Shown one piece after another: positions 1-64,000 of a stretch of 64,000 nucleotides of DNA. Positions within the stretch are counted from its first letter, which is position 1; each line of letters begins with the position of its first letter. The stretch spans positions 3,295-67,294 of the forward strand of contig JAJYDC010000012.1 of NCBI GenBank assembly GCA_021777835.1. Reading direction: 5' to 3'. A model generated the notes under the pieces. The model was not told where the DNA came from. It ran no database searches and saw only the letters and a program-made list of their open reading frames with translations. Origin of the DNA: Bacteroidota bacterium (GTDB taxonomy: Bacteria; Bacteroidota; Ignavibacteria; Ignavibacteriales; Ignavibacteriaceae). The position numbers and the translations under genes were made by a program.

Positions 1-1
1 C

Positions 2-2545
2 AGAGTAAATCAACCTCTGAAAATTGACGGTTTACTTAATGAGCCGGAATGGCAAGAAGCAAAGGTAATTTCTAATTTTATTCAGAGAGATCCGATTGAA
101 GGGAAGGAGGCTACTGAAAGGACAGATGTGCGGATATTATATGATAACGACGCAATTTATATCGGTGCCCGAATGCATGACGCTTCTCCCGATTCAATAT
201 TAAGAAACTTAGCGAGGCGCGACGTTGACATAAACGCGGATATATTTTACGTTTTTTTAGATCCTTATCATGACCTGCGGACGGGGTTTTATTTCGGAGT
301 AAATGCCGCCGGGACGCTATACGACGGAACATTATACAATGACTCGTGGAATGATAACTCGTGGGACGGGGTATGGGAGGGGAAAGCTCATATCGACAAG
401 AAAGGCTGGACGGTTGAGATAAAAATTCCCTTTTCCCAGTTAAGGTTTGACCTCAAAAAAGACGGAAATATTTGGGGGATAGATTTTGAAAGAGTAATTG
501 CAAGGAAACATGAAACTGATTATTTGGTATATATACCAAAGACCAGCAATGCATTTGTTTCTAGATTTGCGGTGTTAAAGGGAATACGCGATATACATCC
601 TCCAAAGGATATTGAATTTCTTCCTTACATTACTACAAAAGCAGAATATACAGACCCAGGCACCGGAAACCCATTTAATAATGGTTCGACATATAAGCCT
701 AGTTTGGGTGCGGATTTTAAAATGGGTATCGGATCAAACTTTACATTAAACGCAACTGTAAATCCGGATTTTGGTCAGGTGGAAATTGATCCGGCAGTTA
801 TTAATTTAAGTGATGTAGAAACTTATTTTAATGAGAAGCGACCGTTCTTTGTTGAAGGTTCTAATGTATATGAATTTGGAAGCGGAGGCGTAACCAATTA
901 TTGGAATTTCAATTGGTGGACCCCAACTTTCTTTTACAGCAGGAGAATAGGCAGAGCCCCCGAAGGATCAATTCCTACAGCAGATTTTGTAAATGAACCA
1001 GCAGGTACTCATATTCTTGGTGCAGCTAAACTTACAGGTAAGTTAAAAGACAATTGGAGCATAGGGATATTACAAGCTTTAACTTCACAAGAAAATGCTG
1101 ATTATCAGATTGCCGGTCAAAAATACAATATTCAAGTTGAGCCGTTAACTTATTTTGGTATCGCACGCATCCAAAAGGAACTTAACGACGGTCATCAGGG
1201 TATTGGAATAATAACTACATTCACTAATCGTTTTATTAATAATCAAAATTTAAGAGATCAATTAAATGGAAATGCTTTAGTAGGAGGGTTGGACGGGTGG
1301 ACTTATCTTGATACATCCGGTACATGGGTTGTGAATGGCTGGCTAGGTTCAAGTCTTGTTCAAGGTGACTCTGTACATATGATCAATTTACAAGAGGGAT
1401 CAGTTCATTATTTCCAGAGACCGGACTCAAAACTTTTGCATATAGATAGCTCTGCTACTTCATTAAGCGGATACGCTGGAAGATTTGTTTTAAGTAAGCA
1501 AAAAGGCAATTGGGGTGTTAATTCGTCGATTGGATTTATAAGCCCGGGTTTTGAGATTAATGACCTTGGTTTCCTTCCTATTTCCGATGTAATAAATATG
1601 CATTTTGCAAGTTGGTATAGCTGGACAGATCCTACAAAATTATTTAGAAATGCTACAGTAGGCGGTGCAATATTCAGGAATTACGATTACGAAGGAGATG
1701 TAACATCGGACGGTGTTTTTCTAAACGGAGGAGTTCAATTTCTTAACTATTATAATTTAAACTGGGATTTAGCTTATAATCCGCAAACAATAAATATAAG
1801 AGCAACTAGAGGCGGTCCGTCGATGCTTAATCCAATTGGACATCAGGTGGACTTAAATATTAGTTCAGATTCAAGAAATTCATGGGTACTATCTTTTAAT
1901 GGCGGAACTTACTGGACGCATTATTCAAACCAGTGGTATATTAACAGCGAGTTCGACCTAAATCCGACTTCTAATATTTCTTTTAGTTTTATTCCTGGGA
2001 TTGATAGATATGATGATAATGCAATGTGGGTAGACTCTTATACTGACAAGTACGATGCAGCTACTTTTGGAACCAGATATGTTTTTGCTGCTTTTCATCA
2101 AACAACTTTATCTGCCGGCATTCGCTTAAACTGGACTTTCTCGCCGAAGTTAAGCTTACAGCTATATATGCAGCCTTTAATATCTTCGGGAAATTACAGC
2201 AGTTTTAAGGAACTAGCGCAACCTGGGTCATATTCATTTAATATTTATGGTGTCGGGAATTCTACTTTTAATAATAATACTTACCAAGTTGATCCGGATG
2301 GCTCAGGTCCTGCTCCTTCATTCGTCATTGATAATCCCGATTTTAATTTAGTTTCACTAAGAGGTAATGCTGTACTAAGGTGGGAATATCAGCCAGGGTC
2401 TGTTATATATTTTGTTTGGACTCAAACCAGATCTGATCAAGAGATATTGGGACAATTTCAATTTAATAACTCCTTCAATAGAATGCTGAATATACATCCT
2501 GACAATACTTTCATTATTAAATTCTCTTATTGGTTCAATATTTAA
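2..2545 (+). CDS. Carbohydrate-binding family 9-like / DUF5916-type protein; N-terminus lies outside the window
   Basis: The reading frame is open from nt 2 (RVNQPLKIDGLLNEPEWQEAKVISNFIQRDP...), upstream of the first listed Met at 128. The N-terminal sequence resembles CBM9/DUF5916 proteins by eye. The long C-terminal part is rich in beta-strand-like segments. Confidence 0.6.
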   Translation, partial: RVNQPLKIDGLLNEPEWQEAKVISNFIQRDPIEGKEATERTDVRILYDNDAIYIGARMHDASPDSILRNLARRDVDINADIFYVFLDPYHDLRTGFYFGVNAAGTLYDGTLYNDSWNDNSWDGVWEGKAHIDKKGWTVEIKIPFSQLRFDLKKDGNIWGIDFERVIARKHETDYLVYIPKTSNAFVSRFAVLKGIRDIHPPKDIEFLPYITTKAEYTDPGTGNPFNNGSTYKPSLGADFKMGIGSNFTLNATVNPDFGQVEIDPAVINLSDVETYFNEKRPFFVEGSNVYEFGSGGVTNYWNFNWWTPTFFYSRRIGRAPEGSIPTADFVNEPAGTHILGAAKLTGKLKDNWSIGILQALTSQENADYQIAGQKYNIQVEPLTYFGIARIQKELNDGHQGIGIITTFTNRFINNQNLRDQLNGNALVGGLDGWTYLDTSGTWVVNGWLGSSLVQGDSVHMINLQEGSVHYFQRPDSKLLHIDSSATSLSGYAGRFVLSKQKGNWGVNSSIGFISPGFEINDLGFLPISDVINMHFASWYSWTDPTKLFRNATVGGAIFRNYDYEGDVTSDGVFLNGGVQFLNYYNLNWDLAYNPQTINIRATRGGPSMLNPIGHQVDLNISSDSRNSWVLSFNGGTYWTHYSNQWYINSEFDLNPTSNISFSFIPGIDRYDDNAMWVDSYTDKYDAATFGTRYVFAAFHQTTLSAGIRLNWTFSPKLSLQLYMQPLISSGNYSSFKELAQPGSYSFNIYGVGNSTFNNNTYQVDPDGSGPAPSFVIDNPDFNLVSLRGNAVLRWEYQPGSVIYFVWTQTRSDQEILGQFQFNNSFNRMLNIHPDNTFIIKFSYWFNI

Positions 2546-2910
2546 ATTTTATTTACAGTAAGACTTGAGCCAATAAATTACATCCCAAGCCTTTGGGTGC
2601 AACACGGCACATTATGGAGACCATATCGAGAGTTGTCGAGAGAAGGCATTGTAGTCTTAAAGCATATCGCGGCAAGCCGCAATTTTGAATTATGAATGTT
2701 GAATTTTGAATGAAACGCAATGAAATTTATCATAAGAATATCTTGACATAAAAAACAAAGATTAAAATGGCAATACCTTAATAATCTATTTGTCGCTTAC
2801 ACATTTTTCTATCACTGCGGAAAATCTTATTGCTGCCTTTTATCAATTAAATTGATAGAGTTAAATAATAATAATTAACTTTAGTCAGAGAAATAATTTA
2901 TTCAGTTCTT

Positions 2911-2936
2911 GTAACAATTTTATCTTTCATTTCGTC
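2911..2936 (+). promoter_or_regulatory. Candidate ECF-type promoter, GTAAC-N17-CGTC
   Basis: GTAAC (2911-2915) and CGTC (2933-2936) are separated by 17 nt and sit 15 nt upstream of the ECF sigma start codon. This resembles the AAC/CGT pattern of autoregulated ECF promoters. It implies a very short leader. Confidence 0.35.
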
Positions 2937-2950
2937 TAGTAAGTAAAAAG

Positions 2951-3484
2951 ATGTTAAAGTCTCTACGATATCAAATACTCGTAAAACAGCATAAAAGCAG
3001 GATATACAGTTATTCCTATTTGATGTTGAAGAATCGAATGGATGCTGATGATATAACGCAGGAAGTTTTAATTCGTATTTGGAAGAATATAGACAACTTT
3101 AATATCAACAAGGCGAAATCGTGGATAATGAAAACCACTCACAATTTGTGTCTGGATTATTTACGACAGCGTCAATCAACGACTAAGAGATTTATTGAAA
3201 TAGATGAAACTTTTGAAAATAGTTTTAAGGAGGAAGATTTGTTAAGCGATCCCGAAATTTCTTTCCGGCGTGAAATTATTAAATCAAAGATAAAGGAAGC
3301 TATTGAACAACTGCCGGAATTATTAAAGAGTGTATTCGTTCTATACGAACTAGAAGGAATGAAATATAAAGAAATCAGTGATGTAATGAATATACCTATT
3401 AACAGTGTTAAAGTTTATTTACTTCGTGCAAGGAAGAAATTACAGTTAGTATTAAAGGAATTGGTAAATGAAGAAGCAATATAA
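2951..3484 (+). CDS. ECF-subfamily RNA polymerase sigma-70 factor
   Basis: A 177-aa ORF. It has a region 2-like segment (DADDITQEVLIRIWKNIDNF) and a region 4 HTH-like segment (LYELEGMKYKEISDVMNIPINSVKVYLLRARKKL). Confidence 0.85.
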   Translation: MLKSLRYQILVKQHKSRIYSYSYLMLKNRMDADDITQEVLIRIWKNIDNFNINKAKSWIMKTTHNLCLDYLRQRQSTTKRFIEIDETFENSFKEEDLLSDPEISFRREIIKSKIKEAIEQLPELLKSVFVLYELEGMKYKEISDVMNIPINSVKVYLLRARKKLQLVLKELVNEEAI

Positions 3485-4016
3485 TATCGATGAGGATTAT
3501 GTCGATAAAATTATTTCCGTAGCATATGGAGACGGAAGCCTGTTTGATAAAATTGGAGTTTATATAAAAGCTTATTCAAATTCCCGGGTTAGAAACTTAT
3601 TAAATGATTATAAGGCAACAGCGAAGGCAGTTAAGGTAGTTTCGAATGAATATTTATCGCCGGAACTTTTGAAGAATATTCAAGGTGTTACGAACAGCCG
3701 GGATAATTTATTTATGACCTTATCAGTAAATTTTGTTAATGCTCTAGTATCAAAGCCAATTTATTCAGCCACTGCAGTAATAGTTATTATAAGTGTTTCT
3801 GCTTTCTTATTATTAAGACAGCCGAAACCTGAGCCAACGTATTCAAATGAGCAAGTTGTAATGGCAGAAAAACAGGTAAAAGAATCGTTTGCGATTGTAG
3901 GTAAAATACTTGCAAGGACGCAAAACAAAATAACAAATGAAGTGATGACTAAAGAGGTTGCCCGACCAATAAATAAGAGCAACGAAATTATAGATAATTT
4001 ATTTAACGGAGGATAA
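3468..4016 (+). CDS. Putative anti-sigma factor (single-pass membrane protein)
   Basis: It overlaps the sigma gene by 17 nt, which suggests translational coupling. It has one central hydrophobic helix (IYSATAVIVIISVSAFLLL). The position is typical of an anti-sigma factor, but no diagnostic motif is present. Confidence 0.45.
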   Translation: MKKQYNIDEDYVDKIISVAYGDGSLFDKIGVYIKAYSNSRVRNLLNDYKATAKAVKVVSNEYLSPELLKNIQGVTNSRDNLFMTLSVNFVNALVSKPIYSATAVIVIISVSAFLLLRQPKPEPTYSNEQVVMAEKQVKESFAIVGKILARTQNKITNEVMTKEVARPINKSNEIIDNLFNGG

Positions 4017-4017
4017 A

Positions 4018-4584
4018 ATGAAAAACGTAATTAAAATGTTTGTGGTAATTTGTTTAATTGCCGCATCTAATTCATTTGCGCAAAAGGATGATAACTATTC
4101 AAAATACCCGGGATATTTCAATTTCGGTGATCTTTCACATTTCATTCAAGGTGATAATGTTACAGAAGTAAATATTGATAGTCACTTACTTGGTATGATG
4201 AGCGGATCAGCTGAAGATAGCAACGATGATTTCTCAAATATCGTTCACGGCTTAAAGCTTGTTAAAGTTTATTCATTTGATGTAAAAATGAAAGAACAAA
4301 AAGAATTACTTAGTAAAATGAATAAAATGGACGAAAACCTTACATCAAATAGTTGGAATAGAATAGTTAAAGTGAAAGAGCCCGGTGAATATACATTCGT
4401 ATATATTAAACCCGCGGTCAACAGTAAAGAAATATCAGGGCTGGTTGTAGCTACTTTTGAAAAAGACGGCAAAGCTACATTCGTAAATATTGTTGGGAAT
4501 ATTAATATGAGCGATATAGGGAAATTAAGTCATAAGTTTAACATTCCATCTCTTGACGGAAAAGATAATAAGAAGGTTAATTAA
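4018..4584 (+). CDS. DUF4252-like secreted protein
   Basis: It has a signal peptide (MKNVIKMFVVICLIAASNSFAQ). Its size and its position after an ECF/anti-sigma pair are typical of DUF4252 proteins. Confidence 0.55.
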   Translation: MKNVIKMFVVICLIAASNSFAQKDDNYSKYPGYFNFGDLSHFIQGDNVTEVNIDSHLLGMMSGSAEDSNDDFSNIVHGLKLVKVYSFDVKMKEQKELLSKMNKMDENLTSNSWNRIVKVKEPGEYTFVYIKPAVNSKEISGLVVATFEKDGKATFVNIVGNINMSDIGKLSHKFNIPSLDGKDNKKVN

Positions 4585-4585
4585 G

Positions 4586-5131
4586 ATGTATCGCAAGATG
4601 CTTTTGATATTACCGGTAATCTTAATGGGATTTGTTACTTCCGGATGTTATCAGGTGAATGGTGAATTTTTAGAATTAAAAAATGAAATATTATCTTCAA
4701 CCGGAAGTAGTTATAACAGGGATGTTGAATTTGCACTTGGGAAGGTTTCTATTTCAATAGTCAGGGCATTTGCAAGCCTTGATAACAATGATGACGAAAT
4801 AATAAAGAATATTTCAGGAATTCAAATAGGTGTTTATAAAAGGATCAGGCTTGATGAAGGCGATACTGATTTATTTCAAAGAATTAACTATAAGTTAGAG
4901 AATAATGGCTGGAAATATTTTGTAAGAGAAAAAGATCATGATGAAGTGAATATTATTTATTACAGAAGTAATGAAGAGGAAACACTTGGGGCTATGTTTA
5001 TAATATCATTGGATAAGGAAAAACTTACGCTTGTAAAAATACGCGGTGATTTAAGAAGAATTGTAATAGCAGCAATAAGGGAAAAGGGAGATCCGATAGA
5101 AGCATCCGGCATGCATAATAGTCATGACTAA
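4586..5131 (+). CDS. Lipoprotein, DUF4252-like
   Basis: The start is reassigned to the ATG at 4586 (MYRKMLLILPVILMGFVTSGC). This gives a lipobox-like TSGC motif and leaves only 1 nt between it and the stop of the upstream gene. The track start at 4553 would overlap that gene. Confidence 0.5.
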   Translation: MYRKMLLILPVILMGFVTSGCYQVNGEFLELKNEILSSTGSSYNRDVEFALGKVSISIVRAFASLDNNDDEIIKNISGIQIGVYKRIRLDEGDTDLFQRINYKLENNGWKYFVREKDHDEVNIIYYRSNEEETLGAMFIISLDKEKLTLVKIRGDLRRIVIAAIREKGDPIEASGMHNSHD

Positions 5132-5139
5132 TTTATAAT

Positions 5140-5180
5140 AGTCTTTGCGAGGTTGTAACTAAAGGCAAAGACTTTATTTA
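5140..5180 (+). terminator. Candidate intrinsic terminator
   Basis: AGTCTTTGC (5140-5148) pairs with GCAAAGACT (5165-5173) and is followed by TTATTTA. The loop is long at 16 nt. Confidence 0.45.
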
Positions 5181-5386
5181 ACGAACCGCAGTGAAAGAGA
5201 ATATATGTTATAATTTGTGTTTTTCAGATGCTGCAATTATGAAGTTGAGTTCGAAGTTATCAATGACTAGAGAATATTTAGACTTTCATAAAGCTAGTAT
5301 ATAGGCACTATATCTTGGTTTTTATCAGACTTAAACAAAGTTAGAAAGATAGTAAAATTACCGTTGCTTAAAGGGAGGAGTGATTC

Positions 5387-5974
5387 ATAAAACCAAAGAT
5401 AATAGCTTTTTATTTTATCTGGATGTTATTTGCCTCAGCAGTCTTCGCAGAGGCTGACAGTGTTAAGACTGTTATAGAGGAAGGGGATAATCTTACCTTC
5501 TTTACGGGACAGTTCTTGCGGAATAAGCGTTTTGGAAATTCTAATGTTGTCAATGCCTTTGGAGGGGGAGCAGGGTTTTATTTATACAATAAATATGATA
5601 TATATATTCAAACTACCTCATTTCCCATTGAGCTTAGTTCCGGGAATAATGATAAATATATTCTGAATGCACTTGGCGTAAGTGTCGGGTATTGTCTGAA
5701 TCCCATTAACGTTGTGCATTTTGTTATAGGGTCACAAATTTATAGTGGAATAGTTACTAATGATAAGGACGTAAATCCGAATAATAACATCAATCTGAAT
5801 TATCTTCTTCTTGCACCAGAGTTCTATGTTGAAGTTAATCTTGTTTCATATGTAAGGTTATATGCGGGCCCGTCTTACTATTTCACATTAGGGAATGATT
5901 CATATAAAGCCATTAATTCAAAGCTTATTAATGGTCTATCTTTCAATTTTGGGCTTCTAGTCGGGAAGTTCTGA
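5387..5974 (+). CDS. Small outer-membrane beta-barrel-like protein, probably with a non-AUG (ATA) start
   Basis: The C-terminus ends in Phe (FNFGLLVGKF), and the body has an alternating, G/Y/N-rich pattern. Extending the frame to the ATA at 5387 restores a full signal peptide (IKPKIIAFYFIWMLFASAVFA/EA). A GGGAGGAG motif lies upstream, ending 6 nt before the ATA. The first ATG is at 5423. Confidence 0.45.
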   Translation: MKPKIIAFYFIWMLFASAVFAEADSVKTVIEEGDNLTFFTGQFLRNKRFGNSNVVNAFGGGAGFYLYNKYDIYIQTTSFPIELSSGNNDKYILNALGVSVGYCLNPINVVHFVIGSQIYSGIVTNDKDVNPNNNINLNYLLLAPEFYVEVNLVSYVRLYAGPSYYFTLGNDSYKAINSKLINGLSFNFGLLVGKF

Positions 5975-5980
5975 AACAAA

Positions 5981-7786
5981 TTAGGCTAATTGATGAGTAT
6001 ACTCATTAAGCATAATTTCAAGTTCATCTAAGTCTTCTTTTATTTTCTGCCTTGTCTTTTCCGTCTCTTCTATAATCTCAGGAATAAGGTTTTTATAATA
6101 CTTGATCCCATCCATTAGGTTTGTATGGAAAGTATTTATAAATTCCTCAGCATGCGTTGAAAGGGGAGTAAGATTCTCATCTATTTTTTTCTTCAAGAAA
6201 TTTATATATAGATTAAGTTCTTTAATAAACATATTTGGTCTATTATGATTCGTAATTAGATTTATTCTACCGTAGATATGATCAACCATTTCATGTAAGG
6301 TAGCAACCTTTGAATAATAGGCTAAATTAGGGCCGGGGCAGACAGAGACTGCTTTACTGATTTTAGGTGTATCAATATTATTTACTTTTAAGACAGAAGC
6401 TGCAAGACCGACACAAAGGCAAACCTTTTCCATTGTCTTATCAACACCCTTTTGCGATTCAATAGGGTCATTAGAGTTTAATTTAATTTCATTAGTTTTT
6501 TTATTTACATAAGAAATGGATGCAGTGCAGGCCGGTTTATCCGAAAACTCTTTATTAGAGACAAGGAATTTCTTAATACAGGGAGCTCCCGGTTTACCGT
6601 CCTTAATTCTATCAGCCTTTTCAACTTCTTTGCTGCTTGTTCTAAGATTGCTGAAAGGGACGCCAAGAGGTGAAACGTCGCTTAAGTAAATATCATCTTC
6701 TCCTGCTTCACAAAGTCTTTGTAAAGTTTCATCATCAACATTCATGACTTCAGGGACAAGAAGGAAAGGACTTCCCCAGCCAACTGATTTGACTCCATAT
6801 TTTCTAATAAGGAAATTATGCTCGCTTGCATTGCCGACTCCACCCTGGACGGTAATATCGAAATTGAGAATAGATTCATCAAATGAAATTTCTTTTTTAG
6901 ATAATGACTTCTTTAGCAATTCGCGCAGAGATTCGAGTAATTCATTTTTCTTGTTGGTAAACTCTTCAAGAATAGGGCCTAAGAGGTAGCCATCGGTAGC
7001 AAAGGCATGACCTCCGCAATTTAGTCCTGATTCAATCCTATATTCGGAGACCCACAGACCTTTATTAGCAAGAAACTTCCCTTGAATCAATGCAGAGCGA
7101 AAGTCACTTACTTTGATAATTATTTTCTTAGTGAAGCTGCAGTCGCGTTTTGGGAAGAAGTCCTTAAATGTGCTAAGGTAGCTATATAATCGTGTATTTA
7201 TACCAGCAGAAAAGACTACAGCGCTTTCAAGGTCGCTATTTGCAAATCCTCTAAGAGCTGCATGTGCGTCGTTATATTCTACTGGAAGCTGGGCGCCAAG
7301 AGTATCATAATTAGCTTTGTCTAGCTTAGTCATTATATTAACGTCGATAGCGCCGAGTCTAATATTTTCACGGAGCCACTTTTGCAGAGAAAGCAGTATG
7401 CTTGAATCTTTGGTCTCAAGCATCTCTTTATATTTAATTTTTAACGTTGAGATATCGGGGAGCATTTCAAAGTATTTGTTTATTTCGCTGCCATGCTCAA
7501 ACACGGATTGTTTTAGTATTTGGAATTGTTCTTTAGCAAGGCGATTCATCAAATTTAAATATGCGGTAATTCTTTTCGCTCTAGAGTCGTTTTCCTTATC
7601 GCCTATTTCCGAATAAATAATATTATTCTTTTCAGCATAATGCTTACGCAATTTTTCCATTAGTGTATCGTCAGCTAAAGACATAACAGATGATATACCA
7701 TACTTTGATACTTTTACCGGAGCATCAATAGAAAATCCGGTTCCCAAAACGGGTATGTGGAAATGATGAAGATCAGAAATACTCAT
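5981..7786 (-). CDS. Uncharacterized 601-aa protein with nitronate-monooxygenase/FabK-like TIM-barrel motifs
   Basis: A long uninterrupted ORF. The motifs ESGLNCGGHAF and TVQGGVGNASEHNFLIRKYGVKSVGWGSPFLLVPE resemble the GGH and GG...G.G.FL motifs of NPD/FabK-type flavoenzymes. This is by eye only. Confidence 0.45.
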   Translation of the reverse strand: MSISDLHHFHIPVLGTGFSIDAPVKVSKYGISSVMSLADDTLMEKLRKHYAEKNNIIYSEIGDKENDSRAKRITAYLNLMNRLAKEQFQILKQSVFEHGSEINKYFEMLPDISTLKIKYKEMLETKDSSILLSLQKWLRENIRLGAIDVNIMTKLDKANYDTLGAQLPVEYNDAHAALRGFANSDLESAVVFSAGINTRLYSYLSTFKDFFPKRDCSFTKKIIIKVSDFRSALIQGKFLANKGLWVSEYRIESGLNCGGHAFATDGYLLGPILEEFTNKKNELLESLRELLKKSLSKKEISFDESILNFDITVQGGVGNASEHNFLIRKYGVKSVGWGSPFLLVPEVMNVDDETLQRLCEAGEDDIYLSDVSPLGVPFSNLRTSSKEVEKADRIKDGKPGAPCIKKFLVSNKEFSDKPACTASISYVNKKTNEIKLNSNDPIESQKGVDKTMEKVCLCVGLAASVLKVNNIDTPKISKAVSVCPGPNLAYYSKVATLHEMVDHIYGRINLITNHNRPNMFIKELNLYINFLKKKIDENLTPLSTHAEEFINTFHTNLMDGIKYYKNLIPEIIEETEKTRQKIKEDLDELEIMLNEYTHQLA

Positions 7787-8089
7787 TATAGTATTTTCCT
7801 ATAATTAATAACTAATAAAGCGAGGTAAATTTTACTTATTGAGAAAATATAACACTCTAGAGAATATGGTAAAACATCCGGCTGGTTTAAAGGCCATCCT
7901 GTTTGGAATGGGAAAATAAAAGTATACTCTAACAGTCAAAATTTGTCAATTTGTTATAGTTAGCCAACTAATTATTTAATTCTTTGTAATCTTATAGATT
8001 ACTTAAACAAAAGTAAGTAAATAATTTGTAATATCTCATACCAATCAAATTATTATTTTTTTGGGGTTATGACATAATTTTGTAATAGA

Positions 8090-8186
8090 GGGGGTAGATG
8101 GGGGTAGGATGGGGAGCAGAACGTTTTCAAGATGTTTTCATGACGTTTTCATGACGTATTCATAACGTTTTCATAACGTTTTCAGG
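8090..8186. repeat. Helically phased tandem repeat array: 3 G-rich units plus 6 copies of ACGTTTTCATR
   Basis: The G-rich units are GGGGGTAGAT, GGGGGTAGGAT and GGGGAGCAGA, starting at 8090, 8100 and 8111. Six 11-bp units follow at 8121, 8132, 8143, 8154, 8165 and 8176: acgttttcaag, atgttttcatg, acgttttcatg, acgtattcata, acgttttcata, acgttttcagg. Confidence 0.9.
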
Positions 8187-8433
8187 ATTCTTATTTTATT
8201 TGCCATGCATTTGAGAAGGGCTTGAAAAAGCTGATTGTACCGACTTTCAAGTTACGTAATCAAGAAAAAGCGATCACGATTTGCACTATAAATAATAATA
8301 AATTATTAGGTATTAATCAAAACCGAAAATTGAATTATTATATTTCCCAATTATTATTTGTTAATAGCTAGCAACTCAGAAAAGCATCAAGGAGTTTTTA
8401 TCATAGATTCCTTAAATAAAATATTGAACACTT

Positions 8434-8504
8434 TGTTGATTTACATTTCAACTTTTAACTACTGATAGAAATATCTGTTGGTATATTCAACAGCGTGTTG
8501 ATTA
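8434..8504 (+). promoter_or_regulatory. Candidate enhancer (UAS) sites for the sigma-54 activator
   Basis: TGTTG motifs occur at 8434, 8476 and 8496, spaced 42 and 20 bp apart. Two inverted repeats are present: GTTGA-N8-TCAAC (8435-8452) and CTGTTG-N7-CAACAG (8475-8493). They sit about 110-180 bp upstream of the candidate -24/-12 element. Confidence 0.3.
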
Positions 8505-8610
8505 AAATCCTTACAGTATTTTCAAGCAATTCTTATAATAAATTCATCATCATTCTTCTAACCTTATCGTTCAAAATAAGTTAAGAAATAATAATTTTAA
8601 AAAAATTTAG

Positions 8611-8626
8611 TGGTATGCTAATTGAA
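8611..8626 (+). promoter_or_regulatory. Candidate sigma-54 (-24/-12) promoter
   Basis: TGGTATG-CTAA-TTGAA compared with the consensus TGGCACG-N4-TTGCW. GG and TTG are correctly spaced, but the conserved -12 C is an A. It lies 37 nt upstream of the RBS-supported start at 8663. A sigma-54 activator is encoded downstream. Confidence 0.35.
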
Positions 8627-8662
8627 CTAAAGAGTATAAAATTTAGTTATAAGGAGGATGTC

Positions 8663-8887
8663 ATGTTAACGTTTTTATTAGTACTTGTTTTAGTATTTGC
8701 CGCAGTTGATCTACTAGTATTACTAGTTATAGAGCCGCTGGCAAAAAAGGAGAAAATAAGAAAAGCTCGTCAGTCAGCATATCAAGAAAGAACTATTCCG
8801 ACGATGGGATTTGTAGGGGCAACAATGTACGACGGTGGAATTAAAAAGGAAAAAGAAAAAGATTCTAGCGAAAAGAAGTCTTCTTAA
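8663..8887 (+). CDS. 74-aa single-pass membrane protein with a C-terminal GATMYDGG motif
   Basis: The start is reassigned to the ATG at 8663, preceded by AAGGAGG (8652-8658). It has an N-terminal TM helix (LTFLLVLVLVFAAVDLLVLLVI), then a K/R-rich segment, then MGFVGATMYDGG. Confidence 0.6.
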   Translation: MLTFLLVLVLVFAAVDLLVLLVIEPLAKKEKIRKARQSAYQERTIPTMGFVGATMYDGGIKKEKEKDSSEKKSS

Positions 8888-8919
8888 TTATTCAAAAAAA
8901 TTAACAATAGGGAGATAAT

Positions 8920-9588
8920 ATGGTCGGAATGTTCATTGTAGTGACGTTTATAATTTTTTTGATAATAGACGTAGTAGTATTGAAAATGCAAAACAAACCC
9001 CATCCAGCTTTTGGGACAATTACAGCAGCAAATTTACTTGTATTCAACGATTACAATTTTGATATTCCTGATAATCTGATGTTTTCAAGGTCTCACACAT
9101 GGCTGCAGAGCAATGATAAAGGGCTTATTAAAATAGGAGTAGATGATTTTGTAGGTAAAGCAATAGGGGCTTATTCCTTTTCAAGTTTCGCAGGAGTTGA
9201 CAGGGATATTAAAAGAGGAGACACAATCTTTGAAATATCATCCGGCAACAGATCAATAAAAATTCCATCACCCATTGACTGTACATTAAAGTCAGTAAAC
9301 GAAGGGGTTTTTGCTAAAACAAACTTAAGTCCTTATCAGGATTGGGGTGTGCAAGTAAAGCCTAAGAATAATGAAGACAACCTTCGTCAATTAATTTATT
9401 CAAAAGACGCTGCCGCATGGATGAAGGGTGAAGTAAAGAGGCTAAAAGGTTTTATGAAAGGCACGTTTCAGCAAGCTGATATAGCCGGTTTAACGATGTA
9501 CGATGGAGGTACTGCAGTTAAAAGCGTTATTACAATTTTGACAGATAAAGAATTTCAGAATTTTCAAAAAGAATTTCTCACATTATAG
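8920..9588 (+). CDS. Membrane-anchored GcvH-fold protein lacking the lipoyl lysine, with a LTMYDGG motif
   Basis: It has an N-terminal TM helix. The segment HTWLQSNDKGLIKIGVDDFVGKAIG...GDTIFEISSGNRSIKIPSPIDCTLKSVN aligns by eye with E. coli GcvH [25 protein letters not shown]...[28 protein letters not shown]. An Asn sits at the lipoyl-Lys position. Confidence 0.6.
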   Translation: MVGMFIVVTFIIFLIIDVVVLKMQNKPHPAFGTITAANLLVFNDYNFDIPDNLMFSRSHTWLQSNDKGLIKIGVDDFVGKAIGAYSFSSFAGVDRDIKRGDTIFEISSGNRSIKIPSPIDCTLKSVNEGVFAKTNLSPYQDWGVQVKPKNNEDNLRQLIYSKDAAAWMKGEVKRLKGFMKGTFQQADIAGLTMYDGGTAVKSVITILTDKEFQNFQKEFLTL

Positions 9589-9599
9589 GTAGCAGGAAA

Positions 9600-10376
9600 A
9601 TGTCGAAAACTAAGGGACTATTGTTTGATGTAACACTTTGTATTGGCTGCGGAGCATGTTATGATGCTTGTAAGCAAAAAAATAAATTACCAAAGACTAA
9701 TCAGAATTTTCTAAGTGATCATCTTTCAGCAAACACATTTACAGTTTTAGAACAATACAATGAATATTATGCTCGTAAGCTTTGTATGCATTGTGATGAG
9801 CCATCATGCGTATCGGTTTGCCCTGTGGGAGCCTTTTCTAAAAGTAAAACAGGGGCTGTTCTTTATGATGGTGATAAGTGCATTGGGTGCAGGTATTGTA
9901 TGCAGGCATGTCCTCATAAAGTTCCAAGATATGAATGGGGAAAGACGCAGCCGAGAGTTAGAAAATGCAATATGTGTGATGATAGAATCAAAGAAGGAAA
10001 AATTCCAGCATGTGCTGAAGCATGTCCAACCGAGGCTACTTTATTCGGAGATATTGACGAATTAGTTGAAGTAGCAAAGAGGCGGATAAAAGAAAATAAG
10101 CGGAATTACTATCCTCATATTTATGGATTAGATGAGGCAGGCGGAAGTCACGTATTGATACTTTCGCCGGTTCCGTTTGAACAACTCGGCTACACACCGC
10201 ATTTGCCAAAAGAACCGATGCCTATGTTAACAATGAAAGCCATGGAAAAGATTCCTCCTGTTGTAGGAGTGGGAGGAATTTTCCTTGGCGGAATGTATTG
10301 GTTAACAAAAAGGAAGAACCAAATTGCAAAAGAGAAAAATGAAATAAAGAAGGAATTACAAGAACATGAAAACTAA
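9600..10376 (+). CDS. NrfC/HybA/DsrO-like 4x[4Fe-4S] ferredoxin subunit with a C-terminal TM anchor
   Basis: It has four Cys clusters: CIGCGACYDAC, CMHCDEPSCVSVCP, CIGCRYCMQACP and CNMCDD...CAEACP. A C-terminal helix (VVGVGGIFLGGMYWL) is followed by a K-rich tail. There is no twin-arginine signal. Confidence 0.85.
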   Translation: MSKTKGLLFDVTLCIGCGACYDACKQKNKLPKTNQNFLSDHLSANTFTVLEQYNEYYARKLCMHCDEPSCVSVCPVGAFSKSKTGAVLYDGDKCIGCRYCMQACPHKVPRYEWGKTQPRVRKCNMCDDRIKEGKIPACAEACPTEATLFGDIDELVEVAKRRIKENKRNYYPHIYGLDEAGGSHVLILSPVPFEQLGYTPHLPKEPMPMLTMKAMEKIPPVVGVGGIFLGGMYWLTKRKNQIAKEKNEIKKELQEHEN

Positions 10377-11538
10377 TTCATTGCTGAAATTTACGTTCTG
10401 GAAGATAGTAGCGGTTATAATTATAGTTGCTGGATTTATTTCAACATATTACCGATTTACAAAAGGATTAGGTGCCACAACAAATCTAAGTGATTTAGTT
10501 CCCTGGGGACTATGGATAGGCTTTGATTTTCTTGGAGTAGGATTAGCAGCAGCGGGATTTACGATAGCAGCGACGGTGCATATTTTCAATCTTCATAGGT
10601 TTGAGCCGATAGTTCGCCCGGCTATATTAACTGCATTTATCGGATATTCACTTGTTGTAGGGTTGTTAGTAGTTGATCTTGGTCGTCCTGAAAATTTTTG
10701 GCATCCTCTTGTAATGTGGAATATTCATTCAGTTATGTTCGAGATTACGTGGTGCATAATATGTTACACAACAGTGCTTATGCTTGAATTCGCGCCTGTA
10801 GTTTTAGAGAAGTTTAATCTGAAAGCACCGATTAAGCTTCTTAAGAAAATATCGATTCCTATAGTAATTGCCGGAGTTTTATTTTCTACACTTCATCAAT
10901 CATCATTCGGTTCACTCTATTTAATTGTTCCGGGAAGGCTTTACCCGCTGTGGTATTCATCATTATTGCCTGTTCACTTTTATATCTCCTGTATAGCGGC
11001 AGGAATATCAATGATAATATTTGAATCGTACATAAACGCAAGAGCGTTTAACACGGGTCTTCGATTAAATATATTATCTGAGCTTGCAGTTGTTGTCGTA
11101 ATTGTATTAGCAATTGAATTTATACTAAAGATTTCCGATTTACTTCTATCAGGCAAATTCAATTATTTAATTACCCTGAACATGGAATCATTTTTGTTCT
11201 ACCTTGAAATCATAATAGGAACATTTCTGCCGATAATATTATTAGGCAGCAAACGAAACCGGGAGAACAAGGGCATATTATTTATAGGGGCGATTTGTGT
11301 AATATGCGGATTCATTCTTAACAGGATGAATGTTTGCATGACAGGTATGGCGGCATCTTCAGGAGTAAGTTATTTTCCATCATTTGATGAAATCAGTATA
11401 ACTTTTATGCTTGTTGTGTTAGCCATGATTGCTTTTAACCTTGTAGTACAGAACTTCCAGGTATTCACATACACAGAGGAACATGTTATTCAAGAAAATG
11501 GAGTTGTTGAAACAAAGAAAATTATTACAAGTGAATAA
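10366..11538 (+). CDS. NrfD/HybB/DsrP-family integral membrane (quinone-interacting) subunit
   Basis: A 390-aa protein with about 10 hydrophobic helices. It overlaps the FeS gene by 11 nt. This is the canonical NrfC-NrfD gene pairing. Confidence 0.8.
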   Translation: MKTNSLLKFTFWKIVAVIIIVAGFISTYYRFTKGLGATTNLSDLVPWGLWIGFDFLGVGLAAAGFTIAATVHIFNLHRFEPIVRPAILTAFIGYSLVVGLLVVDLGRPENFWHPLVMWNIHSVMFEITWCIICYTTVLMLEFAPVVLEKFNLKAPIKLLKKISIPIVIAGVLFSTLHQSSFGSLYLIVPGRLYPLWYSSLLPVHFYISCIAAGISMIIFESYINARAFNTGLRLNILSELAVVVVIVLAIEFILKISDLLLSGKFNYLITLNMESFLFYLEIIIGTFLPIILLGSKRNRENKGILFIGAICVICGFILNRMNVCMTGMAASSGVSYFPSFDEISITFMLVVLAMIAFNLVVQNFQVFTYTEEHVIQENGVVETKKIITSE

Positions 11539-11539
11539 A

Positions 11540-12262
11540 ATGAACAATAAAGACGAGTATCAAGACAATCGCTTTTTTAATCTGAAATGTATATGGATGG
11601 CTTCCAGGACGGTAGAATATAAATTATGCGATAGAGAATTCAATTGTGACGACTGCCAGTTCGATCGGGAGGTAAGGAATAGCGATTTCAATAATGAAAA
11701 GACAGATATCAATCAGAGGAGTATTCTCGATTCATTAAGCGATAAGCTTCAAAATATTAAATATGATGAAAAGGTTATTTATCTTAAAAATAGTCTGATG
11801 ATAAAGCAGATATTCGGCAACACATTCTATTTAGGGCTTAATCCAATTTTGCAGCCATTCCTTGAGGGTGTAAAATTCATAAAAGAATGTGAACTAGGGA
11901 AATATATTTTAAAAGGAAATCCGGTACTTCAATTCAGAGGTGAATGGGGTGAGATAACCCTAAGCTCGCCAATTAATTTTTTAATGTACGATATAATGAA
12001 TAACCGAAGCTGTGACATGCTTAAGAATAAATGGTTTGCAATAGTGGGAATAATTCAACCAGAAGTATCAATAGGTATAATCACGAAGAAAGATTGGGAT
12101 GAAACATTATACAAGTCATTTGAATTTGTGGAGGCAATTAAAACGGCACCCCCAGCAGTTGGTGCTACGATGCAAGACGGCGGATGCCAGATAAGATATT
12201 TATACGAACTGATAGGAGTATCAAAATTTAGAGAAGTATTGAACACAATCTTAGGCATTTGA
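11540..12262 (+). CDS. Soluble Cys-rich GcvH-fold protein with a GATMQDGG motif
   Basis: The start is reassigned to the ATG at 11540, 1 nt after the nrfD-like stop. The N-terminus carries Cx12Cx5Cx2C (CIWMASRTVEYKLCDREFNCDDC). A central GcvH-like segment (FYLGLNPILQPFLEGVKFI...GNPVLQFRGEWGEITLSSPINF) has no lysine at the lipoylation position. The C-terminus has PAVGATMQDGG. Confidence 0.55.
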   Translation: MNNKDEYQDNRFFNLKCIWMASRTVEYKLCDREFNCDDCQFDREVRNSDFNNEKTDINQRSILDSLSDKLQNIKYDEKVIYLKNSLMIKQIFGNTFYLGLNPILQPFLEGVKFIKECELGKYILKGNPVLQFRGEWGEITLSSPINFLMYDIMNNRSCDMLKNKWFAIVGIIQPEVSIGIITKKDWDETLYKSFEFVEAIKTAPPAVGATMQDGGCQIRYLYELIGVSKFREVLNTILGI

Positions 12263-12292
12263 AATTATATATAATATTGTTAGTTCGCAATT

Positions 12293-12318
12293 ATCCCGTA
12301 TTTAATACGGGATTTTTT
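12293..12318 (+). terminator. Rho-independent terminator of the NrfCD-like operon
   Basis: ATCCCGTAT (12293-12301) pairs with ATACGGGAT (12305-12313) around a 3-nt loop. It runs into a T6 tract ending at 12318. Confidence 0.7.
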
Positions 12319-12328
12319 ATGGAATTAG

Positions 12329-12357
12329 TTGACACTAGCAAAAGTAATTCCTAAATT
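12329..12357 (+). promoter_or_regulatory. Candidate sigma-70-type promoter of the kinase/regulator operon
   Basis: TTGACA (12329-12334), a 17-nt spacer, then TAAATT (12352-12357). It lies 25 nt upstream of the GTG start at 12382. Confidence 0.35.
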
Positions 12358-12381
12358 TAGAGCAACTGGGAAGGGTTTTAA

Positions 12382-13968
12382 GTGAAAACCAAAATATTAA
12401 ATAGATTAAGCGTCCGCCTTATAATATCAATCTCCTTTATATTAGTCACCATTTTTTCAGTATACACCTATATAATTGTAAAGAATCTCGACAAATATTT
12501 AACCGAAGCTCGATTTGAGAGTGCATACAACATTAGCGATTTGATTAAAAAGTCAACACGTTATAGTATGTTACTAAATAGGCGAGAAGATGTGCACCAA
12601 ATAATCAAGACGTTGGGGACGGAAATTGGTGTAAAGAACATTAGAATATATAACAAACAGGGATTGATTATTTTTTCAACGGATTCCTCTGAAATCCTAA
12701 AGAAAGTAAACGTAACTGCAGAAGCCTGCATAGTTTGTCATAACAGCACAATTCCTATACAAAGTATAACTAATCAAAATAAGATCCGAATATATAAGAA
12801 TACAGAAAACAAGCGAGTGCTTGGATTAATAAATCCAATTCAAAACGAGCCTGATTGTTCAAACGGAGATTGTCATGCACACTCGCCAAAAGTAAAGATT
12901 CTCGGAGTACTAGATGTAGTAGTAACACTTGATGAACTTGACAAAATAATATCCCAGAACAGGCAGAGTACAATACTTAGTGCAGTGTTAATCACAATTG
13001 CTATCTCATTCTTCTGCGGGCTATTCATCATTTTGCTTGTCAACAAGCCGATGAAGCAATTGACAAAAGGTATAGATGAGGTAGGCAAAGGGAATTTGAA
13101 TTATAAAATAGGGTTAAAGTCAAAGAACGAATTTGGTCAGATGGCAAAGAGATTCAATGAGATGTCTGAAAAATTAAATGAGGCATACAAAGAAATTAAG
13201 AATTGGTCAGAGACTTTAAATGATAAGGTAAATGAAAAAACAGAGGAGTTAAAGAATATATATAACCAAGTAAATCAGATTGAAAAATTAGCTTCACTCG
13301 GCAAACTTTCAGCGACAGTGGCGCACGAATTAAACAATCCACTTGAAGGGATATTAACATACAGCAAGCTTATCATGAAGAAATTAAATGCGATTCAAAA
13401 GGAATCGGAATTTTCAAAGATGATAGAATATCTTGCACTTATTTCAGATGAATCTTCACGCTGCGGAAAAATAGTGAAAGACCTTCTTTTATTTTCTCAT
13501 GAAGAAAAAGATGTTTTTGCGTTAGAGAGTCTTCCGGCAATAATAGATAAAAGCATAAGGCTTATTAATCATCATCTTGAAATTCAAAAAATAACTTTAG
13601 AGAAAGATTACCTTAAAGAAGGAGTAATGATAAATTGTAATGCGCAGAAAATTCAGCAAGCTCTGATGTCATTGTTTATCAATTCAATTGAAGCTATGCC
13701 GCATGAAGGGAAAATAATAGTAAAGCTAAGTAAAGAAAAGGATCAGGCAGTTATAAGAGTGATAGATGAAGGCACGGGTATTTCGGAGAAAGACTTACCT
13801 CACATATTTGAACCATTCTATTCAACTAAAGAAGCATCAAAGGGCACCGGGCTAGGTCTTGCTGTGGCATATGGGATAATAGCCAATCACAATGGTCATA
13901 TAACAGTTGAAAGTACTTCTCTAAAGGGGACAACATTTAAAGTTAATTTACCGTTAAATGAACAATAA
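12382..13968 (+). CDS. Sensor histidine kinase with heme-c motifs in the periplasmic domain
   Basis: Two TM helices (about residues 9-33 and 196-220) flank a roughly 160-aa loop. The loop contains CIVCH (C116-H120) and CSNGDCH (C159-H165). A HAMP-like linker, an H-box (ATVAHELNNPL) and ATPase motifs (DEGTGI, GTGLGL) follow. Confidence 0.85.
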   Translation: MKTKILNRLSVRLIISISFILVTIFSVYTYIIVKNLDKYLTEARFESAYNISDLIKKSTRYSMLLNRREDVHQIIKTLGTEIGVKNIRIYNKQGLIIFSTDSSEILKKVNVTAEACIVCHNSTIPIQSITNQNKIRIYKNTENKRVLGLINPIQNEPDCSNGDCHAHSPKVKILGVLDVVVTLDELDKIISQNRQSTILSAVLITIAISFFCGLFIILLVNKPMKQLTKGIDEVGKGNLNYKIGLKSKNEFGQMAKRFNEMSEKLNEAYKEIKNWSETLNDKVNEKTEELKNIYNQVNQIEKLASLGKLSATVAHELNNPLEGILTYSKLIMKKLNAIQKESEFSKMIEYLALISDESSRCGKIVKDLLLFSHEEKDVFALESLPAIIDKSIRLINHHLEIQKITLEKDYLKEGVMINCNAQKIQQALMSLFINSIEAMPHEGKIIVKLSKEKDQAVIRVIDEGTGISEKDLPHIFEPFYSTKEASKGTGLGLAVAYGIIANHNGHITVESTSLKGTTFKVNLPLNEQ

Positions 13969-13982
13969 TTAAAGAGACAGAC

Positions 13983-15338
13983 ATGAATACTAAAGAAAAA
14001 ATTTTAATAGTCGACGACGAAAAGATAGTCAGAGAATCTCTTTTCCATTGGTTTGAAGAAGAAGGTTACGAAGTAGACACTGCGGAAGACGGGGAGAGCG
14101 CATTAAGAAAATTTGAGAAGATCAAATTTGATCTTCTTTTAGTAGATATGAAAATGCCGGGTATGAGCGGACTGGAATTATTGGCTCGCATAAAAGCAAT
14201 TGACACTGAATCAGTAGTAATTCTGATAACGGCATTTGCATCAGTGCCAACGGCTATTTCTGCGCTTAAGAACGGTGCGTATGATTATGTAACAAAGCCT
14301 GTTGACCCGGATGAGCTAGCACATCTTGTACAAAAAGCACTTGAACAGAAAGCGTTGAAGCTTGAAAACAAGCAGCTGAAGGAAAACATCGAAGAAATAA
14401 TTAAGCCGGATAATTTGATAGGTGAGAGCTATCAGATGAAAAAGATTTATGAACTAATACATACAGTAGCTCCGGGAGACACAACTGTAATGATACGTGG
14501 AGAGAGCGGAACAGGAAAGGAATTAGTAGCAAAGGCAATACATATTAATAGTAAAAGAAAATATTTTCCAATAATTCCAGTTAATTGCGGTGCTTTAGCA
14601 GAATCACTTTTAGAAAGCGAGCTATTCGGGCATGAAAAGGGTGCATTTACCGGAGCTCAATTTAAGAGAAAAGGCAAATTTGAAATGGCTGACGGGGGAA
14701 CGATATTTCTAGACGAAATAGGATCTGTTTCGTTGAAAATGCAGATTGAACTATTGCGAGTCATTGAGTCGAAACAATTCAACCGAGTAGGAGGGAACGA
14801 GCTAATTAAAAGTGACTTCCGAATTATTGTCGCTACAAATGAGCCGTTAGAAGAACTTGTAAAGGCTGGCAAATTTAGAGAAGATCTTTATTATAGGTTA
14901 AATGTGTTTTCAATAGTTATTCCGCCATTAAGAGAGAGACGGGATGACATTCCGCTGTTAGCAAATTTCTTTCTTAAGAAATTCTCGGTTGTAATGAATA
15001 AGCCTTTGAAGAAGATATCAAAGGAAGCGCTAGACTTTTTGGTTCATTATGATTGGCCGGGTAATGTAAGGGAATTGGAAAACGCGATGGAACGAGCGAT
15101 GGTAATAGGGAAGATGGATACAATAGTAGTTGATGACCTGCCGTTTCATGTTTCCTCGAATAATTTTGTAAGTGAAGACGGCTACAAGAGTTTATCGGCA
15201 ATGGAGAAGAAGTATATAAATAAAATTCTGAATGAAAATAATTGGAATATATCAAGAAGTGCTTCTATACTTGAAATAGACAGGGTGACGCTGTATAACA
15301 AAATTAATAAATACGGGTTACGTAAAGTATCTTATTGA
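13983..15338 (+). CDS. Sigma-54-dependent response regulator (NtrC family: REC, AAA+, Fis-type HTH)
   Basis: It has a receiver domain (ILIVDDE...DLLLVDMKMPGMSG), a Walker A motif (GESGTGKE), the GAFTGA signature (HEKGAFTGAQ) and a C-terminal HTH (NISRSASILEIDRVTLYNKINKYGL). Confidence 0.9.
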   Translation: MNTKEKILIVDDEKIVRESLFHWFEEEGYEVDTAEDGESALRKFEKIKFDLLLVDMKMPGMSGLELLARIKAIDTESVVILITAFASVPTAISALKNGAYDYVTKPVDPDELAHLVQKALEQKALKLENKQLKENIEEIIKPDNLIGESYQMKKIYELIHTVAPGDTTVMIRGESGTGKELVAKAIHINSKRKYFPIIPVNCGALAESLLESELFGHEKGAFTGAQFKRKGKFEMADGGTIFLDEIGSVSLKMQIELLRVIESKQFNRVGGNELIKSDFRIIVATNEPLEELVKAGKFREDLYYRLNVFSIVIPPLRERRDDIPLLANFFLKKFSVVMNKPLKKISKEALDFLVHYDWPGNVRELENAMERAMVIGKMDTIVVDDLPFHVSSNNFVSEDGYKSLSAMEKKYINKILNENNWNISRSASILEIDRVTLYNKINKYGLRKVSY

Positions 15339-15877
15339 TGGATATTTATATTGCACCATTAAAATTCTCGAATGCATTGTTACTCGGAGACATAATTTCT
15401 GAATTATCGAATAGATTTGTTTCCAAAATCAGTGTGATTGAAATGCAGTTAAATGCTGGGAAATATTTGTCGAAAGAGAGGGGGCAATATTATTCTACCG
15501 GACTAATAGCCGACGCTATGAATATTACAGGAAACTATAGCGGTAAGATTATTATACTGACAGAAATCGATTTATATGTTCCAGTACTTACATTTATTTT
15601 CGGAGAAGCGCAGCTAAACGGTAAGCATTCAATAGTATCGGCGTGCAGGCTTCATGAAGAATTTTATTCAGGTAAATCCGATGACAAGATATTATTTGAA
15701 AGATTAATGAAAGAGATATTACACGAACTTGGGCATACTTATGGACTGCGTCATTGTGTAAACTGGGATTGTGTAATGCACACCTCACCGGGAATCGAAG
15801 AAGTAGACATCAAAGGGAGTGACTACTGCAAAAGATGTGCTTCAATAGTAGACGGATACAAATCGCCTTATTTTTAA
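15338..15877 (+). CDS. Archaemetzincin-like (peptidase M54) zinc metallopeptidase
   Basis: HELGHTYGLRHCVNWDCVMH...(16 aa)...CKRC matches the archaemetzincin signature HEXXHXXGX3CX4CXMX17CXXC except that the spacer is one residue shorter. The ATG at 15338 overlaps the regulator's stop codon (TGATG). Confidence 0.75.
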   Translation: MDIYIAPLKFSNALLLGDIISELSNRFVSKISVIEMQLNAGKYLSKERGQYYSTGLIADAMNITGNYSGKIIILTEIDLYVPVLTFIFGEAQLNGKHSIVSACRLHEEFYSGKSDDKILFERLMKEILHELGHTYGLRHCVNWDCVMHTSPGIEEVDIKGSDYCKRCASIVDGYKSPYF

Positions 15878-15888
15878 TTTCTACCGGA

Positions 15889-17070
15889 TTAAATACCCAG
15901 TTCTAATTTTACAACTTTAAACATTTTAATAGCATAATCTAAGTCTTCTTTAGAATGGGCTGCCGAAATTTGGACTCTTATTCTTGCGGTTCCTTTAGGG
16001 ACAACAGGAAAGAAAAATCCTATAACATAGACATTTTTTTCCAGCATACGGGAAGCGACTTTCTGAGCAAGCAAGGCATCTTCGAGCATAATAGGTACAA
16101 TAGGGTGAACACCCGGTTTGACCTTAAGTCCTGCTTTTGCGATACCTTCTCTAAAATACTTTGTATTAGCTTCAAGTTTATCGCGCAAGTCGGTAGATGA
16201 TTTCAAAATTTCAAGAACCTTAAGAGAAGCAGAGACGATACTTGGTGCAAGGGTATTAGAGAACAGATAAGGTCTAGATCGCTGCCGAAGAAGATCAATA
16301 ATTTCTTTTCTTCCGCTAGTATACCCGCCGCTTGCGCCCCCTAAAGCTTTTCCAAGAGTACCGGTAATTATATCAACGCGACCCATTACATTTCTATATT
16401 CATGAGTACCTTTTCCGGTTTTGCCCATAAATCCCACAGCATGTGAATCATCAACCATAACCAGAGCGCCATATTTATCAGCAAGACTGCAGATGCTTTC
16501 CAAGTTGGCGATACTTCCATCCATAGAGAAGACGCCATCGGTAGCAATTAATTTTATCTTATAATGCGAAGCTTCCTTCAGCTTATTTTCAAGGTCATTC
16601 ATATCGTCATTTTTATATCTAAAACGATTAGCTTTGCAGAGTCGTATACCATCAATTATACTTGCATGGTTCAGCTCATCACTAATTATAGCGTCGTCTT
16701 CCGAAAGTATAGTTTCGAACAAACCACCGTTAGCATCGAAGCAAGAAGAATATAAGATAGTATCTTCAGTTCCGAGAAAATCTGAAAGATTAGACTCTAA
16801 CTCCTTATGAATTTCTTGAGTTCCGCAAATAAAACGGACAGAAGAAAGTCCATATCCCCATTTATCAAAACTTGACCTTGCGGCTTGAATTACCTCTGGG
16901 TTATCAGCTAAGCCAAGATAATTATTAGCGCACATGTTCAGGACTTTTTGTCCTTTAACCTGGATATAAGAATTTTGGGGACTGCCTAATACTCTTTCAT
17001 TTTTATAAAGACCTTCACTTTCTATTTGCTGAAGGATCGCGCTATAATGTTTTTTAATTTTATCGTCCAT
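15889..17070 (-). CDS. kbl: Glycine C-acetyltransferase (2-amino-3-ketobutyrate CoA ligase)
   Basis: A 393-aa class-II aminotransferase-like protein with the motifs [19 protein letters not shown] and [14 protein letters not shown]. It is adjacent to tdh. Confidence 0.9.
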
Positions 17071-17097
17071 TGAAATCCTCTTTATTGATTTGGATAA

Positions 17098-18138
17098 TTA
17101 ACTTTTAATCCAGTCTAGAACTATTTTCCCTGAATTTCCCGATTTCATTAGTTCAAAACCTTCGATGTATGATTCGTAGGGGAAGCGATGAGTAATTATA
17201 GGAGAGATATCCAATCCGCTTTGAATCATGGTAGTCATCTTATACCAGGTTTCGAACATTTCTCTGCCATATATTCCTTTAAGAGTAAGTCCATTAAAAA
17301 CGACCGTATTCCAATCAATAGCTGCGCTTTCGGGTAAAATGCCCAAGAGAGCAATTTTGCCGCCGTGGCACATAGCATTGATTAGGCTTTTTAATGCAGC
17401 GGGATTACCTGACATTTCCAATCCAACATCAAAGCCTTCCTTCATTTCAAGCTCTGCCATTACGTCGTTAAGATTTTCTTTTGAGACATTAACGGCGCGA
17501 GTTACTCCCATCTTTTTAGCAAGATCAAGGCGGTAAGGGTTTACATCCGTAATAACCACATACCGTGCGCCTGCATGCTTAACAATTGCGGCAGCCATTA
17601 TTCCTATAGGGCCAGCTCCTGTAATTAAAACATCTTCGCCAAGGACATCAAAAGAAAGGGCAGTGTGAGTAGCATTACCAAACGGATCGAAGGTAGATAA
17701 AATATCTTTTGAAATATTAGGATCACATTGCCAAACATTAGAAACCGGGATGCAAAGATATTCGGCAAAAGCGCCAGGTCGATTAACACCGACGCCCATA
17801 GCATTTTTGCAAAGATGTCTTCTGCCGGCTCTACAGTTTCTGCAATGGCCGCAGACGATATGACCTTCACCGCTGACCAATTCACCTATTTTCAAATCAT
17901 GCACATTACTGCCGATAGATTCGACAGTGCCGACATACTCATGTCCTGTAACCATAGGAACCGGAATAGTTTTTTGAGCCCATTCGTCCCAGTTATAAAT
18001 ATGAATATCAGTACCGCAAATTGAAGTTTTGTGAATTTTAATTAGAACATCGTTAATGCCAACCTCGGGGACAGCGACTTCATCAAGCCACAGTCCAGGT
18101 TTGGAATATTTCTTTACCAGCGCTTTCATTGTTTTCAT
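17098..18138 (-). CDS. tdh: L-threonine 3-dehydrogenase
   Basis: Zn-ADH family motifs are present: [30 protein letters not shown] and GAGPIG. It is in an operon with kbl. Confidence 0.9.
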
Positions 18139-18273
18139 TATGAATTCCTTTTTGAAGAACTATTTTGGAGATTTATTGTGTTTCAAAATTATAGATTAAG
18201 ACATTAAACAACAAATGAAGATATGAATAAGCGGATTGGCTAAAGCAATTCTAATTAGGATAGATTAAAGGGA

Positions 18274-18675
18274 TCAGATAATAGAAAAGAGAGCAAACTC
18301 AATATTTGATGATTCTTTATATCTTTTAATTTTTTCAGCCAGCCATTCTTCTTCAATACTGTTAACTAAGGCAGTTGATTTTAGCCATTTTAATTCTTTA
18401 TCATTTGTTGATAAATCTGAGAAGGCTAATTTCAGTCCGTCGGATACGAACGACTGAGCAATTTTTACTGTTGAGAATTTAATCGGGTCATCTGCAATAT
18501 ATTTATTTACCAATAAGCTTTTTAATGTATCTTCATAAAACTCTTTAGCAAATCCAAGTTTTAGAGCGACGTCGCGAATAATCTGTTTTTCAGGTTCAGT
18601 TAATTGGTTATCTTTTTTAGCTACGATGAGCAGCCCCTTTAAGTAATTGCTTTTATCTTGAAGTGTAAGCTCCAT
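18274..18675 (-). CDS. Hypothetical protein, possibly TerB-like
   Basis: A 133-aa ORF with coding-like composition. It shows only a weak resemblance to TerB/DjlA N-terminal helical domains. Confidence 0.3.
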   Translation of the reverse strand: MELTLQDKSNYLKGLLIVAKKDNQLTEPEKQIIRDVALKLGFAKEFYEDTLKSLLVNKYIADDPIKFSTVKIAQSFVSDGLKLAFSDLSTNDKELKWLKSTALVNSIEEEWLAEKIKRYKESSNIEFALFSII

Positions 18676-18795
18676 TCCAACTCCGCTTAATTTTGAATGT
18701 TAAACTACAAAAAAATAACAAAGAGAAAAATTCTAAAATTGTTACAAGTAATCCAAAATACACCAAGTTGTTAATATAATTATTTATACGTAAAC

Positions 18796-19509
18796 TCAGT
18801 CGAAGAAAGAGGAACTCGAAAATTTTTTAAGTAGACCGGTTTTAATAATTTCGGCGCATTCTTCATTACTGTGAAGTCCTGTATTGATAATAAGATTGTA
18901 TAAAAGAGGGTCAGAGATATCTTTATGAAAATAATTTAGCAAATACTCTCTCCTATCGGCATCTTCACGTTTTATATGATCAAGAGCCTCTTTTCTATCG
19001 CAATTTAATAAGTTTTGTATATGTAAAACACGGGAATCAATTGGAGCAACTAACCTAACATGGTAAGAATTCGATAAATTTGAGGTAATAATATTAGCTC
19101 CTCTACCGATAATAATTACATTACCAATTTGGCCAAGTTCAAATATAGTTCTAGTCGTTTTATGAACCAAAGTCCAGACACTGAGCTGCCCCGCAAGCAA
19201 TTCATTTAGGATAGAATTCATACTCGGATATCTTTTCTCTTCCATTAACCTAGATAGAGTTTCGGGGAGGTGGTGGTCTTGTATAACTTTTTCGATTAAG
19301 TTTTTGTCAAATACAGCCCAATGAGCTCTGTTATTTAATTTCTGAAAAATACCTATCAATAGCTCGGATATTTTATCAGCTCTTGCGCCGGTTTCCCGGG
19401 AAATTGTAATACAGGGTCCGCTAGGAGTTCTCTTATGTTTTACTTCTTTATCCGTAGAGTGCGACTCGATATACAACTTTGCTTTTTCAAAAGATCCAAT
19501 TGTTGTCAT
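18796..19509 (-). CDS. Cytidylate kinase-like family protein
   Basis: ITISRETGARADKISELL resembles the degenerate P-loop of the cytidylate-kinase-like (AAA_28/PF13189-type) family. Confidence 0.55.
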   Translation of the reverse strand: MTTIGSFEKAKLYIESHSTDKEVKHKRTPSGPCITISRETGARADKISELLIGIFQKLNNRAHWAVFDKNLIEKVIQDHHLPETLSRLMEEKRYPSMNSILNELLAGQLSVWTLVHKTTRTIFELGQIGNVIIIGRGANIITSNLSNSYHVRLVAPIDSRVLHIQNLLNCDRKEALDHIKREDADRREYLLNYFHKDISDPLLYNLIINTGLHSNEECAEIIKTGLLKKFSSSSFFD

Positions 19510-19812
19510 TTTATTTCTCCCAAAAAATCAGTTAGAAAAACAACCAAAAAACTTATATAAAACTTTCCGGATTATACTTGCTTAAGCTTACATCTACTAA
19601 AATTTAATTTGGGAAGAACTACTGGGTAAATTTCGATAATAATTTGATTAATTGAAAGTGCATTAGTTTTCAATAATTTAATTACTGTCATTCATTAAGA
19701 TTATTTCTCTTAATAATTTATAGTAAATTAGTAGTAATAATTTTTTTGAAGTTGACATAATCAGCTTCGCATTAAAATCTTTTTTCAATGAAAAATTAAC
19801 GGAGAAAAGTAA

Positions 19813-21204
19813 ATGGATTACAGAATCGAAACCGACAGTATGGGGGAAATAAAAGTACCTACTGACAAATATTACGGAGCGCAAACTGCCAGATCATTGA
19901 TGAACTTTAAGATAGGCGGTGAAAGATTTCCACGCGAATTGATCAGAGCACTTGGTATTCTTAAAAAGGCTGCAGCACTTACAAACAAAGAGCTAGGAAT
20001 TTTAACATCAGAAAAAGCTGAACTTATTGTAAAAGCAGCAGATGAAGTAATAGAGGGAAAACTTGATGAACATTTTCCTTTAGTTGTCTGGCAAACGGGA
20101 AGCGGCACACAAACGAACATGAACGCAAATGAAGTTATTTCTAATCGTGCAATACAAATATCAGGGGGAGAAATGGGAAGTAAAAAGCCCATTCACCCGA
20201 ATGATGATGTGAATAAAGCTCAATCCTCTAACGATACTTTCCCGACGGCAATGCATATTGCCGCTGTTGAAGAAATTCATAGAAGACTTATTCCAATGGT
20301 TACGAAACTTCGAGACGCGCTTGAAAAAAAGGCAGTAGAATTTAAAGATATTATTAAAATCGGTAGAACGCATCTGATGGATGCCACACCTCTTACACTT
20401 GGGCAGGAATTTTCGGGTTACGTGCAGCAATTAACAAACGGGCTCGAAAGAATTAATGCAAGTCTTCCGCATATATATGAATTAGCATTAGGAGGAACTG
20501 CGGTAGGCACAGGATTAAATACTCACCCTGAATTTGCAGTAAAAGCAGCGGCAAAAATAGCGGAGTTAACAGGGAGTCCTTTTATATCGGCTCGTAATAA
20601 ATTTGAAGCGCTTGCAACTCACGATGCATTAGTGGAGGAAAGCGGAGTACTAAAAACACTTGCAGTATCACTGATGAAAATTGCTAATGATATAAGGTGG
20701 CTAGGTTCAGGTCCGCGCTGCGGAATAGGGGAGATATCGCTGCCGGAAAACGAGCCAGGAAGTTCGATCATGCCCGGAAAGGTAAATCCTACACAGAGCG
20801 AAGCAATGACGATGGTTTGTGTTCAAGTATTCGGTAATGATGCAACGGTAACATTTGCCGGAGCAAGTGGAAATTTTGAGCTTAATGTTTTTAAGCCGGT
20901 AATAATTTTTAATGTTCTCCAATCAATTAGACTTCTAGCAGATGCATGTGAAAGTTTTACAGACAATTGCGTTGTAGGAATAAAGGCAAATGAGATAAAT
21001 ATTAAAAGGAATTTGGAAAATTCCTTAATGCTTGTAACTGCTTTAAATCCTCATATAGGGTACGATAATGCAGCAAAGGTTGCAAAGAAGGCACATAAGG
21101 AGAACAAGACATTACGGGAAGTAGCAATAGAGCTTAATTTAATGACAGGTCAAAAGTTTGATGAAGTTGTGCGACCGGAAAAAATGATAGGTCCTAAAGC
21201 GTAG
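19813..21204 (+). CDS. fumC: Class II fumarate hydratase
   Basis: It carries the signature [16 protein letters not shown] and full-length similarity to FumC ([16 protein letters not shown]...). Confidence 0.95.
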
Positions 21205-21226
21205 GCAAAAGACTTTTGGAATAATT

Positions 21227-21285
21227 AGAGACGACATATCAAATTTAATTGCGAAGCAATTATTTAATAAGACAATGTCGTCTCT
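21227..21285. terminator. Bidirectional terminator-like hairpin between convergent genes
   Basis: AGAGACGACAT (21227-21237) pairs with ATGTCGTCTCT (21275-21285). An inner hairpin AATTGCGAAGCAATT lies between them, and the flanks are AT-rich. Confidence 0.5.
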
Positions 21286-21294
21286 ATAATATAA

Positions 21295-22995
21295 TTATGC
21301 TTTCATCCTAGTGCCTTGTTCTTCATGAATAAAGAGCCAGCTGCAGATTTTTCCAATATTAATTTCTTCGAAATTATTCCAATATTCTTTTGTGCGAACG
21401 TGCATAGAACTTGTTTCACTAAGCGGAATTTTTTCAGCTTCATCTATTAACTCAGAAATTCTAGTCTGCCACTTGCGCATGTTAGCCAGGCGCAAATCTA
21501 CCCATCCTTCATTAGCCCATTTTTCTATGTTTTCTTTTGAAATATCCAGAATATTTTCTCCGCGGAATGCCGGGATTTTTATCATATTCCCTCTTAACAA
21601 TGATTTTCCGTCAGGAAGAAGCACAGGAATTCCTATTGATATTATTTCGCTTCTCAGCTTAGAATTCTCAGTGATAATTTCAAAACTTCTTTCTGATAGT
21701 ACTTCCGGGGATACAGTTAAAATATCCTTCAAAGTATTGCAGATTAAGCTAATCAGATGAATTTCATATAATAGTTTTGAAAGGCGGGGCGGGCCTAATA
21801 ATTCAAAAGCAACGCTACTAACATTATTTAGCTTTTCAAGCTGATTAAGTTTTTTAACAGCCATATGCTGCAAATAGCCTGCCCGGTAAGTAGGTTCCAT
21901 TGTGGCGTGGTCAAGTGAACTGACTATATCATGTCCGGTGTTGCCGCCTTTAATTTCATAAATGACAACATCAGCAATCTCTTCGGGGGTAACGAATTCC
22001 ATCTGTTTTTGAGCAGAAATAGTTTCAAACTCGCCTTTAGAGAAAATTCCATTTTCGCCTGTATCGATGAAAACAGATTTTAGAGTTTCGCCGGTGGTTC
22101 TGTATTGTTTATCGGGGAAAAGTACAAATTTATCTTTAAGCGGAACAGCTTCAGTAACTGGAACGTCAACAAGGTCAATTGCCTGTCCTCTTTTTTTAAT
22201 TTCGCCGTACTCTATTTTTTTCCAGGCAATAGCGGCGGTTGGTTTTATTTCTTTAGTTATAGGTCCGTCCGGAGTTCTAGCCATCAAGAAGAGCAATAGA
22301 GTATGAGCTCCGGCGATAGAGGATTTACTTAGCAAAACGCGCGATGGTTTTTCTTCGCTGTGAGTATAAGGGATATTAAGACCCATTCCTCCTGTACCGC
22401 TTGTTCCAATCTTAACATATATTTCAGATTTAACACGGCTCATACTCGCGTAGAGGATTTGGACATGTCTAATTAGCTGAGGAATATAAAGAGTGCAAAG
22501 AAGTTTTTCTGTTTCTGTAACAAGGTCATCATAATCAGCCTTGGATTTAATGGCTTTGAATATACTACGATAGGTAGTATATACATCCTGATAGGCGATA
22601 GCTGTGGCAGTATTTATACAATCAATAACAATATCAGGTTTATAAAGGGTGAGCAAGTTATAAAGGGCAGAGTTTGTCAAAACATCTTCGGAGAGTTCAT
22701 CCATAGTATCCTGCATTAATATTTTCCGTTTATCTTTATCGGAAAGAATTGCGAGTCTATTTAAGTCTTTAAACTCATTGCGTACGAAGATATCGCCTCC
22801 CCAAGGAATGAAGTAATTTTGTCCTTTATCAGGGAATTCTTGACTTAATTTTAATACAGCGTCTTCAGCTTCGGATAATTTTAAAGACGTGATAATAATT
22901 TGTTTAGGCTTTTGTTCAACCAATTTTCTTGCAACTGCATTGCCAACTAAGCCCCAGCCGCCAAGGACGAGCGCTGTTTTATTTTGAATATTCAT
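21295..22995 (-). CDS. Uncharacterized 566-aa protein with an N-terminal NAD(P)-binding Rossmann motif
   Basis: TALVLGGWGLVGNAVARKL fits a GxGxxG-type dinucleotide-binding fold. I do not recognise the remainder. Confidence 0.4.
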   Translation of the reverse strand: MNIQNKTALVLGGWGLVGNAVARKLVEQKPKQIIITSLKLSEAEDAVLKLSQEFPDKGQNYFIPWGGDIFVRNEFKDLNRLAILSDKDKRKILMQDTMDELSEDVLTNSALYNLLTLYKPDIVIDCINTATAIAYQDVYTTYRSIFKAIKSKADYDDLVTETEKLLCTLYIPQLIRHVQILYASMSRVKSEIYVKIGTSGTGGMGLNIPYTHSEEKPSRVLLSKSSIAGAHTLLLFLMARTPDGPITKEIKPTAAIAWKKIEYGEIKKRGQAIDLVDVPVTEAVPLKDKFVLFPDKQYRTTGETLKSVFIDTGENGIFSKGEFETISAQKQMEFVTPEEIADVVIYEIKGGNTGHDIVSSLDHATMEPTYRAGYLQHMAVKKLNQLEKLNNVSSVAFELLGPPRLSKLLYEIHLISLICNTLKDILTVSPEVLSERSFEIITENSKLRSEIISIGIPVLLPDGKSLLRGNMIKIPAFRGENILDISKENIEKWANEGWVDLRLANMRKWQTRISELIDEAEKIPLSETSSMHVRTKEYWNNFEEINIGKICSWLFIHEEQGTRMKA

Positions 22996-23214
22996 AAAAA
23001 CCCTATTTTATTTAATTAGTAATGCTTAAAATTAAAGTTTTAAGTAACGTAAGGCAATTGGGAAAAGAGTTTTATTTGTCCGTCAAATTGACCGCAATTT
23101 TACTTTATATAACCGCTGAGCGAAAGTGTTTTGATAATATATATTCTGTGGAGTATTTATGCATCGTAAAAATTAGCAAGTTATTAAAAATTTCAAATAA
23201 TAAGGAATTCTTTC

Positions 23215-23700
23215 TTGGCAAAGGATAAAAACATCACACTTGCTGCAGAGTATTTTAATAAAGCAGTTAATTCTCAAGTAAAAGGGAAAATTGATACAGC
23301 AATTGAAAACTATAGATCATCAATAGAAATATTTCCTACAGCAGAAACTCATGTCCATCTGGGTGTTGCATATAGTCTTCGCGGCTGTTATGATGAAGCA
23401 ATTTCAGAATGTAAGACTGCCATTGAACTTAACCATAATATTGGGTTACCGTACAATAATATCGGTGAGTATTTAATGAGCCTCGGGAGAATTGATGAAG
23501 CAATTGAATGGCTTGAAAAAGCATTAACTTTCGAAGACTGCACAATGAATTATCAAACCTATCTAAACCTTGGAAGGATATACGAAAAAAAGTGGGATTT
23601 AGTAAAAGCTCTTCGCTTTTACAACCATTCACTTGATTTTTATCCAGATTTCGATGATGCTCAAGATGCAATAATTAGAATTTCCTCATTGATGAATTGA
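23215..23700 (+). CDS. Tetratricopeptide repeat protein
   Basis: It contains repeated TPR-like 34-aa units (AIENYRSSIEIFP, AISECKTAIELNH, AIEWLEKALTF, ALRFYNHSLDFYP). It has a TTG start, with AAGGA 8 nt upstream. Confidence 0.7.
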   Translation: MAKDKNITLAAEYFNKAVNSQVKGKIDTAIENYRSSIEIFPTAETHVHLGVAYSLRGCYDEAISECKTAIELNHNIGLPYNNIGEYLMSLGRIDEAIEWLEKALTFEDCTMNYQTYLNLGRIYEKKWDLVKALRFYNHSLDFYPDFDDAQDAIIRISSLMN

Positions 23701-24034
23701 TTAACGATTTACAATGCCTAAAATTATTGCAACTTATTTATATAATAAATTTAGTTTAAGTAAGTAGACAAATAATTTTGTTAGTCAATTTAATACATCA
23801 AAAGTTGAATAATTAAATACTGCGTAATACAGTCTAAGCTCTCAATACCCAACCAAAGCAAATCCATTTAAACTTATTGAACTTAAAATGCAAAAGTAAA
23901 TAATCCCGTCATAATTCCGTTTGGAGATTTGATTGATTGTCAGCATTTTAATTTATTTGAAAACATAATAGTAATGTAGATTAACTGCGAAAGTATTAAA
24001 TTTGTTAATAAAATTTTGGAAATGATAGGAAAAT

Positions 24035-25000
24035 ATGAAGGTAACAGAACATCTTTCGAAAGCAAAAGAGCCATTAATTAGTTTTGAGTTAATACCACCA
24101 AAGCGAGGCGGTGATATAAAAAGTTTACTATCTGTATTAGACGACATAACTAAATACAATCCTCCATTTATAGATATAACAAGTCATTCTGCTGAAATCT
24201 ATTACGAAGAAACGGCTCATGGAATTGAAAAAAAAATAAAGAGAAAGAGACCCGGTACACTTGGGATATGCGCGTTAATTCAGAATAAATACAACATTGA
24301 TGCGGTGCCACATATTCTTACACAAGGTTTTACGCGAGAAGAAACAGAAGATTTTTTAATTGAGCTGAGGTATTTGGGTATAGATAATGTACTAGCTATA
24401 CGGGGTGACGACAATGGCTATGAAAAACCTGTGCCTATAGGGAAGAGTGCAAATAAGCATGCCGTTGATTTAGTTGCTCAAATAGTTTCGATGAACAAAG
24501 GTAAATATCTGGAAGAAAATCTCCTTGATGCAAAGCCATCTGATTTTTGCGTAGGGGTAGGCGGTTATCCGGAGAAACATTATGAAGCTCCAAACTTAAT
24601 AACGGATATAAAATTTGCAAAAGCTAAAGTGGATGCCGGGGCGGATTATATTGTGACACAAATGTTTTATGATAACAAAGCCTATTTTAATTATGTCGAA
24701 TTATCCAAGCGGGAAGGGATCAGCGTACCGATAATCCCGGGATTAAAGATACTAACAAATAAGACCCATTTAATTAATGTTCCCAAAAACTTTTATATTA
24801 ATCTTCCATCAGAGTTAGTGGACGAAGTTTACGAAGCAAAAAATGAACATGTAATGGACATAGGTGTAGAGTGGGCAGCAAAGCAAGTAGAAGATCTTTT
24901 TAATAAAGGAGTTTTGAGTATTCATTTTTATATAATGCAAAATTCAGGACCGGTAAAAAAGCTAATGGACAGATTAAAACTTCATAAGAAAATATATTAA
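24035..25000 (+). CDS. metF: Methylenetetrahydrofolate reductase
   Basis: It has the MetF-like N-terminus (ISFELIPPKRG) and MetF-like ITSH and IRGD segments. The length is typical of MetF. Confidence 0.85.
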   Translation: MKVTEHLSKAKEPLISFELIPPKRGGDIKSLLSVLDDITKYNPPFIDITSHSAEIYYEETAHGIEKKIKRKRPGTLGICALIQNKYNIDAVPHILTQGFTREETEDFLIELRYLGIDNVLAIRGDDNGYEKPVPIGKSANKHAVDLVAQIVSMNKGKYLEENLLDAKPSDFCVGVGGYPEKHYEAPNLITDIKFAKAKVDAGADYIVTQMFYDNKAYFNYVELSKREGISVPIIPGLKILTNKTHLINVPKNFYINLPSELVDEVYEAKNEHVMDIGVEWAAKQVEDLFNKGVLSIHFYIMQNSGPVKKLMDRLKLHKKIY

Positions 25001-25020
25001 GAAAGAAATTATAGTTAATA

Positions 25021-26016
25021 ATGAAAACAATAAGACCATCGAAACTCAAAAAGCTCAAATGGGGCGTAGCGGGCTGCGGGAAATATAGTGAGTTTACGTT
25101 CATTCCGGCGCTTCATCTTTTAAGACGAAGCACACTGAACTCTGTCTTCAGCACGAACGGGGAGAGAGCAAAATTTATATCTGAAAAATTCGGAGCACTG
25201 AATTATTATAATAATTATGATGAATTTCTTCAATCGGATATAGACGCGGTATATATCGGCAGCGCAAACAATAATCATTACGAGGAAGTAATAAAGGCAG
25301 CAAAAGCGGGTAAAAATATTTTATGTGAAAAACCTTTATCGATTACCTATGCACAAGCTGATGAGATGGTGAAAGTCTGCAAGCAGAATAATGTTTTATT
25401 GAGTATTAACTACCCGCTGCGATTCCACCCCTCTATATTAAAGGCAAAAGAGTTATTAGATAATCAACTTTTGGGCAGATTAATATCAATAAGTGTTTCA
25501 TATAATTTTGATTTACCGCCGGATACGAATTTTAGATTCAAAAAAGAAGAAAGCGGAGGCGGGGCATTAAGAGATGTAGGCACTCATATGATTGACCTCC
25601 TAAGGTTTTTCGGAGGTGAAATAACGGAAATTAAGGGTGTAATGGATAATATTATTTATGGCGGTGAAGTAGAAGATTTCGCTGCGGCAATATGTAATTT
25701 TAAAGACAGCGGTTATGGATATTTTAATGTTTCCTTCAACAGCAAAAAAGGATTTAACAGGATAGAAATATTGGGGCACAAGGGGGCAATTAGCATTGAT
25801 CATTTAATCGGTGCAAAAAACGCCACTTCAAAGCTAAATATTTTACTTGAAGGAGAAGCAAGAAAATCTTTTCGTAAAAGAGCAAACAAACTGTTTAACT
25901 TATTAAAGTCAGTGCAAAAATCATTCATAAATAATGAGGAGCCTGTCATAACAGGTTATGATGGCTTAGTTAATATGAAATTAATGGAAGAACTTGAGAA
26001 GCAATGCAGCAGATAA
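25021..26016 (+). CDS. Gfo/Idh/MocA family oxidoreductase
   Basis: It has an N-terminal Rossmann motif (WGVAGCGKYS) and the EKP motif (ILCEKPLS). Confidence 0.8.
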   Translation: MKTIRPSKLKKLKWGVAGCGKYSEFTFIPALHLLRRSTLNSVFSTNGERAKFISEKFGALNYYNNYDEFLQSDIDAVYIGSANNNHYEEVIKAAKAGKNILCEKPLSITYAQADEMVKVCKQNNVLLSINYPLRFHPSILKAKELLDNQLLGRLISISVSYNFDLPPDTNFRFKKEESGGGALRDVGTHMIDLLRFFGGEITEIKGVMDNIIYGGEVEDFAAAICNFKDSGYGYFNVSFNSKKGFNRIEILGHKGAISIDHLIGAKNATSKLNILLEGEARKSFRKRANKLFNLLKSVQKSFINNEEPVITGYDGLVNMKLMEELEKQCSR

Positions 26017-26642
26017 AAGAGTTAGTTGAAATCTGTCACCGTGTTTATGAAAGGGGTTATGTCTCAGCTTATGACGGCAATATATCAGTAAAAATTTATA
26101 ATAATAGATTTTTAATAACCCGATCCGGAGTATGTAAAGGAGAAGTATCGGAAGACGATATTTTAGAAATTGATTCTAGCGGGAAAATATTAAACGGAAA
26201 TGGAAAGCTAACAACCGAAGCAAAGATTCATTTGTTTACATATTCTAAAAGAGAAAATGTTAATGCGGTAGTACATTGTCATCCGGTTTATGCTACGGGG
26301 TTTGCTACATTCGGAGAAGGATTAACAAAGAATATACTTCCCGAAGTAATTTTAACGCTGGGAGAAGTTCCGCTATGTGAATATGGGACACCATCTACAG
26401 ATGAGCTTGCAAAGAATATGGAGCCATTTATAAATGACTCATGGTCGATGCTTCTTAGGAATCACGGTGCGGTAACTTTTGGGAAAACATTAAAAGAAGC
26501 TTACTTTAAAATGGAAAAGCTAGAGCAATCAGCTAAGATTATTTTTATAGCGAGAATGCTCGGGGGAGAAAAAGAAATTCCGCAAGAAAAGGTTACTGAA
26601 CTATTAGGTATTGCGAAAGCAACTTATGGGATTGAAAAATAA
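26004..26642 (+). CDS. Class II aldolase/adducin-domain protein
   Basis: The His-rich metal site (VVHCHPVYATGFA ... LRNHGAVTFG) is typical of the fuculose-phosphate aldolase / MtnB-like family. Confidence 0.75.
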   Translation: MQQIKELVEICHRVYERGYVSAYDGNISVKIYNNRFLITRSGVCKGEVSEDDILEIDSSGKILNGNGKLTTEAKIHLFTYSKRENVNAVVHCHPVYATGFATFGEGLTKNILPEVILTLGEVPLCEYGTPSTDELAKNMEPFINDSWSMLLRNHGAVTFGKTLKEAYFKMEKLEQSAKIIFIARMLGGEKEIPQEKVTELLGIAKATYGIEK

Positions 26643-26685
26643 TAAAGAAAAAAAGATTAAAAATAGAAATAGGATATAGAATTTA

Positions 26686-27690
26686 ATGGTTGAAAATTCA
26701 CAAATAAGAGTTGCCTTAATTTTAGGAGGTACTTCACCTGAAAGAGAAGTATCTAAATCATCAAGTAAATCAATATATAAAGCATTAAAGAGTTTAGGGT
26801 ATCAAATTAGATTAGTTGATCCGGCATACGGAAAGAATCAACCAAAGAATGAAGATGATTTTTTTGCCGAGAAAGATTATACGGAGTTATCGAACCGTAA
26901 TTATGTGGATGCTATAAACTCCTCCTTATTTGATGAAGTAGATATAGCATTTCTCGGTCTTCATGGAAAATGGGGTGAAGACGGTACAATTCAGTCACTT
27001 CTTGAACTTCGTGGAATAAAGTATACTGGCTCGAGCGTAATATCAAGTGCTATGTCGATGGATAAAATTATGTCGAAAATTTTATTTCAGCATTACGGAA
27101 TTAGCACACCAAAGTGGATAGCAATTGAAAAGAGAAATCTTAATGCTGAAAAGATAAAGAAAGAAATCAAGGAGAAATTTGGATATCCCTGCGTAATAAA
27201 ACCTAACGATCAAGGGTCAACGGTGGGACTTACTATTTGTCAAACTGAGGGTGAGGTTCCGGAGGCGGTTAAGTTAGCATTTCAATTTTCAGGAAAAGTT
27301 TTAATAGAAGAGTATATTTCGGGGCACGAAGTAACAGTCGGAATAATTGATAACAAAGCACTTCCTGTACTTGAAATTAAGCCGAAGCACGGAATATATG
27401 ATTACGAATGTAAATACACCCACGGGATGAGCGAGTACGAAGTGCCAGCGAACCTTCCTGAAAATGTTAAAGCCGAGTTACAATCTCAATCGTTGAAGGC
27501 ATTTGAGGCGCTAGAATGCAGCTGTTACGGCAGGATTGATTTTAGAGTAAGCAACGATTTCAAGACTTACTGTCTGGAAGTGAATTCATTACCCGGGATG
27601 ACATCGACAAGCCTAGTGCCGAAAATGGCAATGGCAGTAGGGATTACGTTTGAGGAATTAATTGATAAAATAATTAAGCTGTCACTTTAA
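26686..27690 (+). CDS. ddl: D-alanine--D-alanine ligase
   Basis: It has ATP-grasp Ddl motifs: LHGKWGEDGTIQSLLE, GYPCVIKPNDQGSTVG and EVNSLPGMT. Confidence 0.9.
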   Translation: MVENSQIRVALILGGTSPEREVSKSSSKSIYKALKSLGYQIRLVDPAYGKNQPKNEDDFFAEKDYTELSNRNYVDAINSSLFDEVDIAFLGLHGKWGEDGTIQSLLELRGIKYTGSSVISSAMSMDKIMSKILFQHYGISTPKWIAIEKRNLNAEKIKKEIKEKFGYPCVIKPNDQGSTVGLTICQTEGEVPEAVKLAFQFSGKVLIEEYISGHEVTVGIIDNKALPVLEIKPKHGIYDYECKYTHGMSEYEVPANLPENVKAELQSQSLKAFEALECSCYGRIDFRVSNDFKTYCLEVNSLPGMTSTSLVPKMAMAVGITFEELIDKIIKLSL

Positions 27691-27984
27691 ATGGCATCAA
27701 CAAAAATCAATAAGACTTTATTTATTATCTTAGGTTTAATTTTTCTTGTAGGTGCAGTGTATATATTTTTCAATGATGAAGGAATCTTAAAATACTTAAA
27801 GTTGAAAAATGAGGTGAACAATTTGAAGCAGCAGATTACAACGGTAGATACAGACAACAAGAATATTCAAGCTGAGATTGATTCATTGCAAAATAAGGTA
27901 CCCGCAAAGATAGAAAAGATTGCACGTGAAAAATACGGAATGATAAGAAAGGGAGAAAAAACAATTAAGATAATAGAGAAGTAA
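27691..27984 (+). CDS. Septum formation initiator (FtsB/DivIC-like)
   Basis: A 97-aa protein with an N-terminal TM helix, a coiled coil and a conserved tail (IEKIAREKYGMIRKGEK). Confidence 0.6.
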   Translation: MASTKINKTLFIILGLIFLVGAVYIFFNDEGILKYLKLKNEVNNLKQQITTVDTDNKNIQAEIDSLQNKVPAKIEKIAREKYGMIRKGEKTIKIIEK

Positions 27985-27992
27985 GTAACAAA

Positions 27993-29285
27993 ATGAATAA
28001 AAACGACTTTCCACAAATTCCGCTTGCTGAGAGAGTCAGGCCGAAAACATTAGATGAATTTGAAGGTCAAGAATCGCTGCTTGGTAAGGGGAAGCCAATT
28101 CGATTGATGATTGAGAAAGACAGTTTAAGCTCATTTATATTATGGGGACCTCCGGGTACTGGCAAGACAACAATAGCACGAATCATAGCCGAGCATACAA
28201 AATCAGAATTTCATCAGATAAATGCAGTTTCTTCAGGCGTAAAAGATATTCGTGCCGTAATAGATATAGCCACTCAAAACAAATTGATGAATCGAAAGAC
28301 TATTTTATTCATTGATGAAATACACAGGTTTAATAAAGCACAACAAGATGCGCTGCTTAATTCAGTGGAATCAGGATTAATTGTTTTAATTGGTGCTACA
28401 ACTGAGAATCCTTCGTTTGAAGTAATACCGGCACTTCGTTCAAGAGCAAGGGTATATATCCTGGAGGAGCTATCAAAAGACAATTTAACAGGCATTCTAA
28501 ATTCTGCTATAAAAAAAGATGAATTCCTTGCTTCGTTAAACTTCGTAGAAATTGATATAAATTTTCTGCTATACTTATCAGGCGGAGATGCCCGCTCAAT
28601 GCTAAGTATATTTGAAGCTGCAGTACTTCAGCAAACACATTCCGGGGGAATAAGAATTAATAAGGAAGTCTTAGAGAATGTAGTTCAAAAGAAAAACATT
28701 CTTTATGATAAAAGCGGGGAAGAACATTTTAATGTAATTTCTGCTTTCATAAAAAGCATAAGAGGCAGCGACCCCGACGCAGCACTTTATTGGATGGCAA
28801 GGATGCTCGAAGGCGGTGAAGATCCATTATTTATTGCTCGCAGGCTAGTTATTCTTGCTTCTGAAGACATCGGGAATGCTTCTCCAAACGGATTAGTGCT
28901 TGCTGAAGCCGCATTCAGTGCTGTTGACAAGGTTGGAATGCCTGAAGCAAGAATTATTTTAGCTCAATGTGCTACTTATCTTGCATCCACTCCAAAGAGT
29001 AATGCTTCTTATATGGGAATGGAAAAGGCATTTGCAGATGTAAAAAATCAGCCTCTCTATAATGTTCCGGTTCATTTAAGGAATGCTCCAACGAAATTGA
29101 TGAAAGATATCGGTTACGGAAAGGAATACAAATATCCGCACGATTATGAGAATCATTTTGTCGCGGAAAATTATCTTCCTGAAGAATTAAAAAACGCGCA
29201 GTATTATTTTCCAACGGAGAACGGGCAGGAAAAGTCTTTGAAAGAAAGGCTAACTTTTTTATGGAAGAACAGGAAAAAATATTAA
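27993..29285 (+). CDS. rarA: Replication-associated recombination protein A (MgsA/RarA AAA+ ATPase)
   Basis: It has Walker A (GPPGTGKTT), Walker B (LFIDEIHRFNK) and the C-terminal RarA motifs (DAALYWMARML, DPLFIARRL). Confidence 0.9.
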   Translation: MNKNDFPQIPLAERVRPKTLDEFEGQESLLGKGKPIRLMIEKDSLSSFILWGPPGTGKTTIARIIAEHTKSEFHQINAVSSGVKDIRAVIDIATQNKLMNRKTILFIDEIHRFNKAQQDALLNSVESGLIVLIGATTENPSFEVIPALRSRARVYILEELSKDNLTGILNSAIKKDEFLASLNFVEIDINFLLYLSGGDARSMLSIFEAAVLQQTHSGGIRINKEVLENVVQKKNILYDKSGEEHFNVISAFIKSIRGSDPDAALYWMARMLEGGEDPLFIARRLVILASEDIGNASPNGLVLAEAAFSAVDKVGMPEARIILAQCATYLASTPKSNASYMGMEKAFADVKNQPLYNVPVHLRNAPTKLMKDIGYGKEYKYPHDYENHFVAENYLPEELKNAQYYFPTENGQEKSLKERLTFLWKNRKKY

Positions 29286-30241
29286 TGGAATTTTCCTGTA
29301 AAATATGCGGCAATAAAAATGACAATCAATTCTACAATGTCAGAGAGATGCAGTTTGGAACAAGAGATGAATTTATATATTGCCAGTGTTCCGGTTGCGG
29401 ATGCCTTCAATTAGTTAACCCTCCGGCGAATTTATCAAAATATTATCCTAATGAATATTTCTCTTTTCAAATTCATAGGGAGAATTATTTGAAGAGAAGA
29501 CTTAACATTTTTAGGGATCGTTATGCATTCGGGATAAGCAATAGTCTGGGAAAATTATTGTTTAATAAATACGGGGAGCCAACTTACATAGGATGGCTAA
29601 GAAAATTCAATATTGATTTAGAAAGTAAAATCTTAGATATCGGATGCGGTTCAGGAAAACTTCTTTACAGGATGGGGAGCACCGGATTTAAGAATCTAAT
29701 GGGAATTGATGCATTTATCGAAAAAGATATTTATTATCCTAATGGTGTTAGGATATTTAAAAAGGACCTGGATGAACTCAATGAAAAATTTGATTTAATA
29801 ATGATGCATCACTCCTTGGAGCACATGGTAGACCAGCATGCAATATTCAGGAAACTTTCAAATATGCTTGAATGCGGGAAAAATCTATTGATTAGAATTC
29901 CGACATGCAGTTCTTATGCTTGGAATACATATAGAAACGATTGGTTTGCATTAGAAGCTCCGAGGCATTTTTATAATCATTCATTAAAAAGCATAAAGTA
30001 TATTGCTGATAAATATGGATTTGAGATTATTAAAACCGAATTTGATTCGCGCAGTATTCAGTTTTGGGGGAGCGAACAATATAAAAGGGACATACCGTTA
30101 ATGGATGAAAGGTCGTTCTTTGTTAATAGGGATAATTCCATTTTTTCAGAAGATGAGGTTGAAAAATTCGAAAAAGAAACAGAAAGATTAAATAAAACCG
30201 GGGAAGGAGATCAGGCTGTACTTTTTATGAAGAAGGTTTGA
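29261..30241 (+). CDS. Class I SAM-dependent methyltransferase with an N-terminal Cys4 zinc-ribbon
   Basis: CKICGN...CSGCGC is followed by the SAM motif ILDIGCGSGK. The true start may instead be the ATG at 29285 (MEFSCKICGN), which overlaps the rarA stop codon. Confidence 0.7.
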   Translation: MEEQEKILMEFSCKICGNKNDNQFYNVREMQFGTRDEFIYCQCSGCGCLQLVNPPANLSKYYPNEYFSFQIHRENYLKRRLNIFRDRYAFGISNSLGKLLFNKYGEPTYIGWLRKFNIDLESKILDIGCGSGKLLYRMGSTGFKNLMGIDAFIEKDIYYPNGVRIFKKDLDELNEKFDLIMMHHSLEHMVDQHAIFRKLSNMLECGKNLLIRIPTCSSYAWNTYRNDWFALEAPRHFYNHSLKSIKYIADKYGFEIIKTEFDSRSIQFWGSEQYKRDIPLMDERSFFVNRDNSIFSEDEVEKFEKETERLNKTGEGDQAVLFMKKV

Positions 30242-30244
30242 AGG

Positions 30245-31366
30245 TTAAAGAATTGCAAACAATTTCCCGGGTAACTGTTTAACTATGCCTTTGAATTCTA
30301 AAGAGAGAAGATGAACTAAGCAGTCGGAAGTTGAAAGATTAGTAATTGAAGCTATCTTATCAATTTGTATGGGCTCATTTGTTAAAGAAGCTATGATTTT
30401 TTCTTCAAACAAATTTAGACTAGCCTGTGGTTGCGGAATATTCTTTCCGATTACAGGTTTTAGTTTCAATTCTAGTTCAATCAAGACATCCTCATAAGAC
30501 CTAATTAGTTTTGCTTCGCCTCTTTGAATTTTTAGATTAGTTCCTTCCGACTGTTTTACGCCTAGGTTTCCGGGGATAGCAAATACCTCACGATTTTGAT
30601 CAAGTGCATAGGCTGCAGTTTGCATTGCACCGCCGGTAACTCCTGTTTCTATTATTATTGTACCAAGGCTTATTCCGGAAATAATTCTATTCCTTTTAGG
30701 AAAGTTTACAGCATCCGGTTTAGTTCCCAAACTATATTCTGAAATTACTATCCCATGTTCAGATATTTCATTAAATAATTTTCTATTCTCAGGCGGGTAT
30801 ATTACGTCTAATCCCGATCCAATAACAGCAATTGTTCTACTGTTATTTTTTAAGGATGTAATGTGAGCAATAGTATCAATACCGCGAGCGAGACCGCTAA
30901 CGATTGTAATTTTTTGTGAAGCAAGGTCATTAACCAATCGTTCAGTTTGAAGCTTTCCATAATTGGTAGGCTGACGAGTGCCTACAACTGCAATTGAGTA
31001 ATTATCCGATTCGGAAAAATTTCCTTTATAAAAAAGAATAATAGGCGGGTCATAAATTTTTTTAAGAATAGGTGGATATTCATTATCCCAGACAGTGACA
31101 ATATGGCAGCCAAGTTTTTCAAGTTTATCAAGTTGTTTTAAAACTATATCATTTGTTGCTTTGCGATTGCGGTTAATTTGACAAACACGATTAGCGAGGT
31201 TAGTACTTATTCCTTCAATTTCTAAAAGTGAATCATAACTTGCAGAGAGGATATTTTCAGTTGTTTTAAATTTTGAAAGGAGGCTCCTAAATTTTGCAGG
31301 GCCAATTCCTTCTACGGAAAGGAGCAAGAATAGATCAGTTAATTGTTCAATATTAAGCTTAGTCAA
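30245..31366 (-). CDS. dprA: DNA-processing protein DprA
   Basis: It has the DprA Rossmann core (AVVGTRQPTNYG, SGLARGIDTIAH, GVTGGAMQTA) and a C-terminal winged-helix-like tail. Confidence 0.9.
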   Translation of the reverse strand: MTKLNIEQLTDLFLLLSVEGIGPAKFRSLLSKFKTTENILSASYDSLLEIEGISTNLANRVCQINRNRKATNDIVLKQLDKLEKLGCHIVTVWDNEYPPILKKIYDPPIILFYKGNFSESDNYSIAVVGTRQPTNYGKLQTERLVNDLASQKITIVSGLARGIDTIAHITSLKNNSRTIAVIGSGLDVIYPPENRKLFNEISEHGIVISEYSLGTKPDAVNFPKRNRIISGISLGTIIIETGVTGGAMQTAAYALDQNREVFAIPGNLGVKQSEGTNLKIQRGEAKLIRSYEDVLIELELKLKPVIGKNIPQPQASLNLFEEKIIASLTNEPIQIDKIASITNLSTSDCLVHLLSLEFKGIVKQLPGKLFAIL

Positions 31367-31539
31367 TTTTCAACTAGGTAAATTTGATAATAATTGATGT
31401 TAGGATAAATTGATTTTTAACGGCCGCGGCCGCAATACAAAAGCAAGCCGGGACAAATGACCCCAATTTCAACTAGCCATACAAGCCGGATGGAATTGCC
31501 AAGAAATAAAGCACCCTTTAAGACCAACCCCTGAATAAA

Positions 31540-31830
31540 TTATTTTACCTGAGTATCAGTAACCTTAGTTGGGTCAGTCGACTCCTTTTTGGTATATAAT
31601 ATCGAAATAGGTAGAATAATTAAATAACCTATAATTAAAAGAACCGGTGAAATATCTAATGAAGAAACGCTATTCCAGGGTCCCATTGACATAAAAAAGA
31701 AGCCAATTACAATAACTGCAATGCCAGTAAAGAATATTGCATAATTAGTTTTAGTCCAATAAGCAGAAAAGGGCGAGACATAAGTTTTTTTTGTCTTAGG
31801 AATATTTTTCTTTTTAATTGTTTTAGCCAT
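31540..31830 (-). CDS. Small two-helix membrane protein (DUF3098-like)
   Basis: The start is reassigned to the ATG at 31830 (MAKTIKKK), with GGAG 7 nt upstream. It has two hydrophobic helices. The size and pattern resemble DUF3098. Confidence 0.45.
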   Translation of the reverse strand: MAKTIKKKNIPKTKKTYVSPFSAYWTKTNYAIFFTGIAVIVIGFFFMSMGPWNSVSSLDISPVLLIIGYLIILPISILYTKKESTDPTKVTDTQVK

Positions 31831-31847
31831 AATAAACTCCATGTATT

Positions 31848-31882
31848 AAAAAAGAAGCCCGGCGATGGGGGTGACACCGGGC
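31848..31882 (-). terminator. Rho-independent terminator (minus strand)
   Basis: On the minus strand, GCCCGGTGTCACCCCCATCGCCGGGC forms a GCCCGG/CCGGGC stem and is followed by TTCTTTTTT. Confidence 0.65.
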
Positions 31883-31930
31883 TTAACTCTGTTTGCTTCA
31901 AAGGGCAGGGGAGAACCCTTCGAAAGAGTC
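31848..31930 (-). ncRNA. Candidate ~80-nt two-hairpin small RNA or leader
   Basis: The minus strand has TTGACA (31965-31960), a 17-nt spacer and TATATT (31942-31937). A 9-bp hairpin follows (31924-31897, UUCGAAGGG / CCCUUUGAA) with a C-rich loop UUCUCCCCUG. The terminator hairpin comes after it. Confidence 0.25.
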
Positions 31931-31975
31931 GAACTAAATATATAATCTTTAGATTATTTTGTCAAGAAGAAAGCT

Positions 31976-32224
31976 CTATTTACTTATTTGATACACTATT
32001 TTACGAATAGTATCAAACTGTAGGTAAGGATATTCTTCTCTAATTGAGTCGATAGCATCTCCGGCGCTTATTTTGCTTGCCCTAAGCTGCTTGAATTTTT
32101 TTCTTATTTGGTAGTCTCTAACTGATTTTTCATCAATCAGACCTTGAGCGCTTAATAGCTCATAGATATCGTCGCTAATTAAGTCAGACAAGGGATTATC
32201 AATTTTTGCTTTTAAAGTTGCCAT
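31976..32224 (-). CDS. Small (82-aa) helix-turn-helix-like protein
   Basis: The start is reassigned to the ATG at 32224 (MATLKAKI), with AAGGAAGG 5 nt upstream. The C-terminal segment AIDSIREEYPYLQFDTIRKIVY resembles Mor/region-4-type HTHs. This is a weak assignment. Confidence 0.4.
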   Translation of the reverse strand: MATLKAKIDNPLSDLISDDIYELLSAQGLIDEKSVRDYQIRKKFKQLRASKISAGDAIDSIREEYPYLQFDTIRKIVYQISK

Positions 32225-32829
32225 AGCTGCCTTCCTTTGTTTGTGTTTAATCTGTTGCTTAAAAAACAAGTATCAATTTATTTAGACGCATACTCCGTTA
32301 ATATTACTACAACAAAAAACCGATCAGAGAAGTTCCCAAATCGGCACACCTTTGCTACTCTGATTAGAAAAATATCAAAATTTTTCTTGGTAGCAAATCT
32401 TTTATGTTACAAGTCCTTTTTTTGTGAGTAAAGATACAAGGAAAAATGAAAAAGTCAAATAGCTGAGAGATTTTTGGCCATTTACCATGTTATTCTGATT
32501 ATGATTACTATACAACTTATTTTAATTATTCATTTAATTTGAATAACAATTATTTTGACAATTATTCTCAAAATTTAAGTATAAAGATTATATTCTAATC
32601 AGATCAAAAACTTAGTTAATTTTAATTCAAAATAGAAAATATAGCATGAATATAATAAGCTATAATATGATATTATTATAATTCAAATAAAATTGTTAAC
32701 TTTGTTAAAGATATTGATAGTAAATATTCCTGTATTATTTATATTTTTTACATTCAATTGAACACTTCTTGCTAATAGATATTGGGGATAAATTTTTTAG
32801 TATTAATAATAATTAATTGTTAGGAATTC

Positions 32830-34092
32830 ATGGAAACAGATAAAACTCAAGAAGAATTAGTAATCTCTAATAAAAATACAGTAGGCAATTCTTTTGTGGA
32901 ATTTTTAACTATAACTGTAAGATATAGATGGTTCTTATTTTGGTTTGTTCTTATAATTACAGCTGCTTCAATCTCATTTGCATTATTATCACCCAAATGG
33001 TATAAGTCAACAGCATCCGTATTACCTGCTGAAAATACTGATTTCCTCAGTGCTTTTAGCGGTATATCTTCATTAGTTAAAAATTTCTCACCTTCCAAAG
33101 GCTTAGCTGCACTTACGGGGAATACAGAATTTGATAAGTATATGGCAATCTTAAAAAGCTCTACAATGATTGATGATGTTGTAAATAATTTTGATCTTAG
33201 AGCAGAATATAATATGAAGACCGGATATTATGATAAAGTTGTTAAAATGTTCCTTTCAAATCTAGAATTAACGGTTCAAGATGAGGGTGATCTTACAATT
33301 ACAGTGTATGATAAAAGTCCACAAAGAGCTGCAGATATTGCAAATTATATGATTGCGAAGCTCAATGAAATTAATTCAAGGTTAAGTATTACAAATGCTA
33401 AATCAAACCGTCAATTTATTGAAAAAAGATACTTACAAAATATAAATGATATCAGTAATTTAGAAGACGAGATGAAGGATTTTCAACAAAAGTATGGAGT
33501 AGTTGCCGTCCCGCAACAGATAGAAGCTACGATAAAAGAGATGTCAGTTATATACGGTGAGCTTGCACAAAAGGAAATAGCATATAATGTAATTAAAAGA
33601 ACTTATGGAGCAAATAATCAATTAGCTGCAAATGCAGGTATAGAAGTTCAAGAGATACAGAAAAAAATAAGCAGCCTAAACACCGGATCCGATAATTCAC
33701 AAAAAGATATAAACCTTTTAATTCCTTTTAAGAAAGCACCAGAATTAGCTTATAAATATTTAAAAATATACAAAGACTTAGAAATACAATATAAAATTTT
33801 AGAATTCGTGCAGCCAATGTACGAACAGGCAAAGATAGAAGAAGTGCGGAATACTCCATCTGTTTTGATATTAGATAAAGCCGCACCTGCCGATAGAAAA
33901 TCTAAGCCGAAAGCAAGTTTGTATGCCCTAATAGCTTTTGTGGTATCATTACTACTTGGATTTTTTATTATATTTTTAAAGGAATTCAACAATAAAATAA
34001 GGGTTACTTCTCCAAATAAGTATTTATTTATAGCTACAAGTTTAAGATCGGACCTTGCTAAAATTGGGATAAAGAAAAAGGAGAAAGTTTAA
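32830..34092 (+). CDS. Polysaccharide chain-length determinant (Wzz/GumC-like), without a kinase domain
   Basis: TM helices at the N-terminus and C-terminus flank a long coiled-coil periplasmic region. The N-terminal motif (YRWFLFWFVLIITAASISFALLSPKWYKS) is Wzz-like. It is the first gene of the glycan locus. Confidence 0.7.
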   Translation: METDKTQEELVISNKNTVGNSFVEFLTITVRYRWFLFWFVLIITAASISFALLSPKWYKSTASVLPAENTDFLSAFSGISSLVKNFSPSKGLAALTGNTEFDKYMAILKSSTMIDDVVNNFDLRAEYNMKTGYYDKVVKMFLSNLELTVQDEGDLTITVYDKSPQRAADIANYMIAKLNEINSRLSITNAKSNRQFIEKRYLQNINDISNLEDEMKDFQQKYGVVAVPQQIEATIKEMSVIYGELAQKEIAYNVIKRTYGANNQLAANAGIEVQEIQKKISSLNTGSDNSQKDINLLIPFKKAPELAYKYLKIYKDLEIQYKILEFVQPMYEQAKIEEVRNTPSVLILDKAAPADRKSKPKASLYALIAFVVSLLLGFFIIFLKEFNNKIRVTSPNKYLFIATSLRSDLAKIGIKKKEKV

Positions 34093-35567
34093 TGTCCGAA
34101 GCGGTGAGAATTCGAAGGAATTCTCTTTTTTCCTTCCTTTCTATTTCATCAAGACTAATTTCAAATGTTGTGGTTTTTTTGATAGTAGGTTCACATTATG
34201 GGCCGAAAATATTTGGTCAATTTACTATTGCACATACTTTTGCCATAATTTTTATCTTATTTGCCGATTTCGGTTTCGATGTATTGTTGACAACCGAAGT
34301 TGCGAAGAACAGGAAATCCGCATCAACAATTTTCCAGAGATATTTTTCGATAAAGATAGTTTTCTCACTTGCTGCTTTAATTGCTATGTGGTTATTATCT
34401 CTAGCTCTTCATTTTAGTCAAACTTCAAGAGTATTAATATTAATTTTTAGTTTTTATGTAATATTAACTACACTTACAAATTTTCTGCATGCATTGTATA
34501 AGGGTTTAGAAAGACTAGAATATGAAACTAAAGTATCTTTAATTGTAAATGTTAGTCTGCTTATTTTAGTATTTTTTTTATTGATTGTAAAAGTTGATAT
34601 AATTTATATAGCAGTTGCCTTCGTATCGACAAGATTCCTTGGATTTATTTTTGCGATAATTTATTCTTTCAAAGTTCTTCCCGACATAAAATATAATTTA
34701 AATTTTAAGGAGTGGCGCCTATTAATGAGCCAAGTATTGATATTTGGCTTACAATTAATCTTTGGGAATCTATTTTTTCAAATAGACACAATAATGTTAG
34801 CCTTTTTGAAGGGAGATTCATCAGTAGGAATATATCAGGCCACCATAAAATTAATTGCTTTACCCCTTGTTATTCCAGATATTTTGATAAATACTCTCCT
34901 TCCTGTACTTTCAAGACTAAATACAGAAAATGAACTGTTGTGGGTTAAGCTAGGAGGAATATTAAATAAGACCTTAATGATTATCATATTACCAATTTCG
35001 ATAGTTTTATTTACCTATCCTGATTTTGTAATCAATTTAATTTATCCAACTGGCAAGTATGCAGCCACTATTCCACTCCTTAGAATTTTTGCATTAATTC
35101 TTTTCATCCGTTTTTCAGTTGAAAGTTATGCATTAATGTTAACAACCTCACATAAACAGAAGATTAGAATGTTCATAGTTTTAATTGGGACGATATTTAA
35201 TTTTGGCGTAAATTTATATATTATTCCGAAATATGGGGTAATCGGTGCAGCAGTTATTTCTCTAGTAACCAATTTGTTAGTTGGTTTCGGATATATTATA
35301 ACCACTTTGCCTTTGTTCTATAAATGGTCATTGAATTTCTCTTATCTTTTACCAATTATAATTGCTGCAGGCATATCATCTATTTTATGGCCAATAAAGG
35401 AATTTGAGCCAATTTTTATGATCCCTTTCATTATAGTTATTTGTTACTTCCTTTTAATTAGACTTAGTTTTAGTAAAGAAGAAAGAAATTTAGTCTTTAA
35501 GAAAGGGATAGACTTCCCAGCTCTTTTCCCTAAATTAAAAATTAATAAAATCAATGAATCTGATTAG
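34092..35567 (+). CDS. wzx: Oligosaccharide flippase (Wzx / polysaccharide biosynthesis protein family)
   Basis: A 491-aa protein with about 14 TM helices. The genomic context supports the call. Confidence 0.7.
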   Translation: MSEAVRIRRNSLFSFLSISSRLISNVVVFLIVGSHYGPKIFGQFTIAHTFAIIFILFADFGFDVLLTTEVAKNRKSASTIFQRYFSIKIVFSLAALIAMWLLSLALHFSQTSRVLILIFSFYVILTTLTNFLHALYKGLERLEYETKVSLIVNVSLLILVFFLLIVKVDIIYIAVAFVSTRFLGFIFAIIYSFKVLPDIKYNLNFKEWRLLMSQVLIFGLQLIFGNLFFQIDTIMLAFLKGDSSVGIYQATIKLIALPLVIPDILINTLLPVLSRLNTENELLWVKLGGILNKTLMIIILPISIVLFTYPDFVINLIYPTGKYAATIPLLRIFALILFIRFSVESYALMLTTSHKQKIRMFIVLIGTIFNFGVNLYIIPKYGVIGAAVISLVTNLLVGFGYIITTLPLFYKWSLNFSYLLPIIIAAGISSILWPIKEFEPIFMIPFIIVICYFLLIRLSFSKEERNLVFKKGIDFPALFPKLKINKINESD

Positions 35568-36810
35568 TTTATTTTGTTTCATAATTACATCAATTACTAT
35601 ACTTAGCTGTATTGGTAAACAGAGGGATATATTTTCACCAACTAGATTATTTGTCTTTATTTGGTCTCTCGCAATAGGATTAGCAGAATTAAAATTCAGC
35701 AGATTCCAGCACCAGTGGTCTTTATATGGATGGGCCATGTTACTGCTAAGTATTATTTCTTTCCTTATAGGTGTATTTGCAGTTTATGTAATATATTACA
35801 AAAAGGAAATCTTAAGTTTCGATGAAATAAGAAATATTATTCAGAATACTCAGGTAGATCAAAAGAAATTTTATTATGTAATAATAATTTTATTTGTCGC
35901 TTATATTATTTCTTATATAGTTATTGTGCTAGTTAGGGGTTATGTCCCAATATTATCAAACCATCCCTCAGAATCAAGAACACAGGTAGATGTTTTTGGA
36001 TTTGGCCTTATAATTCATGGCGCAACATCTATTATGTTTTTTATTGTGCAGTATTTATTATTAATTAAACAAAATAGCTCAAGAAAGATTACACTAGTTA
36101 TTATTCTTTTAATTACTTTTATCACATACTTTGCACTCCTGCAAAGATATGATCTTGTCTTTTGGATTATTATATCTTTAGTATTTTATTATTATTCACG
36201 AAAAGTAAGAATTAGGAGTGTGCTTTTATTTGTTTTAGGATTACTATCAATAATGTATGCTATTCAAAATATAAGATTAAGTAAATATTTTGCTGGCTAT
36301 CTTTATGTCTTTTCTGAAATGAAGTTTAGCCCTAAATATGCCATCTTTACTGAACCTTACATGTATATAGTAATGAATCTTGAAAATTTTACTAATGCAG
36401 TTACTAAAATTACCCAACATACTTTTGGCTATTATACATTCAATTTTATAATGTCATTAACGGGGTTGAAGCATTGGATACAAGGTTATTCCAATTTAGA
36501 TGACGCTCCCTTTCTAAATAGCGGATATAATACCTATACCATGTTCTGGGATTTTTATAGAGATTTTGGAGCCTTAGGATTAGGCGTAATTTCATTTAGT
36601 CTAGGATTCTTAATTTCTACTTTATATTATAAATTTAGAACCAAACCGAATCAGCATACACTTTCATTGTATTCAATTGGAGTGTTTGTAATACTTTTTT
36701 CATTTTTTATTGACCCAATAGGGCAATTACATTTTTTCTTTAACACTAGTTTAATATTTTTTATAACATTTGTAGTACTAAAAGAAAGAGATTCTAAAAA
36801 GATTATATGA
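35554..36810 (+). CDS. wzy: Oligosaccharide repeat-unit polymerase (Wzy-like)
   Basis: A 418-aa polytopic membrane protein with very low GC. It sits between the flippase and the glycosyltransferases. Confidence 0.55.
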   Translation: MNLISLFCFIITSITILSCIGKQRDIFSPTRLFVFIWSLAIGLAELKFSRFQHQWSLYGWAMLLLSIISFLIGVFAVYVIYYKKEILSFDEIRNIIQNTQVDQKKFYYVIIILFVAYIISYIVIVLVRGYVPILSNHPSESRTQVDVFGFGLIIHGATSIMFFIVQYLLLIKQNSSRKITLVIILLITFITYFALLQRYDLVFWIIISLVFYYYSRKVRIRSVLLFVLGLLSIMYAIQNIRLSKYFAGYLYVFSEMKFSPKYAIFTEPYMYIVMNLENFTNAVTKITQHTFGYYTFNFIMSLTGLKHWIQGYSNLDDAPFLNSGYNTYTMFWDFYRDFGALGLGVISFSLGFLISTLYYKFRTKPNQHTLSLYSIGVFVILFSFFIDPIGQLHFFFNTSLIFFITFVVLKERDSKKII

Positions 36811-37871
36811 AAGTACTTATTGACGACGGGATGGCTTCACTTTACAATTTTACCGGAATCGGTCAACATGGGCACAATATTTTTAAGCATCTTAAAAATT
36901 ATTGCGATTGTAATATTACAAATTATTGGTATTTAAGAGTTGTGCCCAAAGTATTAAGGAAATTCACTTATGAAGGATTAACTAATTTTCATTCATTATA
37001 TAGAAAATATAATGTTATACATTATCAGAATCACAATCTGCCATATATCAAGGGAATTGCGAAAAGAGTTGTAACTATTCATGATCTTAGCGTTTATGAA
37101 TTTCCTGAAACAGTACCAACAATATATATTAAACATAATCAAAAGCTTATAAAAGATTCAATTGAAAAAGCCGATGCAGTAATTACCCCTTCGGAATTTA
37201 CTAAAGAGGAAATAATATCCCATTTCCCGCATGCAAATGTTGAAAAAATTTATTCATGTGAATCAGGTTTAAGAGAAATATTCTTAAAAGAAAGGATTAA
37301 CTCGAATATACTTGAAGATAATCATATTGAAGAAAATAATTACTTGTTCTTTTTAGGTAGTATTTCTAAAAGAAAAAATCTTGAATTCTTATTAAAAACC
37401 TTTATAAAAGCGAAGGAAAATGGGGCTATAAATAAAGATCTAAAATTAGTTTTAGGAGGTCAAAATTGGTGGGGATCAAGTAATATAAAAAAATTAATTA
37501 AAGCTCAATTGGGAATAATAGCTTTGGGATATCTTAGCGAAGAAGATATAGTTGTCTTGTATCGTTATTCTAAAGCGGTGGTTTTTCCATCAATTTATGA
37601 GGGATTCGGCAGCCCAATTATTGAAGCAATGAGTCAAAAGGTGCCTCTTATTATTTCAAATATTCCTACAAGTATAACGCTTAATAAAAGACATGGGGAT
37701 CAAATGCTGGTTTTCAATCTTAGCGATGAGTCGATGCTGATAGAATTAATGAATAATTTGGATAAAAATTATGATAAGATTAAAGCAAATTTAAATTATG
37801 GAGATATTTCTATGTATAGTTATGATAGAATAGCGAAAAAACACTTTGAAGTTTATAGATCTCTTTTTTAA
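36807..37871 (+). CDS. Glycosyltransferase family 4 (GT-B, GT1 domain)
   Basis: It carries the EX7E-type motif (PSIYEGFGSPIIEAM). Confidence 0.8.
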   Translation: MKVLIDDGMASLYNFTGIGQHGHNIFKHLKNYCDCNITNYWYLRVVPKVLRKFTYEGLTNFHSLYRKYNVIHYQNHNLPYIKGIAKRVVTIHDLSVYEFPETVPTIYIKHNQKLIKDSIEKADAVITPSEFTKEEIISHFPHANVEKIYSCESGLREIFLKERINSNILEDNHIEENNYLFFLGSISKRKNLEFLLKTFIKAKENGAINKDLKLVLGGQNWWGSSNIKKLIKAQLGIIALGYLSEEDIVVLYRYSKAVVFPSIYEGFGSPIIEAMSQKVPLIISNIPTSITLNKRHGDQMLVFNLSDESMLIELMNNLDKNYDKIKANLNYGDISMYSYDRIAKKHFEVYRSLF

Positions 37872-37900
37872 TTAAAGATTGAATAAATGATAGGAATTTT

Positions 37901-39016
37901 ATGCGAATTGCTATAGATGCAAGAGCATTAGAAAAAAATATGACTGGAATTGGCAGATATCTATTTGATTTATTAAATGGGATTCCTCAAATTGACAATA
38001 AAAATGAATATGTTTTGTTTTCTACAGTTGCCCTGAATGGGATTGACCAAAATTTTTATAATAATATTATACTTAAGAGTTTGAATAATTATAAAAAATT
38101 ATTTTCTCCTTTTTGGCTTAATTATGTCCTTGGTAATTATCTGCTCTATAATAAATTTGATCTTTTTTTTTCTCCAAATAATCTTTGTCCTCTAAACAAA
38201 TCATTAAAACTAAAAAAAATAATTACAATTCATGATGTAATGTTCAAAATAGATAAAAGCTATTATTCTTATTATTATAGGAACTATCTGAATTTATTAT
38301 TAAGCAGGGCAATAGCTGAAGCAGATAAAGTCATTACTATTTCAGAATGTTCTAAAATAGATATAATGAAATATTATAGGATTTCCGAAAATAAAATAAA
38401 AGTAATACATCGGGCAGCAGATTCAAAATTCAAACCAAGGATAATTGAAGATAAACTGGAACAAAAGATTCGGTTAAAATATAAAATATCCGGAAAGTTT
38501 GTTTTGTATGTTGGCTTAATTGAAAATCGGAAAAATATTTTGGGTATATTAAAAATTGCAGATCTATTTATAGAGGAAAATATCGATCTAAAATTTGTAT
38601 TAATAGGTAAACCGGGATATGGATTTAATAATATTAAAAGTGAAATTGAAAAAAGACAGAAAAATGTCATTTATCTAAATTATATTAGCGATGAAGATTT
38701 ACCATTACTCTATAATTTAGCAAAAATATTTATTTTCCCTTCATTATATGAAGGATTTGGATTACCTGTATTGGAATCAATGCAGTCTGGAATTCCCGTA
38801 ATCACTTCAAATACTTCGTCCTTACCGGAGATAGTACAAGATTTCGGTATAATGCATGATCCAGATGATATAGATGGATTTTCGCAAAGCATAAAATCAC
38901 TTTTGCGCAACAATATACTATACAGTGAATATTGCAGCAGATCTTTATTGGGAGCAGAAAGATATACTCAGTATCTTCTAATTAATGATCATGTAAAGCT
39001 TTTTATGGATTTGTAA
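37901..39016 (+). CDS. Glycosyltransferase family 4 (GT-B)
   Basis: It carries the PSLYEGFGLPVLESM motif. Confidence 0.8.
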   Translation: MRIAIDARALEKNMTGIGRYLFDLLNGIPQIDNKNEYVLFSTVALNGIDQNFYNNIILKSLNNYKKLFSPFWLNYVLGNYLLYNKFDLFFSPNNLCPLNKSLKLKKIITIHDVMFKIDKSYYSYYYRNYLNLLLSRAIAEADKVITISECSKIDIMKYYRISENKIKVIHRAADSKFKPRIIEDKLEQKIRLKYKISGKFVLYVGLIENRKNILGILKIADLFIEENIDLKFVLIGKPGYGFNNIKSEIEKRQKNVIYLNYISDEDLPLLYNLAKIFIFPSLYEGFGLPVLESMQSGIPVITSNTSSLPEIVQDFGIMHDPDDIDGFSQSIKSLLRNNILYSEYCSRSLLGAERYTQYLLINDHVKLFMDL

Positions 39017-39260
39017 AAGCACTTCCTTTGATGTGGTAAAATCATACTAGTAGTATTTTTATTGAATATTGATTATTATTAAAGGAAATAAGTAAGTTCA
39101 TCGACTCAAATCGACAAATTGGTCAAATTATTTTCTAAAAATATTGGTAAAGAATTGTTTGTCAATCAACAAAAATTATAATACTAAGTAACTATTTTTT
39201 TTAATTTTTAGTTATATATTTTCAAAATATTGTATTCTAAAATATTTGGACACATTTAAT

Positions 39261-39935
39261 ATGGTTGAAAAAATAAAATACTTTTTCAGTATTCAGCGAA
39301 CCCGGGTCCTTTTTTTTAAAAATTTAGTTGAGCCTATCAGGGTGCTTGAATTAGGATGTGGTCATAATGGTAATTACGATATTTTACATAAGGTCTTTCC
39401 AAAGGCAGAATATCACGGTGTAGATATATTTGAAAAGGAGGAGGTTATTGATAATATTAAATATAAAAAAACTGATTTAAATAAAGATTTATTGCCTTAT
39501 CCTGATGGAAATTTCGATTTAATAATTTTTACTCATGTAATTGAGCATTTAAATAATTTACCTCTTTTAGGTTCAGAAATCAATCGAGTGTTAAATAGTA
39601 AAGGTTCAATTTATATTGAAACACCTAACTGGACTACAATTCTAATACCTTCGTTTGGATTTAAAAGAGACCAACATTATCCTTTTAATTTTTTTGATGA
39701 TCCAACCCATATTAAACCCTGGACAAAAAACGGTTTATATGAATTTGTTTTTAATTCTTGTAAACTGAAAATTTTAAAAGTTGGAACTGCACGTAACTGG
39801 CCAAGATTGCCGTTTGATTTTTTTCTTATTCTCTTTGGTGTTATTGCAGGGAATAGGTGGCGAATTTTGTCCTCGTTTTGGAATATATATGGGTGGTGCA
39901 TATACATAACGGGAACCAAAAATAGCGAAAAATAA
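39261..39935 (+). CDS. Class I SAM-dependent methyltransferase
   Basis: It has the VLELGCGHNGN SAM motif and the DLIIFTHVIEHL motif. I prefer the ATG at 39261 over the TTG at 39246. Confidence 0.65.
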   Translation: MVEKIKYFFSIQRTRVLFFKNLVEPIRVLELGCGHNGNYDILHKVFPKAEYHGVDIFEKEEVIDNIKYKKTDLNKDLLPYPDGNFDLIIFTHVIEHLNNLPLLGSEINRVLNSKGSIYIETPNWTTILIPSFGFKRDQHYPFNFFDDPTHIKPWTKNGLYEFVFNSCKLKILKVGTARNWPRLPFDFFLILFGVIAGNRWRILSSFWNIYGWCIYITGTKNSEK

Positions 39936-40118
39936 ATTATTAACTCAAATTGACTATAGTTGAATGTAAGTTGTTAAAGGGGGAATTTATACTTTGCCGA
40001 AAAGCAACCAGCGATTAAAAGTTGTGAGTAGCTTTGTATAAAACCATGTATATTAACTGTTTCAACGGTGTTAACGCCTAAGAAAGATTGCGTCGGGTCA
40101 AACTTTTGAGTTAATTAG

Positions 40119-41180
40119 CTATTGTATGCTTTTTACAGCTTCCAGTACTCTTTCCGGAATCAAATATTGCATACAATTATTTGGGCAAGTTGGTGAAAAA
40201 TAACAATCACAGTCAAAATCAGGCTCAAGAATTTCTCCTCTGCCATAAAGATAAAATTCATTTTTATTAAATATGTTATTAAAAAGAATCAAATTCTTTT
40301 TCAAACCTACTGCAAGATGCATTGCCATAGTAACTGCCGTAACAATAGTATTACACTGGTTTAATAAATCAATAAAAATATTAAGAGAGAAATAACCAAA
40401 ATATTTTGCTCCACTTTCCTTTTGAATAAATTTGTTTTTTTCATCTTCTTGTTCGCCTCCAAGAAGTATGACCTCATAGCCATAAGAAATTAAATCCTTG
40501 GCTAGTTTAATCCAATATTCCATAGGCCACAATCTTGAAGTCCATCTGTTTCCGCAACCAGTGTTTAATCCAATTATCTTTTTTGATTTATTTAAATCCC
40601 ATTGATTGTCAGTAGTTTGTAAATCAAGAATATATTCTTCACCCTTAAAATCATAGCCGCAAATTTCAAAAATTTCTTGAACATAATGTTTGGCATTTTG
40701 TTTATTTAAGTCATCAAATAAACCAGTTAGCCATTTATGAGTCTCAGCATCAGTTGCAATAGGCTTTGCATGGCCAAATTCGTCAATACTGTAACCTGTT
40801 TTCTTTTTAGCTGTTAGAGAATTAGTCAATGAAATTGAAATTGGGTCTTTGTCGAGATTTATCAGCCAATCAAAATTAATATTTTTAAGTAGCTCAATAT
40901 TTTCTACTGAAACATTTAGAATTCTATTAACCCAATTTTTGCTTAGAATATCAGGCGAATAAGTTAGCCATGTAATTTGAGCGTTTGTAAATTCGTTTTT
41001 GATTTTTCTTAATAAGGGAGTGGTCCTTATAACATCTCCAATCGCTCCTAATTTTATAATTAAAATCTTTTTTGAAAATTTTTCATAAGAAGGACATCCT
41101 TCACAATGATAACCGAATTCCTTATGAGGTTTGCATGGAACATCACCACGGAAGTGAATACAATCAAAATTTATGTGCAT
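40119..41180 (-). CDS. Glycosyltransferase family 9 (heptosyltransferase-like) with Cys-rich termini
   Basis: The GT9 N-terminal core is present (ILIIKLGAIGDVIRTTPLL). Extra Cys motifs occur at the N-terminus (Cx8Cx9Cx2C) and the C-terminus (DCDCYFSPTCPNNC). Confidence 0.7.
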   Translation of the reverse strand: MHINFDCIHFRGDVPCKPHKEFGYHCEGCPSYEKFSKKILIIKLGAIGDVIRTTPLLRKIKNEFTNAQITWLTYSPDILSKNWVNRILNVSVENIELLKNINFDWLINLDKDPISISLTNSLTAKKKTGYSIDEFGHAKPIATDAETHKWLTGLFDDLNKQNAKHYVQEIFEICGYDFKGEEYILDLQTTDNQWDLNKSKKIIGLNTGCGNRWTSRLWPMEYWIKLAKDLISYGYEVILLGGEQEDEKNKFIQKESGAKYFGYFSLNIFIDLLNQCNTIVTAVTMAMHLAVGLKKNLILFNNIFNKNEFYLYGRGEILEPDFDCDCYFSPTCPNNCMQYLIPERVLEAVKSIQ

Positions 41181-41396
41181 TATTTTATTTCTCTTATTTT
41201 CGAATTCAAATATATAATAAATTTATAAGAATTTTTCATAAATATATTGTAACAATTGAAAATTCTTACTTCAATTAGTTATATTTAACAATGAAATTAA
41301 TATGAAAATACTTTGATAATTAAATGTCATTTTGATTTTCTGATATTTCTAAAAATTCAATTCAACAAAAACTTTATATTTTGAGCTTGTTTTAAT

Positions 41397-42593
41397 TTGA
41401 AAATTCTAATAATTACACCGCGAATTCCATATCCGCCGTTTCGCGGAGATAAATTAAAAGTCTATAATTTAGCTAAACTTCTATCCAATAATAATTCAGT
41501 TACGATTCTAACTTTTTTAAGAAATAATAGTCAAAAAAAGGATTTGGTTAATTTAGAAAAGCATGGAATTCAAATTGAGGTGGTTAAGTTTTCTATATTC
41601 GGATCGCTTTTACAGACCTTTCTAGCTATTTTTGGAAATCTGCCTTTCCAGGCTGCATTCTTTAAATCCTCAAAAATGGAAAAGAAAGTTGTGGAGAAAG
41701 TTAAAGCTGGTGATTTTGACGTTATTTATTATCATTTAATTAGGAGCGCACAATATCTGTACTCAAATAAAACAGGCAGCAAGCCATTAAATGTAATTGA
41801 TTTTACTGATGATGTATCATTGTACTTAAAACGTTTTGCAGAGATTGAAGCTAATCCAATAAAAAGATATTTTATAAACATAGAACAAAAGCGAATAGAA
41901 AAATATGAAAGAATAGCTGAGAAATTTCATTCATTATTTATATGCTCAGACGTTGATAAAAATTTCCTAATTAATAAAGGCATAAATAAGAATGTTAACA
42001 TTTTACCAAATGGAATCGACATAGAATATTTCTATTCAGAGAAACAATCATTTGAAAAAAATAGAATTGTTTTTACGGGCAACATGCCTTACTATGCAAA
42101 TTACGATGCTGCACTTTATTTTTCTAAGGATATTTTCCCTTTAGTCTTAAAAAAAATTCCAGAATCAGAATTTTATATTGTCGGACAAAAGCCCCCGCAA
42201 AAAATTAAGATGTTGAAATCCAAAAATATTTTTGTGACTGGTTTTGTAAAAGATATAAAATTAGAGTACTTAAAAAGCGCAGTTAATGTTGCACCCATGC
42301 GCTTTGGGGCAGGTACACTTAACAAAGTAATAGAATCAATTGCATTAGGAGTGCCTGTAGTGGCAACATCCATGGCTGTAGGCGGTTTGCCTAAAGAACT
42401 AAATAAATATATTTTCGTTGCTGATGATCCTGAAGACTTTGCTAAGAAAATTATTTATATAATTCAAAACCCTATTATACGCTTTGAAATGATGGAAGAA
42501 GGCAAGAAAATAATTAGAGAAAAATTAAATTGGAAAAAGGTTGTGTCAGAATTTGAGGAATATCTTTCAAGCGAACTTTTAAAACTAGATTAA
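41397..42593 (+). CDS. Glycosyltransferase family 4 (GT-B)
   Basis: It has a TTG start. The N-terminus (KILIITPRIPYPPFRGDK) and the C-terminal motif (GAGTLNKVIESIALGVPVVAT) support the call. Confidence 0.7.
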   Translation: MKILIITPRIPYPPFRGDKLKVYNLAKLLSNNNSVTILTFLRNNSQKKDLVNLEKHGIQIEVVKFSIFGSLLQTFLAIFGNLPFQAAFFKSSKMEKKVVEKVKAGDFDVIYYHLIRSAQYLYSNKTGSKPLNVIDFTDDVSLYLKRFAEIEANPIKRYFINIEQKRIEKYERIAEKFHSLFICSDVDKNFLINKGINKNVNILPNGIDIEYFYSEKQSFEKNRIVFTGNMPYYANYDAALYFSKDIFPLVLKKIPESEFYIVGQKPPQKIKMLKSKNIFVTGFVKDIKLEYLKSAVNVAPMRFGAGTLNKVIESIALGVPVVATSMAVGGLPKELNKYIFVADDPEDFAKKIIYIIQNPIIRFEMMEEGKKIIREKLNWKKVVSEFEEYLSSELLKLD

Positions 42594-42628
42594 GTTTTGA
42601 TTATTAAATCTAATGAAAATATGTTGAA

Positions 42629-44032
42629 GTGAATAAAAAAATCGAAAAAATATTAATTCTTTCTGTCGATTTTCTATCCATAAATCTGGCTTGGTATATT
42701 TATTATCAATTTCGTGTACAAACAAGATGGTTCGGAATATTAACAGCGCCTGAATTTTATATTCCGATGTTCGTCATCTATTTCTATTGGCTTTTACTTT
42801 TTACTTTTGTCGGCATGTACAGGACATGGTTTGCTTCTTCAAGGTTCGATGAAATTTCACTTCTATTTAAAACTTCTTTTGTCGGAATATTCATTCTCTT
42901 TTTCTTAATTTTTATAGATGACTACGTGCATGGCGTGGGCTCAGCAACCAGAATACTTATTTTCGTTTATTGGGGGCTTTTCCTTGTATTTGTCGGAACG
43001 GGTAGAGTTTTTATTAGAAGTTTCCAAAGAAATTTATTAATAAAAGGTATTGGCAGAAAAAATACACTCATTGTAGGAATAAACTCAAAAGCTACAGAAG
43101 TTCATCATCAACTTCAAAAACATCAGGCGCTTGGTTTAGATGTTATAGGTTATGTTTCAGTATCAAAATCAAGTTTAAATGAAACCTTTAATGATATCCA
43201 AATTGCCGGATCTATAAAAGACATTGAAGAGCTCATAGATCGAAACAATGCAAAAGAAATTATTATTGCACTTGAAAAGGATGAAAGGGATTATCTGATC
43301 GAAATTATTGCTAAATGTGAATCGAGAAATGTTGGACTTAAAATAGTCCCTGATTTATATGAGATTTTGAGCGGACAAGCGCGCACTGCACAAATCTACG
43401 GCATTCCCTTAATAGACATTATTCCTCAGTTAATGCCGGAATGGGAAAAGAAAATCAAAAGGATAATTGACATCATTGTTTCATTAATAATTATAATTAT
43501 AACATTGCCTGCTACCGTAATATCATCAATTGCAATTGTCTTAGAAAGCAAAGGAGGAATTTTTTTCAAGCAAGATAGATGCGGGATAAACGGAAAGGTA
43601 TTTAAAATTTATAAATTTCGTTCAATGAAAAAGGATGCTGAAAAAAATACTGGTCCGGTTTGGTCACAAAAGGATGACCCCAGAATTACCAAAGTTGGTA
43701 AGTTTATTCGTAAAGTTCGTATTGATGAAATTCCACAGATGTTAAATGTATTAAAGGGTGAAATGAGTATCGTCGGTCCCCGACCTGAACGCCCTTTCTT
43801 CGTTGAAAAATTATCAGAAGAAATTCCTTACTACAAAAGAAGGTTAAAAGTCCGGCCCGGTATTACCGGATGGGCGCAGGTTAAACATAAATATGATGAA
43901 ACAATCGAAGATGTAAAGATTAAGCTTCGATATGATCTCTTTTATATTGAAAATATGTCTCTTCGGATGGACTTTAAGATTTTGTTTAGAACAGTGTTTG
44001 TTGTCCTTCTCGGTAAAGGTCATTATGAATAA
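42629..44032 (+). CDS. Polyprenyl-phosphate glycosyl-1-phosphate transferase (WbaP/EpsL-type initiating sugar transferase)
   Basis: Multiple TM helices and a CoA-binding-like linker precede a complete Bac_transf core: KIYKFRSM, RIDEIPQMLNVLKGEMSIVGPRPE and RPGITGWAQV. Confidence 0.85.
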   Translation: MNKKIEKILILSVDFLSINLAWYIYYQFRVQTRWFGILTAPEFYIPMFVIYFYWLLLFTFVGMYRTWFASSRFDEISLLFKTSFVGIFILFFLIFIDDYVHGVGSATRILIFVYWGLFLVFVGTGRVFIRSFQRNLLIKGIGRKNTLIVGINSKATEVHHQLQKHQALGLDVIGYVSVSKSSLNETFNDIQIAGSIKDIEELIDRNNAKEIIIALEKDERDYLIEIIAKCESRNVGLKIVPDLYEILSGQARTAQIYGIPLIDIIPQLMPEWEKKIKRIIDIIVSLIIIIITLPATVISSIAIVLESKGGIFFKQDRCGINGKVFKIYKFRSMKKDAEKNTGPVWSQKDDPRITKVGKFIRKVRIDEIPQMLNVLKGEMSIVGPRPERPFFVEKLSEEIPYYKRRLKVRPGITGWAQVKHKYDETIEDVKIKLRYDLFYIENMSLRMDFKILFRTVFVVLLGKGHYE

Positions 44033-44050
44033 TTTAATTTTTGGAGTTCT

Positions 44051-44770
44051 ATGGAGAAAAGTTTAATAATAATCCCGACTTATAATGAGCTTGAAAATAT
44101 TCAAAAAATGATACCTGAAATATTTGGGCTATATGAAGACAACTTAGACATTCTTGTTGTCGATGATAATTCACCTGATGGCACAGGAAGTTTTGTTGAA
44201 GAGCTTTCTAAGAAGAATAACAGAGTAAAAATTATTCGACGAGAGAAAAAATCCGGCCTAGGCACCGCTTATGTGGAAGGATTTAAGTTTGCATTAAAGA
44301 ATGATTATGATTTTATTTTTGAAATGGATGCAGACTTCTCACACGACCCAAAGGAAATAAGAAACTTCCTTAAAGCTGTAAAGGATTATGACCTGGTGTT
44401 AGGCAGCAGATATATTGCGGGCATAAGCGTAGTAAATTGGCCAATGAGGAGATTAATTCTAAGCTATTTAGCTAATCTATACACAAGAATAATTACAGGA
44501 CTGCCTGTTAAAGATGCTACCGGAGGGTTCAAATGTTTTCGAAACAAGGTTCTTAAATCTATAAACTTTGAAAAGGTAAAGTCCAATGGCTATGCTTTTC
44601 AGATTGAAATAACTTATAAAGCATGGAAGAACGGGTTTAGTGTCTTTGAAATACCGATAATTTTTATAGACCGTACAACCGGCACTTCTAAGATGTCAAA
44701 GAGAATTGTTCGCGAAGCAATCTTTATGGTCTGGAAACTTCGTTTAAGAAGTATTTTTGGACTTTTATAA
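44051..44770 (+). CDS. Polyprenol-phosphate mannosyl/glycosyl transferase (GT2, DPM1-like)
   Basis: It has the motifs IIIPTYNELENI, VVDDNSPDGT and EMDADFSHDP. Confidence 0.8.
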   Translation: MEKSLIIIPTYNELENIQKMIPEIFGLYEDNLDILVVDDNSPDGTGSFVEELSKKNNRVKIIRREKKSGLGTAYVEGFKFALKNDYDFIFEMDADFSHDPKEIRNFLKAVKDYDLVLGSRYIAGISVVNWPMRRLILSYLANLYTRIITGLPVKDATGGFKCFRNKVLKSINFEKVKSNGYAFQIEITYKAWKNGFSVFEIPIIFIDRTTGTSKMSKRIVREAIFMVWKLRLRSIFGLL

Positions 44771-44782
44771 ATAGGATTGGTA

Positions 44783-46765
44783 ATGGAATTATCCATAATT
44801 ATAGTCAATTATAATGTAAAGGAATTCCTTCAGAATTTACTGCACTCAATTGCAAAGGCTTCTCAAAATATTATAAGTGAAATCATTGTTGTAGATAATG
44901 CTTCCGACGATGGTAGTCCGGAATTAATCAGAGAGAATTTTCCTAATGTTAAACTCATCGTCAATGAAGAAAATCTTGGTTTCAGTAAAGCTAACAACAT
45001 AGGTCTCAAAGCAGCGTCAGGTGATTTTCTCCTTTTAATAAATCCCGATACAATCGTAAGGGAAGACACATTTCAAAAAATGTTGAAATTTTTTGAAGAA
45101 TTTCCGACTGCAGGTATGGCTGGTTGTAAAATTCTAAATCCGGATGGAACTCTTCAACTTGCTTGCCGCAGGAGTTTTCCGGGACCCTGGACTTCGTTTT
45201 GCAAAGTAACGGGACTTAGCTCTATCTTTCCTAATAGCAAGATGTTTGCGAGCTACAATTTAACATATCTGGATGAAGATCAAACCTATGAAGTAGATGC
45301 CATATCAGGTTCTTTTATGATGATAAGAAAAGAAGCCATGAAATTGGTTGGAGGACTTGACGAACAGTTCTTTATGTACGGAGAAGACCTAGATCTTTGT
45401 TATAGAATTCAAAAAGCCGGGTTTAAAGTTTTCTACGTTCACTCAACTCAAATTATCCATTACAAAGGCGAAAGTACAAAACGCAGCAGTATAGATGAAA
45501 CAAAGATCTTTTACGATGCAATGAAACTTTTTGTAAAAAAGCATCTATCAAATTCCTTTCTGGTTGAATTAATTTTAACTACAGCAATTACTTTTAGGAA
45601 GTTCTTTGCTTTTCTTGGGAAAAGAAAGCTTATAATTATGTCGGTTTTTTTTGATATAATTTTCTTTGACCTTTCAATATATGCAGCAGATAAAATTTAT
45701 TCGCACTTTGGGCATTGGCGAGGTTTCCCGGCCTTTAGCATACCGATAGTGTATTCTGTGCCGGTGCTACTTCACATTTTTGTTGCAATGATTTCGGGAG
45801 TATATAAGAAAGATTCCCTTTCCGTACTTAAAAACTATATGGCAACAATAATTAGCTTTTTTCTGTTGTCATCCTTAACCTTTTTTGTTAAACAGTACGC
45901 ATACAGCAGAGCCGCAGTAATTATAACCTATATTATACTACTTTTTAGCCTGGCATTTTGGAGATCAATATTAAAAATATTCTTTAGAGTTGGTATTAGT
46001 CATGATGGCTTTACGAGCAAAAGGACATTGATAGTCGGCACGAGCAATAATGCTGTACAAATAGCAAAAAAATTAAGGATGCGGGAATCCGATTACCATT
46101 CTGTTTCCGGCTTAATTGGTTTTTCATATAAAGAAATAGGAAATAAATTTGATGAATTTGAAGTATTAGGCAGCGTTGAAAATATCATTAAAGTGATTCG
46201 TGAAAGAAAAATTAACGAAATCATTTTTTCTACAGAAGAACTTTCATACAATCAAATGATGTCTATAGTGTCAAATTGTCGAAATGAACCAGTTGAATTT
46301 AAACTAATCGGGAACAATTTGGATTTTTTGGTCGGCAAAACTTCAGTTTCAATTTTAGATGATATGCCGATATTTGAAATTAAATACAATATATCAAACC
46401 CAGTACTTCGATTATTTAAAAGTGTATTCGACTTTACTTTAGCTTCTTTAGTTTTGTTTTTTATTTATCCTTTCATATATTTGATTTCGAAGGCAGGCGC
46501 TGAAAGAAGTGAATTCAAAAACTTTGTACTTAGCACCCCTTTGATTTTTAGCGGTAAAGTTAGCTTCGTTGGACCCAAGTTCAGCAAAAAGGAAAAGACT
46601 ATCTACCTTGGTAAAAAAGGGTTAACGGGTTTGTGGTATATTGAAAGCCCTCAAGAATCGGAAAATGATAAACTTGATATTCTTTACGCAAAAAACCAAA
46701 ACATCTGGCTGGATTTAGAAATTTTAAGCAAGACATTGACTAAAATGTGGGACAAACGGAAATAA
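44783..46765 (+). CDS. Fusion protein: N-terminal GT2 glycosyltransferase plus a C-terminal WbaP-like membrane/linker region with a degenerate sugar-transferase core
   Basis: The GT2 motifs [17 protein letters not shown] and LLLINPDT are present. TM helices follow, then a linker ([17 protein letters not shown]). The tail aligns with the neighbouring transferase but lacks the KFRSM and DEIPQ motifs. Confidence 0.65.
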
Positions 46766-46767
46766 CT

Positions 46768-47718
46768 ATGGCAAAGACAATATTAGATTTTGAGAAACCA
46801 ATCGCAGAATTAGAGGCAAAGCTTGAAGAGATGAAAAAGCTTTCCGATAAAATAAATATTGAAGATGAAATCACAATGATAGAAGAAAAGGCGAAATTAA
46901 TTAAAGAAAGTGTTTACAAAGATTTAACTAGATGGCAGCGTGTCCAGCTTGCACGACACCCGGATCGCCCTTATACACTTGACTACATATATGCCATGAC
47001 TAATAACTTTGTCGAGCTTCACGGAGATAGAGGTTTTAAAGATGATAAAGCAATTGTCGGCGGATTTGCTTCGATAGATGAACATAAAGTAATGATTATC
47101 GGGCATCAAAAAGGACGTGATACAAAATCAAATGTTTATAGAAATTTTGGAATGCCAAACCCGGAAGGTTACCGTAAAGCACTTCGTTTAATGAAACTTG
47201 CAGAAAAGTTTGGAAAGCCAATTATTACTATGATAGATACTCCCGGAGCTTTCCCGGGACTCGAAGCAGAGGAGAGAGGGCAGGCTGAAGCAATTGCAAG
47301 AAATCTTTTTGAAATGAGCCGTCTTCGTGTACCCATAATTGTTGTTATTATTGGTGAAGGAGCAAGCGGCGGTGCCTTAGGTATTGGTGTCGGCGATAGA
47401 ATTTTAATGCTTGAAAATTGCTGGTATTCAGTTATTAGTCCTGAATCATGTTCTAGTATTCTGTGGAGAAGCTGGGATTTTAAAGAGCAAGCAGCCGAGG
47501 CATTAAAACTAACTGCGCCAGACTTATTTGAACAAAAATTGATTGATCGTATTGTATCCGAACCCCTCGGAGGCGCGCATAAAGACCACTTGCAAGCGGC
47601 TAACAACCTCAAAACAGTACTGAAAGAAGAACTAGAAAACCTTAGCAAAATAAAGGCTGAAAAATTGATAGAAGGCAGGCTTGAAAAATTTGGTAGAATG
47701 GGTGCATATGTTGAGTAA
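46768..47718 (+). CDS. accA: Acetyl-CoA carboxylase carboxyltransferase subunit alpha
   Basis: The start is reassigned to the ATG at 46768 ([16 protein letters not shown]). It has AccA motifs: [20 protein letters not shown] and [10 protein letters not shown]. Confidence 0.9.
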
Positions 47719-48077
47719 TTTTTTCTAAGTTTCAGATATTTACAATCTATTTGTATTGTATCGCTATTCTTTTGTTTTTTTCGCATCAATTATAACTTTA
47801 AAATCATTAAACCTCAGATAATAATTCTTAACTTCACTAACGCATAATTCTTATTACTACTAAGAACATTGCGTATATGCAGATTATTGCTATTTGTTCA
47901 ATTATATATTGTCACAATAATTTTTATAAACTTCTAAAAATAATATCCTTCTTCATTTTGAAACTAATATAGAAAGATACTTGATATGAATTTTTGCTAA
48001 CTAGTTTCCTATTGCTTAAAATAGAAAATTAAGGTAGCTTTTATTATTGCTTAACAAAAATATTCTTTGGCAAACAA

Positions 48078-49526
48078 ATGACATCAAGACGGAAATTTAT
48101 TAAAACTGGTGGGTTTGCTCTTGCGGCGCTTACTATTCCTAATATTCATCTGCCAATTTCAAATGGGTCGAATAATAGGAACAACGACTCGATTAATCTG
48201 AGAAATAAACGACCTGAAAAATCTGAACGTAAATTTATAAGTCAAGCAGTAGACGACAAGATTCAGGAAGTCAAAGATGCAATAGGGAATAAAGAACTTG
48301 CTTCGATGTTTGAGAATTGCTATCCAAATACTTTAGATACAACTGTTAAATTTCAGATGCTAAATGGTAAACCGGATACTTTTGTAATTACCGGTGATAT
48401 AAATGCGATGTGGCTTCGTGATTCGAGTGCACAGGTATTTCCTTACCTCCCGCTGGCAAATAAAGATGAGAAGTTGAAAAGTCTTTTAGCAGGTGTAATT
48501 AACCGTCAAACAAAGTGTATATTGATTGATCCATATGCCAATGCTTTTAATTACGGACCGACTGGGAGTGAATGGGATAAAGATCTTACCGAAATGAAAC
48601 CCGAGCTGCATGAACGCAAATGGGAAGTGGATTCCCTCTGTTATCCAATAAGATTAGCATATAACTACTGGAAAACTACCGGAGACGTCTCATGTTTTGA
48701 TGGTAATTGGAAGTCAGCAATGGAGTTAATCTTAAAGACATTTAAGCAGCAGCAACGAAAGAAAAACCAAGGTCCATACAAATTTCAAAGGATAACCGCA
48801 TGGCAAAGCGATACAGTTGCAGGCGGGGGATATGGAAATCCAATTAAACCGGTTGGATTGATTTGCTCAATTTTCAGACCTTCGGATGATTCGACAATAT
48901 TTCCGTTACTAATTCCTTCAAATTATTTCGCCGTTACATCGCTTAAACAATTAGCTGAGATGTTTTCAAAAATAATTAAGAGTGAAGATATTGCAAGACA
49001 ATGTTCAGAACTTGCCTCGGAAGTTGAAATTGCTTTACAAAAATACGCTAATGCAATTCACCTTAGATACGGTAAAATACTAGCATATGAAGTAGATGGA
49101 TTCGGCAACCAAATTTTTATGGATGATGCCAATGTTCCGAGTTTACTTGCACTTCCATATTTGCGATGTATTTCTTCCTCAGATATTTTATATAAAAATA
49201 CACGTAAGTTTTTATTAAGCGATTCAAATCCATATTTTTTCAAAGGCAAAGCTGGAGAAGGCATTGGAAGCGCACATACTGGTATTAATAAAATTTGGCC
49301 TTTAAGTATTATTATTCAAGCATTAACAAGCACCAATGATGAAGAAATATCACAATGCCTGAAAACCTTGGAGAATAATACTGCAGGGACAGGTTTTATG
49401 CATGAGTCCTTTGATAAGGATAATCCGGCTAAATTCTCAAGAAAGTGGTTTGCCTGGGCAAATACTTTGTTCGGGGAATTGATAATCAAATTGTATGAAG
49501 AAAAACCATATTTATTGAAAGCATAG
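48078..49526 (+). CDS. GH125 exo-alpha-1,6-mannosidase (DUF1237 family) with a Tat signal
   Basis: It has a twin-arginine leader (MTSRRKFIKTGGFALAAL) and GH125-like motifs (DINAMWLRDSSAQV, KWEVDSLCYP). Confidence 0.8.
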   Translation: MTSRRKFIKTGGFALAALTIPNIHLPISNGSNNRNNDSINLRNKRPEKSERKFISQAVDDKIQEVKDAIGNKELASMFENCYPNTLDTTVKFQMLNGKPDTFVITGDINAMWLRDSSAQVFPYLPLANKDEKLKSLLAGVINRQTKCILIDPYANAFNYGPTGSEWDKDLTEMKPELHERKWEVDSLCYPIRLAYNYWKTTGDVSCFDGNWKSAMELILKTFKQQQRKKNQGPYKFQRITAWQSDTVAGGGYGNPIKPVGLICSIFRPSDDSTIFPLLIPSNYFAVTSLKQLAEMFSKIIKSEDIARQCSELASEVEIALQKYANAIHLRYGKILAYEVDGFGNQIFMDDANVPSLLALPYLRCISSSDILYKNTRKFLLSDSNPYFFKGKAGEGIGSAHTGINKIWPLSIIIQALTSTNDEEISQCLKTLENNTAGTGFMHESFDKDNPAKFSRKWFAWANTLFGELIIKLYEEKPYLLKA

Positions 49527-49528
49527 TT

Positions 49529-51814
49529 ATGATTTTTCGCGGAATACAGTTTGTCTATAAGAATCTAATTATCGTTCTCGTATTAATTTTTACTAACAAC
49601 ATTCTTTCACAGATAAAATTAAAAAATTTTGATCCAAATAGTTTTGTTAATCCTTTTATCGGAACTGCTGGGCATGGGCACACATTCCCAGGCGCGGTAG
49701 TGCCATTTGGAATGGTCCAACTTAGTCCCGATAACGGCACTTCAGGCTGGGACTGGTGTTCAGGATATAATTATTCCGATTCTACAATAATCGGCTTTAG
49801 CCATACTCATTTAAGCGGGACAGGAATAGGTGACCTTTGCGATATTTTATTTATGCCTGCCGTAATGTCTATAAATTCAAATACTGATTCATCAAAATTA
49901 ATCTCACTTCATTCATGGATTTCACATAAATATGAAACTGCAAAACCAGGCTTCTACTCTGTTTTCTTAGAATCCTTTAAAATTAAAGCAGAGCTAACTG
50001 CGACAAAGCGAGCAGGTTTTCAAAAATATTACTTCCCCAAAACAGATCATGCTGTAATAGTATTAAATCTCGGACATAGCCTAAATTGGGATAAAACTAC
50101 TGCTGCTTATTTAAAGATAATTAACAGCAATACAATTGTCGGGTATAGGATGTCGACCGGCTGGGCAAAAGATCAACGTGTATATTTTGCAACTAAGTTC
50201 TCCAAGCCATTTCAAAGTTATTTTATAAGTCTGGAGAATAAGTTGAAGGAAAATAAAAATGAAGCTAAAGGGAAATTGCTTGAAGGAATTTTTAAATTCA
50301 AAACGACTAAAAATGAGGTTATATTGGTTAAAACGGGGATTTCTTCTGCAAGTATAAAGGGAGCTTTGGAAAATTTAAATGCAGAAATCCCGGGCTGGAA
50401 TTTTGAACAGGTCAAAGAATCGGCTGCCAATGCTTGGCGGAAAGAATTGAGTAAAATACGGGTTGATACTCCGGATAAAAACTTAAAGGAGATTTTTTAT
50501 ACTGCATTGTATCATTCTATGATACACCCAAGTCTATTTAGTGATATAGATGGAGATTTTAAGGGAGCGGATAGCCTAGTTCATAAAGCAATTGGCTATA
50601 ATCAATATACGATTTTCTCTTTGTGGGATACATTCCGCGCAGAGCACCCATTGTTTACTTTAATTGAACAAAACGTTGTAAATGATTTTGTACTCTCGAT
50701 GCTTGCTCATTATGAAGAGACAGGGTTACTTCCGGTTTGGGAATTAGTTGGTAATGAAACAAACACCATGATTGGATATCATGCCGTGCCTGTTATTGCA
50801 GATGCAATTTTAAAAGGATTTCATGGCTTTAATATCAAAGAGGCTTATGAAGCAATGAAAAAAAGCGCCATGCAAAATCATTTTGGGTTAAAATATTATA
50901 AGGAGCTTGGTTTTATACCCGCTGACAAAGAAAATGAATCAGTATCCAAAACTTTAGAAAACTCTTATGATGATTGGTGTATTGCTCAAGTAGCTAAGCA
51001 TTTTAATAAAGGAAATGACTATGATCTATTTATGAAGCGTGCTGGTTATTACAAAAATTTATTTGACACATCGACCTATTTTTTTAGAGGGAAGGAAAGC
51101 GACGGTAGTTGGAGAATTCCCTTTGATCCTCGCTTTTCAAATCACCGTAATGATGATTACACTGAAGGTGACGCTTGGCAGTGGGACTGGTTCGTTCCGC
51201 AAGATGTTGCGGGGTTAATAAGACTTATGGGAGGAAAAAAACATTTTACAGAAAAGCTTGACTCGCTTTTTGAACAGTCTCCTGTAGTAGAAGGAACAAA
51301 AGCTTCTCCGGATATTTCCGGAATGGTCGGTCAATATGCCCAAGGAAACGAACCGAGTCATCATATTGCATATTTATATAATTATGCCGGAGAACCATGG
51401 AAAACTCAGATGCGTGTTAGGAAAATCATGGAAACTTTATATACTGATTCTACAGACGGTCTTTGCGGTAATGATGACTGCGGACAGATGTCTGCGTGGT
51501 ATATTTTTAGTTCTATAGGATTTTATCCTGTAAATCCCGCTGATGGAGTATATGTTATTGGAAGCCCAATTTTTCAGAAAGTTTCTATTCAAGTAGGCAA
51601 GGGGAAACAATTTACAATTATTGCAAATAATGTTTCTAAAAGAAATCAGTTTATTCAAAATGCCGAGCTTAACGGTAAGCCACTAAGCAGGTCCTATATT
51701 TATCATAATGAAATTCTTAAAGGCGGAACATTAATATTTAATATGGGAGATATTCCAAATAAAAAATGGGCGAAATCAAAAAAGGATTATCCGCCGTCAA
51801 TGAGCGTCAACTGA
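49529..51814 (+). CDS. GH92 alpha-mannosidase
   Basis: It has a signal peptide and typical GH92 segments: GTAGHGHTFPGAVVPFGMVQLSPD, GFSHTHLSGTG and GNEPSHHIAYLY. Confidence 0.85.
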   Translation: MIFRGIQFVYKNLIIVLVLIFTNNILSQIKLKNFDPNSFVNPFIGTAGHGHTFPGAVVPFGMVQLSPDNGTSGWDWCSGYNYSDSTIIGFSHTHLSGTGIGDLCDILFMPAVMSINSNTDSSKLISLHSWISHKYETAKPGFYSVFLESFKIKAELTATKRAGFQKYYFPKTDHAVIVLNLGHSLNWDKTTAAYLKIINSNTIVGYRMSTGWAKDQRVYFATKFSKPFQSYFISLENKLKENKNEAKGKLLEGIFKFKTTKNEVILVKTGISSASIKGALENLNAEIPGWNFEQVKESAANAWRKELSKIRVDTPDKNLKEIFYTALYHSMIHPSLFSDIDGDFKGADSLVHKAIGYNQYTIFSLWDTFRAEHPLFTLIEQNVVNDFVLSMLAHYEETGLLPVWELVGNETNTMIGYHAVPVIADAILKGFHGFNIKEAYEAMKKSAMQNHFGLKYYKELGFIPADKENESVSKTLENSYDDWCIAQVAKHFNKGNDYDLFMKRAGYYKNLFDTSTYFFRGKESDGSWRIPFDPRFSNHRNDDYTEGDAWQWDWFVPQDVAGLIRLMGGKKHFTEKLDSLFEQSPVVEGTKASPDISGMVGQYAQGNEPSHHIAYLYNYAGEPWKTQMRVRKIMETLYTDSTDGLCGNDDCGQMSAWYIFSSIGFYPVNPADGVYVIGSPIFQKVSIQVGKGKQFTIIANNVSKRNQFIQNAELNGKPLSRSYIYHNEILKGGTLIFNMGDIPNKKWAKSKKDYPPSMSVN

Positions 51815-51843
51815 AATTGAAAATTCTGAATTAGGAGCAAATA

Positions 51844-53241
51844 ATGAAATCTAAAATGATATTGAAAATTATTTTCATTTCGATAACAATTATATTATTG
51901 AATAACGCAAATATGCCAGCCAAGCCTTTTGCAAAGGAAAAGATTACATCTAAGGGTGATAGGATTGATAAGAAGGAGATGGCTACTAAAATTAAAAATG
52001 AGTTTCTTCACGCATGGGACGGTTACAAAAAATATGCCTGGGGGCATGACGAACTGAAGCCAATCTCCGAGACATATAAAGACTGGTACGGTACTTCTCT
52101 GCTTATGACTCCTGTGGATGCATTTGATACAATGGTCTTAATGGGGCTGAAGAAGGATGCAAACGAGACGGAAAAATTAATACTTGATAGCCTTTCATTC
52201 AACAAAGATATTTCGGTAAAATTTTTTGAAATAAATATTAGGCTTGTCGGCGGATTACTTTCGAGTTATGAATTAACGAATGATAAGGGGTTTTTAAGAT
52301 TAGCTGAAGATCTTGCAAATAGGCTTTTGCCTGTCTTTAGTACAAAGACTGGAATGCCGTATCGTTTTGTTAATTTAAAAACCGGTGAAGTAAGCGGCAA
52401 GGTAAGTAATCCTGCCGAGATTGGGTCATGTTTAATTGAGTTTGGTACTTTAAGCAGACTTACAGGGAAACCAATCTATTTTGAGAAAGCAAAAAAGGCA
52501 CTTGTGGCATTGTATAACCGCCGTTCTAAAATAGGACTTGTCGGCTCCTCGATAAATGTTGAAACAGGAAAGTGGACCGATACAGAAAGTCATATTAGCG
52601 GAGGAATAGACTCGTACTATGAATATCTTTTAAAAGGCTGGAAATTATTCGGCGACAAGGATTGTAAGAGAATGTGGCAGTCAAGTATAATTGCAATTAA
52701 TAAATATTTAGCCGATTCTACATCAACAGGATTTTGGTATGGGCAGGCAGATATGAATACCGGTAGAAAGACTTCAAGCCTTTTCGGATCCCTTGATGCT
52801 TTCTTTGGTGCTGAATTGGCATTAAGTGGCGATCTAAAAAGAGCTGAAGCACTTCAGGCCTCATGTTTCAAAATGTGGAATCTTGCCGGAATTGAGCCTG
52901 AAGAAATTAATTATGATTCAATGAAGATTATTTCTCCAGAATATGTTTTGAGGCCTGAAAATATTGAATCAGCCTATTATTTATATCATTATACACACAA
53001 AGAAAAATATTTACAAATGGGAAAAATTTATTTTGACAGCATTGTGAAATATTGCAGAACTAAAAATGGTTATTCAGGATTAAAGAGTGTAATTACAAAA
53101 GAAAAAGACAATGAAATGGAAAGTTTTTTTCTTGCAGAAACTTTTAAATACTTATACTTAATGTTTGCGCCGCCAAAGACTCTTAATTTTAGCTCAGTTA
53201 TTTTTAATACTGAAGCTCATCCAATGAAAAGATTTAAATAG
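51844..53241 (+). CDS. GH47 class I alpha-1,2-mannosidase
   Basis: It has a signal peptide and GH47-like motifs: FLHAWDGYKKYAWGHDELKPIS, FEINIRLVGGLLS, ESHISGGIDSYYEYLLK and LRPENIESAYYLY. Confidence 0.8.
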   Translation: MKSKMILKIIFISITIILLNNANMPAKPFAKEKITSKGDRIDKKEMATKIKNEFLHAWDGYKKYAWGHDELKPISETYKDWYGTSLLMTPVDAFDTMVLMGLKKDANETEKLILDSLSFNKDISVKFFEINIRLVGGLLSSYELTNDKGFLRLAEDLANRLLPVFSTKTGMPYRFVNLKTGEVSGKVSNPAEIGSCLIEFGTLSRLTGKPIYFEKAKKALVALYNRRSKIGLVGSSINVETGKWTDTESHISGGIDSYYEYLLKGWKLFGDKDCKRMWQSSIIAINKYLADSTSTGFWYGQADMNTGRKTSSLFGSLDAFFGAELALSGDLKRAEALQASCFKMWNLAGIEPEEINYDSMKIISPEYVLRPENIESAYYLYHYTHKEKYLQMGKIYFDSIVKYCRTKNGYSGLKSVITKEKDNEMESFFLAETFKYLYLMFAPPKTLNFSSVIFNTEAHPMKRFK

Positions 53242-53386
53242 CTTCGAATTTGATTATTAAATTGCTTTATAAATATTGCAAATGACATACGAATAATAAT
53301 GTAGCAAATACCATCTTTCCTTGACTACATTTAGTCATTTCTCTATATTTCATGGGAAATTTTGCACATTTTCAGAAAAAAACGAA

Positions 53387-54643
53387 TTGAATCAGAATAA
53401 TAAGACAATCCTTCCTAATGGAATTAAGATAATTTCAGAAACTATTCCTTACGTGAAATCCTTTTCGCTGGGATTCTGGTTTAATGTAGGTTCGCGTGAT
53501 GAAAGTGCTAAGAATAATGGAATTACACATTTTATTGAGCACATGCTTTTTAAGGGCACCAAAAAGAGAACTGCAAGAAAAATAGCGGACGATATTGAAT
53601 CGTTTGGAGGCTATTTGAATGCATTCACGTCAAAAGAGCATACCTGTTATTACGGAAGAGGACTCAGCGAGCATATAGAAAAAACATTTGATGTTCTCTC
53701 TGATATGATTCAAAACCCGGCATTTAAACCTAATGAAATATCCAAGGAAGCAAGTGTTGTTGTTGACGAATTAAACGACATTAATGATAATCCAGAAGAA
53801 TTGATCTTTGATAAATTTGAAGAATCAGTATTCTCGGGAAACAGCCTGTCACATCCAATTATTGGAACTGAAAAAAACATAAAGGGATTTTCTCAATTTG
53901 ATTTATTCAGTTTTGTAAAAGAAAAATATGGTTTTAATAGACTTTTAATTGCGGCTTCAGGAGATGTCGATCATAAACAGATTGTCAAATTAGCACAAAA
54001 GTATTTTACTGTTGACCTAGGTCATTCGCCTATAAGAAGGAAAGCTTTCCCAGAGAATTTAATAATTCCAAAATCTGAGACTATAGAAAAAGAGATCCAA
54101 CAGGTTCATGCAATATTAGGGACAACAGCTCAGGGTTATAAAAATAATTCCCGTATAAATACTGCAATACTGAATCAAGTTTTAGGGGAAGGAAGCAGTT
54201 CGAGATTATTTCAGTCTGTCCGTGAAAAAAACGGGATAGCCTATCAAATAAATTCCTTCCTAAATTCTTTTTATGATATTTCGACCTTCGGAGTTTATTT
54301 ATCGACAAATGAAAAAATGTTGGATAAAGCACTCACAATCATATCAAAAGAATTGAAGAAACTGAGAGACACTAAAATTTCCGATAGAGAACTGAGCAAA
54401 GCTAAAGAATCTTTGAAAGGTGGTATGCTTTTAAGTCTTGAAAGTACTTCGCATAGAATGACCCGGATGGCTCAATCAGAATTATATTTTAATAGAATAA
54501 AATCAACAGAAGAAATTATTAAGAGTATCGAAGCGGTTACAAGTGAAAACATCCTTGAAGCTGCAAACCATTTGCTTGATGAAAACAAATTCGTTAAGCT
54601 GATAATAAAATCAAAAAATGTATTATTAAAATCAGCCGCATAG
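53387..54643 (+). CDS. M16 (pitrilysin) family zinc peptidase
   Basis: It has the inverted zinc motif HFIEHMLFKGT (HxxEH). The start is uncertain. The TTG at 53387 gives a typical N-terminus (NQNNKTILPNGIKIISE), while the track gives a TTG at 53321. Confidence 0.8.
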   Translation: MNQNNKTILPNGIKIISETIPYVKSFSLGFWFNVGSRDESAKNNGITHFIEHMLFKGTKKRTARKIADDIESFGGYLNAFTSKEHTCYYGRGLSEHIEKTFDVLSDMIQNPAFKPNEISKEASVVVDELNDINDNPEELIFDKFEESVFSGNSLSHPIIGTEKNIKGFSQFDLFSFVKEKYGFNRLLIAASGDVDHKQIVKLAQKYFTVDLGHSPIRRKAFPENLIIPKSETIEKEIQQVHAILGTTAQGYKNNSRINTAILNQVLGEGSSSRLFQSVREKNGIAYQINSFLNSFYDISTFGVYLSTNEKMLDKALTIISKELKKLRDTKISDRELSKAKESLKGGMLLSLESTSHRMTRMAQSELYFNRIKSTEEIIKSIEAVTSENILEAANHLLDENKFVKLIIKSKNVLLKSAA

Positions 54644-54667
54644 CTGAAAAAAAGAAGAGGTAAAATT

Positions 54668-55783
54668 ATGTTAATCGGAGTTCCAAAAGAAATCAAAGCC
54701 AATGAAAATAGAGTTGCCCTATTACCAGTAGGAGCTTTAACTTTAATTAGAAATGGACATAAAGTAGTTGTAGAAAATAACGCTGGTGTTGGAAGCGGCT
54801 TTTCAAATGAAGATTATAAAGAGATAGGTGCAGAAATAGCTTCTTCTCCTAAAGAAATTTTTAGCGCCGCTGATATGATAATGAAGGTCAAAGAACCAAT
54901 AGAGCAAGAATATAAGTTGATTAAGAATGGGCAAATACTCTTTACTTATTTCCATTTTGCTGCTAACAAAGTTTTGACTGAAGCAATGATAAATTCGAAA
55001 TGTGTCGCTATAGCTTATGAAACAGTCCAGAAGGCAGATAAATCCTTGCCATTGTTGATACCTATGAGCGAAGTAGCGGGAAGAATGGCTCCGCAAGAAG
55101 GTGCAAAATATTTGGAACAAGCAATGGGGGGTAGAGGCATATTGTTAGGTGGCGTACCTGGTACAGGACCTGCTGAAGTAATGGTACTTGGAGGAGGAAT
55201 TGTGGGAACTAACGCTGCAAAAATTGCAGCTGGTTTAGGAGCGAAAGTTACAATTTTCGATAATAATCTTTATCGATTAAGATATTTAGATGATGTTATG
55301 CCGAAGAATGTCACAACAATGATGTCTAACGAATATTATATTCGTGCAGGACTTTCAAAAGCAGATTTAGTTATTGGAGCTGTATTAATTCCGGGAGCAA
55401 AAGCTCCAAAATTGGTTACGGCGGATATGCTGAAAATCATGCGAGAAGGCTCTGTAATTGTAGACGTTTCGGTAGACCAAGGAGGCTGTATTGAGACATG
55501 TCATCCAACAACTCATGAGAACCCTACGTTTGTTGTAGATGGTGTTCTTCATTATTGCGTTGCAAATATGCCGGGAGCAGTTCCTCATACTTCTACTTTA
55601 GCTTTGACTAACGCAACTCTACCTTATGCAATTGAAATTGCTAATAAAGGATATGAAGCGGCAATCAAAACAAACCCGGAAATAAAACTTGGTTTGAATA
55701 TGATTGACGGAAAAATAACATACAAGGGTGTTGCGGAAGCTTTTGACTTCCAATATCATACTGTTGATTCTATTATAAAATAG
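54668..55783 (+). CDS. ald: Alanine dehydrogenase
   Basis: MLIGVPKEIKANENRVALLP plus an NAD-binding motif (VLGGGIVGTNAA). It shows full-length Ald-like sequence. Confidence 0.9.
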   Translation: MLIGVPKEIKANENRVALLPVGALTLIRNGHKVVVENNAGVGSGFSNEDYKEIGAEIASSPKEIFSAADMIMKVKEPIEQEYKLIKNGQILFTYFHFAANKVLTEAMINSKCVAIAYETVQKADKSLPLLIPMSEVAGRMAPQEGAKYLEQAMGGRGILLGGVPGTGPAEVMVLGGGIVGTNAAKIAAGLGAKVTIFDNNLYRLRYLDDVMPKNVTTMMSNEYYIRAGLSKADLVIGAVLIPGAKAPKLVTADMLKIMREGSVIVDVSVDQGGCIETCHPTTHENPTFVVDGVLHYCVANMPGAVPHTSTLALTNATLPYAIEIANKGYEAAIKTNPEIKLGLNMIDGKITYKGVAEAFDFQYHTVDSIIK

Positions 55784-55794
55784 TTTTAAATGTA

Positions 55795-55815
55795 GCGGTA
55801 ATTCATAATTACCGC
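55795..55815 (+). terminator. Candidate terminator hairpin after ald
   Basis: GCGGTAATT-CAT-AATTACCGC forms a perfect 9-bp stem. The U-tail is weak (AATTCTAT). Confidence 0.45.
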
Positions 55816-55856
55816 AATTCTATCGTAAAATTATCAAGTTAATTTAAGGTTAGTGA

Positions 55857-57542
55857 ATGCCAAAATTTGTTTTAGACGGAAAAGAAATAGAATTTGAACA
55901 AGGGCAAACAATTATTCAAGCTGCAAAGAAAAGCGGAATAACTATTCCTCATTTTTGCTGGCATGAAAGCTTGTCAATTTCGGGTAATTGCAGGGTATGC
56001 TTGGTTGAAATAGAAAAAATGCCTAAGCTTGCCATAGCATGTTCTACTCTCGCTGCTGAAGGAATGGTAGTTTATTCAGAGTCGGATAAAGCACTAAGTG
56101 CGAGAAATGCGGTGATGGAATTTGAGCTAATAAACCACCCGCTTGATTGTCCTATTTGCGATGAAGCCGGTGAATGTAAACTTCAGGATTATGCTTATTC
56201 GCATGGATCGGGAGAAAGTAGATTTAATGAAGAAAAGATTCATAAAGATAAAAGAGTTCCTCTTGGACCGCTTGTTATGTTTGATGGCGATCGCTGTATA
56301 TCATGCTCTCGTTGCATAAGATTTTGTGATGAGATCGCCAAGGATCCTCAATTGACATTTATAAAACGGGGCGATAGAATTACAATTGTAACCTATCCTG
56401 GAAAAGAGTTGGATAACCCTTATTCAATGAATGTTACAGATATATGTCCGGTGGGTGCTCTCACTAGCAGGGATTTCAGATTTAAGGCAAGGGTATGGGA
56501 GTTGTCTTCCACAAAATCTATTTGTAATGGTTGTTCACGAGGCTGTAATATCAATCTTGAGGTGAGAAATAATCAAGTATTACGATTGACTCCTCGTCAA
56601 AATGAGGATGTGAATAGTTTTTGGATGTGTGATCATGGTAGAGTTAATACGTATAAATTTATAAATGCCGAAGATAGAGTCGATAGCCCTTACTTGAGAC
56701 GTGGAGGTACATTAACAAGAAGCGGATGGGATGAAGCATTCGCAGCAGCTTCCTCGGAACTCAAATCATATTCAAAGAATGAAATTGCGTTTATCGGTTC
56801 ATCATTTGCAACTTGCGAGGATAATTTTCTTTTATCAAAATTTGCTACTCAAATAATCGGAACAAAGCATATGGATTTTATGCCGCATTTCGATTCTGGC
56901 TTTGGTGATAATTTCCTTCGTAAGGGAGATACTGCTCCCAATTCATTGGGTGCCAAGACTGTTGGTATTTTTCCCGGCAAAGGCGGATTAGATCTTGAGG
57001 GAATAATTAAGTCCGTTAAAGATGGTCAAATAAAAGCCGTCTTTTTAATGGAAGATAATCTGATTGCATTGAGGCCGGAACTAAAAGAAATATTCTCAAA
57101 GCTTGACCTTTTTATTGTTCATTCTTCAAATTTTAACGAGACTACTGAGATTGCAGATATAGTTTTCCCAGCATCGACTTACGCAGAAAAGCATGGAACC
57201 ATTGTTAATTTTGAGGGACGGGTTCAAAGATTAAGGCCAGCCGTTGCGACTTTCGATGTAGACCGCGCTTTAGAAGGTATGTCTTTGAGCAGGTGGGATA
57301 AATTCGGTACCAAGTTTGATTCGTGGGCAGAAGGCAATAAGAGAGACGCTCGTTCTTCTTGGAGAATTTTAGCAGGTCTGTCCGGGGCAATGGGTCATAA
57401 ATATAGATATGGAACAGCTGAAGAAGTCTTTATGGATATAGCTAAGTCTATTAGTGCATTTAACGGACTAGACTATGAGGTTATAGGGGAATTAGGTGCG
57501 AAGTTAAAATTGGATTCTGTTTCAAAACCAGCAATTGCTTAA
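55857..57542 (+). CDS. nuoG: NADH-quinone oxidoreductase subunit G (short, 561-aa form)
   Basis: It has an N-terminal 2Fe-2S motif (CWHESLSISGNCRVCLVE) and [4Fe-4S] motifs (HPLDCPICDEAGECKLQ, CISCSRCIRFC, CPVGAL). Confidence 0.85.
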   Translation: MPKFVLDGKEIEFEQGQTIIQAAKKSGITIPHFCWHESLSISGNCRVCLVEIEKMPKLAIACSTLAAEGMVVYSESDKALSARNAVMEFELINHPLDCPICDEAGECKLQDYAYSHGSGESRFNEEKIHKDKRVPLGPLVMFDGDRCISCSRCIRFCDEIAKDPQLTFIKRGDRITIVTYPGKELDNPYSMNVTDICPVGALTSRDFRFKARVWELSSTKSICNGCSRGCNINLEVRNNQVLRLTPRQNEDVNSFWMCDHGRVNTYKFINAEDRVDSPYLRRGGTLTRSGWDEAFAAASSELKSYSKNEIAFIGSSFATCEDNFLLSKFATQIIGTKHMDFMPHFDSGFGDNFLRKGDTAPNSLGAKTVGIFPGKGGLDLEGIIKSVKDGQIKAVFLMEDNLIALRPELKEIFSKLDLFIVHSSNFNETTEIADIVFPASTYAEKHGTIVNFEGRVQRLRPAVATFDVDRALEGMSLSRWDKFGTKFDSWAEGNKRDARSSWRILAGLSGAMGHKYRYGTAEEVFMDIAKSISAFNGLDYEVIGELGAKLKLDSVSKPAIA

Positions 57543-57559
57543 ACGGAGTTAATAACTTA

Positions 57560-58591
57560 ATGAACATTCTGCAAATAATTATTTTTACTGTTGTTAAAAT
57601 ACTAATTGTCGTGACGGTAATTTTACTTGCCGTAACTTACTTAGTTTATTTTGAAAGAAAAATCAGTGCATGGGCTCAAAATAGGATCGGTCCAAACCGT
57701 GTTGGGTGGCATGGTGCGTTGCAATCATTTGCCGATGTTCTAAAGCTGTTGTTAAAAGAAGATATAGTACCAGACGCAGCCAACAAACCGATACATACAT
57801 TAGCCCCAATAATTGCTCTTTTTGTTTCATTTACTACTTATGCGGTTATCCCCTTCGGTCCTAATATAAACGTGTTTGGTTTTTCAGTTCCTCTAGTAGT
57901 TGCAGATGTAAACATTGGAATATTATATATATTGGCATTAACATCTCTTGGTGTATATGCAATAACATTAGCAGGATGGTCATCGGGTAGTAAATATTCT
58001 TTACTTGGAGGAATTCGTTCTTCAGCTCAGATGATTTCTTATGAGATATCGATGGGATTTTCTATAGGCGGAGTCTTGCTACTATCAGAATCTTTAAGGC
58101 CTGTTGCAATTGTTCAGGCGCAGTCGGGTTGGATGTGGAATGCTATTCTTCAACCAATAGGATTTATAACTTTTCTTGTATCGGCATTCGCTGAAACAAA
58201 TCGACTTCCTTTCGACTTACCTGAAGCCGAACCAGAACTTGTAGGCGGTTATCATACGGAATATAGCAGCATGAAATTCGCTGGTTTCTTTTTGGCTGAA
58301 TATGCAAATATGTTTATTGCGAGCGCTTTGATTGTGACACTTTATCTCGGAGGATGGCAGTTCCCTTACCTTGATCATCTTGGACTTTCTTCAGGATGGT
58401 TTGCAGTAATTTCAGTTATTACTTTTGCAGTGAAAATAGCTGCACTTTTATTTTTCTTTATTTGGGTGAGATGGAGTATCCCACGATTCAGATATGATCA
58501 GTTAATGAATTTAGGATGGAAGGTAATGTTCCCGCTTTCGTTGTTAAATATTATTTGGGTCGCTGTTTTGATTATGGTATTTAAGTTGTGA
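57560..58591 (+). CDS. nuoH: NADH-quinone oxidoreductase subunit H
   Basis: Typical NuoH motifs are present: ERKISAWAQNRIGPNRVG, FADVLKLLLKED and AETNRLPFDLPEAEPELVGGYHTEYS. Confidence 0.9.
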   Translation: MNILQIIIFTVVKILIVVTVILLAVTYLVYFERKISAWAQNRIGPNRVGWHGALQSFADVLKLLLKEDIVPDAANKPIHTLAPIIALFVSFTTYAVIPFGPNINVFGFSVPLVVADVNIGILYILALTSLGVYAITLAGWSSGSKYSLLGGIRSSAQMISYEISMGFSIGGVLLLSESLRPVAIVQAQSGWMWNAILQPIGFITFLVSAFAETNRLPFDLPEAEPELVGGYHTEYSSMKFAGFFLAEYANMFIASALIVTLYLGGWQFPYLDHLGLSSGWFAVISVITFAVKIAALLFFFIWVRWSIPRFRYDQLMNLGWKVMFPLSLLNIIWVAVLIMVFKL

Positions 58592-58629
58592 TTTTAAGAC
58601 TAACAAGAATTTCTTAGACCGGAGTAGTA

Positions 58630-59124
58630 ATGGCTTTAAAAAGAAGAAAAAAAGATTTAACATTCTTAGAGAAAATATATATACCTGAGATTGCAAAGGG
58701 ATTAGCATTAACATTTAAGAATATGCTAAAGCCGAAGTTCACTATGCAATATCCGGAAGAGAAGTTTATACCACCTCCGTCATATCGGGGTAGGCCGGTG
58801 CTTGTTATGGAAAATAATGGAGTGGAAAGATGTGTCGCTTGTGGGCTATGCTCACGAGTATGCCCGCCACTGGCAATTGAAGTTCAGGCAGCTGAGACTG
58901 AGAGGGAAAAAGAAAGATATCCCATTAAATTTGAGATCAATATGCTTCGCTGTATTTTCTGCGGACTTTGCGAGGAAGTCTGCCCTGAAGAAGCAATTGT
59001 TATGAGTAAAGACTATGAGCTCGCATTCACTAACAGAGGTGATGCTCTTTATGGAAAAGATAAGTTATTAACTCCGGTAAATCAGCTCCAAGATCGGATC
59101 GATTTTCTTCGGAATTACAAGTAA
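58630..59124 (+). CDS. nuoI: NADH-quinone oxidoreductase subunit I
   Basis: It has two 4Fe-4S motifs (CVACGLCSRVCP and CIFCGLCEEVCP) and a typical N-terminus. Confidence 0.9.
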   Translation: MALKRRKKDLTFLEKIYIPEIAKGLALTFKNMLKPKFTMQYPEEKFIPPPSYRGRPVLVMENNGVERCVACGLCSRVCPPLAIEVQAAETEREKERYPIKFEINMLRCIFCGLCEEVCPEEAIVMSKDYELAFTNRGDALYGKDKLLTPVNQLQDRIDFLRNYK

Positions 59125-59218
59125 AAGGAGATAGCACTGAGTTTTATCTTTATAAAATTTAAGTTAATGAATTTGTTTTAGTTCTATTCTATTTAGATGC
59201 TATTATGAAAGGGGAGAG

Positions 59219-60274
59219 ATGCTTTCAAAAATACTATCCAGTTCAACTATTGGTATTGATGCCTACCTTGTTGAAGTTGAAACAAATGTAGAGAAACAAT
59301 TACCTGTAATAATCATTGTCGGATTACCGGATAATGTTGTTAAGGAAAGTAAAGAACGTGTAGTTGCCGCTATTAAGAATAGTGGCTTTGCATTTCCAAT
59401 AAAGAAAATCACAATTAATATGGCGCCTGCCGATATTAAGAAAGAGGGGAGTTCGTTTGACCTGCCGATTGCAATAGGTATTTTAACAGCAACAAACATT
59501 GTTCAAATAGAATATACAAGCGATACAGTATTCCTTGGTGAGCTTTCATTGGACGGTGCACTTCGCCCGATAAAGGGTGCGCTTCCGATTACAGTAGAAG
59601 CAAAAAAAAGAGGGATAAAAAGAATTATATTGCCAATGGATTCAGCTAAGGAGGCATCGATAGTTGATGGTATTGATGTTTACGGGATGGAAAATCTTCT
59701 TGAAGTAGTTAAGTTTATAAACAATGAAATAGACAAAGAGAAAATTTTCACTGATAGGAATGAGCTCTTTTCTCAGATCAATTTATATCATTTAGATTTT
59801 TCCGATGTTAAGGGGCAGGAGAATGTAAAGCGAGCATTGGAAGTTGCTGCAGCGGGTGCACATAATATTCTGATGATTGGTCCACCGGGGTCCGGTAAAA
59901 CAATGCTTGCAAAAAGGATTCCTTCAATACTTCCTCCGATGTCATTTGACGAAGCTTTAGAGACAACAAAGATACATTCGATTGCAGGTATAATTCCGAA
60001 GGAACAGTCGCTGATAACGGAGCGTCCTTTTAGAAGTCCGCATCATACAGTATCGGATGCTGCACTAGTTGGAGGCGGATCATTCCCGCGTCCAGGGGAG
60101 GTTTCTTATGCACATCACGGAGTATTGTTCTTAGATGAGTTGCCGGAATTTAAAAAGAATGTTTTAGAAGTTTTACGTCAGCCGCTTGAGGACTCAAGGG
60201 TAACAGTAAGCCGCTCGAAGTTATCGTTAGAATTCCCGGCAAATTTTATGCTTGCTGCGGCAATGAATCCGTGA
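59219..60274 (+). pseudogene. comM: comM/yifB (Mg-chelatase-like AAA+ competence helicase), truncated at residue 351 by an insertion
   Basis: The N-terminal Lon-like domain ([13 protein letters not shown]...[14 protein letters not shown]) and the AAA+ core ([20 protein letters not shown]) are intact. The ORF stops right after FMLAAAMNP, where family members continue CPCG... About 150 C-terminal residues are missing. Confidence 0.8.
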
Positions 60275-61760
60275 AGTTGCGTTGCCCATTTGACATCAAT
60301 TTCTGAGAAGGGGTGATGTAGGCGAGATTGATGCTGATCTCATCGCTTCCGATATCTATTTTTTCCGTTATGGTCTCAATGATCTTGCGTTTATCTTCCC
60401 GCTCCAATTTGTTCCATCGGGAATAAAGGTCTTTCGCTTCATGGATGACTTCGTCTTGCGAAAGGTATTGAATCTTAAGAAAATCAAGCTCGCCCTGGAG
60501 TTCCGGAATTTGCTTTTCTATTTGTTGCCGTCGGTCGTCTATTGGTCGGTAATGTGACCCAAAGCCTTCTTTAGGAATTTCGCCGTCAAGATAGAGACGC
60601 ATCATATGATCCAATTCCTCTTTGAGTTTCTTTGATTCTTTCACGAGCGATTCCAAGAGTTCTTCTTTTTCTTTGATTTGGATATCCGCTTGGCGTAAAG
60701 ACTTCATAATTTCTTCAGGTGAAAAGACATACGTTTTCAGCTGTTCGTGGAATATCGTTTCCAAATCTTCTACGCTGATTTTATTATGGCATTGGTAGCA
60801 CGTATATTTGGGCGAATTTGAAGGAACATACATTTTGGCGCCGCAGGTGCAATAGGTGAATCCGCTAAAAAGATGCACCGCTCTTTTGCCCGGTTTCTTA
60901 TTAGTTTTCTCCTGTTCATCCAGGATTGCGTTGCATCCGTTCCAAAGTTCTTCGCTGAGAATTGGAGGTACCGGCAAGGTTACCCAATCCGTTTCAGACT
61001 TGAGTTCCCATTTTTTATTCTCTCCCAAACTTTTCGTGTAGTTCAAACGGTGCTCTCCTTTGGATGTGGGGTCGCGAAGTAATCGAGAAATGGTGGTATC
61101 GGAAAAACCTGATCCGTTGCGAGTGCGATGCCCTTGCTCATTCAATAACCGGGCGACCGTTTTTTTTCTTTTGTGCTCAAGAAAAAGTTCGAAGAGAAGT
61201 TTTAGAATCGGTGCTTCCTCTGAATTCGGCACAAGTTTTTTCTCCACCCATTGATATCCGAATGGTGCCCGTCCTCCTAACGGTTTTCCCAACTTTGCCC
61301 GTATGGGAACTGATACAGAAACACGTTCAGCAATCTCCTCACGCTCCCACTGAGCCATGGCGGCTATCATGGTGTAGAAAAGACGCCCTGCCGGCGTAGA
61401 GGTATCAATCGCTTCCTGAAGCGAAACAAGGTCTGCACTGTAAATATTAAATATCTCGGCGAATTCAAGAAGCTCTCTCGTGTTTCGTGCGAGCCGGGCA
61501 AGTTTTGAGAATATGAGTCCGGTAATCCGGCCGTTCTTGATATCTTCGAGCATCCGCTTGGTTTCAGGATATCCCATCACCGTCTTTCCGCTCAACGCTT
61601 CAAGATGATAGACTTCTTGTACGTTCCATCCTTTCGCTTCAGCATAGAGCCTGGCTCGTTTCTCATGATGTTCTGGGCTTTCCCCTCTCGCCTGATCTTC
61701 AGTTGATACTCGAATCCAGATTCCTACGGATTTTCCATGATCGTCTGCTATATGTTTCAT
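60246..61760 (-). CDS. Large serine recombinase (integrase)
   Basis: It has the resolvase catalytic motif ([12 protein letters not shown]), a recombinase domain, a zinc-ribbon (CTCGAKMYV...CYQCHNK) and a long coiled-coil tail. An RBS (GGAGGAAGGG) precedes the ATG. It is markedly more GC-rich than its surroundings. Confidence 0.85.
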
Positions 61761-62341
61761 CCCTTCCTCCAGAGTTTCAAAATCAATGCTGCATATCTAA
61801 GAATTTCGGGGCACAAAAACAATGACATTGATTTCCCAAAAGGCGTTCATTTTTTAAAAATAAAAACCCAATACGCATGCTTCATCATGTTTCCTCCTGA
61901 GAATAGAGAATTTTTATAAATTTTTAATTTGCGACTTAGAAGCAATAGTTATTAAATGTACTATTAAAACAGAATTAATCTATCAAAAACAATAGAAAAT
62001 ATTCAGTGCTAGTTTGAATCTGTTGCATTTTAATTATAGGAAAAATGATTTTCCGGGTTATTTTGAATATTAAGCTATTATTAATTTCTACCCCATTTAT
62101 TGACTCGCAATTTATTTCTCCATAACTTCATCACAAGCAATTTTACTAACAACCATTCTGAGTAATAAAAGTATGGTTTATGAAATTAAGAGTCTCTTTC
62201 GTTTTTTATATAGCAACTCGAGTAAGTTATCTTTTCTTCATATGTTTTTAATCAAATCTTTTACTCTCAATAACAGGAAAGGTTGGGGAAAATCTTTTAA
62301 ACTTCAATCATTTTAATAAATTTTTTAAAAAGAGATATACA

Positions 62342-63088
62342 ATGAAAAACTTTAAAATAATTTTTGTGCATATTATTTTCTTGATTGTTTTCGTCTTTAC
62401 TTTAACATGTGAAGCACAAATTAATCCTGTGTATAAAATAATGAAACTGAGGGGATGGATTTCTCCTCTTGAAAAAGATTTGGGAAAATTGACTCCCGAT
62501 CAATACGAAAAAGAAGTTCTCGTCAGCATGGGGTATAACGATACCACAGTCACAAAACTTCAAAAAGCTGGTGTCAATCTCTTATCCTTACACAAACGAT
62601 CTGGGCATTGGAATGAGAAAACATGGGCAGCACTTTCTGACTGTATTATTATAGGTACGGTCTCACGTATTGAGCATCCGTTTGGCGAAAAGTCTTGGTT
62701 TCATACGGTAGCATATGTTCGGGTAGAGGAGTTTCTTAGAAATGATTATAACCTTCCTAAAATGCAAATCCCTGTACTGTTAGTATCAGGACCAACAGGA
62801 ACAGGACAAACAGCAATTGAGATAGGTGAAGATACACTTGGAATCGGTGAGCATGTTTTGCTTTATCTTAGCGCCTGTTCATTAATACGTTTTGCCTCAA
62901 ATAATCACATGCATAATTTGTACAATCAATTGATAAATGATTCAACAATAAAATTTAGTATTGTTGCTAAATTTAATATAGAAACTGGAAAAGTGATTTC
63001 TCGAAACAGGGAAAGAAACTTAAATAATGTAAGAAGCGAAATTAAGACAGTGCTAACAACCATACACCCTAAATTGTCGAATAAATAA
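62342..63088 (+). CDS. Secreted hypothetical protein
   Basis: A 248-aa ORF with a signal peptide (MKNFKIIFVHIIFLIVFVFTLTCEAQ). I recognise no motifs in it. Confidence 0.5.
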   Translation: MKNFKIIFVHIIFLIVFVFTLTCEAQINPVYKIMKLRGWISPLEKDLGKLTPDQYEKEVLVSMGYNDTTVTKLQKAGVNLLSLHKRSGHWNEKTWAALSDCIIIGTVSRIEHPFGEKSWFHTVAYVRVEEFLRNDYNLPKMQIPVLLVSGPTGTGQTAIEIGEDTLGIGEHVLLYLSACSLIRFASNNHMHNLYNQLINDSTIKFSIVAKFNIETGKVISRNRERNLNNVRSEIKTVLTTIHPKLSNK

Positions 63089-63117
63089 AAGCTTAATATT
63101 TTAGAAGGAATGATATC

Positions 63118-63999
63118 ATGAATTTGCGCTCTTTTAAACTTACGTGGACATTTATTTTTTTTGCACTTTTATATTCACCTTGGATTTTTGCACAATGTTA
63201 TGTCGCTAATGGTGTGAGATGGCCAGCTAATGCGAGCACGGTTACGTACCACATAAACAGCGGTCTTGCTACTTCATTCGCCACTCAACAAGATTATGAA
63301 AATGCTATCGACTCGGCTGCTGCACAATGGGATAATGCAGGCGCCAACTTTAAATTCGCCAAAGGTTCTGATGTAAATTATAGTCAAGGCAACGAACCCA
63401 GCGACATCTCTCAGGTTGGATATTATATTAATGACCAAGATTCAAGCAATGCAATCACTGTACCTTATGTTTGGGATGGTACCGATACGCTTGCGAAAGT
63501 TGAGACTTATCTCAACCAAGCCTATATTTTCTCAGCTAATCCAAATAGTGATGAGCTTGATATCTGGACTACTGCTGCACACGAATTTGGCCATTGGCTT
63601 GATCTATTAGATGAGACCGATCCTTCTTGTTCTCAAAATGTAATGTATAAGTATTTAGCCAATGGTAATACTTCACGCCGATACCTAACCCAAGATGATA
63701 AAGATGGAATAATCTCTATCTACGGAGATGCAATAACTGGTATAAAGGATTACATTACTATAACTGAAGATTTAAATTATTATAATGTAAATCAATACTA
63801 TTTGAATTATATCCATGCCAGCTTTGTTGATGAGGACGGCGATGGAGGTAGCGAAGGAATCACAAGTTGGGATAATTGGCAAATCAAAGCTAGTTATAGT
63901 TGTGGAGAAGTTTTATTGTATGATAATCCGAGTCCTGATTTTGAATTACCAAATTTACCTTCTGGGTATTTATGGAATAGAGATGCCAATGGTTACGTA
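63118..63999 (+). CDS. Secreted metzincin (matrixin/M10-like) zinc metalloprotease; C-terminus lies outside the window
   Basis: This ORF is not in the supplied track because it has no stop codon before the window end. The ATG at 63118 has GAAGGAA upstream. It has a signal peptide (MNLRSFKLTWTFIFFALLYSPWIFAQ), the zinc motif HEFGHWLDLLD, a Met-turn (NVMYKY) and LTQDDKDGIISIYG. Confidence 0.7.
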   Translation, partial: MNLRSFKLTWTFIFFALLYSPWIFAQCYVANGVRWPANASTVTYHINSGLATSFATQQDYENAIDSAAAQWDNAGANFKFAKGSDVNYSQGNEPSDISQVGYYINDQDSSNAITVPYVWDGTDTLAKVETYLNQAYIFSANPNSDELDIWTTAAHEFGHWLDLLDETDPSCSQNVMYKYLANGNTSRRYLTQDDKDGIISIYGDAITGIKDYITITEDLNYYNVNQYYLNYIHASFVDEDGDGGSEGITSWDNWQIKASYSCGEVLLYDNPSPDFELPNLPSGYLWNRDANGYV

Positions 64000-64000
64000 A

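Follow-up and report, generated by a model that had tools for sequence, protein, structure and literature searches.

The 64-kb window, by which we mean the whole stretch of DNA that was analysed, holds two operons on its forward strand (Table 1). Operon 1 (8663-12262) consists of five ORFs with gaps of 32, 11, -11 and 1 nt between them. Operon 2 encodes a sensor histidine kinase, an NtrC-type activator and an archaemetzincin; the genes of the last two overlap by 4 nt. All eight ORFs, the spacings and the terminator described in a sequence-only reading of this DNA were found again, as was the kinase/sigma-54 activator/metzincin operon that it had placed after operon 1. Two genes downstream encode a class I/II aminotransferase-fold protein and a zinc alcohol dehydrogenase-type protein, putatively taken by us to be kbl and tdh.

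Table 1. Genes and regulatory features of the two operons (window positions)
Feature	Position	Strand	Basis
Imperfect palindrome TGTTGA-N8-TCAACT, possible second activator site	8434..8453	+	Sequence reading
Palindrome TGTTG-N7-CAACA, likely enhancer	8476..8492	+	135 bp upstream of -24 element
Predicted sigma-54 (-24/-12) promoter TGGTATGCTAATTGAA	8611..8626	+	Conserved in relatives
orf1, 74-aa single-pass membrane peptide, N-out/C-in, Lys/Glu-rich tail	8663..8887	+	ORF scan
orf2 (GcvH-A), membrane-anchored GcvH-fold protein	8920..9588	+	Pfam GCV_H E 5e-12
orf3, 4x[4Fe-4S] NrfC-type protein (HmcB/HybA/FdnH-like)	9600..10376	+	Fer4_11 E 2e-24
orf4, haem-free NrfD-family quinone-interacting membrane subunit (HmcC/HybB-like)	10366..11538	+	Pfam NrfD E 2e-23
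orf5 (GcvH-B), soluble Cys4 + GcvH-fold protein	11540..12262	+	AlphaFold core vs H-proteins
Intrinsic terminator, end of operon 1	12293..12322	+	9-bp stem, 3-nt loop, TTTTTAT
Candidate sigma-70-like promoter of the regulator operon (TTGACA-17-TAAATT)	12329..12357	+	Consensus scan 10/12
Sensor histidine kinase	12382..13968	+	Pfam domains
NtrC-type sigma-54 enhancer-binding response regulator	13983..15338	+	REC, AAA+ with GAFTGA, HTH_8
Archaemetzincin (peptidase M54)	15335..15877	+	NCBIfam archmetzin 154 bits (cut-off 145), Pfam E 8e-27

Operon 1 is predicted to be expressed from a sigma-54 promoter, with a palindromic enhancer upstream of it. The promoter (TGGTATG-N4-TTG) is invariant in an alignment with relatives, and the window contains no other exact match to it; its -12 element reads TTGA, the consensus being TTGC. 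Of 71 loci, about 50 have TGG[CT]A[CT]-N5-[TC]TG at the corresponding position. The palindrome at 8476 is the sole match across the 64-kb window, and 39 of the 62 promoter-bearing loci have TG[TA]TG-N7-CAACA at this 135-bp distance, compared with 7 of 62 control stretches. This palindrome is likely the binding site of the sigma-54 activator; another TGTTGA half-site, the third, is at 8496-8501. The imperfect palindrome farther upstream, part of a block partly conserved in the closest relatives, may be a second activator-binding site, with weaker support than the site at 8476. The conserved promoter and the palindrome fixed 135 bp upstream back the dedicated sigma-54 control that the sequence-only reading had proposed. 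The terminator stem of operon 1, located together with its T-run at 12293-12313, contains four G-C pairs among its 9 bp, and the promoter candidate of the regulator operon is a pattern match alone.

Proteins encoded by the two operons

That orf3 and orf4 form an NrfC/NrfD pair, in an operon devoid of a catalytic subunit, had been read from the letters of the sequence; an HMM search agreed, giving Pfam matches to Fer4_11 and NrfD. The orf3 protein has 16 cysteines and a glycine-rich C-terminal hydrophobic segment followed by a basic tail. It scored 266 bits against the NCBIfam model of HmcB and 208 bits against that of HybA, each under its cut-off, and its nearest solved structure is FdnH (1kqf_B, E 4e-35). 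The orf4 protein scored 288 bits against HmcC and 276 bits against HybB, again under both cut-offs. Ten helices are predicted in it, N-in/C-in; the Lys/Arg count (14 vs 6) favours cytoplasmic even-numbered loops, and long periplasmic loops are retained. This orientation is fixed by the NrfD homologue of locus L083, which has an 11th helix and a periplasmic tri-haem domain.

The earlier reading overlooked the absence of a Tat signal from the Fe-S protein. None was found in orf3, and the upstream space is too short for a signal peptide; among 81 loci, the signal is missing in 74 and present in seven. Despite this, the orf3 protein is assigned to the periplasm by its basic tail and by the topology predicted for NrfD. 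FdnH and DmsB are signal-less Fe-S subunits that are exported by riding on a catalytic partner, which for FdnH is FdnG. No such partner for the Fe-S protein was found in the window.

The three accessory proteins, all predicted to face the cytoplasm, carry the motif G-x-T-M-x-D-G-G-x-x-[IV]. The orf1 peptide has one helix, then a cluster of positive residues, and contains a cytoplasmic GATMYDGG element (8816-8839) confirmed by translation. Its start at 8663, with an AAGGAG ribosome-binding site and an ATG, is kept in relatives, and homologues were detected in about 40 loci. The orf2 protein comprises an N-terminal membrane helix, a GcvH-fold domain, a helix, GLTMYDGG (9487-9510) and a C-terminal helix; 70 of its 75 homologues have the motif. 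In orf5, an N-terminal Cys4 element (11588-11665) precedes the GcvH fold, a helix, GATMQDGG (12161-12184) and C-terminal helices, and the start at 11540 fits the N-termini of the homologues. Neither orf1 nor orf5 matched any entry in Pfam or NCBIfam. The AlphaFold model of orf5 (pLDDT 73, low at the motif, about 56-61) has a core that resembles H-protein structures (Foldseek E 1e-5, TM 0.75). The orf5 family numbers 631 clusters at E<1e-10, and C17, C30, C36, C39 and D213-G214-G215 are invariant in it. The lipoyl lysine is missing in both GcvH-fold proteins: the lipoyl Lys of the pea H-protein is aligned to Asn in orf2, which scored 51 bits against an NCBIfam GcvH cut-off of 117, and the lysine is absent across the orf5 family.

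The window and 82 related loci together gave 7,502 six-frame ORFs, which were scanned with a regular expression for the motif. Since only the orf1, orf2 and orf5 families matched, the sharing of the motif is not due to chance. NrfD of L084 and others, and an MFS transporter of L087, also bear the motif, in each case on the C-terminal tail. The tails after DGG contain Ile and are rich in Lys, and in many loci they have a fixed length of 7-10 residues. The earlier description, in which the pair has three unusual partners and a motif is common to the two with a GcvH fold, stands, with the addition that the 74-aa orf1 protein has the motif as well.

In the kinase, two helices flank a periplasmic PAS-like domain and are followed by HAMP, HisKA and HATPase domains. 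The periplasmic domain has two haem-c attachment motifs, CxxCH and Cx4CH-x-H, whose residues (C116, C119, H120, C159, C164, H165 and H167) are invariant across phyla; every kinase found beside NrfCD has both. A profile of the sensor domain gave a weak match (E 0.004) to the haem-c sensor GSU0582 of Geobacter (3b42), with the haem sites aligned. These sites and this match favour the haem sensor predicted earlier. The activator matches Sigma54_activat (E 1.5e-69), Response_reg (E 1e-32) and HTH_8 in Pfam, shows GAFTGA in its translation and is 73-91% identical among Ignavibacteriota loci. The archaemetzincin contains HELGHTYGLRH and a Cys4 site, and HExxHxxGxxH is intact in all M54 homologues checked. 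M54 is encoded alongside the regulators and is syntenic in nearly all loci; we count it as an integral, near-invariant member of the system, a point added to the earlier reading.

Conservation and variants of the gene set

The syntenic set was found in more than 110 loci, in Ignavibacteriota and in records labelled Deltaproteobacteria. Because about 75 of 80 GTDB genome loci and 33 of 42 long metagenome loci have the genes in this order, the arrangement cannot be ascribed to chance, and by synteny we regard it as a real gene system conserved in several phyla. The loci show three architectures, including Tat-bearing forms in the Deltaproteobacteria-labelled records, for which the annotated contexts held no catalytic partner. 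The sequence-only reading had allowed that orthologous operons might carry a catalytic subunit; no molybdoenzyme, hydrogenase or other catalytic gene was found in seven Pfam-annotated contexts, and no catalytic-subunit gene within the 64-kb window. Nor did we find a characterised complex with the same gene set, in line with its placement outside the known NrfD-family complexes. The literature searched yielded no description of this multi-phylum system; an earlier paper had pointed out an orphan NrfCD in Melioribacter and interpreted it as a quinol:cytochrome reductase (PMC3534657).

Most loci have NrfCD. In variants without it, the motif is found on the tail of an MFS transporter, or the Cys4-GcvH protein is fused to a kinase. 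As GcvH-B, kinase, activator and M54 are kept in L087 and L155, where NrfCD is missing, the invariant core is formed by these four proteins and not by NrfCD. GcvH-B is fused to HisKA-HATPase in L002, L086, L103, L107, P0103, P0205 and P0206; the model of the kinase fusion had low confidence (pLDDT 54). Flanking genes vary between loci. Satellite small-A-B triplets also exist.

Multihaem cytochromes recur among the relatives. In about 10 loci NrfD is fused to a tri-haem domain; 8 have a tetra-haem gene within the cluster, 8 have CbcA/CbcB-like genes next to it, and about 39 have a divergent 13-haem cytochrome with a second, Tat-type NrfCD. The earlier term "orphan" therefore applies to the window, near whose locus, as near those of its closest relatives, no cytochrome gene was found, but not to the family as a whole.

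A proposed redox-responsive feedback loop

We explain the locus as a two-operon redox-response system, and give this explanation as a whole about an even chance. Its function would be that of a redox-induced quinone:cytochrome module with GcvH-like adaptors and a protease in a feedback loop. The kinase would sense the redox potential of the periplasm or the quinone pool via its haems and phosphorylate the activator, which would bind the palindrome and switch on operon 1. The Fe-S/NrfD pair would then carry electrons between menaquinone and periplasmic c-type cytochromes, the role known for Hmc, Nhc and Qrc; the fused or adjacent cytochromes of the relatives make cytochromes its likely periplasmic partner. 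The GcvH-like proteins would be adaptors rather than carriers. Soluble GcvH-B may bind the cytoplasmic, motif-bearing tails of the membrane module, or compete with them, and signal the state of the module back to kinase and activator, whereupon the archaemetzincin would trim or remove these tails and reset the loop. Each functional step is a prediction, from haem binding and quinone reactivity to contacts between the proteins and proteolysis. The adaptor and feedback role is proposed because the lipoyl lysine is missing, the motif is restricted to the accessory families and recurs on NrfD and MFS tails, GcvH-B is fused to kinases and the core is kept without NrfCD. Points against the explanation are the missing Tat signal of orf3, the lack of a cytochrome gene near the window's locus and those of its closest relatives, and the TTGA form of the -12 element.

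From its published description, the BccR/CbcBA system of Geobacter, redox-induced and sigma-54-controlled, resembles the one proposed for the window: BccR is needed to induce sigma-54-dependent cbcBA as redox potential falls, and in mutants Fe(III) reduction ceases at about -0.21 V (10.1101/2021.04.15.440034). No substrate is known for the archaemetzincin family, and a basic/hydrophobic one has been predicted (PMC3427221); the present system would give the family its first candidate substrates.

Alternatively, the locus might serve a Psp/Zra-like response to membrane or envelope stress, in which the sigma-54 two-component system, GcvH-B and the protease would monitor motif-tagged membrane proteins of various kinds, NrfCD being an interchangeable client and redox chemistry incidental. 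PspA/PspBC/PspF and ZraP/ZraSR are precedents for feedback by accessory proteins on a sigma-54 activator, and AtoSC and ZraSR are the best-scoring matches of the regulators. The core without NrfCD in L087 and L155, the portability of the motif (single-pass peptide, NrfD tail, MFS tail) and the satellite triplets with no redox genes nearby also speak for such a response. We nevertheless consider it unlikely: each kinase beside NrfCD retains both haem motifs, NrfCD is in most loci, cytochromes are recurrent neighbours, and no homology to Psp or Zra effectors was found in Pfam or NCBIfam.

Still less probable, in our judgement, is an ordinary respiratory enzyme with its catalytic subunit encoded elsewhere. 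A partner with a Tat signal, e.g. a molybdoenzyme, would export the Fe-S protein, and assembly or maturation would be the task of the GcvH-like proteins and the protease, e.g. by clipping a C-terminal tail in the manner of hydrogenase maturation proteases. The prevalent lack of a Tat signal, the kinship of orf3 with FdnH and the long periplasmic loops of NrfD agree with such an enzyme, and the fixed tails after DGG would suit a processing site. However, no catalytic gene appeared in the seven contexts or the window, even the forms with their own Tat signal have no catalytic partner in the annotated contexts, and the motif, GcvH-B and M54 are kept where an MFS transporter replaces NrfCD. The fusion of GcvH-B to kinases and the position of M54 with the regulators, not the structural genes, also argue against it.

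Finally, the GCV_H domain of orf2, the GcvH fold of orf5 and the adjacent putative threonine-to-glycine genes might suggest true lipoyl/acyl carriers for glycine metabolism, re-oxidised by Fe-S/NrfD, but this is highly improbable and already disfavoured: the lipoyl lysine is lost, the NCBIfam GcvH cut-off is missed more than two-fold, NrfD has no cofactor for passing electrons across the membrane, and the neighbouring genes vary from locus to locus.

Layout and regulatory DNA of the two operons

The cluster comprises two operons. Operon 1 encodes a 74-aa single-pass peptide (orf1), a protein with a GcvH domain (GcvH-A, orf2), an Fe-S protein (orf3), NrfD (orf4) and a second GcvH-fold protein (GcvH-B, orf5). 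Operon 2 encodes a sensor kinase with haem motifs, an NtrC-type sigma-54 activator (EBP) and an archaemetzincin (M54). The sequence-only reading had placed the five ORFs of operon 1 at spacings of 32, 11, -11 and 1 nt, closed by a terminator and followed by kinase, EBP and metzincin genes. Re-reading the sequence returned the same positions and spacings, the terminator was recovered, and Pfam and NCBIfam identified the three downstream genes as proposed. Profile searches likewise matched Fer4_11 in orf3 (E 2e-24), NrfD in orf4 (E 2e-23) and GCV_H in orf2 (E 5e-12). The last 4 nt of the activator gene are shared with the start of the M54 gene. The short start of orf1 was preferred because its AAGGAG ribosome-binding site and ATG are conserved in relatives, and the start of orf5 because the N-termini of its homologues agree. 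An Rfam scan of 7700-16000 gave no match.

Operon 1 is preceded by a promoter of the -24/-12 (sigma-54) type, predicted from sequence, and by an enhancer palindrome. The promoter reads TGGTATG-N4-TTGA: its -24 element is perfect, while its -12 element is TTGA versus the consensus TTGC (GA, not GC). About 50 of 71 loci had a match to TGG[CT]A[CT]-N5-[TC]TG in the equivalent position, and it was invariant among close relatives. The palindrome occurs only once in the window. In 39/62 loci, compared with 7/62 control stretches, the form TG[TA]TG-N7-CAACA preceded the promoter by exactly 135 bp. Such a layout would be expected of an EBP target, with the adjacent activator as the obvious candidate to bind there. 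Two tandem repeat arrays also lie in the 875-bp intergenic region ahead of the operon. The 601-aa ORF that adjoins the regulatory region had no match in Pfam and a negligible one in NCBIfam.

Coordinates of features in the window
Feature	Coordinates	Strand	Remarks
ECF-type sigma factor, ORF, two DUF4252 proteins	2951-5131		
601-aa ORF	5981-7786	minus	8 Cys
Tandem repeat	8086-8114		TAGATGGGGG x2.9
Tandem repeat	8121-8184		ACGTTTTCATG x5.8 (88% matches)
TGTTGA half-sites	8434 and 8496		additional to the palindrome
Palindrome	8476-8492		TGTTG-N7-CAACA
Predicted sigma-54 promoter	8611-8626		TGGTATGCTAATTGAA
orf1 (small peptide)	8663-8887		membrane helix 8663-8740
orf2 (GcvH-A)	8920-9588		membrane helix 8920-8985
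orf3 (Fe-S protein)	9600-10376		
orf4 (NrfD)	10366-11538		
orf5 (GcvH-B)	11540-12262		
Terminator	12293-12313		9-bp stem and T-run
Kinase	12382-13968		
Activator (EBP)	13983-15338		
Archaemetzincin (M54)	15335-15877		
Aminotransferase-fold (class I/II) and zinc alcohol dehydrogenase-type proteins	15889-18138	minus	directly downstream
Mannosidase cluster	48078-53241		GH125 with Tat signal (48078-49526), GH92, GH47
NuoG- and NuoH-like complex I genes	55857-58591		
Large serine recombinase	60246-61760	minus	

Distribution of the package and its redox pair

The orf5 family comprised 631 clusters at E<1e-10 among 1.84 billion representatives, with 377 matches in GTDB species genomes and 233 in JGI metagenomes. 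The order (orf1)-orf2-orf3-orf4-orf5-kinase-activator-M54 was kept in about 75 of the 80 best genome loci, all of the Ignavibacteriota type. Conservation of the regulators and the redox pair was far above that of the GcvH-like proteins (73-91% identity for the activator vs 28-69%). In Type I loci, which include Deltaproteobacteria-labelled records, small-FeS-NrfD(±tag)-A-B is convergent with M54-activator-kinase (A and B being GcvH-A and GcvH-B), and the Fe-S protein has a Tat signal. Type II loci read B-A-FeS-NrfD::tri-haem-kinase-activator-M54, and their Fe-S protein has none. Satellite small-A-B triplets were also found amid unrelated genes. The package spans Ignavibacteriota, Deltaproteobacteria-labelled records and further metagenome lineages.

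Orf3 is of the NrfC type, with 16 Cys in four CxxCxxCxxxC-type groups, and FdnH is its closest solved relative. Its top NCBIfam scores were HmcB (266 bits, cut-off 420) and then HybA (208 bits, cut-off 263), both below cut-off. Orf4 matched Pfam PF03916 with 83.9 bits (gathering cut-off 25.8), and its top NCBIfam scores, again both below cut-off, were HmcC (288 bits, cut-off 550) and then HybB (276 bits, cut-off 450). Hydropathy and positive-inside analysis predicted ten helices with both termini inside; CxxCH is absent, and a PDB sequence search with NrfD gave no match. In the related locus L083, the NrfD homologue is extended by an eleventh helix and a tri-haem c7-like domain; the latter is necessarily periplasmic and thus fixes the orientation of NrfD.

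Orf3 has no twin-arginine signal: it begins MSKTKGLLFD, and a stop codon 17 codons upstream excludes a longer N-terminus. The signal was missing in 74/81 loci, and the seven forms with RRxFLK are paralogous or Deltaproteobacteria-labelled. The Fe-S domain is predicted to be periplasmic from the topology of NrfD, its long periplasmic loops and a basic tail after the hydrophobic C-terminal segment. A signal-less Fe-S protein does not fit this predicted location, and its export is left unexplained. HybA carries its own Tat signal, and the signal-less relatives FdnH and DmsB are carried across the membrane by their catalytic partner. Since FdnH and DmsB ride in this way, an unlinked carrier for orf3 is conceivable. 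The missing signal thus speaks for a rival explanation, in which a catalytic subunit encoded elsewhere acts as the carrier; we consider this improbable. The sequence-only reading had found no catalytic gene in the operon, and indeed no molybdoenzyme, hydrogenase or HdrD-like gene was present in the window or in the Pfam-annotated contexts.

The same reading had called the module an orphan, which held in part. No cytochrome gene lies within reach in the window or in its nearest relatives (L003-L005), but other relatives often have c-type cytochromes, fused or adjacent. A multihaem-ORF scan of relatives identified about 39 Ignavibacteriota loci with a divergent second redox operon (for example L007, 201-5454, minus strand). 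Its products are an Fe-S paralogue with a Tat signal, another NrfD, a c3-family cytochrome with 13 haems and another kinase that has CxxCH and Cx4CH; the operon is absent from the window and its closest relatives. A tetra-haem cytochrome lies between orf5 and the kinase in eight loci, and CbcA-like (7-haem) and CbcB-like (cytochrome b) genes adjoin the cluster in eight Type I loci. L090 (1679-4201, minus strand) encodes a 7-haem cytochrome, a Ni_hydr_CYTB cytochrome b and a 9-haem c7-type cytochrome, as do L091, L093, L098, L129 and L138. In Type II loci the tri-haem domain is fused to NrfD. A sigma-54 promoter was sought for the divergent cytochrome operons of L007 and L090, and no convincing one was found. 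Given these fused and adjacent cytochromes, the recurrent periplasmic neighbour of the module is a c-type cytochrome, in keeping with an oxidoreductase that links quinone and cytochrome, as Hmc, Nhc and Qrc do. The orphan NrfCD of Melioribacter had earlier been read in the same sense (PMC3534657).

Accessory proteins, their shared tag and the regulators

Orf2 consists of a single N-terminal helix followed by the GcvH domain. At the position aligned to the lipoyl Lys of pea H-protein (hairpin ESVKA) it has Asn, and it scored 50.9 bits against the NCBIfam GcvH equivalog (cut-off 117). Orf5 did not match that equivalog, and Pfam and NCBIfam searches with orf1 and orf5 returned nothing. The AlphaFold model of orf5 (pLDDT 73) has an H-protein core (Foldseek 1htp, E 1e-5, TM 0.75), with low model confidence in the motif region, and the orf5 family has no conserved Lys at the lipoyl position. 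A glycine-cleavage or lipoyl-carrier role was therefore rejected. Before the fold, orf5 has an invariant four-cysteine element (Cys4), C-I-W-M-x8-Y-K-L-C-x5-C-x2-C. Among the GcvH-B relatives P0137, P0146, P0150, P0156 and P0182 (representative proteins of the orf5 family), some have two to four copies of C-x-W-M...Y-K-L-C-x5-C-x2-C and some add an N-terminal MKCPFLE...YCKA segment; Pfam has no family for either element.

Orf1 crosses the membrane once and has a strongly basic stretch after its helix. This places its C-terminus, by prediction, in the cytoplasm, and the body of orf2 is predicted to lie there too. In both orf1 and orf2, an Asp stands in the membrane helix a few residues before the basic cluster (AAVDLLV, LIIDVVV), and the GcvH-A homologues of the related loci L001 and L083 also have one. 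These residues could contact NrfD or its proton path.

All three accessory proteins contain the motif G-x-T-M-x-D-G-G (GATMYDGG, GLTMYDGG and GATMQDGG). A regex scan of 7,502 six-frame ORFs, from the window and 82 related loci, found it in 70/75 GcvH-A homologues, 71/86 GcvH-B homologues, 27/40 small-peptide homologues and no other ORF. The motif is a portable tag. In other lineages it is found at the extreme C-terminus of NrfD (L084, ...APQLGLTMADGGKIIDQKKK), and in L087 on the tail of an MFS transporter (...EPHLGFTMADGGEKIEKKK). A longer consensus, L-x-P-x-L-G-[LF]-T-M-A-D-G-G-x-x-I-[DE]-K-x-K-K, is common to the NrfD and MFS tails, which stop 7-17 residues past DGG and are rich in Lys and Glu, LGLTMADGGDSIDKEKK being an example. 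GcvH-A and GcvH-B have a hydrophobic residue three positions past DGG, at the start of their C-terminal helix. The tails thus mimic part of the C-terminal extension of GcvH-A/B. The identical tag on partner tails and in GcvH-A/B suggests that they may compete for one binding site. The EBP segment FEMADGGT, before Walker B, resembles the motif but has only DGG in common with it, and was taken as coincidence. Ubiquitin- or Pup-like conjugation through "GG" was dropped, with no ligase-type gene in any locus examined.

Several loci carry the regulators without the redox pair. L087 and L161 have no NrfCD; they have the MFS tail-tag, a dCache kinase and a perfect TGGCATGGATGTTGCT sigma-54 promoter. 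In L087 (8395-10765; also L161), the promoter is followed by the MFS transporter, whose last 19 residues are ...HLGFTMADGGEKIEKKK, and then by GcvH-B, with M54, the activator and the haem-free dCache kinase placed convergently. L155 consists of B-A-kinase-activator-M54 and nothing more. Thus, the invariant core is GcvH-B, kinase, activator and M54. GcvH-B is fused to HisKA-HATPase in the loci L002, L086, L103 and L107 and in the proteins P0103, P0205 and P0206. The AlphaFold model of such a GcvH-B::kinase fusion had a pLDDT of 54 and was set aside.

In operon 2, the activator is composed of REC, a sigma-54 AAA+ domain (with GAFTGA in the translation) and HTH, and is paired with a HisKA/HATPase kinase (Pfam). 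The periplasmic domain of the kinase has two haem motifs, C116-x2-C119-H120 and C159-x4-C164-H165-x-H167, which are kept across phyla; both were present in every kinase found beside an NrfCD. Its sensor profile matched the PAS-like haem-c sensor of Geobacter GSU0582 (PDB 3b42; GSU0582/GSU0935 type) weakly (E 0.004), and the CxxCH haem site of 3b42 aligned on the Cx4CH of the window kinase. For GSU0599, a neighbour of bccR, a periplasmic sensor of this PAS-like type is reported that has one haem motif more, two in all (PMC3831638). M54 matched NF033823 with 154 bits (cut-off 145) and has HELGHTYGLRHC...C...CxxC in its translation. HExxHxxGxxH was intact in all homologues checked, and a protein search with M54 returned only close Ignavibacteriota relatives. 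The archaemetzincin family has no known physiological substrate, and a basic/hydrophobic one has been predicted (PMC3427221).

Known counterparts and a proposed working

Orf3 and orf4 score best to HmcB and HmcC, and the Hmc and Nhc complexes of Desulfovibrio (HmcB-HmcC-HmcD, NhcB-C-D) likewise combine an Fe-S/NrfD pair with a small single-pass partner. The c3/c7-type multihaem cytochromes fused or adjacent in relatives of the window are a further likeness. The N-terminal helix of a GcvH-A homologue (L084) had a weak precomputed match to PF28260 "DVU_0533", which we take to be HmcD. A direct scan of the same protein did not match PF28260, and we treat an HmcD-like helix as a lead only. However, the scores are well below the equivalog cut-offs, and HmcA (16-haem), HmcE (cytochrome b) and HmcF (HdrD-like) are absent from the operon and its flanks, with no HmcE or HmcF in relatives. 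Hmc and Nhc in turn lack GcvH-like proteins, the shared motif, sigma-54 control and an archaemetzincin, and the Fe-S protein of the window has no Tat signal. Escherichia coli hydrogenase-2 resembles the window system in its HybA and HybB, the second-best families, and in an NrfD of the 10-helix type, but scores are again under the cut-offs and no hydrogenase genes lie in the window. Since scores are under the cut-offs and defining subunits are absent, the system belongs to neither Hmc nor Hyb. Literature searches for archaemetzincin with NrfD or sigma-54, GcvH-like proteins with NrfD, and HmcB/C/D returned no description of the gene set in the searchable literature.

The closest regulatory likeness is to BccR of Geobacter sulfurreducens, also a REC-AAA+-HTH activator over an inner-membrane quinone oxidoreductase. 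As redox potential falls, induction of the sigma-54-dependent cbcBA operon requires BccR, and in bccR mutants Fe(III) reduction stops at about -0.21 V (10.1101/2021.04.15.440034). The two haem motifs described for GSU0599, and the CbcA/CbcB-like genes flanking eight relatives' loci, extend the likeness, which is drawn from published descriptions and neighbours. In contrast, the module controlled here is NrfC/NrfD and not a b/c-type cytochrome pair, and the BccR/CbcBA descriptions mention no archaemetzincin or GcvH-like protein. The cbcBA operon starts with two hypothetical proteins, one predicted to lie in the inner membrane (10.1101/2021.04.15.440034). Given the CbcA/CbcB-like neighbours, the hypothetical proteins GSU0597 and GSU3489 could, by analogy, be relatives of GcvH-B and the small peptide. 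Melioribacter roseus has an orphan NrfCD (Mros1571-1572), interpreted as a quinol:electron-acceptor reductase that lacks a catalytic subunit and feeds periplasmic cytochromes; the pair was compared by its description, which does not discuss accessory or regulatory genes (PMC3534657).

Orf2 and orf5 share their fold with H protein and GcvH-L. They differ in the missing lipoyl lysine, the added membrane anchor (orf2) or Cys4 element (orf5), the C-terminal helix-motif-helix extension of both, and the fusion of the fold to histidine kinases in some relatives. In the Psp (PspA/PspBC/PspF), Zra (ZraP/ZraSR), DctA-DcuS and BceAB-BceS systems, the sensor or activator receives feedback from products of a sigma-54 operon or from a transporter. 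The analogy to these is one of logic with no sequence relationship, and the coupling proposed here would run through a peptide motif, a GcvH fold and a protease.

Read by analogy, the system would work like an Hmc/Nhc/Qrc-type quinone module under BccR-like control. The kinase would sense redox potential through its haems and activate the EBP, which would switch on operon 1, BccR in Geobacter being the precedent. The Fe-S/NrfD pair would then pass electrons between menaquinone and cytochromes of the periplasm, with the kinase's own haems perhaps among the partners. Because they have no lipoyl lysine and NrfD has no inward-passing cofactor, the GcvH-like proteins are better read as adaptors at the cytoplasmic face. 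Since GcvH-B is the input domain of the kinase in the fusions, it probably informs the kinase or activator of the tagged membrane partner's state. The archaemetzincin, encoded with the regulators and always catalytically intact, is a natural candidate for cutting the tagged tails, whose Ile/Lys-rich composition would suit its predicted substrate (PMC3427221). Our judgement on the overall picture, a redox-controlled quinone module with adaptors and a protease loop, is evenly balanced; the adaptor and protease steps, each taken on its own, are less likely than the whole. More tentatively, and rather doubtfully, Cys4-GcvH, archaemetzincin, activator and kinase may form a modular, hitherto unrecognised signalling cassette that senses the state of any membrane protein bearing the tag, in which the lysine-less GcvH fold would read the tag and the protease would be specific for it. 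The tag carrier would then be the NrfD quinone module, the MFS transporter or the single-pass peptide.

If true, the archaemetzincin family would gain its first physiological substrate and role, and the H-protein fold its first use in signalling. Modules of the NrfD family are central to anaerobic respiration; NrfCD pairs that lack a catalytic subunit abound in genomes but are poorly understood. One large clade of them is a fixed package with a two-haem-motif kinase, an activator, two lysine-less GcvH-fold proteins and an archaemetzincin. The package offers candidate substrates for a family with human members (AMZ1, AMZ2), and a possible signalling, non-carrier role for an H-protein fold found fused to histidine kinases. 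It also offers a possible route for matching an inner-membrane quinone:cytochrome module to redox potential, which bears on extracellular electron transfer (cf. CbcBA/BccR).

Elsewhere in the window, the Tat-signal protein at 48078-49526 was considered and dropped, being an unrelated GH125 mannosidase. The gene pair directly downstream of operon 2 we take to be kbl and tdh, of the threonine-to-glycine route. Any link to the GcvH-like genes was judged coincidental because the neighbourhood is not conserved in other loci. The genes at the ECF-type sigma factor look like a small envelope-signalling cluster, unrelated to the two operons.

Follow-up and report, generated by a model that had tools for sequence, protein, structure and literature searches.

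Several described systems bear on the locus studied here. In signalling, PII proteins contact NtrB and further targets through their flexible T-loop, and regulated proteolysis is known from RseA, which is cut by DegS/RseP. The Myxococcus protein CarG, part of the CarD–CarG regulatory complex, is an archaemetzincin homologue that lacks the catalytic Glu and acts without proteolysis. For the archaemetzincins themselves (M54; AfAmzA, MkAmzA and human AMZ1/2), the natural substrates are reported as unknown (PMC3427221). Further comparisons are offered by GcvH (PF01597) and by the NrfC/NrfD-type modules (HybA/HybB, HmcB/HmcC, DsrOP and QrcCD). In the 64 kb window (the whole stretch of DNA analysed), relatives of GcvH, of NrfC/NrfD and of the archaemetzincins are encoded in one gene cluster, which has the following features.

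ORF A, 8663..8887, + strand: 74 aa; N-terminal membrane helix with conserved Asp, basic linker, motif, low-complexity acidic tail
ORF B, 8920..9588, + strand: membrane helix, GcvH-like domain without lipoyl lysine, C-terminal extension with motif
ORF C, 9600..10376, + strand: NrfC/HybA/HmcB-like iron-sulfur protein; multiple 4Fe-4S-type domains, hydrophobic C-terminal stretch
ORF D, 10366..11538, + strand: NrfD/HybB/HmcC-like integral membrane subunit, about 10 predicted helices
ORF E, 11540..12262, + strand: soluble; N-terminal four-cysteine motif, divergent GcvH-fold domain, C-terminal extension with motif
Terminator-like hairpin, 12293..12313, + strand: between E and the kinase gene; 9-pair stem, then T run
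Promoter-like site, 12329-12357, + strand: 3' of the terminator-like hairpin; TTGACA-17-TAAATT, consensus match only
ORF F, 12382..13968, + strand: sensor histidine kinase; two membrane helices, extracytoplasmic domain, HAMP, HisKA, HATPase
ORF G, 13983..15338, + strand: sigma-54-dependent response regulator; receiver, AAA+, HTH_8
ORF H, 15335..15877, + strand: archaemetzincin (Peptidase_M54); intact HELGH...H motif, four-cysteine site

Gene cluster and its relatives

Judged from the sequence, A, B and E are probably transcribed together as one unit. A ribosome-binding site (AAGGAGG) lies just 5' of the ORF A ATG, and the hairpin at 12293-12313, terminator-like by consensus match only, parts A, B and E from the kinase genes. 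The kinase ORF F, which directly follows E in nearly all loci, matches HAMP, HisKA and HATPase_c in Pfam, has membrane segments at residues 9-27 and 202-220, and contains CIVCH and CSNGDCH in its extracytoplasmic domain. ORF G matches Sigma54_activat (E = 1.5e-69) and Response_reg (E = 1e-32), and its stop is overlapped by the start of ORF H by 4 nt. About 80 Ignavibacteria loci have the order A-B-NrfC-NrfD-E-kinase-sigma-54 regulator-M54 peptidase, about 85 further loci have a Bacteroidota-type version of it, and the gene order including H is also kept in the distant locus L003. H adjoins the kinase and regulator genes in 68/82 loci and in 30 Bacteroidota-type loci. Genes for the T and P proteins of glycine cleavage are absent from the cluster. 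We found no published description of this signalling cluster or its bacterial gene context in the literature; the motif loop described below is a marker of this previously undescribed cluster. The arrangement, in which a kinase and a sigma-54 regulator are encoded alongside a small protein whose exposed loop does not vary, may parallel the PII T-loop and NtrB, and the dedicated protease encoded in the same unit may parallel RseA and DegS/RseP; however, neither the fold nor the loop sequence nor the type of protease is shared with those systems.

The C-D pair is closest to HmcB/HmcC and HybA/HybB, yet all of its scores fall below the curated cut-offs. ORF C matches Fer4_11 (E = 2e-24) and has HmcB and HybA as its best NCBIfam matches, with the match beginning at HmcB profile position 35; ORF D matches PF03916 NrfD (E = 2e-23), shows 10 membrane segments in a hydropathy scan, and has HmcC and HybB as best NCBIfam matches. 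Unlike the described modules, C and D have no catalytic or cytochrome partner and sit inside a signalling cluster, where the pair is dispensable in some relatives. The Ignavibacteria iron-sulfur subunit also differs in having no Tat signal: ORF C has no signal peptide, and a Tat signal was seen in 0/18 operon-type orthologues with N-termini inspected. A second NrfC, in neighbouring divergent clusters, carries SRRDFLK, unlike the operon-type NrfC.

The T-M-x-D-G-G loop of ORFs A, B and E

The initial annotation had pointed to a motif shared by A, B and E, and all three quoted peptides were found: GATMYDGG in ORF A (core at nt 8816-8839), GLTMYDGG in ORF B (9487-9510) and GATMQDGG in ORF E (12161-12184). 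A six-frame scan of the whole window returned 3 matches to G.TM.DGG, all in these ORFs, and the looser TM.DGG found the same 3 sites and no others. The strict pattern has a single match among 5,307 other ORFs (454,505 aa) from 82 related loci, an A-like small membrane protein of L003. The motif is non-random. Conservation in orthologues had been set beforehand as the refuting test, and T, M, D, G and G turned out nearly invariant. DGG is present in 40/40 orthologues of ORF A, 73/76 of ORF B and 79/87 of ORF E; in ORF A, T is kept in 40/40 and M in 37/40. Arg replaces Thr in 13/79 ORF E orthologues. The position preceding the motif Thr varies greatly (V, A, E, T, D or N), and position -1 to the motif Asp differs even among the three proteins of a single genome, with D-G-G and T-M fixed. 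Bacteroidota relatives carry V/I/L-L/F/M in place of T-M, so that only [DE]-G-G is universal, and distant relatives of ORF B retain x-[DE]-G-G alone. The motif is covered by no Pfam, NCBIfam or PADLOC model. The T-M-x-D-G-G loop of A, B and E is real and strongly conserved.

The carriers had been described as three otherwise different proteins, which holds for A, a membrane helix plus motif only, but not for B and E. These two align with an hhalign probability of 99% (E = 9e-18, 172 columns) with their motifs in register; the homology runs through both the GcvH-like domain and the tail, making them paralogues, and the motif they share was therefore inherited and not independently acquired. Both have the barrel-sandwich fold of GcvH, B by Pfam match (residues 54-169 to PF01597 GCV_H, E = 5e-12) and E, which has no Pfam match, by model. 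The core of the E model superposes on the H-proteins 1onl, 1htp and 3a8k (TM-score on the target, 0.75-0.78), and Streptococcus pyogenes GcvH-L (PDB 5a35) is also among its matches. In contrast to GcvH, the lipoyl-lysine position is Asn in B (counted as Asn110 when the E. coli lysine is paired by profile alignment) and Trp in E. B and E also differ at the N-terminus, which bears a membrane helix in B and a four-Cys motif in E (C17, C30, C36 and C39; invariant together with D-G-G in 28 aligned orthologues), and in having a roughly 50-residue C-terminal TMxDGG extension covered by no solved structure or Pfam model.

The motif lies, as had been stated, outside the recognisable domain, in a tail. 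In the AlphaFold model of ORF B (mean pLDDT 88), motif residues 187-195 fall below 50 and lie between helix 161-183 and helices 203-219; in the E model, motif residues 208-215 are likewise below 50. In both models the motif is a loop between helices and the lowest-confidence stretch of the GcvH-tail region. For ORF B, a full-library HMMER search gave 578 cluster representatives at E <= 1e-10. DGG is present in 136 of the best 150, mostly 24-29 residues from the C-terminus, and about 25 of the best 150 are roughly 550 aa long. Two full-length relatives of this size that were read consist of a signal peptide, a periplasmic domain and a membrane helix, then the GcvH-tail module, and in one (P0143) the periplasmic domain matches PBP_like_2. 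In L003, an E-like module is fused to HisKA/HATPase, directly upstream of the HisKA phospho-acceptor domain. ORF A has no Pfam or NCBIfam match. Across its 40 orthologues the helix (VDL...PL) and TMYDGG are kept, and the low-complexity sequence after DGG is unconserved. The conserved intramembrane Asp is common to the A and B helices.

Covariation of peptidase H with the motif

ORF H matches PF07998 (E = 8e-27) and the archaemetzincin structures 3zvs, 2x7m and 3lmc. It has the extended zinc motif of the family, HE..H..G..HC...C.M...C..C, which is found with the catalytic HEXXH intact in 68/68 Ignavibacteria orthologues. Like CarG, H stands in a transcription-regulatory context, but it keeps the catalytic Glu; unlike other archaemetzincins, it has candidate substrates (A, B and E) encoded beside it.

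In 30 Bacteroidota-type loci with H, the second paralogue (B2) carries QDGG in 19/20 loci where H has Glu 3 positions before HEXXH, and QEGG in 10/10 where H has Val or Leu at this position. Ignavibacteria H has Glu there in 68/68, alongside DGG motifs. The -3 residue aligns with Glu114 of AfAmzA, which together with Lys146 sets the depth of the S1' pocket (Graef et al. 2012, PMC3427221), and the neighbour of the Lys146 equivalent turned Lys in 8/11 members of the clade with the altered -3 residue. The change from Glu to Val in H and that from D to E in B2 fall in one Bacteroidota clade and thus count as one joint transition. This clade is also marked by many other columns, in all proteins, and L128 has Val in H yet DGG motifs. 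In the first paralogue (B1), QEGG occurs only with Pro at H column 152 (5/5), whose AfAmzA counterpart in the alignment is Phe136, part of the S1'-wall segment; the column is otherwise Ser/Ala (25/25), and the 21 of these with a B1 motif on the contig always have QDGG. The B1 change would represent two or more events, a count taken from unbootstrapped neighbour-joining trees that disagree in detail. Columns that perfectly separate by B1 motif state number 5/183 in H, 3/565 in F and 1/447 in G, with none in C, D or B2, although conservation is lower in H than in any other protein compared, so that its count is inflated by variable columns.

Candidate partners of the loop

We propose that the motif is the signature loop of the C-terminal extension in a cytoplasmic, non-lipoylated GcvH-like family, with B and E as paralogous members and A as a minimal version, a membrane helix plus loop. 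The conserved signalling cluster reads (A)-B-[NrfC-NrfD]-E, followed by the histidine kinase, the sigma-54 response regulator and the M54 archaemetzincin. B may serve as the transmembrane input, with a periplasmic binding-protein-like domain in Bacteroidota, and E as the kinase input module, which elsewhere is fused straight to the kinase core. That the loop is the recognition, and perhaps the cutting, site of H is plausible, though we place it somewhat short of probable. The exposed T-M-x-D-G-G loop would be a common recognition site, with the motif Asp filling the S1' pocket of H and facing its conserved Lys, while Met/Thr take P2/P3 and the two Gly take P2'/P3'. Cleavage by H at x|DGG, before the Asp, would detach the C-terminal helices, which are conserved, from B and E and the acidic tail from A, and may thereby set or reset the two-component pathway. 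In a weaker variant, H would bind the loop without cleaving it. Metzincin specificity can be dominated by the primed side, and a variable position -1 beside fixed D-G-G and T-M fits such an enzyme. Degeneration of the motif in L075, L078 and L080, which lack A, B and H, and its retention in L055, L067, L083 and L084, which keep B and H without an operon-type NrfCD pair, also point to H. An earlier suggestion of a common recognition or cleavage site is the favoured one, with M54 conserved and S1' residues changing along with Asp-to-Glu, while the cleavage itself we infer. Several points speak against H as the partner. The AfAmzA groove was read by Graef et al. as favouring basic or hydrophobic substrates (PMC3427221), and an Asp entering a pocket floored by Glu and Lys is not an obvious fit. 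The motif-bearing relatives L081, L082 and L086 have no M54 gene in the stretch seen, cleavage of the L003 fusion would part sensor from kinase, CarG acts without proteolysis (although it lacks the catalytic Glu that H keeps), and the covariation covers few evolutionary events.

Somewhat unlikely, in our view, is docking onto a non-protease partner within the signalling complex, either of B with E (A being a competitor or adaptor) or onto the kinase or regulator. An exposed, low-confidence loop that hardly varies across two paralogues and a mini-protein suits such a role, as do the L003 fusion, five Bacteroidota genomes with an identical motif variant in both paralogues, and kinase columns 271, 279 and 323-325, in the linker from HAMP to the phospho-acceptor domain, which also track motif state. 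Yet the motif is degenerate in L075, L078 and L080, which keep E-kinase-regulator without A, B and H; it is therefore unneeded for E-kinase coupling, which weakens the docking onto the kinase suggested at the outset. L096, L113, L121 and L169 combine QDGG in B1 with QEGG in B2, so the two loops need not match, no B2 column separates perfectly with B1 state, and the H changes at S1' pocket positions are left unexplained. Those changes are equally unaccounted for if the Asp-Gly-Gly turn is only a hinge that folds the C-terminal helices onto the GcvH-like domain. Gly-Gly turns are common as hinges, in B and E the loop always separates a long helix from the terminal ones, and distant relatives keep just x-[DE]-G-G; but ORF A has nothing to fold after DGG, a hinge does not require the invariant Thr and Met, and it should be modelled confidently, whereas the loop has the lowest confidence of the tail in both models. 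We regard a hinge as improbable.

Docking onto the NrfC/NrfD pair, the leading idea of the initial annotation, is very improbable. The genes do adjoin in most loci, the Ignavibacteria NrfC without a signal peptide could share the cytoplasm with the tails, and the intramembrane Asp shared by the A and B helices could pack against NrfD. However, L055, L067, L083 and L084 keep the motif, with B and H, without an operon-type pair: the fetched stretches of L055, L067 and L084 contain B-E with genes for the kinase, regulator and peptidase but no NrfCD, and the sole pair of L083 is low-scoring and downstream of H. L086 carries the motif beside hydrogenase and Hdr-like genes without NrfCD, no NrfC or NrfD column separates with B1 motif state, and the Bacteroidota-type NrfC has a twin-arginine signal (RRNFFK) and is thus periplasmic, whereas the motif tails are cytoplasmic. 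A covalent modification, cofactor or metal site is highly improbable; it could take the form of phosphorylation or flavinylation of Thr, of a redox sensor based on reversible oxidation of Met, or of a metal site to which Met and Asp of several subunits contribute. In favour are the invariance of Thr, Met and Asp in a loop that is exposed, the redox module encoded next to the proteins that carry it, and a superficial likeness of 'GAT' to the ApbE flavinylation motif, [ST]-G-A-[ST]. That motif requires a small residue before the Thr, though, against the variability seen at this position; Thr can be Arg in ORF E orthologues, T-M is replaced in Bacteroidota relatives, none of the genes conserved in the cluster encodes a modifying enzyme, and flavinylation of the ApbE type takes place mostly outside the cytoplasm, whereas the motif tails lie within it.

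If true, recognition of the loop by H would provide candidate targets for the archaemetzincins, a protease family with natural targets reported as unknown (PMC3427221).

The TMxDGG loop and the proteins that carry it

Six-frame translation of the window yielded only three sites that match G.TM.DGG, and the shorter TM.DGG recovers the same number. The three peptides quoted in the initial annotation were found there as stated:

8816-8839, + strand, motif in ORF A (8663-8887)
9487-9510, + strand, motif in ORF B (8920-9588)
12161-12184, + strand, motif in ORF E (11540-12262)

The motif is conserved in orthologues, with DGG present in 40/40 for A, 73/76 for B and 79/87 for E, and it is rare elsewhere: the one strict match in 454,505 aa of other ORFs from related loci comes from the distant locus L003, where an A-like mini-protein carries it. 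Across 28 homologues of E, D-G-G shows no change, and conservation of G, T and M is at least 90% each. A full-library HMMER search with B returned 1,590 cluster representatives, 578 of them at E ≤ 1e-10; DGG occurs in 136 of the best 150 B relatives, mostly 24–29 residues from the C-terminus, and distant family members retain just hydrophobic-x-[DE]-G-G. While T-M and D-G-G are fixed, position -1 is variable and differs between A, B and E of one genome. In the AlphaFold model of B (mean pLDDT 88), residues 187-195, between helix 161-183 and helices 203-219, are the sole segment below 50. The same drop is seen in the E model at residues 208-215, between helix 183-202 and helix 221-239, the other low-confidence segments of E being all N-terminal (1-15, 21-26 and 42-57). 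That the tail loop modelled with the least confidence has an invariant sequence fits an exposed element that would gain order only through a partner. The motif is thus real, specific and deeply conserved, and it marks a signalling cluster for which we found no earlier description. A superficially similar M-x-D-G-G string in ORF G, FEMADGGTIFLDEIG at 14691-14699, was treated as unrelated; we take it to be the usual Walker B region of the sigma-54 activator family.

The three carriers had been described as otherwise different proteins. This holds for A, a separate mini-protein, but not for B and E, which are paralogues that inherited the motif. In B, a GCV_H domain (PF01597, E = 5e-12) follows an N-terminal membrane helix and precedes a tail of ~50 residues. 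E has no Pfam or NCBIfam match, and BLASTP between B and E gave nothing significant; the paralogy is drawn from three other lines of evidence. PF01597 is carried by P0057 and P0058, the most distant E homologues among those listed; the E model matches H-proteins in Foldseek (E = 2e-6, TM-scores 0.75–0.78); and when the two families were compared profile against profile, 172 columns aligned at 99% probability (E = 9e-18), the two motifs falling in register. B (by PF01597) and E (by its model) share the barrel-sandwich fold of GcvH, but both lack the lipoyl-attachment lysine of the E-S-V-K-A hairpin. The lipoyl lysine of E. coli GcvH aligns with Asn in the B-family consensus in the profile alignment, which by counting is Asn110 of B. 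At the lipoyl hairpin of E stands Trp136-Gly137, almost invariant; this correspondence was obtained by counting back from a conserved Pro. B also scores only 37.9 and 50.9 bits against NCBIfam gcvH equivalog cut-offs of ~116–117, and E has no match.

A has little beyond the motif itself: a membrane helix and a basic linker lead up to it, and the acidic tail behind it is not conserved. An AAGGAGG ribosome-binding site precedes the ORF of A. Its helix resembles that of B, with a conserved intramembrane Asp in both. Long relatives of B begin with a signal peptide and a periplasmic PBP-like domain; a membrane helix follows, then a basic stretch (RRSKKR in P0124) and the GcvH-tail region. The tails of A, B and E are placed on the cytoplasmic side by the basic residues that follow the helices and by the architecture of these long relatives. 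The four N-terminal cysteines of E are invariant in the 28 homologues. The kinase gene lies directly downstream of E in nearly all loci, and in L003 the HisKA and HATPase_c domains are fused to an E-like module that has the four Cys, GCV_H and a tail reading LTMQDGG. E is therefore coupled to the histidine kinase by both adjacency and fusion, the latter marking it as a kinase input module. In the cluster, a GcvH fold that has lost lipoylation plays this role.

Several relatives lie outside the common arrangement. The A-like mini-protein of L003 (3784-4104; membrane helix and LGLTMADGG) belongs to a distant lineage and is absent from the deeper Ignavibacteria branches, which points to either two gains or an old origin followed by frequent losses. 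A second E-like paralogue follows the peptidase gene and precedes another sigma-54 activator-like gene in L022 (13665-14483), L023 (13741-14478) and L032 (13832-14566); it has no DGG motif and reads ...DNNEKIRYFYQLIG. In L086 (9001-9693), a soluble relative with an N-terminal Cys-rich motif and LGITMADGG stands alone between a [NiFe]-hydrogenase set and an Hdr/MvhD-like set, and neither NrfCD nor M54 is encoded in the 16 kb covered, a context that links the motif family to other redox enzymes too.

Organization and distribution of the gene cluster

A, B and E share a strand with an NrfC/NrfD-like pair that lies between them; genes for a two-component system and a peptidase follow:

9600-10376, + strand, ORF C, NrfC-like
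10366-11538, + strand, ORF D, NrfD-like
12293-12313, terminator-like hairpin downstream of E
12329-12357, promoter-like site downstream of E
12382-13968, + strand, ORF F, histidine kinase
13983-15338, + strand, ORF G, sigma-54 response regulator
15335-15877, + strand, ORF H, M54 archaemetzincin

Judging by the hairpin and promoter-like site, A-E probably form one transcription unit and F-G-H another, in which the start of H overlaps the stop of G. No sigma-54 promoter consensus was found upstream of A near 8200-8660 at ≤2 mismatches, and the window-wide count was that of chance. A genome scan with the E alignment returned 80 loci, mostly from Ignavibacteria metagenome-assembled genomes, and most of them have the gene order A-B-C-D-E-F-G-H or the identical order minus A. 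The same cluster is present on Bacteroidota-type contigs, where B includes a periplasmic domain and the position of E is taken by another GcvH-like protein, likewise anchored in the membrane, and 80 further metagenome loci carry this type. Word-indexed protein searches had a narrower reach: B gave 3 close matches only, and H gave only relatives above 60% identity, distant M54 contexts being beyond it. PADLOC reported no defence-system match. The parts all come from known families (GcvH fold, NrfC/NrfD, sigma-54 two-component system and M54), and our literature search found nothing on GcvH-like proteins with NrfD, archaemetzincin with sigma-54 or GCV_H sensor kinases, nor a description of the cluster or the motif.

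The surroundings vary. Many related loci (L009-L041 and others) have a second, divergent cluster of NrfC (Tat signal, SRRDFLK), NrfD, kinase and regulator directly upstream of A on the opposite strand; the window instead has a 601-aa ORF (5981-7786, minus strand) with no significant Pfam match. SCO1/SenC and LpqE-like (PF04314) genes stand directly upstream of B in L004 (4093-5092), which may be coincidence. In the extracytoplasmic region of ORF F (residues ~28-201), CIVCH and CSNGDCH resemble sites at which c-type haem is attached, or else metal sites; the Bacteroidota-type orthologue of L085 has CSSCH and CYVSACH in similar places.

Candidate partners of the loop

The initial annotation proposed that the motif is either a docking peptide, for the NrfC/NrfD pair or the kinase, or a site of modification or cleavage. 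C, with multiple 4Fe-4S domains (Fer4_11, E = 2e-24), stands beside D (NrfD, E = 2e-23) as in the quinone-interacting modules HybAB and HmcBC, but the curated HmcB/HmcC and HybA/HybB cut-offs are missed (266 vs 420, 208 vs 263, 288 vs 550 and 276 vs 450). C also lacks a Tat signal, the window protein beginning at HmcB profile position 35. None of the operon-type Ignavibacteria NrfC N-termini read has a signal peptide, and the adjacent second NrfC has SRRDFLK. A Tat signal is present in the Bacteroidota-type NrfC, which speaks against docking to this pair; the C/D module either faces the cytoplasm in one lineage or is exported by an unknown route. Three loci (L055, L067 and L084) retain B and E with F, G and H and intact motifs with no C/D in the fetched stretch, and in L083, likewise with an intact motif, the one C-D pair scores low and follows H. 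NrfCD is thus an unlikely partner. The kinase alone is also unlikely: L075, L078 and L080 retain E-F-G without A, B and H, and there the motif of E is degenerate.

Known glycine-rich and modified motifs were considered and rejected. ApbE flavinylation sites, usually extracytoplasmic, follow [DN]-x-x-[ST]-G-[AS]-[ST], and a small residue precedes the Thr that is modified; in our motif, Thr is preceded by V, A, E, T, D or N, the position two before it is Gly rather than Ser/Thr-Gly, and the tails, following a membrane helix and basic stretch, are placed in the cytoplasm. ThiS/MoaD proteins have a beta-grasp fold, GG at or near the C-terminus and an E1-like or JAMM partner; here the fold is GcvH-like, GG is mostly 24–29 residues from the end, and the conserved cluster has no ThiF/JAMM gene. 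A double-glycine leader was likewise rejected, on motif context, fold and gene content.

The best candidate for a partner is H. It matches PF07998 (E = 8e-27) and the extended archaemetzincin motif HEXXHXXGXXHCX4CXMX17CXXC, which is found in 68/68 orthologues; the window protein reads HELGHTYGLRHCVNWDCVM...CKRC, its last spacer having 16, not 17, residues. Archaemetzincins are found in archaea, bacteria and vertebrates, and CarG, a catalytically dead bacterial homologue, acts in transcription regulation. Structures have been solved, yet published work describes the natural substrates of the family as unknown and finds no activity of its archaeal members towards standard substrates (PMC3427221). 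In the archaemetzincin AfAmzA, the depth of the S1' pocket is set by Glu114 and Lys146 (PMC3427221).

Co-variation of the motif with the archaemetzincin pocket

S1' pocket positions of H co-vary with the acidic residue of the motif. In the 30 Bacteroidota-type loci with H, the second GcvH-like paralogue (B2) has QDGG together with Glu three residues before HEXXH in 19/20, L128 with Val being the exception that breaks the rule, and QEGG together with Val or Leu in 10/10; the Val/QEGG loci form one clade, so this correlation represents one evolutionary event. That clade is also marked by many columns in all compared proteins, and clade structure dominates the mutual information of all columns with motif state, which is not sufficient evidence on its own. 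In Ignavibacteria, H has Glu at this position in 68/68 and the motifs are DGG. The position aligns with Glu114 of AfAmzA, and the neighbour of the Lys146 equivalent becomes Lys in 8/11 members of the Val clade. The first paralogue (B1) shows a further association, with QEGG only where column 152 of H, which aligns with Phe136 in the S1'-wall segment of AfAmzA, is Pro (5/5). The other 25 loci have Ser/Ala, and all 21 of these with the B1 motif on the contig read QDGG. Columns that separate perfectly by B1 motif state number 5/183 in H vs 4/1,945 in C, D, F, G and B2 together, and at least two events for B1 were inferred from unbootstrapped neighbour-joining trees.

The pocket co-variation favours the recognition or cleavage part of the original proposal and suggests cleavage between x and DGG, with Asp or Glu at P1'. 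A variable -1 with fixed T-M and D-G-G is a pattern that fits a metzincin reading mainly the primed side. A candidate peptide for H would be TIPTMGFVGATMYDGGIKKEK, with the predicted cut between Y and D or between Q and D. The single Val/QEGG clade, the unbootstrapped trees, L128 and the motif-bearing relatives L081, L082 and L086, which have no M54 gene in the stretch available, temper this reading. We therefore consider recognition or cutting by the archaemetzincin of the cluster the most likely role of the motif, with a confidence somewhat short of even, and a docking loop with no part in proteolysis rather unlikely. Smaller weights were given to a structural hinge, a modification site and NrfCD binding. 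If H does cut at the motif, with the Asp placed next to Glu127 and Lys160 of the predicted S1' pocket, exchanging Glu127 for Val should move the preference from Asp to Glu.

The cluster, conserved and apparently undescribed in roughly 165 loci fetched, supplies three co-encoded candidate archaemetzincin substrates and a predicted scissile bond. It is conceivable, though on balance doubtful, that the TMxDGG loops of A, B and E are the first natural archaemetzincin substrates, with an Asp-N-like cut before Asp set by a Glu/Lys S1' pocket. H would then be a dedicated processing protease that switches an undescribed signalling pathway, widespread in Ignavibacteriota and Bacteroidota, in which GcvH-like proteins would connect a sigma-54 two-component system with a transmembrane input and, as an optional part, a redox module of the quinone type.

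Follow-up and report, generated by a model that had tools for sequence, protein, structure and literature searches.

The window analysed here, a 64,000-nucleotide stretch of Ignavibacteriaceae DNA, very probably holds the attL junction of a chromosomally integrated mobile element that was put into comM by its own large serine recombinase (LSR). An earlier note on this DNA had placed an insertion exactly at the AAMNP|CPCG codons of comM, and this placement is upheld by an empty site and by left and right junctions with identical flanks in a sister lineage. The features on which the argument draws are as follows.

30245–31366, minus strand: dprA (context), the intact transformation-specific RecA loader
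59219–60274, plus strand: comM/yifB 5′ fragment, codons 1–351 and the TGA made at the junction (profile matches, full-length relatives)
60246–61760, minus strand: LSR gene, 504 amino acids (ORF, domain and motif matches)
60247–60305, plus strand: attL, consisting of B arm, TG and P′ arm (comparison with other element copies, attB and attR)
61761–62341: AT-rich spacer (27–28% GC) separating the LSR gene from the divergently oriented cargo genes
62342–63088, plus strand: cargo gene, 248-amino-acid protein with a hydrophobic N-terminal leader
63118–64000, plus strand: cargo gene, M10 (matrixin) metallopeptidase, running off the end of the window

The comM fragment and the adjoining recombinase

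The comM/yifB ORF (59219–60274, plus strand) encodes 351 amino acids ending in …AAAMNP, followed by TGA. In profile searches, its hit to the YifB family model TIGR00368 (E=1.3e-140) is confined to profile positions 2–347 of 499; it covers positions 1–158 of 207 of Pfam Mg_chelatase and, with PF13335 absent, does not reach the full-length TIGR00368/ComM architecture. The 512-amino-acid protein P0004, which is 94% identical to the fragment, reads on past the break as ...AAAMNPCPCGYY and matches TIGR00368 over positions 1–499 at 6.6e-205 and the solved ComM 8rxd at 4.6e-129. Because the window ORF stops at profile position 347 of 499 where P0004 continues, it is a true 5′ truncation of a 512-amino-acid protein; the earlier note was right both about the stop after residue 351 and about family members continuing with CPCG. 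Profile matches, full-length relatives and alignment with 8rxd show that the fragment keeps the Lon-like N-domain (PF13541) and the Walker A/B motifs of the AAA+ core. What it lacks is the CPCG cysteine cluster, together with the remainder of the AAA+ domain and the lid (Mg_chelatase_C); at the far junction, comM would be expected to resume with TG and tccatgcggttatta… (codon 352 onward). With the cysteine cluster and the lid among the 161 residues removed, the protein has presumably lost its helicase activity. The transformation gene dprA is intact, as noted before, and natural transformation is not known to have been demonstrated in Ignavibacteria.

LSRs are recognized by a resolvase domain with a nucleophilic serine in the motif Y/I-x-R-V-S-T-x-x-Q, a C-terminal Recombinase domain and a four-cysteine zinc ribbon, and the zinc-ribbon domain embeds a coiled-coil motif. 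The 504-amino-acid product matches Resolvase (PF00239, 1.2e-29) over residues 14–150 at its N terminus, Recombinase (PF07508, 1.6e-18) and the catalytic domain of TP901-1 integrase (6.5e-19, 71 bits), with a weak Zn_ribbon_recom match (PF13408) of 20.5 bits, under the cut-off of 25.3. Across an alignment of three LSRs, the catalytic motif IRVS19TEDQ and the cysteines C304, C306, C321 and C324 are invariant, and the translation is rich in E, K and L in a heptad-like manner over residues ~340–450. Judged by these domains and motifs, the protein is a bona fide large serine recombinase. Its gene lies on the opposite strand, as the earlier note had stated, and converges on the comM ORF with an overlap of 29 bp, such that the last ~8 LSR codons (60249–60271) are host comM DNA and the GQRNF codons belong to the P′ arm. 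As the flank encodes the C-terminal tail, the tail varies between copies; a look-up of the exact 504-amino-acid product returned no identical protein elsewhere. The GC content of the LSR region is 43–49%, compared with 34–39% in the flanks.

Junctions and empty sites

The att sites of an LSR are short; attP forms an imperfect inverted repeat with a non-palindromic 2-bp crossover at its centre, and long flanking direct repeats are lacking. In the window, the host B arm of attL (...gcttgctgcggcaatgaatccg) extends up to 60271, the crossover dinucleotide TG occupies 60272–60273 and the P′ arm of the element (aagttgcgttgcccatttgacatcaatttc) starts at 60274. ComM ends after P351 because TG and the first element base, A, together make TGA. 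Identity between the window element and its other copies begins exactly at 60272. On same-lineage contigs (L008 and L009), attR sites read ...gggcaacgcgacca-TG-tccatgcggttattac, in which the 3′ part of comM begins exactly at TG and follows an arm that mirrors the one beside the LSR; this P arm and the window P′ arm share an identical 12-nt core (atgggcaacgc) in mirrored order and agree at 19 of 31 positions overall. The only sequence common to attL, attR and attB is TG, and where the dinucleotide reads CA (L083, L086 and L098) the orientation is flipped. When the window attL is joined in silico to either attR, a 512-amino-acid ORF results that is identical to P0004 at 487/512 or 478/512 positions.

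The search for the missing 3′ fragment that the earlier note had proposed came out differently by place: tblastn found none within the 64-kb window, because the element continues past base 64000, nor in the first six loci; same-lineage contigs do have it, starting at the crossover. Such other halves lie on the metagenome-assembled contigs L008 and L009 and on the sister-lineage contig L106, and one may likewise flank the far end of the window copy. We rejected L008 and L009 as its direct continuation, as there is no nucleotide match and the M10 peptidases are only 25% identical. With its right junction beyond the window, the size and integrity of the window copy are taken from other assemblies of the same lineage. 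As a side observation, sister contigs show a duplicated comM 3′ end, and the island encloses a second such end, which is foreign.

An uninterrupted, 512-amino-acid comM with the same nuoGHI–comM–tRNA-Tyr–secE synteny (L007) supplied the attB site that the earlier note had suggested deriving from relatives. Comparison of attB (L007), attL (L101) and attR (L106) within this sister lineage shows differences confined to the element side of TG, and comM is polymorphic there (13 intact alleles, 2 split). Sister-type comM 5′ fragments (P0245) were considered as island-borne, which their normal nuoGHI context does not support. For the window's own lineage, no intact comM allele was present among ~15 billion proteins, and all seven contigs encoding the identical 351-amino-acid product are split. 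Contigs with this same product carry three LSRs (504, 522 and 499 amino acids; 68–72% mutual identity) at the identical comM position. More broadly, among the 120 best representatives of comM clusters, 16 terminate at the MNP site, and wherever the contig of a short comM extends further an LSR comes next; the short form without a recombinase, envisaged in the earlier note, was not seen on these contigs. A copy with another left neighbour (L011–L013) matches the window element at 100% identity over 3.7 kb and parts from it exactly at TG, which suggests that the element moved recently. A promoter and terminator scan around the junction gave fewer matches than shuffled sequence.

By analogy with the established LSR mechanism, the recombinase would recognize a site of ~40–50 bp over comM codons ~345–358 (…AAMNP|CPCGY…) and an inverted-repeat attP whose P′ half lies within the 3′ end of the LSR gene. 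It would cut attB and attP at the central TG and exchange strands, giving comM5′-TG-[LSR … cargo … HTH regulator]-TG-comM3′. Integration would thereby cut ComM short after P351, presumably with loss of its function, and precise excision by the LSR, which may still occur today, would rebuild the 512-amino-acid comM. Excision by characterized LSRs requires a directionality factor (RDF). The records searched yielded no circular attP, empty attB of the window lineage, excision product or RDF candidate.

Element content, family and competing explanations

The 248-amino-acid cargo protein has no family match and is identical in 10 other contigs bearing the element, and the M10 metallopeptidase is seen complete in an identical copy (L013) as a 933-amino-acid protein with a Por_Secre_tail (T9SS sorting) domain. 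Identical copies run on into genes for an ATPase resembling T4SS coupling proteins (L013, 14304–15620; TrwB_AAD_bind/T4SS-DNA_transf/TraG-D_C), a PD-(D/E)XK nuclease and a DUF932 protein. Genes for a relaxase or a T4SS are absent from the ~13 kb of identical element read, and a PHROGs comparison of 10 element proteins from ~13 kb of the element gave no phage structural genes, only a weak P-loop match to terminase. The ATPase, nuclease and DUF932 genes downstream point to a conjugative or mobilizable integrative element, not a prophage, as most likely.

A genome scan returned 173 relatives of the LSR, and loci were counted on the best 80 (56–97% identical). In 46 of these 80, a comM 5′ fragment adjoins the LSR 3′ end; four more have short-contig junctions, giving 50/80. 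Beside LSR homologues, the junction reads ATGAAyCCn|TG|ArGTTGCGTTGCC, with TG invariant in the 44 loci compared from many phyla. By record title, these phyla include Bacteroidota, Acidobacteriota, Planctomycetota, Armatimonadota and Proteobacteria, as well as Eisenbacteria, Elusimicrobia, Firmicutes and CPR groups. In 46 of these best 80 loci, the LSR is accompanied by a TrwB/HerA-like ATPase in the same orientation. Close LSR relatives were absent from 50,697 phage and 72,556 plasmid records, and the 2.9 M contigs of IMG/VR held a single true relative. By these comparisons, the window element belongs to a very widespread and strongly conserved family of comM-targeting LSR elements. One Armatimonadota relative (L031) bears its own full-length comM.

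That the recombinase is an unrelated neighbour of a simple deletion, a pseudogene or an assembly chimera is scarcely credible. Its sole support is the absence of the 3′ part from the window; the earlier note had tied a simple deletion to such an absence throughout the genome, and 3′ parts are present at attR in the same lineage. The identical junction stands beside homologous LSRs in 46–50 of the best 80 loci. It also recurs, with 99.7% identity over 5 kb, in an independent assembly (L015), so that it is not an assembly artefact. This assembly, the in silico restoration and the comparison of attB, attL and attR refute such an origin. A fixed, immobile scar, in which comM is permanently knocked out and the LSR no longer acts at these sites, would account for the 7/7 split contigs and for a lineage without a recorded intact allele, yet we consider it improbable: the LSR reading frame runs to full length and preserves every catalytic and zinc-ribbon residue, three different LSR elements adjoin comM in one lineage, and the 100% identical element found beside another left neighbour, with the break falling exactly at TG, speaks for recent site-specific events.

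It is also quite improbable that the element is a programmed, reversible switch of the kind known from skin in sigK, SPbeta in spsM and the Listeria comK prophage, whose excision would restore comM and efficient transformation. Excision at TG would indeed restore the ORF exactly, the LSR is intact and recently moved, dprA is intact, and occupied and empty alleles coexist in the sister lineage. However, the intact allele of the window lineage is missing among the ~15 billion proteins, no product of excision turned up, the LSR reaches 122 bits against the NCBIfam XisF model, far short of the cut-off of 375, and related elements use the same site in many phyla without a shared developmental programme. 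Such use of the site fits better with parasitic choice of a conserved motif than with host domestication.

Beyond the single insertion of a mobile element by its own LSR, which we favour, the comM site may, more tentatively, be a dynamic array of several elements, perhaps up to ~95 kb, arising from non-canonical LSR reactions (attP x attL/attR, sub-unit excision), with some members carrying comM sequence that restores the target; we regard this as rather unlikely. Consistent with it are a P-TG-P′ hybrid junction between two elements (L013), two attR sites on L008, strain variants distinguished by entire elements, the breaks falling exactly at TG, and the foreign comM 3′ end within the island; contig DAHYUC010000108.1 (GCA_027391715.1, 95.8 kb) was covered in part. 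If true, and taken with the full-length comM of the Armatimonadota relative L031, some family members would carry comM sequence that restores or re-creates the target, and, at 56–70% identity over >10 phyla with a fixed ATPase–LSR core, the family would be among the integrative element families of broadest host range.

Significance and known systems

Current understanding is unchanged by this insertion; the tandem arrays and the duplicated comM 3′ end, both from sister contigs, are the less ordinary features. For annotation, 351-amino-acid 'YifB family ATPase' calls in Ignavibacteria metagenome-assembled genomes are attL-truncated comM and not short paralogues, and those of 138–186 amino acids named 'ATP-binding protein, partial' are the matching attR pieces. 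An uncultured phylum is added to the evidence that mobile elements prefer comM, and the family is a source of natural LSR/attP/attB triplets in which attB (the AAMNPCPCG codons) is universally conserved; these could interest cross-phyla genome engineers.

The earlier note's description of comM as an island hotspot in other phyla agrees with the literature. PMC12378983 describes comM as a general hotspot for mobile elements and, according to Durrant et al. (2022; PMC10083194), 12.4% of predicted site-specific LSRs target Mg-chelatase/comM ('magnesium chelatase/ATP-dependent protease'), their most frequent target; the insertion here is a further example of this most common known target of the class. 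As in the window, that set has an LSR at the end of the element, directly next to a split gene of the Mg-chelatase family, with diverse LSR clusters sharing one conserved intragenic attB and the target placed in a DNA-competence category; a TG core at the MNP|CPCG codons, a conserved ATPase–LSR core and tandem arrays are not described in the text searched.

The Wolbachia sr1WO prophages, which integrate into the Mg-chelatase gene (PMC9203015), resemble the window element in having an LSR at one end, and share HTH_XRE regulators at the far (3′) end with the attR of L008 and L106; the gene halves flank sr1WO, as they probably do here. sr1WO is a tailed prophage, whereas the ~13 kb examined here showed no phage structural genes and the LSR family is almost unrepresented in phage and viral databases. 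Listeria A118/phi10403S in comK, Bacillus SPbeta in spsM and skin in sigK are likewise intragenic LSR insertions whose precise excision restores the gene, and the comK prophage also strikes a competence gene; these are, however, prophages or relics with demonstrated regulated excision and other target genes, and the window LSR is only distantly related to SPbeta YokA/SprA (38 bits) and to TP901-1 (catalytic domain, 71 bits). The AbaR/AbGRI islands (Tn6022-type) disrupt comM of Acinetobacter baumannii and lower transformation (PMC11441513, PMC7508600 and PMC11014353), for which protection from transformation-mediated island removal has been put forward; they share the target gene but insert by Tn7-like transposition with target-site duplication, not by a serine recombinase. 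SCCmec, moved by Ccr at rlmH (orfX), likewise has LSR elements in tandem at one chromosomal site, with which the P-TG-P′ hybrid junction in L013 and the two attR sites on L008 may be compared; Ccr models score the window LSR far under cut-off (CcrB, 143 bits versus 900). SCC inserts at the 3′ end of rlmH and the gene stays active, whereas the window element presumably inactivates its target.

A comM gene split beside a serine recombinase gene

The two genes that meet at the junction, taken from the ORF list and the sequence, and dprA lie as follows.

59219-60274, + strand: 5′ ORF of comM/yifB, 351 codons
60246-61760, − strand: gene for the large serine recombinase (LSR), 504 codons
30245-31366: dprA, intact

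The 351-codon ORF encodes the N-terminal two-thirds of the AAA+ protein YifB/ComM, matching TIGR00368 (E=1.3e-140) over profile positions 2-347 of 499, as well as the Pfam families ChlI and Mg_chelatase (positions 1-158 of 207). Protein searches place the host in Ignavibacteriaceae, in which ComM normally has 512 residues; the intact protein P0004, from sister-lineage locus L007, is 94% identical to the window fragment and reads on past the split as ...AAAMNPCPCGYYTDPGREC. L007 shares the nuoG-nuoH-nuoI-comM order with the window and continues downstream of comM into tRNA-Tyr/Gly/Thr/Trp, secE, nusG, rplKAJL and rpoBC. The missing residues 352-512, which include the cysteine cluster and the Mg_chelatase_C lid, can be aligned to the solved ComM hexamer 8rxd, and the whole 64-kb window contains no comM 3′ fragment. 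With the ORF ending at codon 351, relatives intact at 512 residues and an LSR gene converging on it, the split claimed in the earlier note holds, as does the intactness of dprA; judged from these alignments, the window comM is a split gene, not a naturally short form.

The LSR ORF overlaps comM by 29 bp and encodes Resolvase and Recombinase domains, a weak zinc-ribbon match, the IRVS19TEDQ catalytic motif and four invariant cysteines; among solved structures it is closest to the TP901-1 and SPbeta integrases, in their catalytic domains. G+C is 43-49% in the LSR gene, 34-39% in the upstream nuo genes and 27-38% downstream. Host comM DNA (60246-60273) supplies the last ~8 LSR codons (…TDSLPQQA) and the stop, the P′ (element) arm encodes residues GQRNF, and the copy on contig L013 has another 29-residue tail (525 aa in total). 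Because tail and stop are read from flanking DNA and the tail differs in L013, the LSR C terminus varies with the junction occupied.

Attachment sites and movement of the element

By the established mechanism of LSRs, dimers bound to attP and attB synapse and cut the central dinucleotide with a 2-nt stagger, after which the ends rotate and are religated; a directionality factor is required for excision. Comparison with an uninterrupted comM, as the earlier note had proposed, yields attB from L007, GCGGCTATGAATCCT-TG-CCCATGCGGCTATTAC; the corresponding window junction is GCGGCAATGAATCCG-TG-aagttgcgttgcccatttgacatcaatttc, which places the crossover at TG, positions 60272-60273. This TG plus the element's first base forms the stop codon of the truncated comM. 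Three states with identical flanks occur in the sister lineage, empty (L007), attL (L101) and attR (L106; ...attggcaacgcaggaa-TG-CCCATGCGGCTATTAC), and its 90% cluster holds 13 intact and 2 split alleles. At the level of sequence, the att-site anatomy and its TG core are established by these comparisons. Several metagenome contigs also break exactly at the junction: L005 ends (4674) at TGA, and L014 and L017 begin at TG (window 60272-60274), their first base corresponding exactly to 60272, a pattern suggesting that those samples contain more than one variant of the junction.

Searching with the 161 C-terminal residues returned many fragments of 138-272 aa in Ignavibacteria, including P0151 (138 aa) on L008 and L009, MAG contigs of the window's lineage (GCA_027391735.1 and GCA_027391715.1). 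There, a minus-strand HTH_3/XRE gene is followed by ...gacagatgggcaacgcgacca-TG-tccatgcggttattac, an attR whose P arm mirrors the window P′ arm with an identical 12-nt core, given as atgggcaacgc. Joined in silico to either L008 attR, window 59219-60273 is restored to a 512-aa ORF identical to P0004 at 487 or 478 of 512 positions. The missing half is thus found in the window's lineage, and this copy's own right end lies beyond the window; since 3′ fragments exist there, simple deletion, the alternative named in the earlier note, fails at lineage level.

On L008 (9890-16400), as on L009, both the attR junction and the comM 3′ end occur twice, ~6 kb apart, with no recombinase gene between the attR sites. 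The outer end is resident-type (79% at the nucleotide level) and precedes tRNA-Tyr; the inner end resembles the sister species (93% nucleotide identity to L007) and runs to the comM stop, 28 bp past which lies a third P-type arm, 'gttggcatcgcaacct' plus TA (L008 10443-10460). In the Armatimonadetes MAG JACPPP010000254.1 (L031, 8433-12554), the element itself carries a full-length comM of 511 codons, directly upstream of the LSR gene and co-oriented with it, 89% identical in amino acids and 77% in nucleotides to the resident comM, which is split at the usual site.

Window 60272-64000 is 100% identical to 7931-11659 of L011, L012 and L013, where the element has a different left neighbour (L013 7890-7950). 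The L013 junction, an HTH_3 gene (− strand) ...caattggcaacaatgccacacgacta-TG-aagttgcgttgccc followed by the LSR gene, is an attP-like hybrid of a P arm, TG and the window's P′ arm between two elements, which therefore stand in tandem. The window has the L013 layout from which all DNA between comM 5′ and the element is missing, and the break falls precisely at TG; because one element has two left neighbours that diverge at this dinucleotide, the comparison demonstrates recent mobility.

Element content and relatives across bacteria

Gene order of the element in loci L011-L014 and L017, and the conserved core of the family

248-aa gene
933-aa M10 peptidase with T9SS tail
74-aa ORF
438-aa TrwB/T4SS-coupling-like ATPase
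115-aa ORF
PD-(D/E)XK nuclease
DUF932 protein, then others
L033 6120-11503, L111 3103-8290 and 44 other loci: ATPase core upstream of the LSR gene, co-oriented with it

The cargo adjoining the LSR gene (window 62342-64000; L013 10001-13578) comprises a secreted protein of 248 aa that matches no family, together with the M10 metallopeptidase, with its T9SS sorting domain (Por_Secre_tail); the pair has host-like G+C. The ATPase-bearing backbone is 82-85% identical to that behind a different LSR (522 aa) in the related L001 and L002, and because the L001 LSR runs straight into it, the cargo pair looks like an inserted module. Some 12.7 kb inside the element, the opposite strand bears another serine recombinase gene, unrelated to the first (517-551 aa; N terminus MTTRKNPAIMKGIIYTRVSSDEQ; L013 20631-20747, also L011, L012, L014 and L016), which may represent a further nested element.

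Element proteins gave no PHROGs matches to phage structural genes, LSR relatives above ~30% identity were absent from 50,697 phage and 72,556 plasmid records, and IMG/VR contained one true relative in 2.9 M contigs; the stretch of the element that was read showed neither a relaxase nor a T4SS. Given the coupling-like ATPase backbone, the lack of phage structural matches and the near-absence of the LSR from phage and virus sets, we favour an integrative element that is conjugative or mobilisable.

Scanning a single genome for each GTDB species yielded 173 LSR relatives, the best 80 being 56-97% identical, with record titles from Bacteroidota/Ignavibacteria, Acidobacteriota, Planctomycetota, Armatimonadota, Alpha-, Gamma- and Deltaproteobacteria, Eisenbacteria, Elusimicrobia, Firmicutes, Verrucomicrobia, Nitrospirales and CPR groups. 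In 46 of these 80 loci the LSR 3′ end adjoins a comM 5′ fragment that terminates at residue ~351-357, and 44 of the 46 share the junction ATGAAyCCn-TG-ArGTTGCGTTGCC…, also present on 4 additional short contigs. A few loci (L083, L086 and L098; LSR 3′ ends ~11400-11500 or ~3060) have the opposite orientation, with CA linking the P′ arm to the comM B′ (host) arm in reverse complement; this orientation dependence is consistent with the flipped central dinucleotide predicted for an LSR. The co-oriented TrwB/HerA-like ATPase (46/80 loci), conserved across phyla, has either ~440 aa or ~1000 aa (DUF87/TrwB_AAD_bind), the longer form following a ~166-aa protein, and might serve in transfer as a DNA translocase. 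Of the 120 best comM cluster representatives in Ignavibacteria, 16 end at the AAMNP/CPCG split site. Seven loci (L021, L030, L048, L049, L057, L073 and L079), two of them Paceibacteria (CPR) contigs, have an intact attP-like site past the LSR 3′ end (…ggcaacgca…-TG-…gttgcgttgcc…) and no comM junction; such sites could reflect tandem arrays or elements that are not integrated.

Consequences and comparison with known systems

The truncated ComM would be inactive, and transformation efficiency would be expected to fall with its loss; ComM promotes branch migration and is not strictly essential (PMC12378983, citing Nero 2018). The earlier note had raised the idea that the element may act as an on/off switch or as a permanent knockout. 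No intact allele is recorded for the window's own lineage; in all seven contigs that encode the identical 351-aa product comM is split, three different LSR elements being responsible; and no attP circle was seen. A regulated comM switch is improbable, and nothing here supports it. That comM disruption shields islands from transformation-mediated curing is a published view (PMC11441513, PMC12378983), and such protection would be the most economical reason for the choice of site; broad host range, afforded by the near-universal AAMNPCPCG codons, is a plausible second.

According to Durrant et al. (PMC10083194), homologues of Mg-chelatase/ATP-dependent protease are the target of 12.4% of predicted site-specific LSRs, and LSR targets are enriched for competence genes. 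Wolbachia sr1WO prophages likewise use a Mg-chelatase gene as integration site, and their distal end carries HTH_XRE regulators (PMC9203015); comM is among the mobile-element hotspots listed in PMC12378983. The splitting of comM by an LSR element is thus of an already-known type, here in a new host group.
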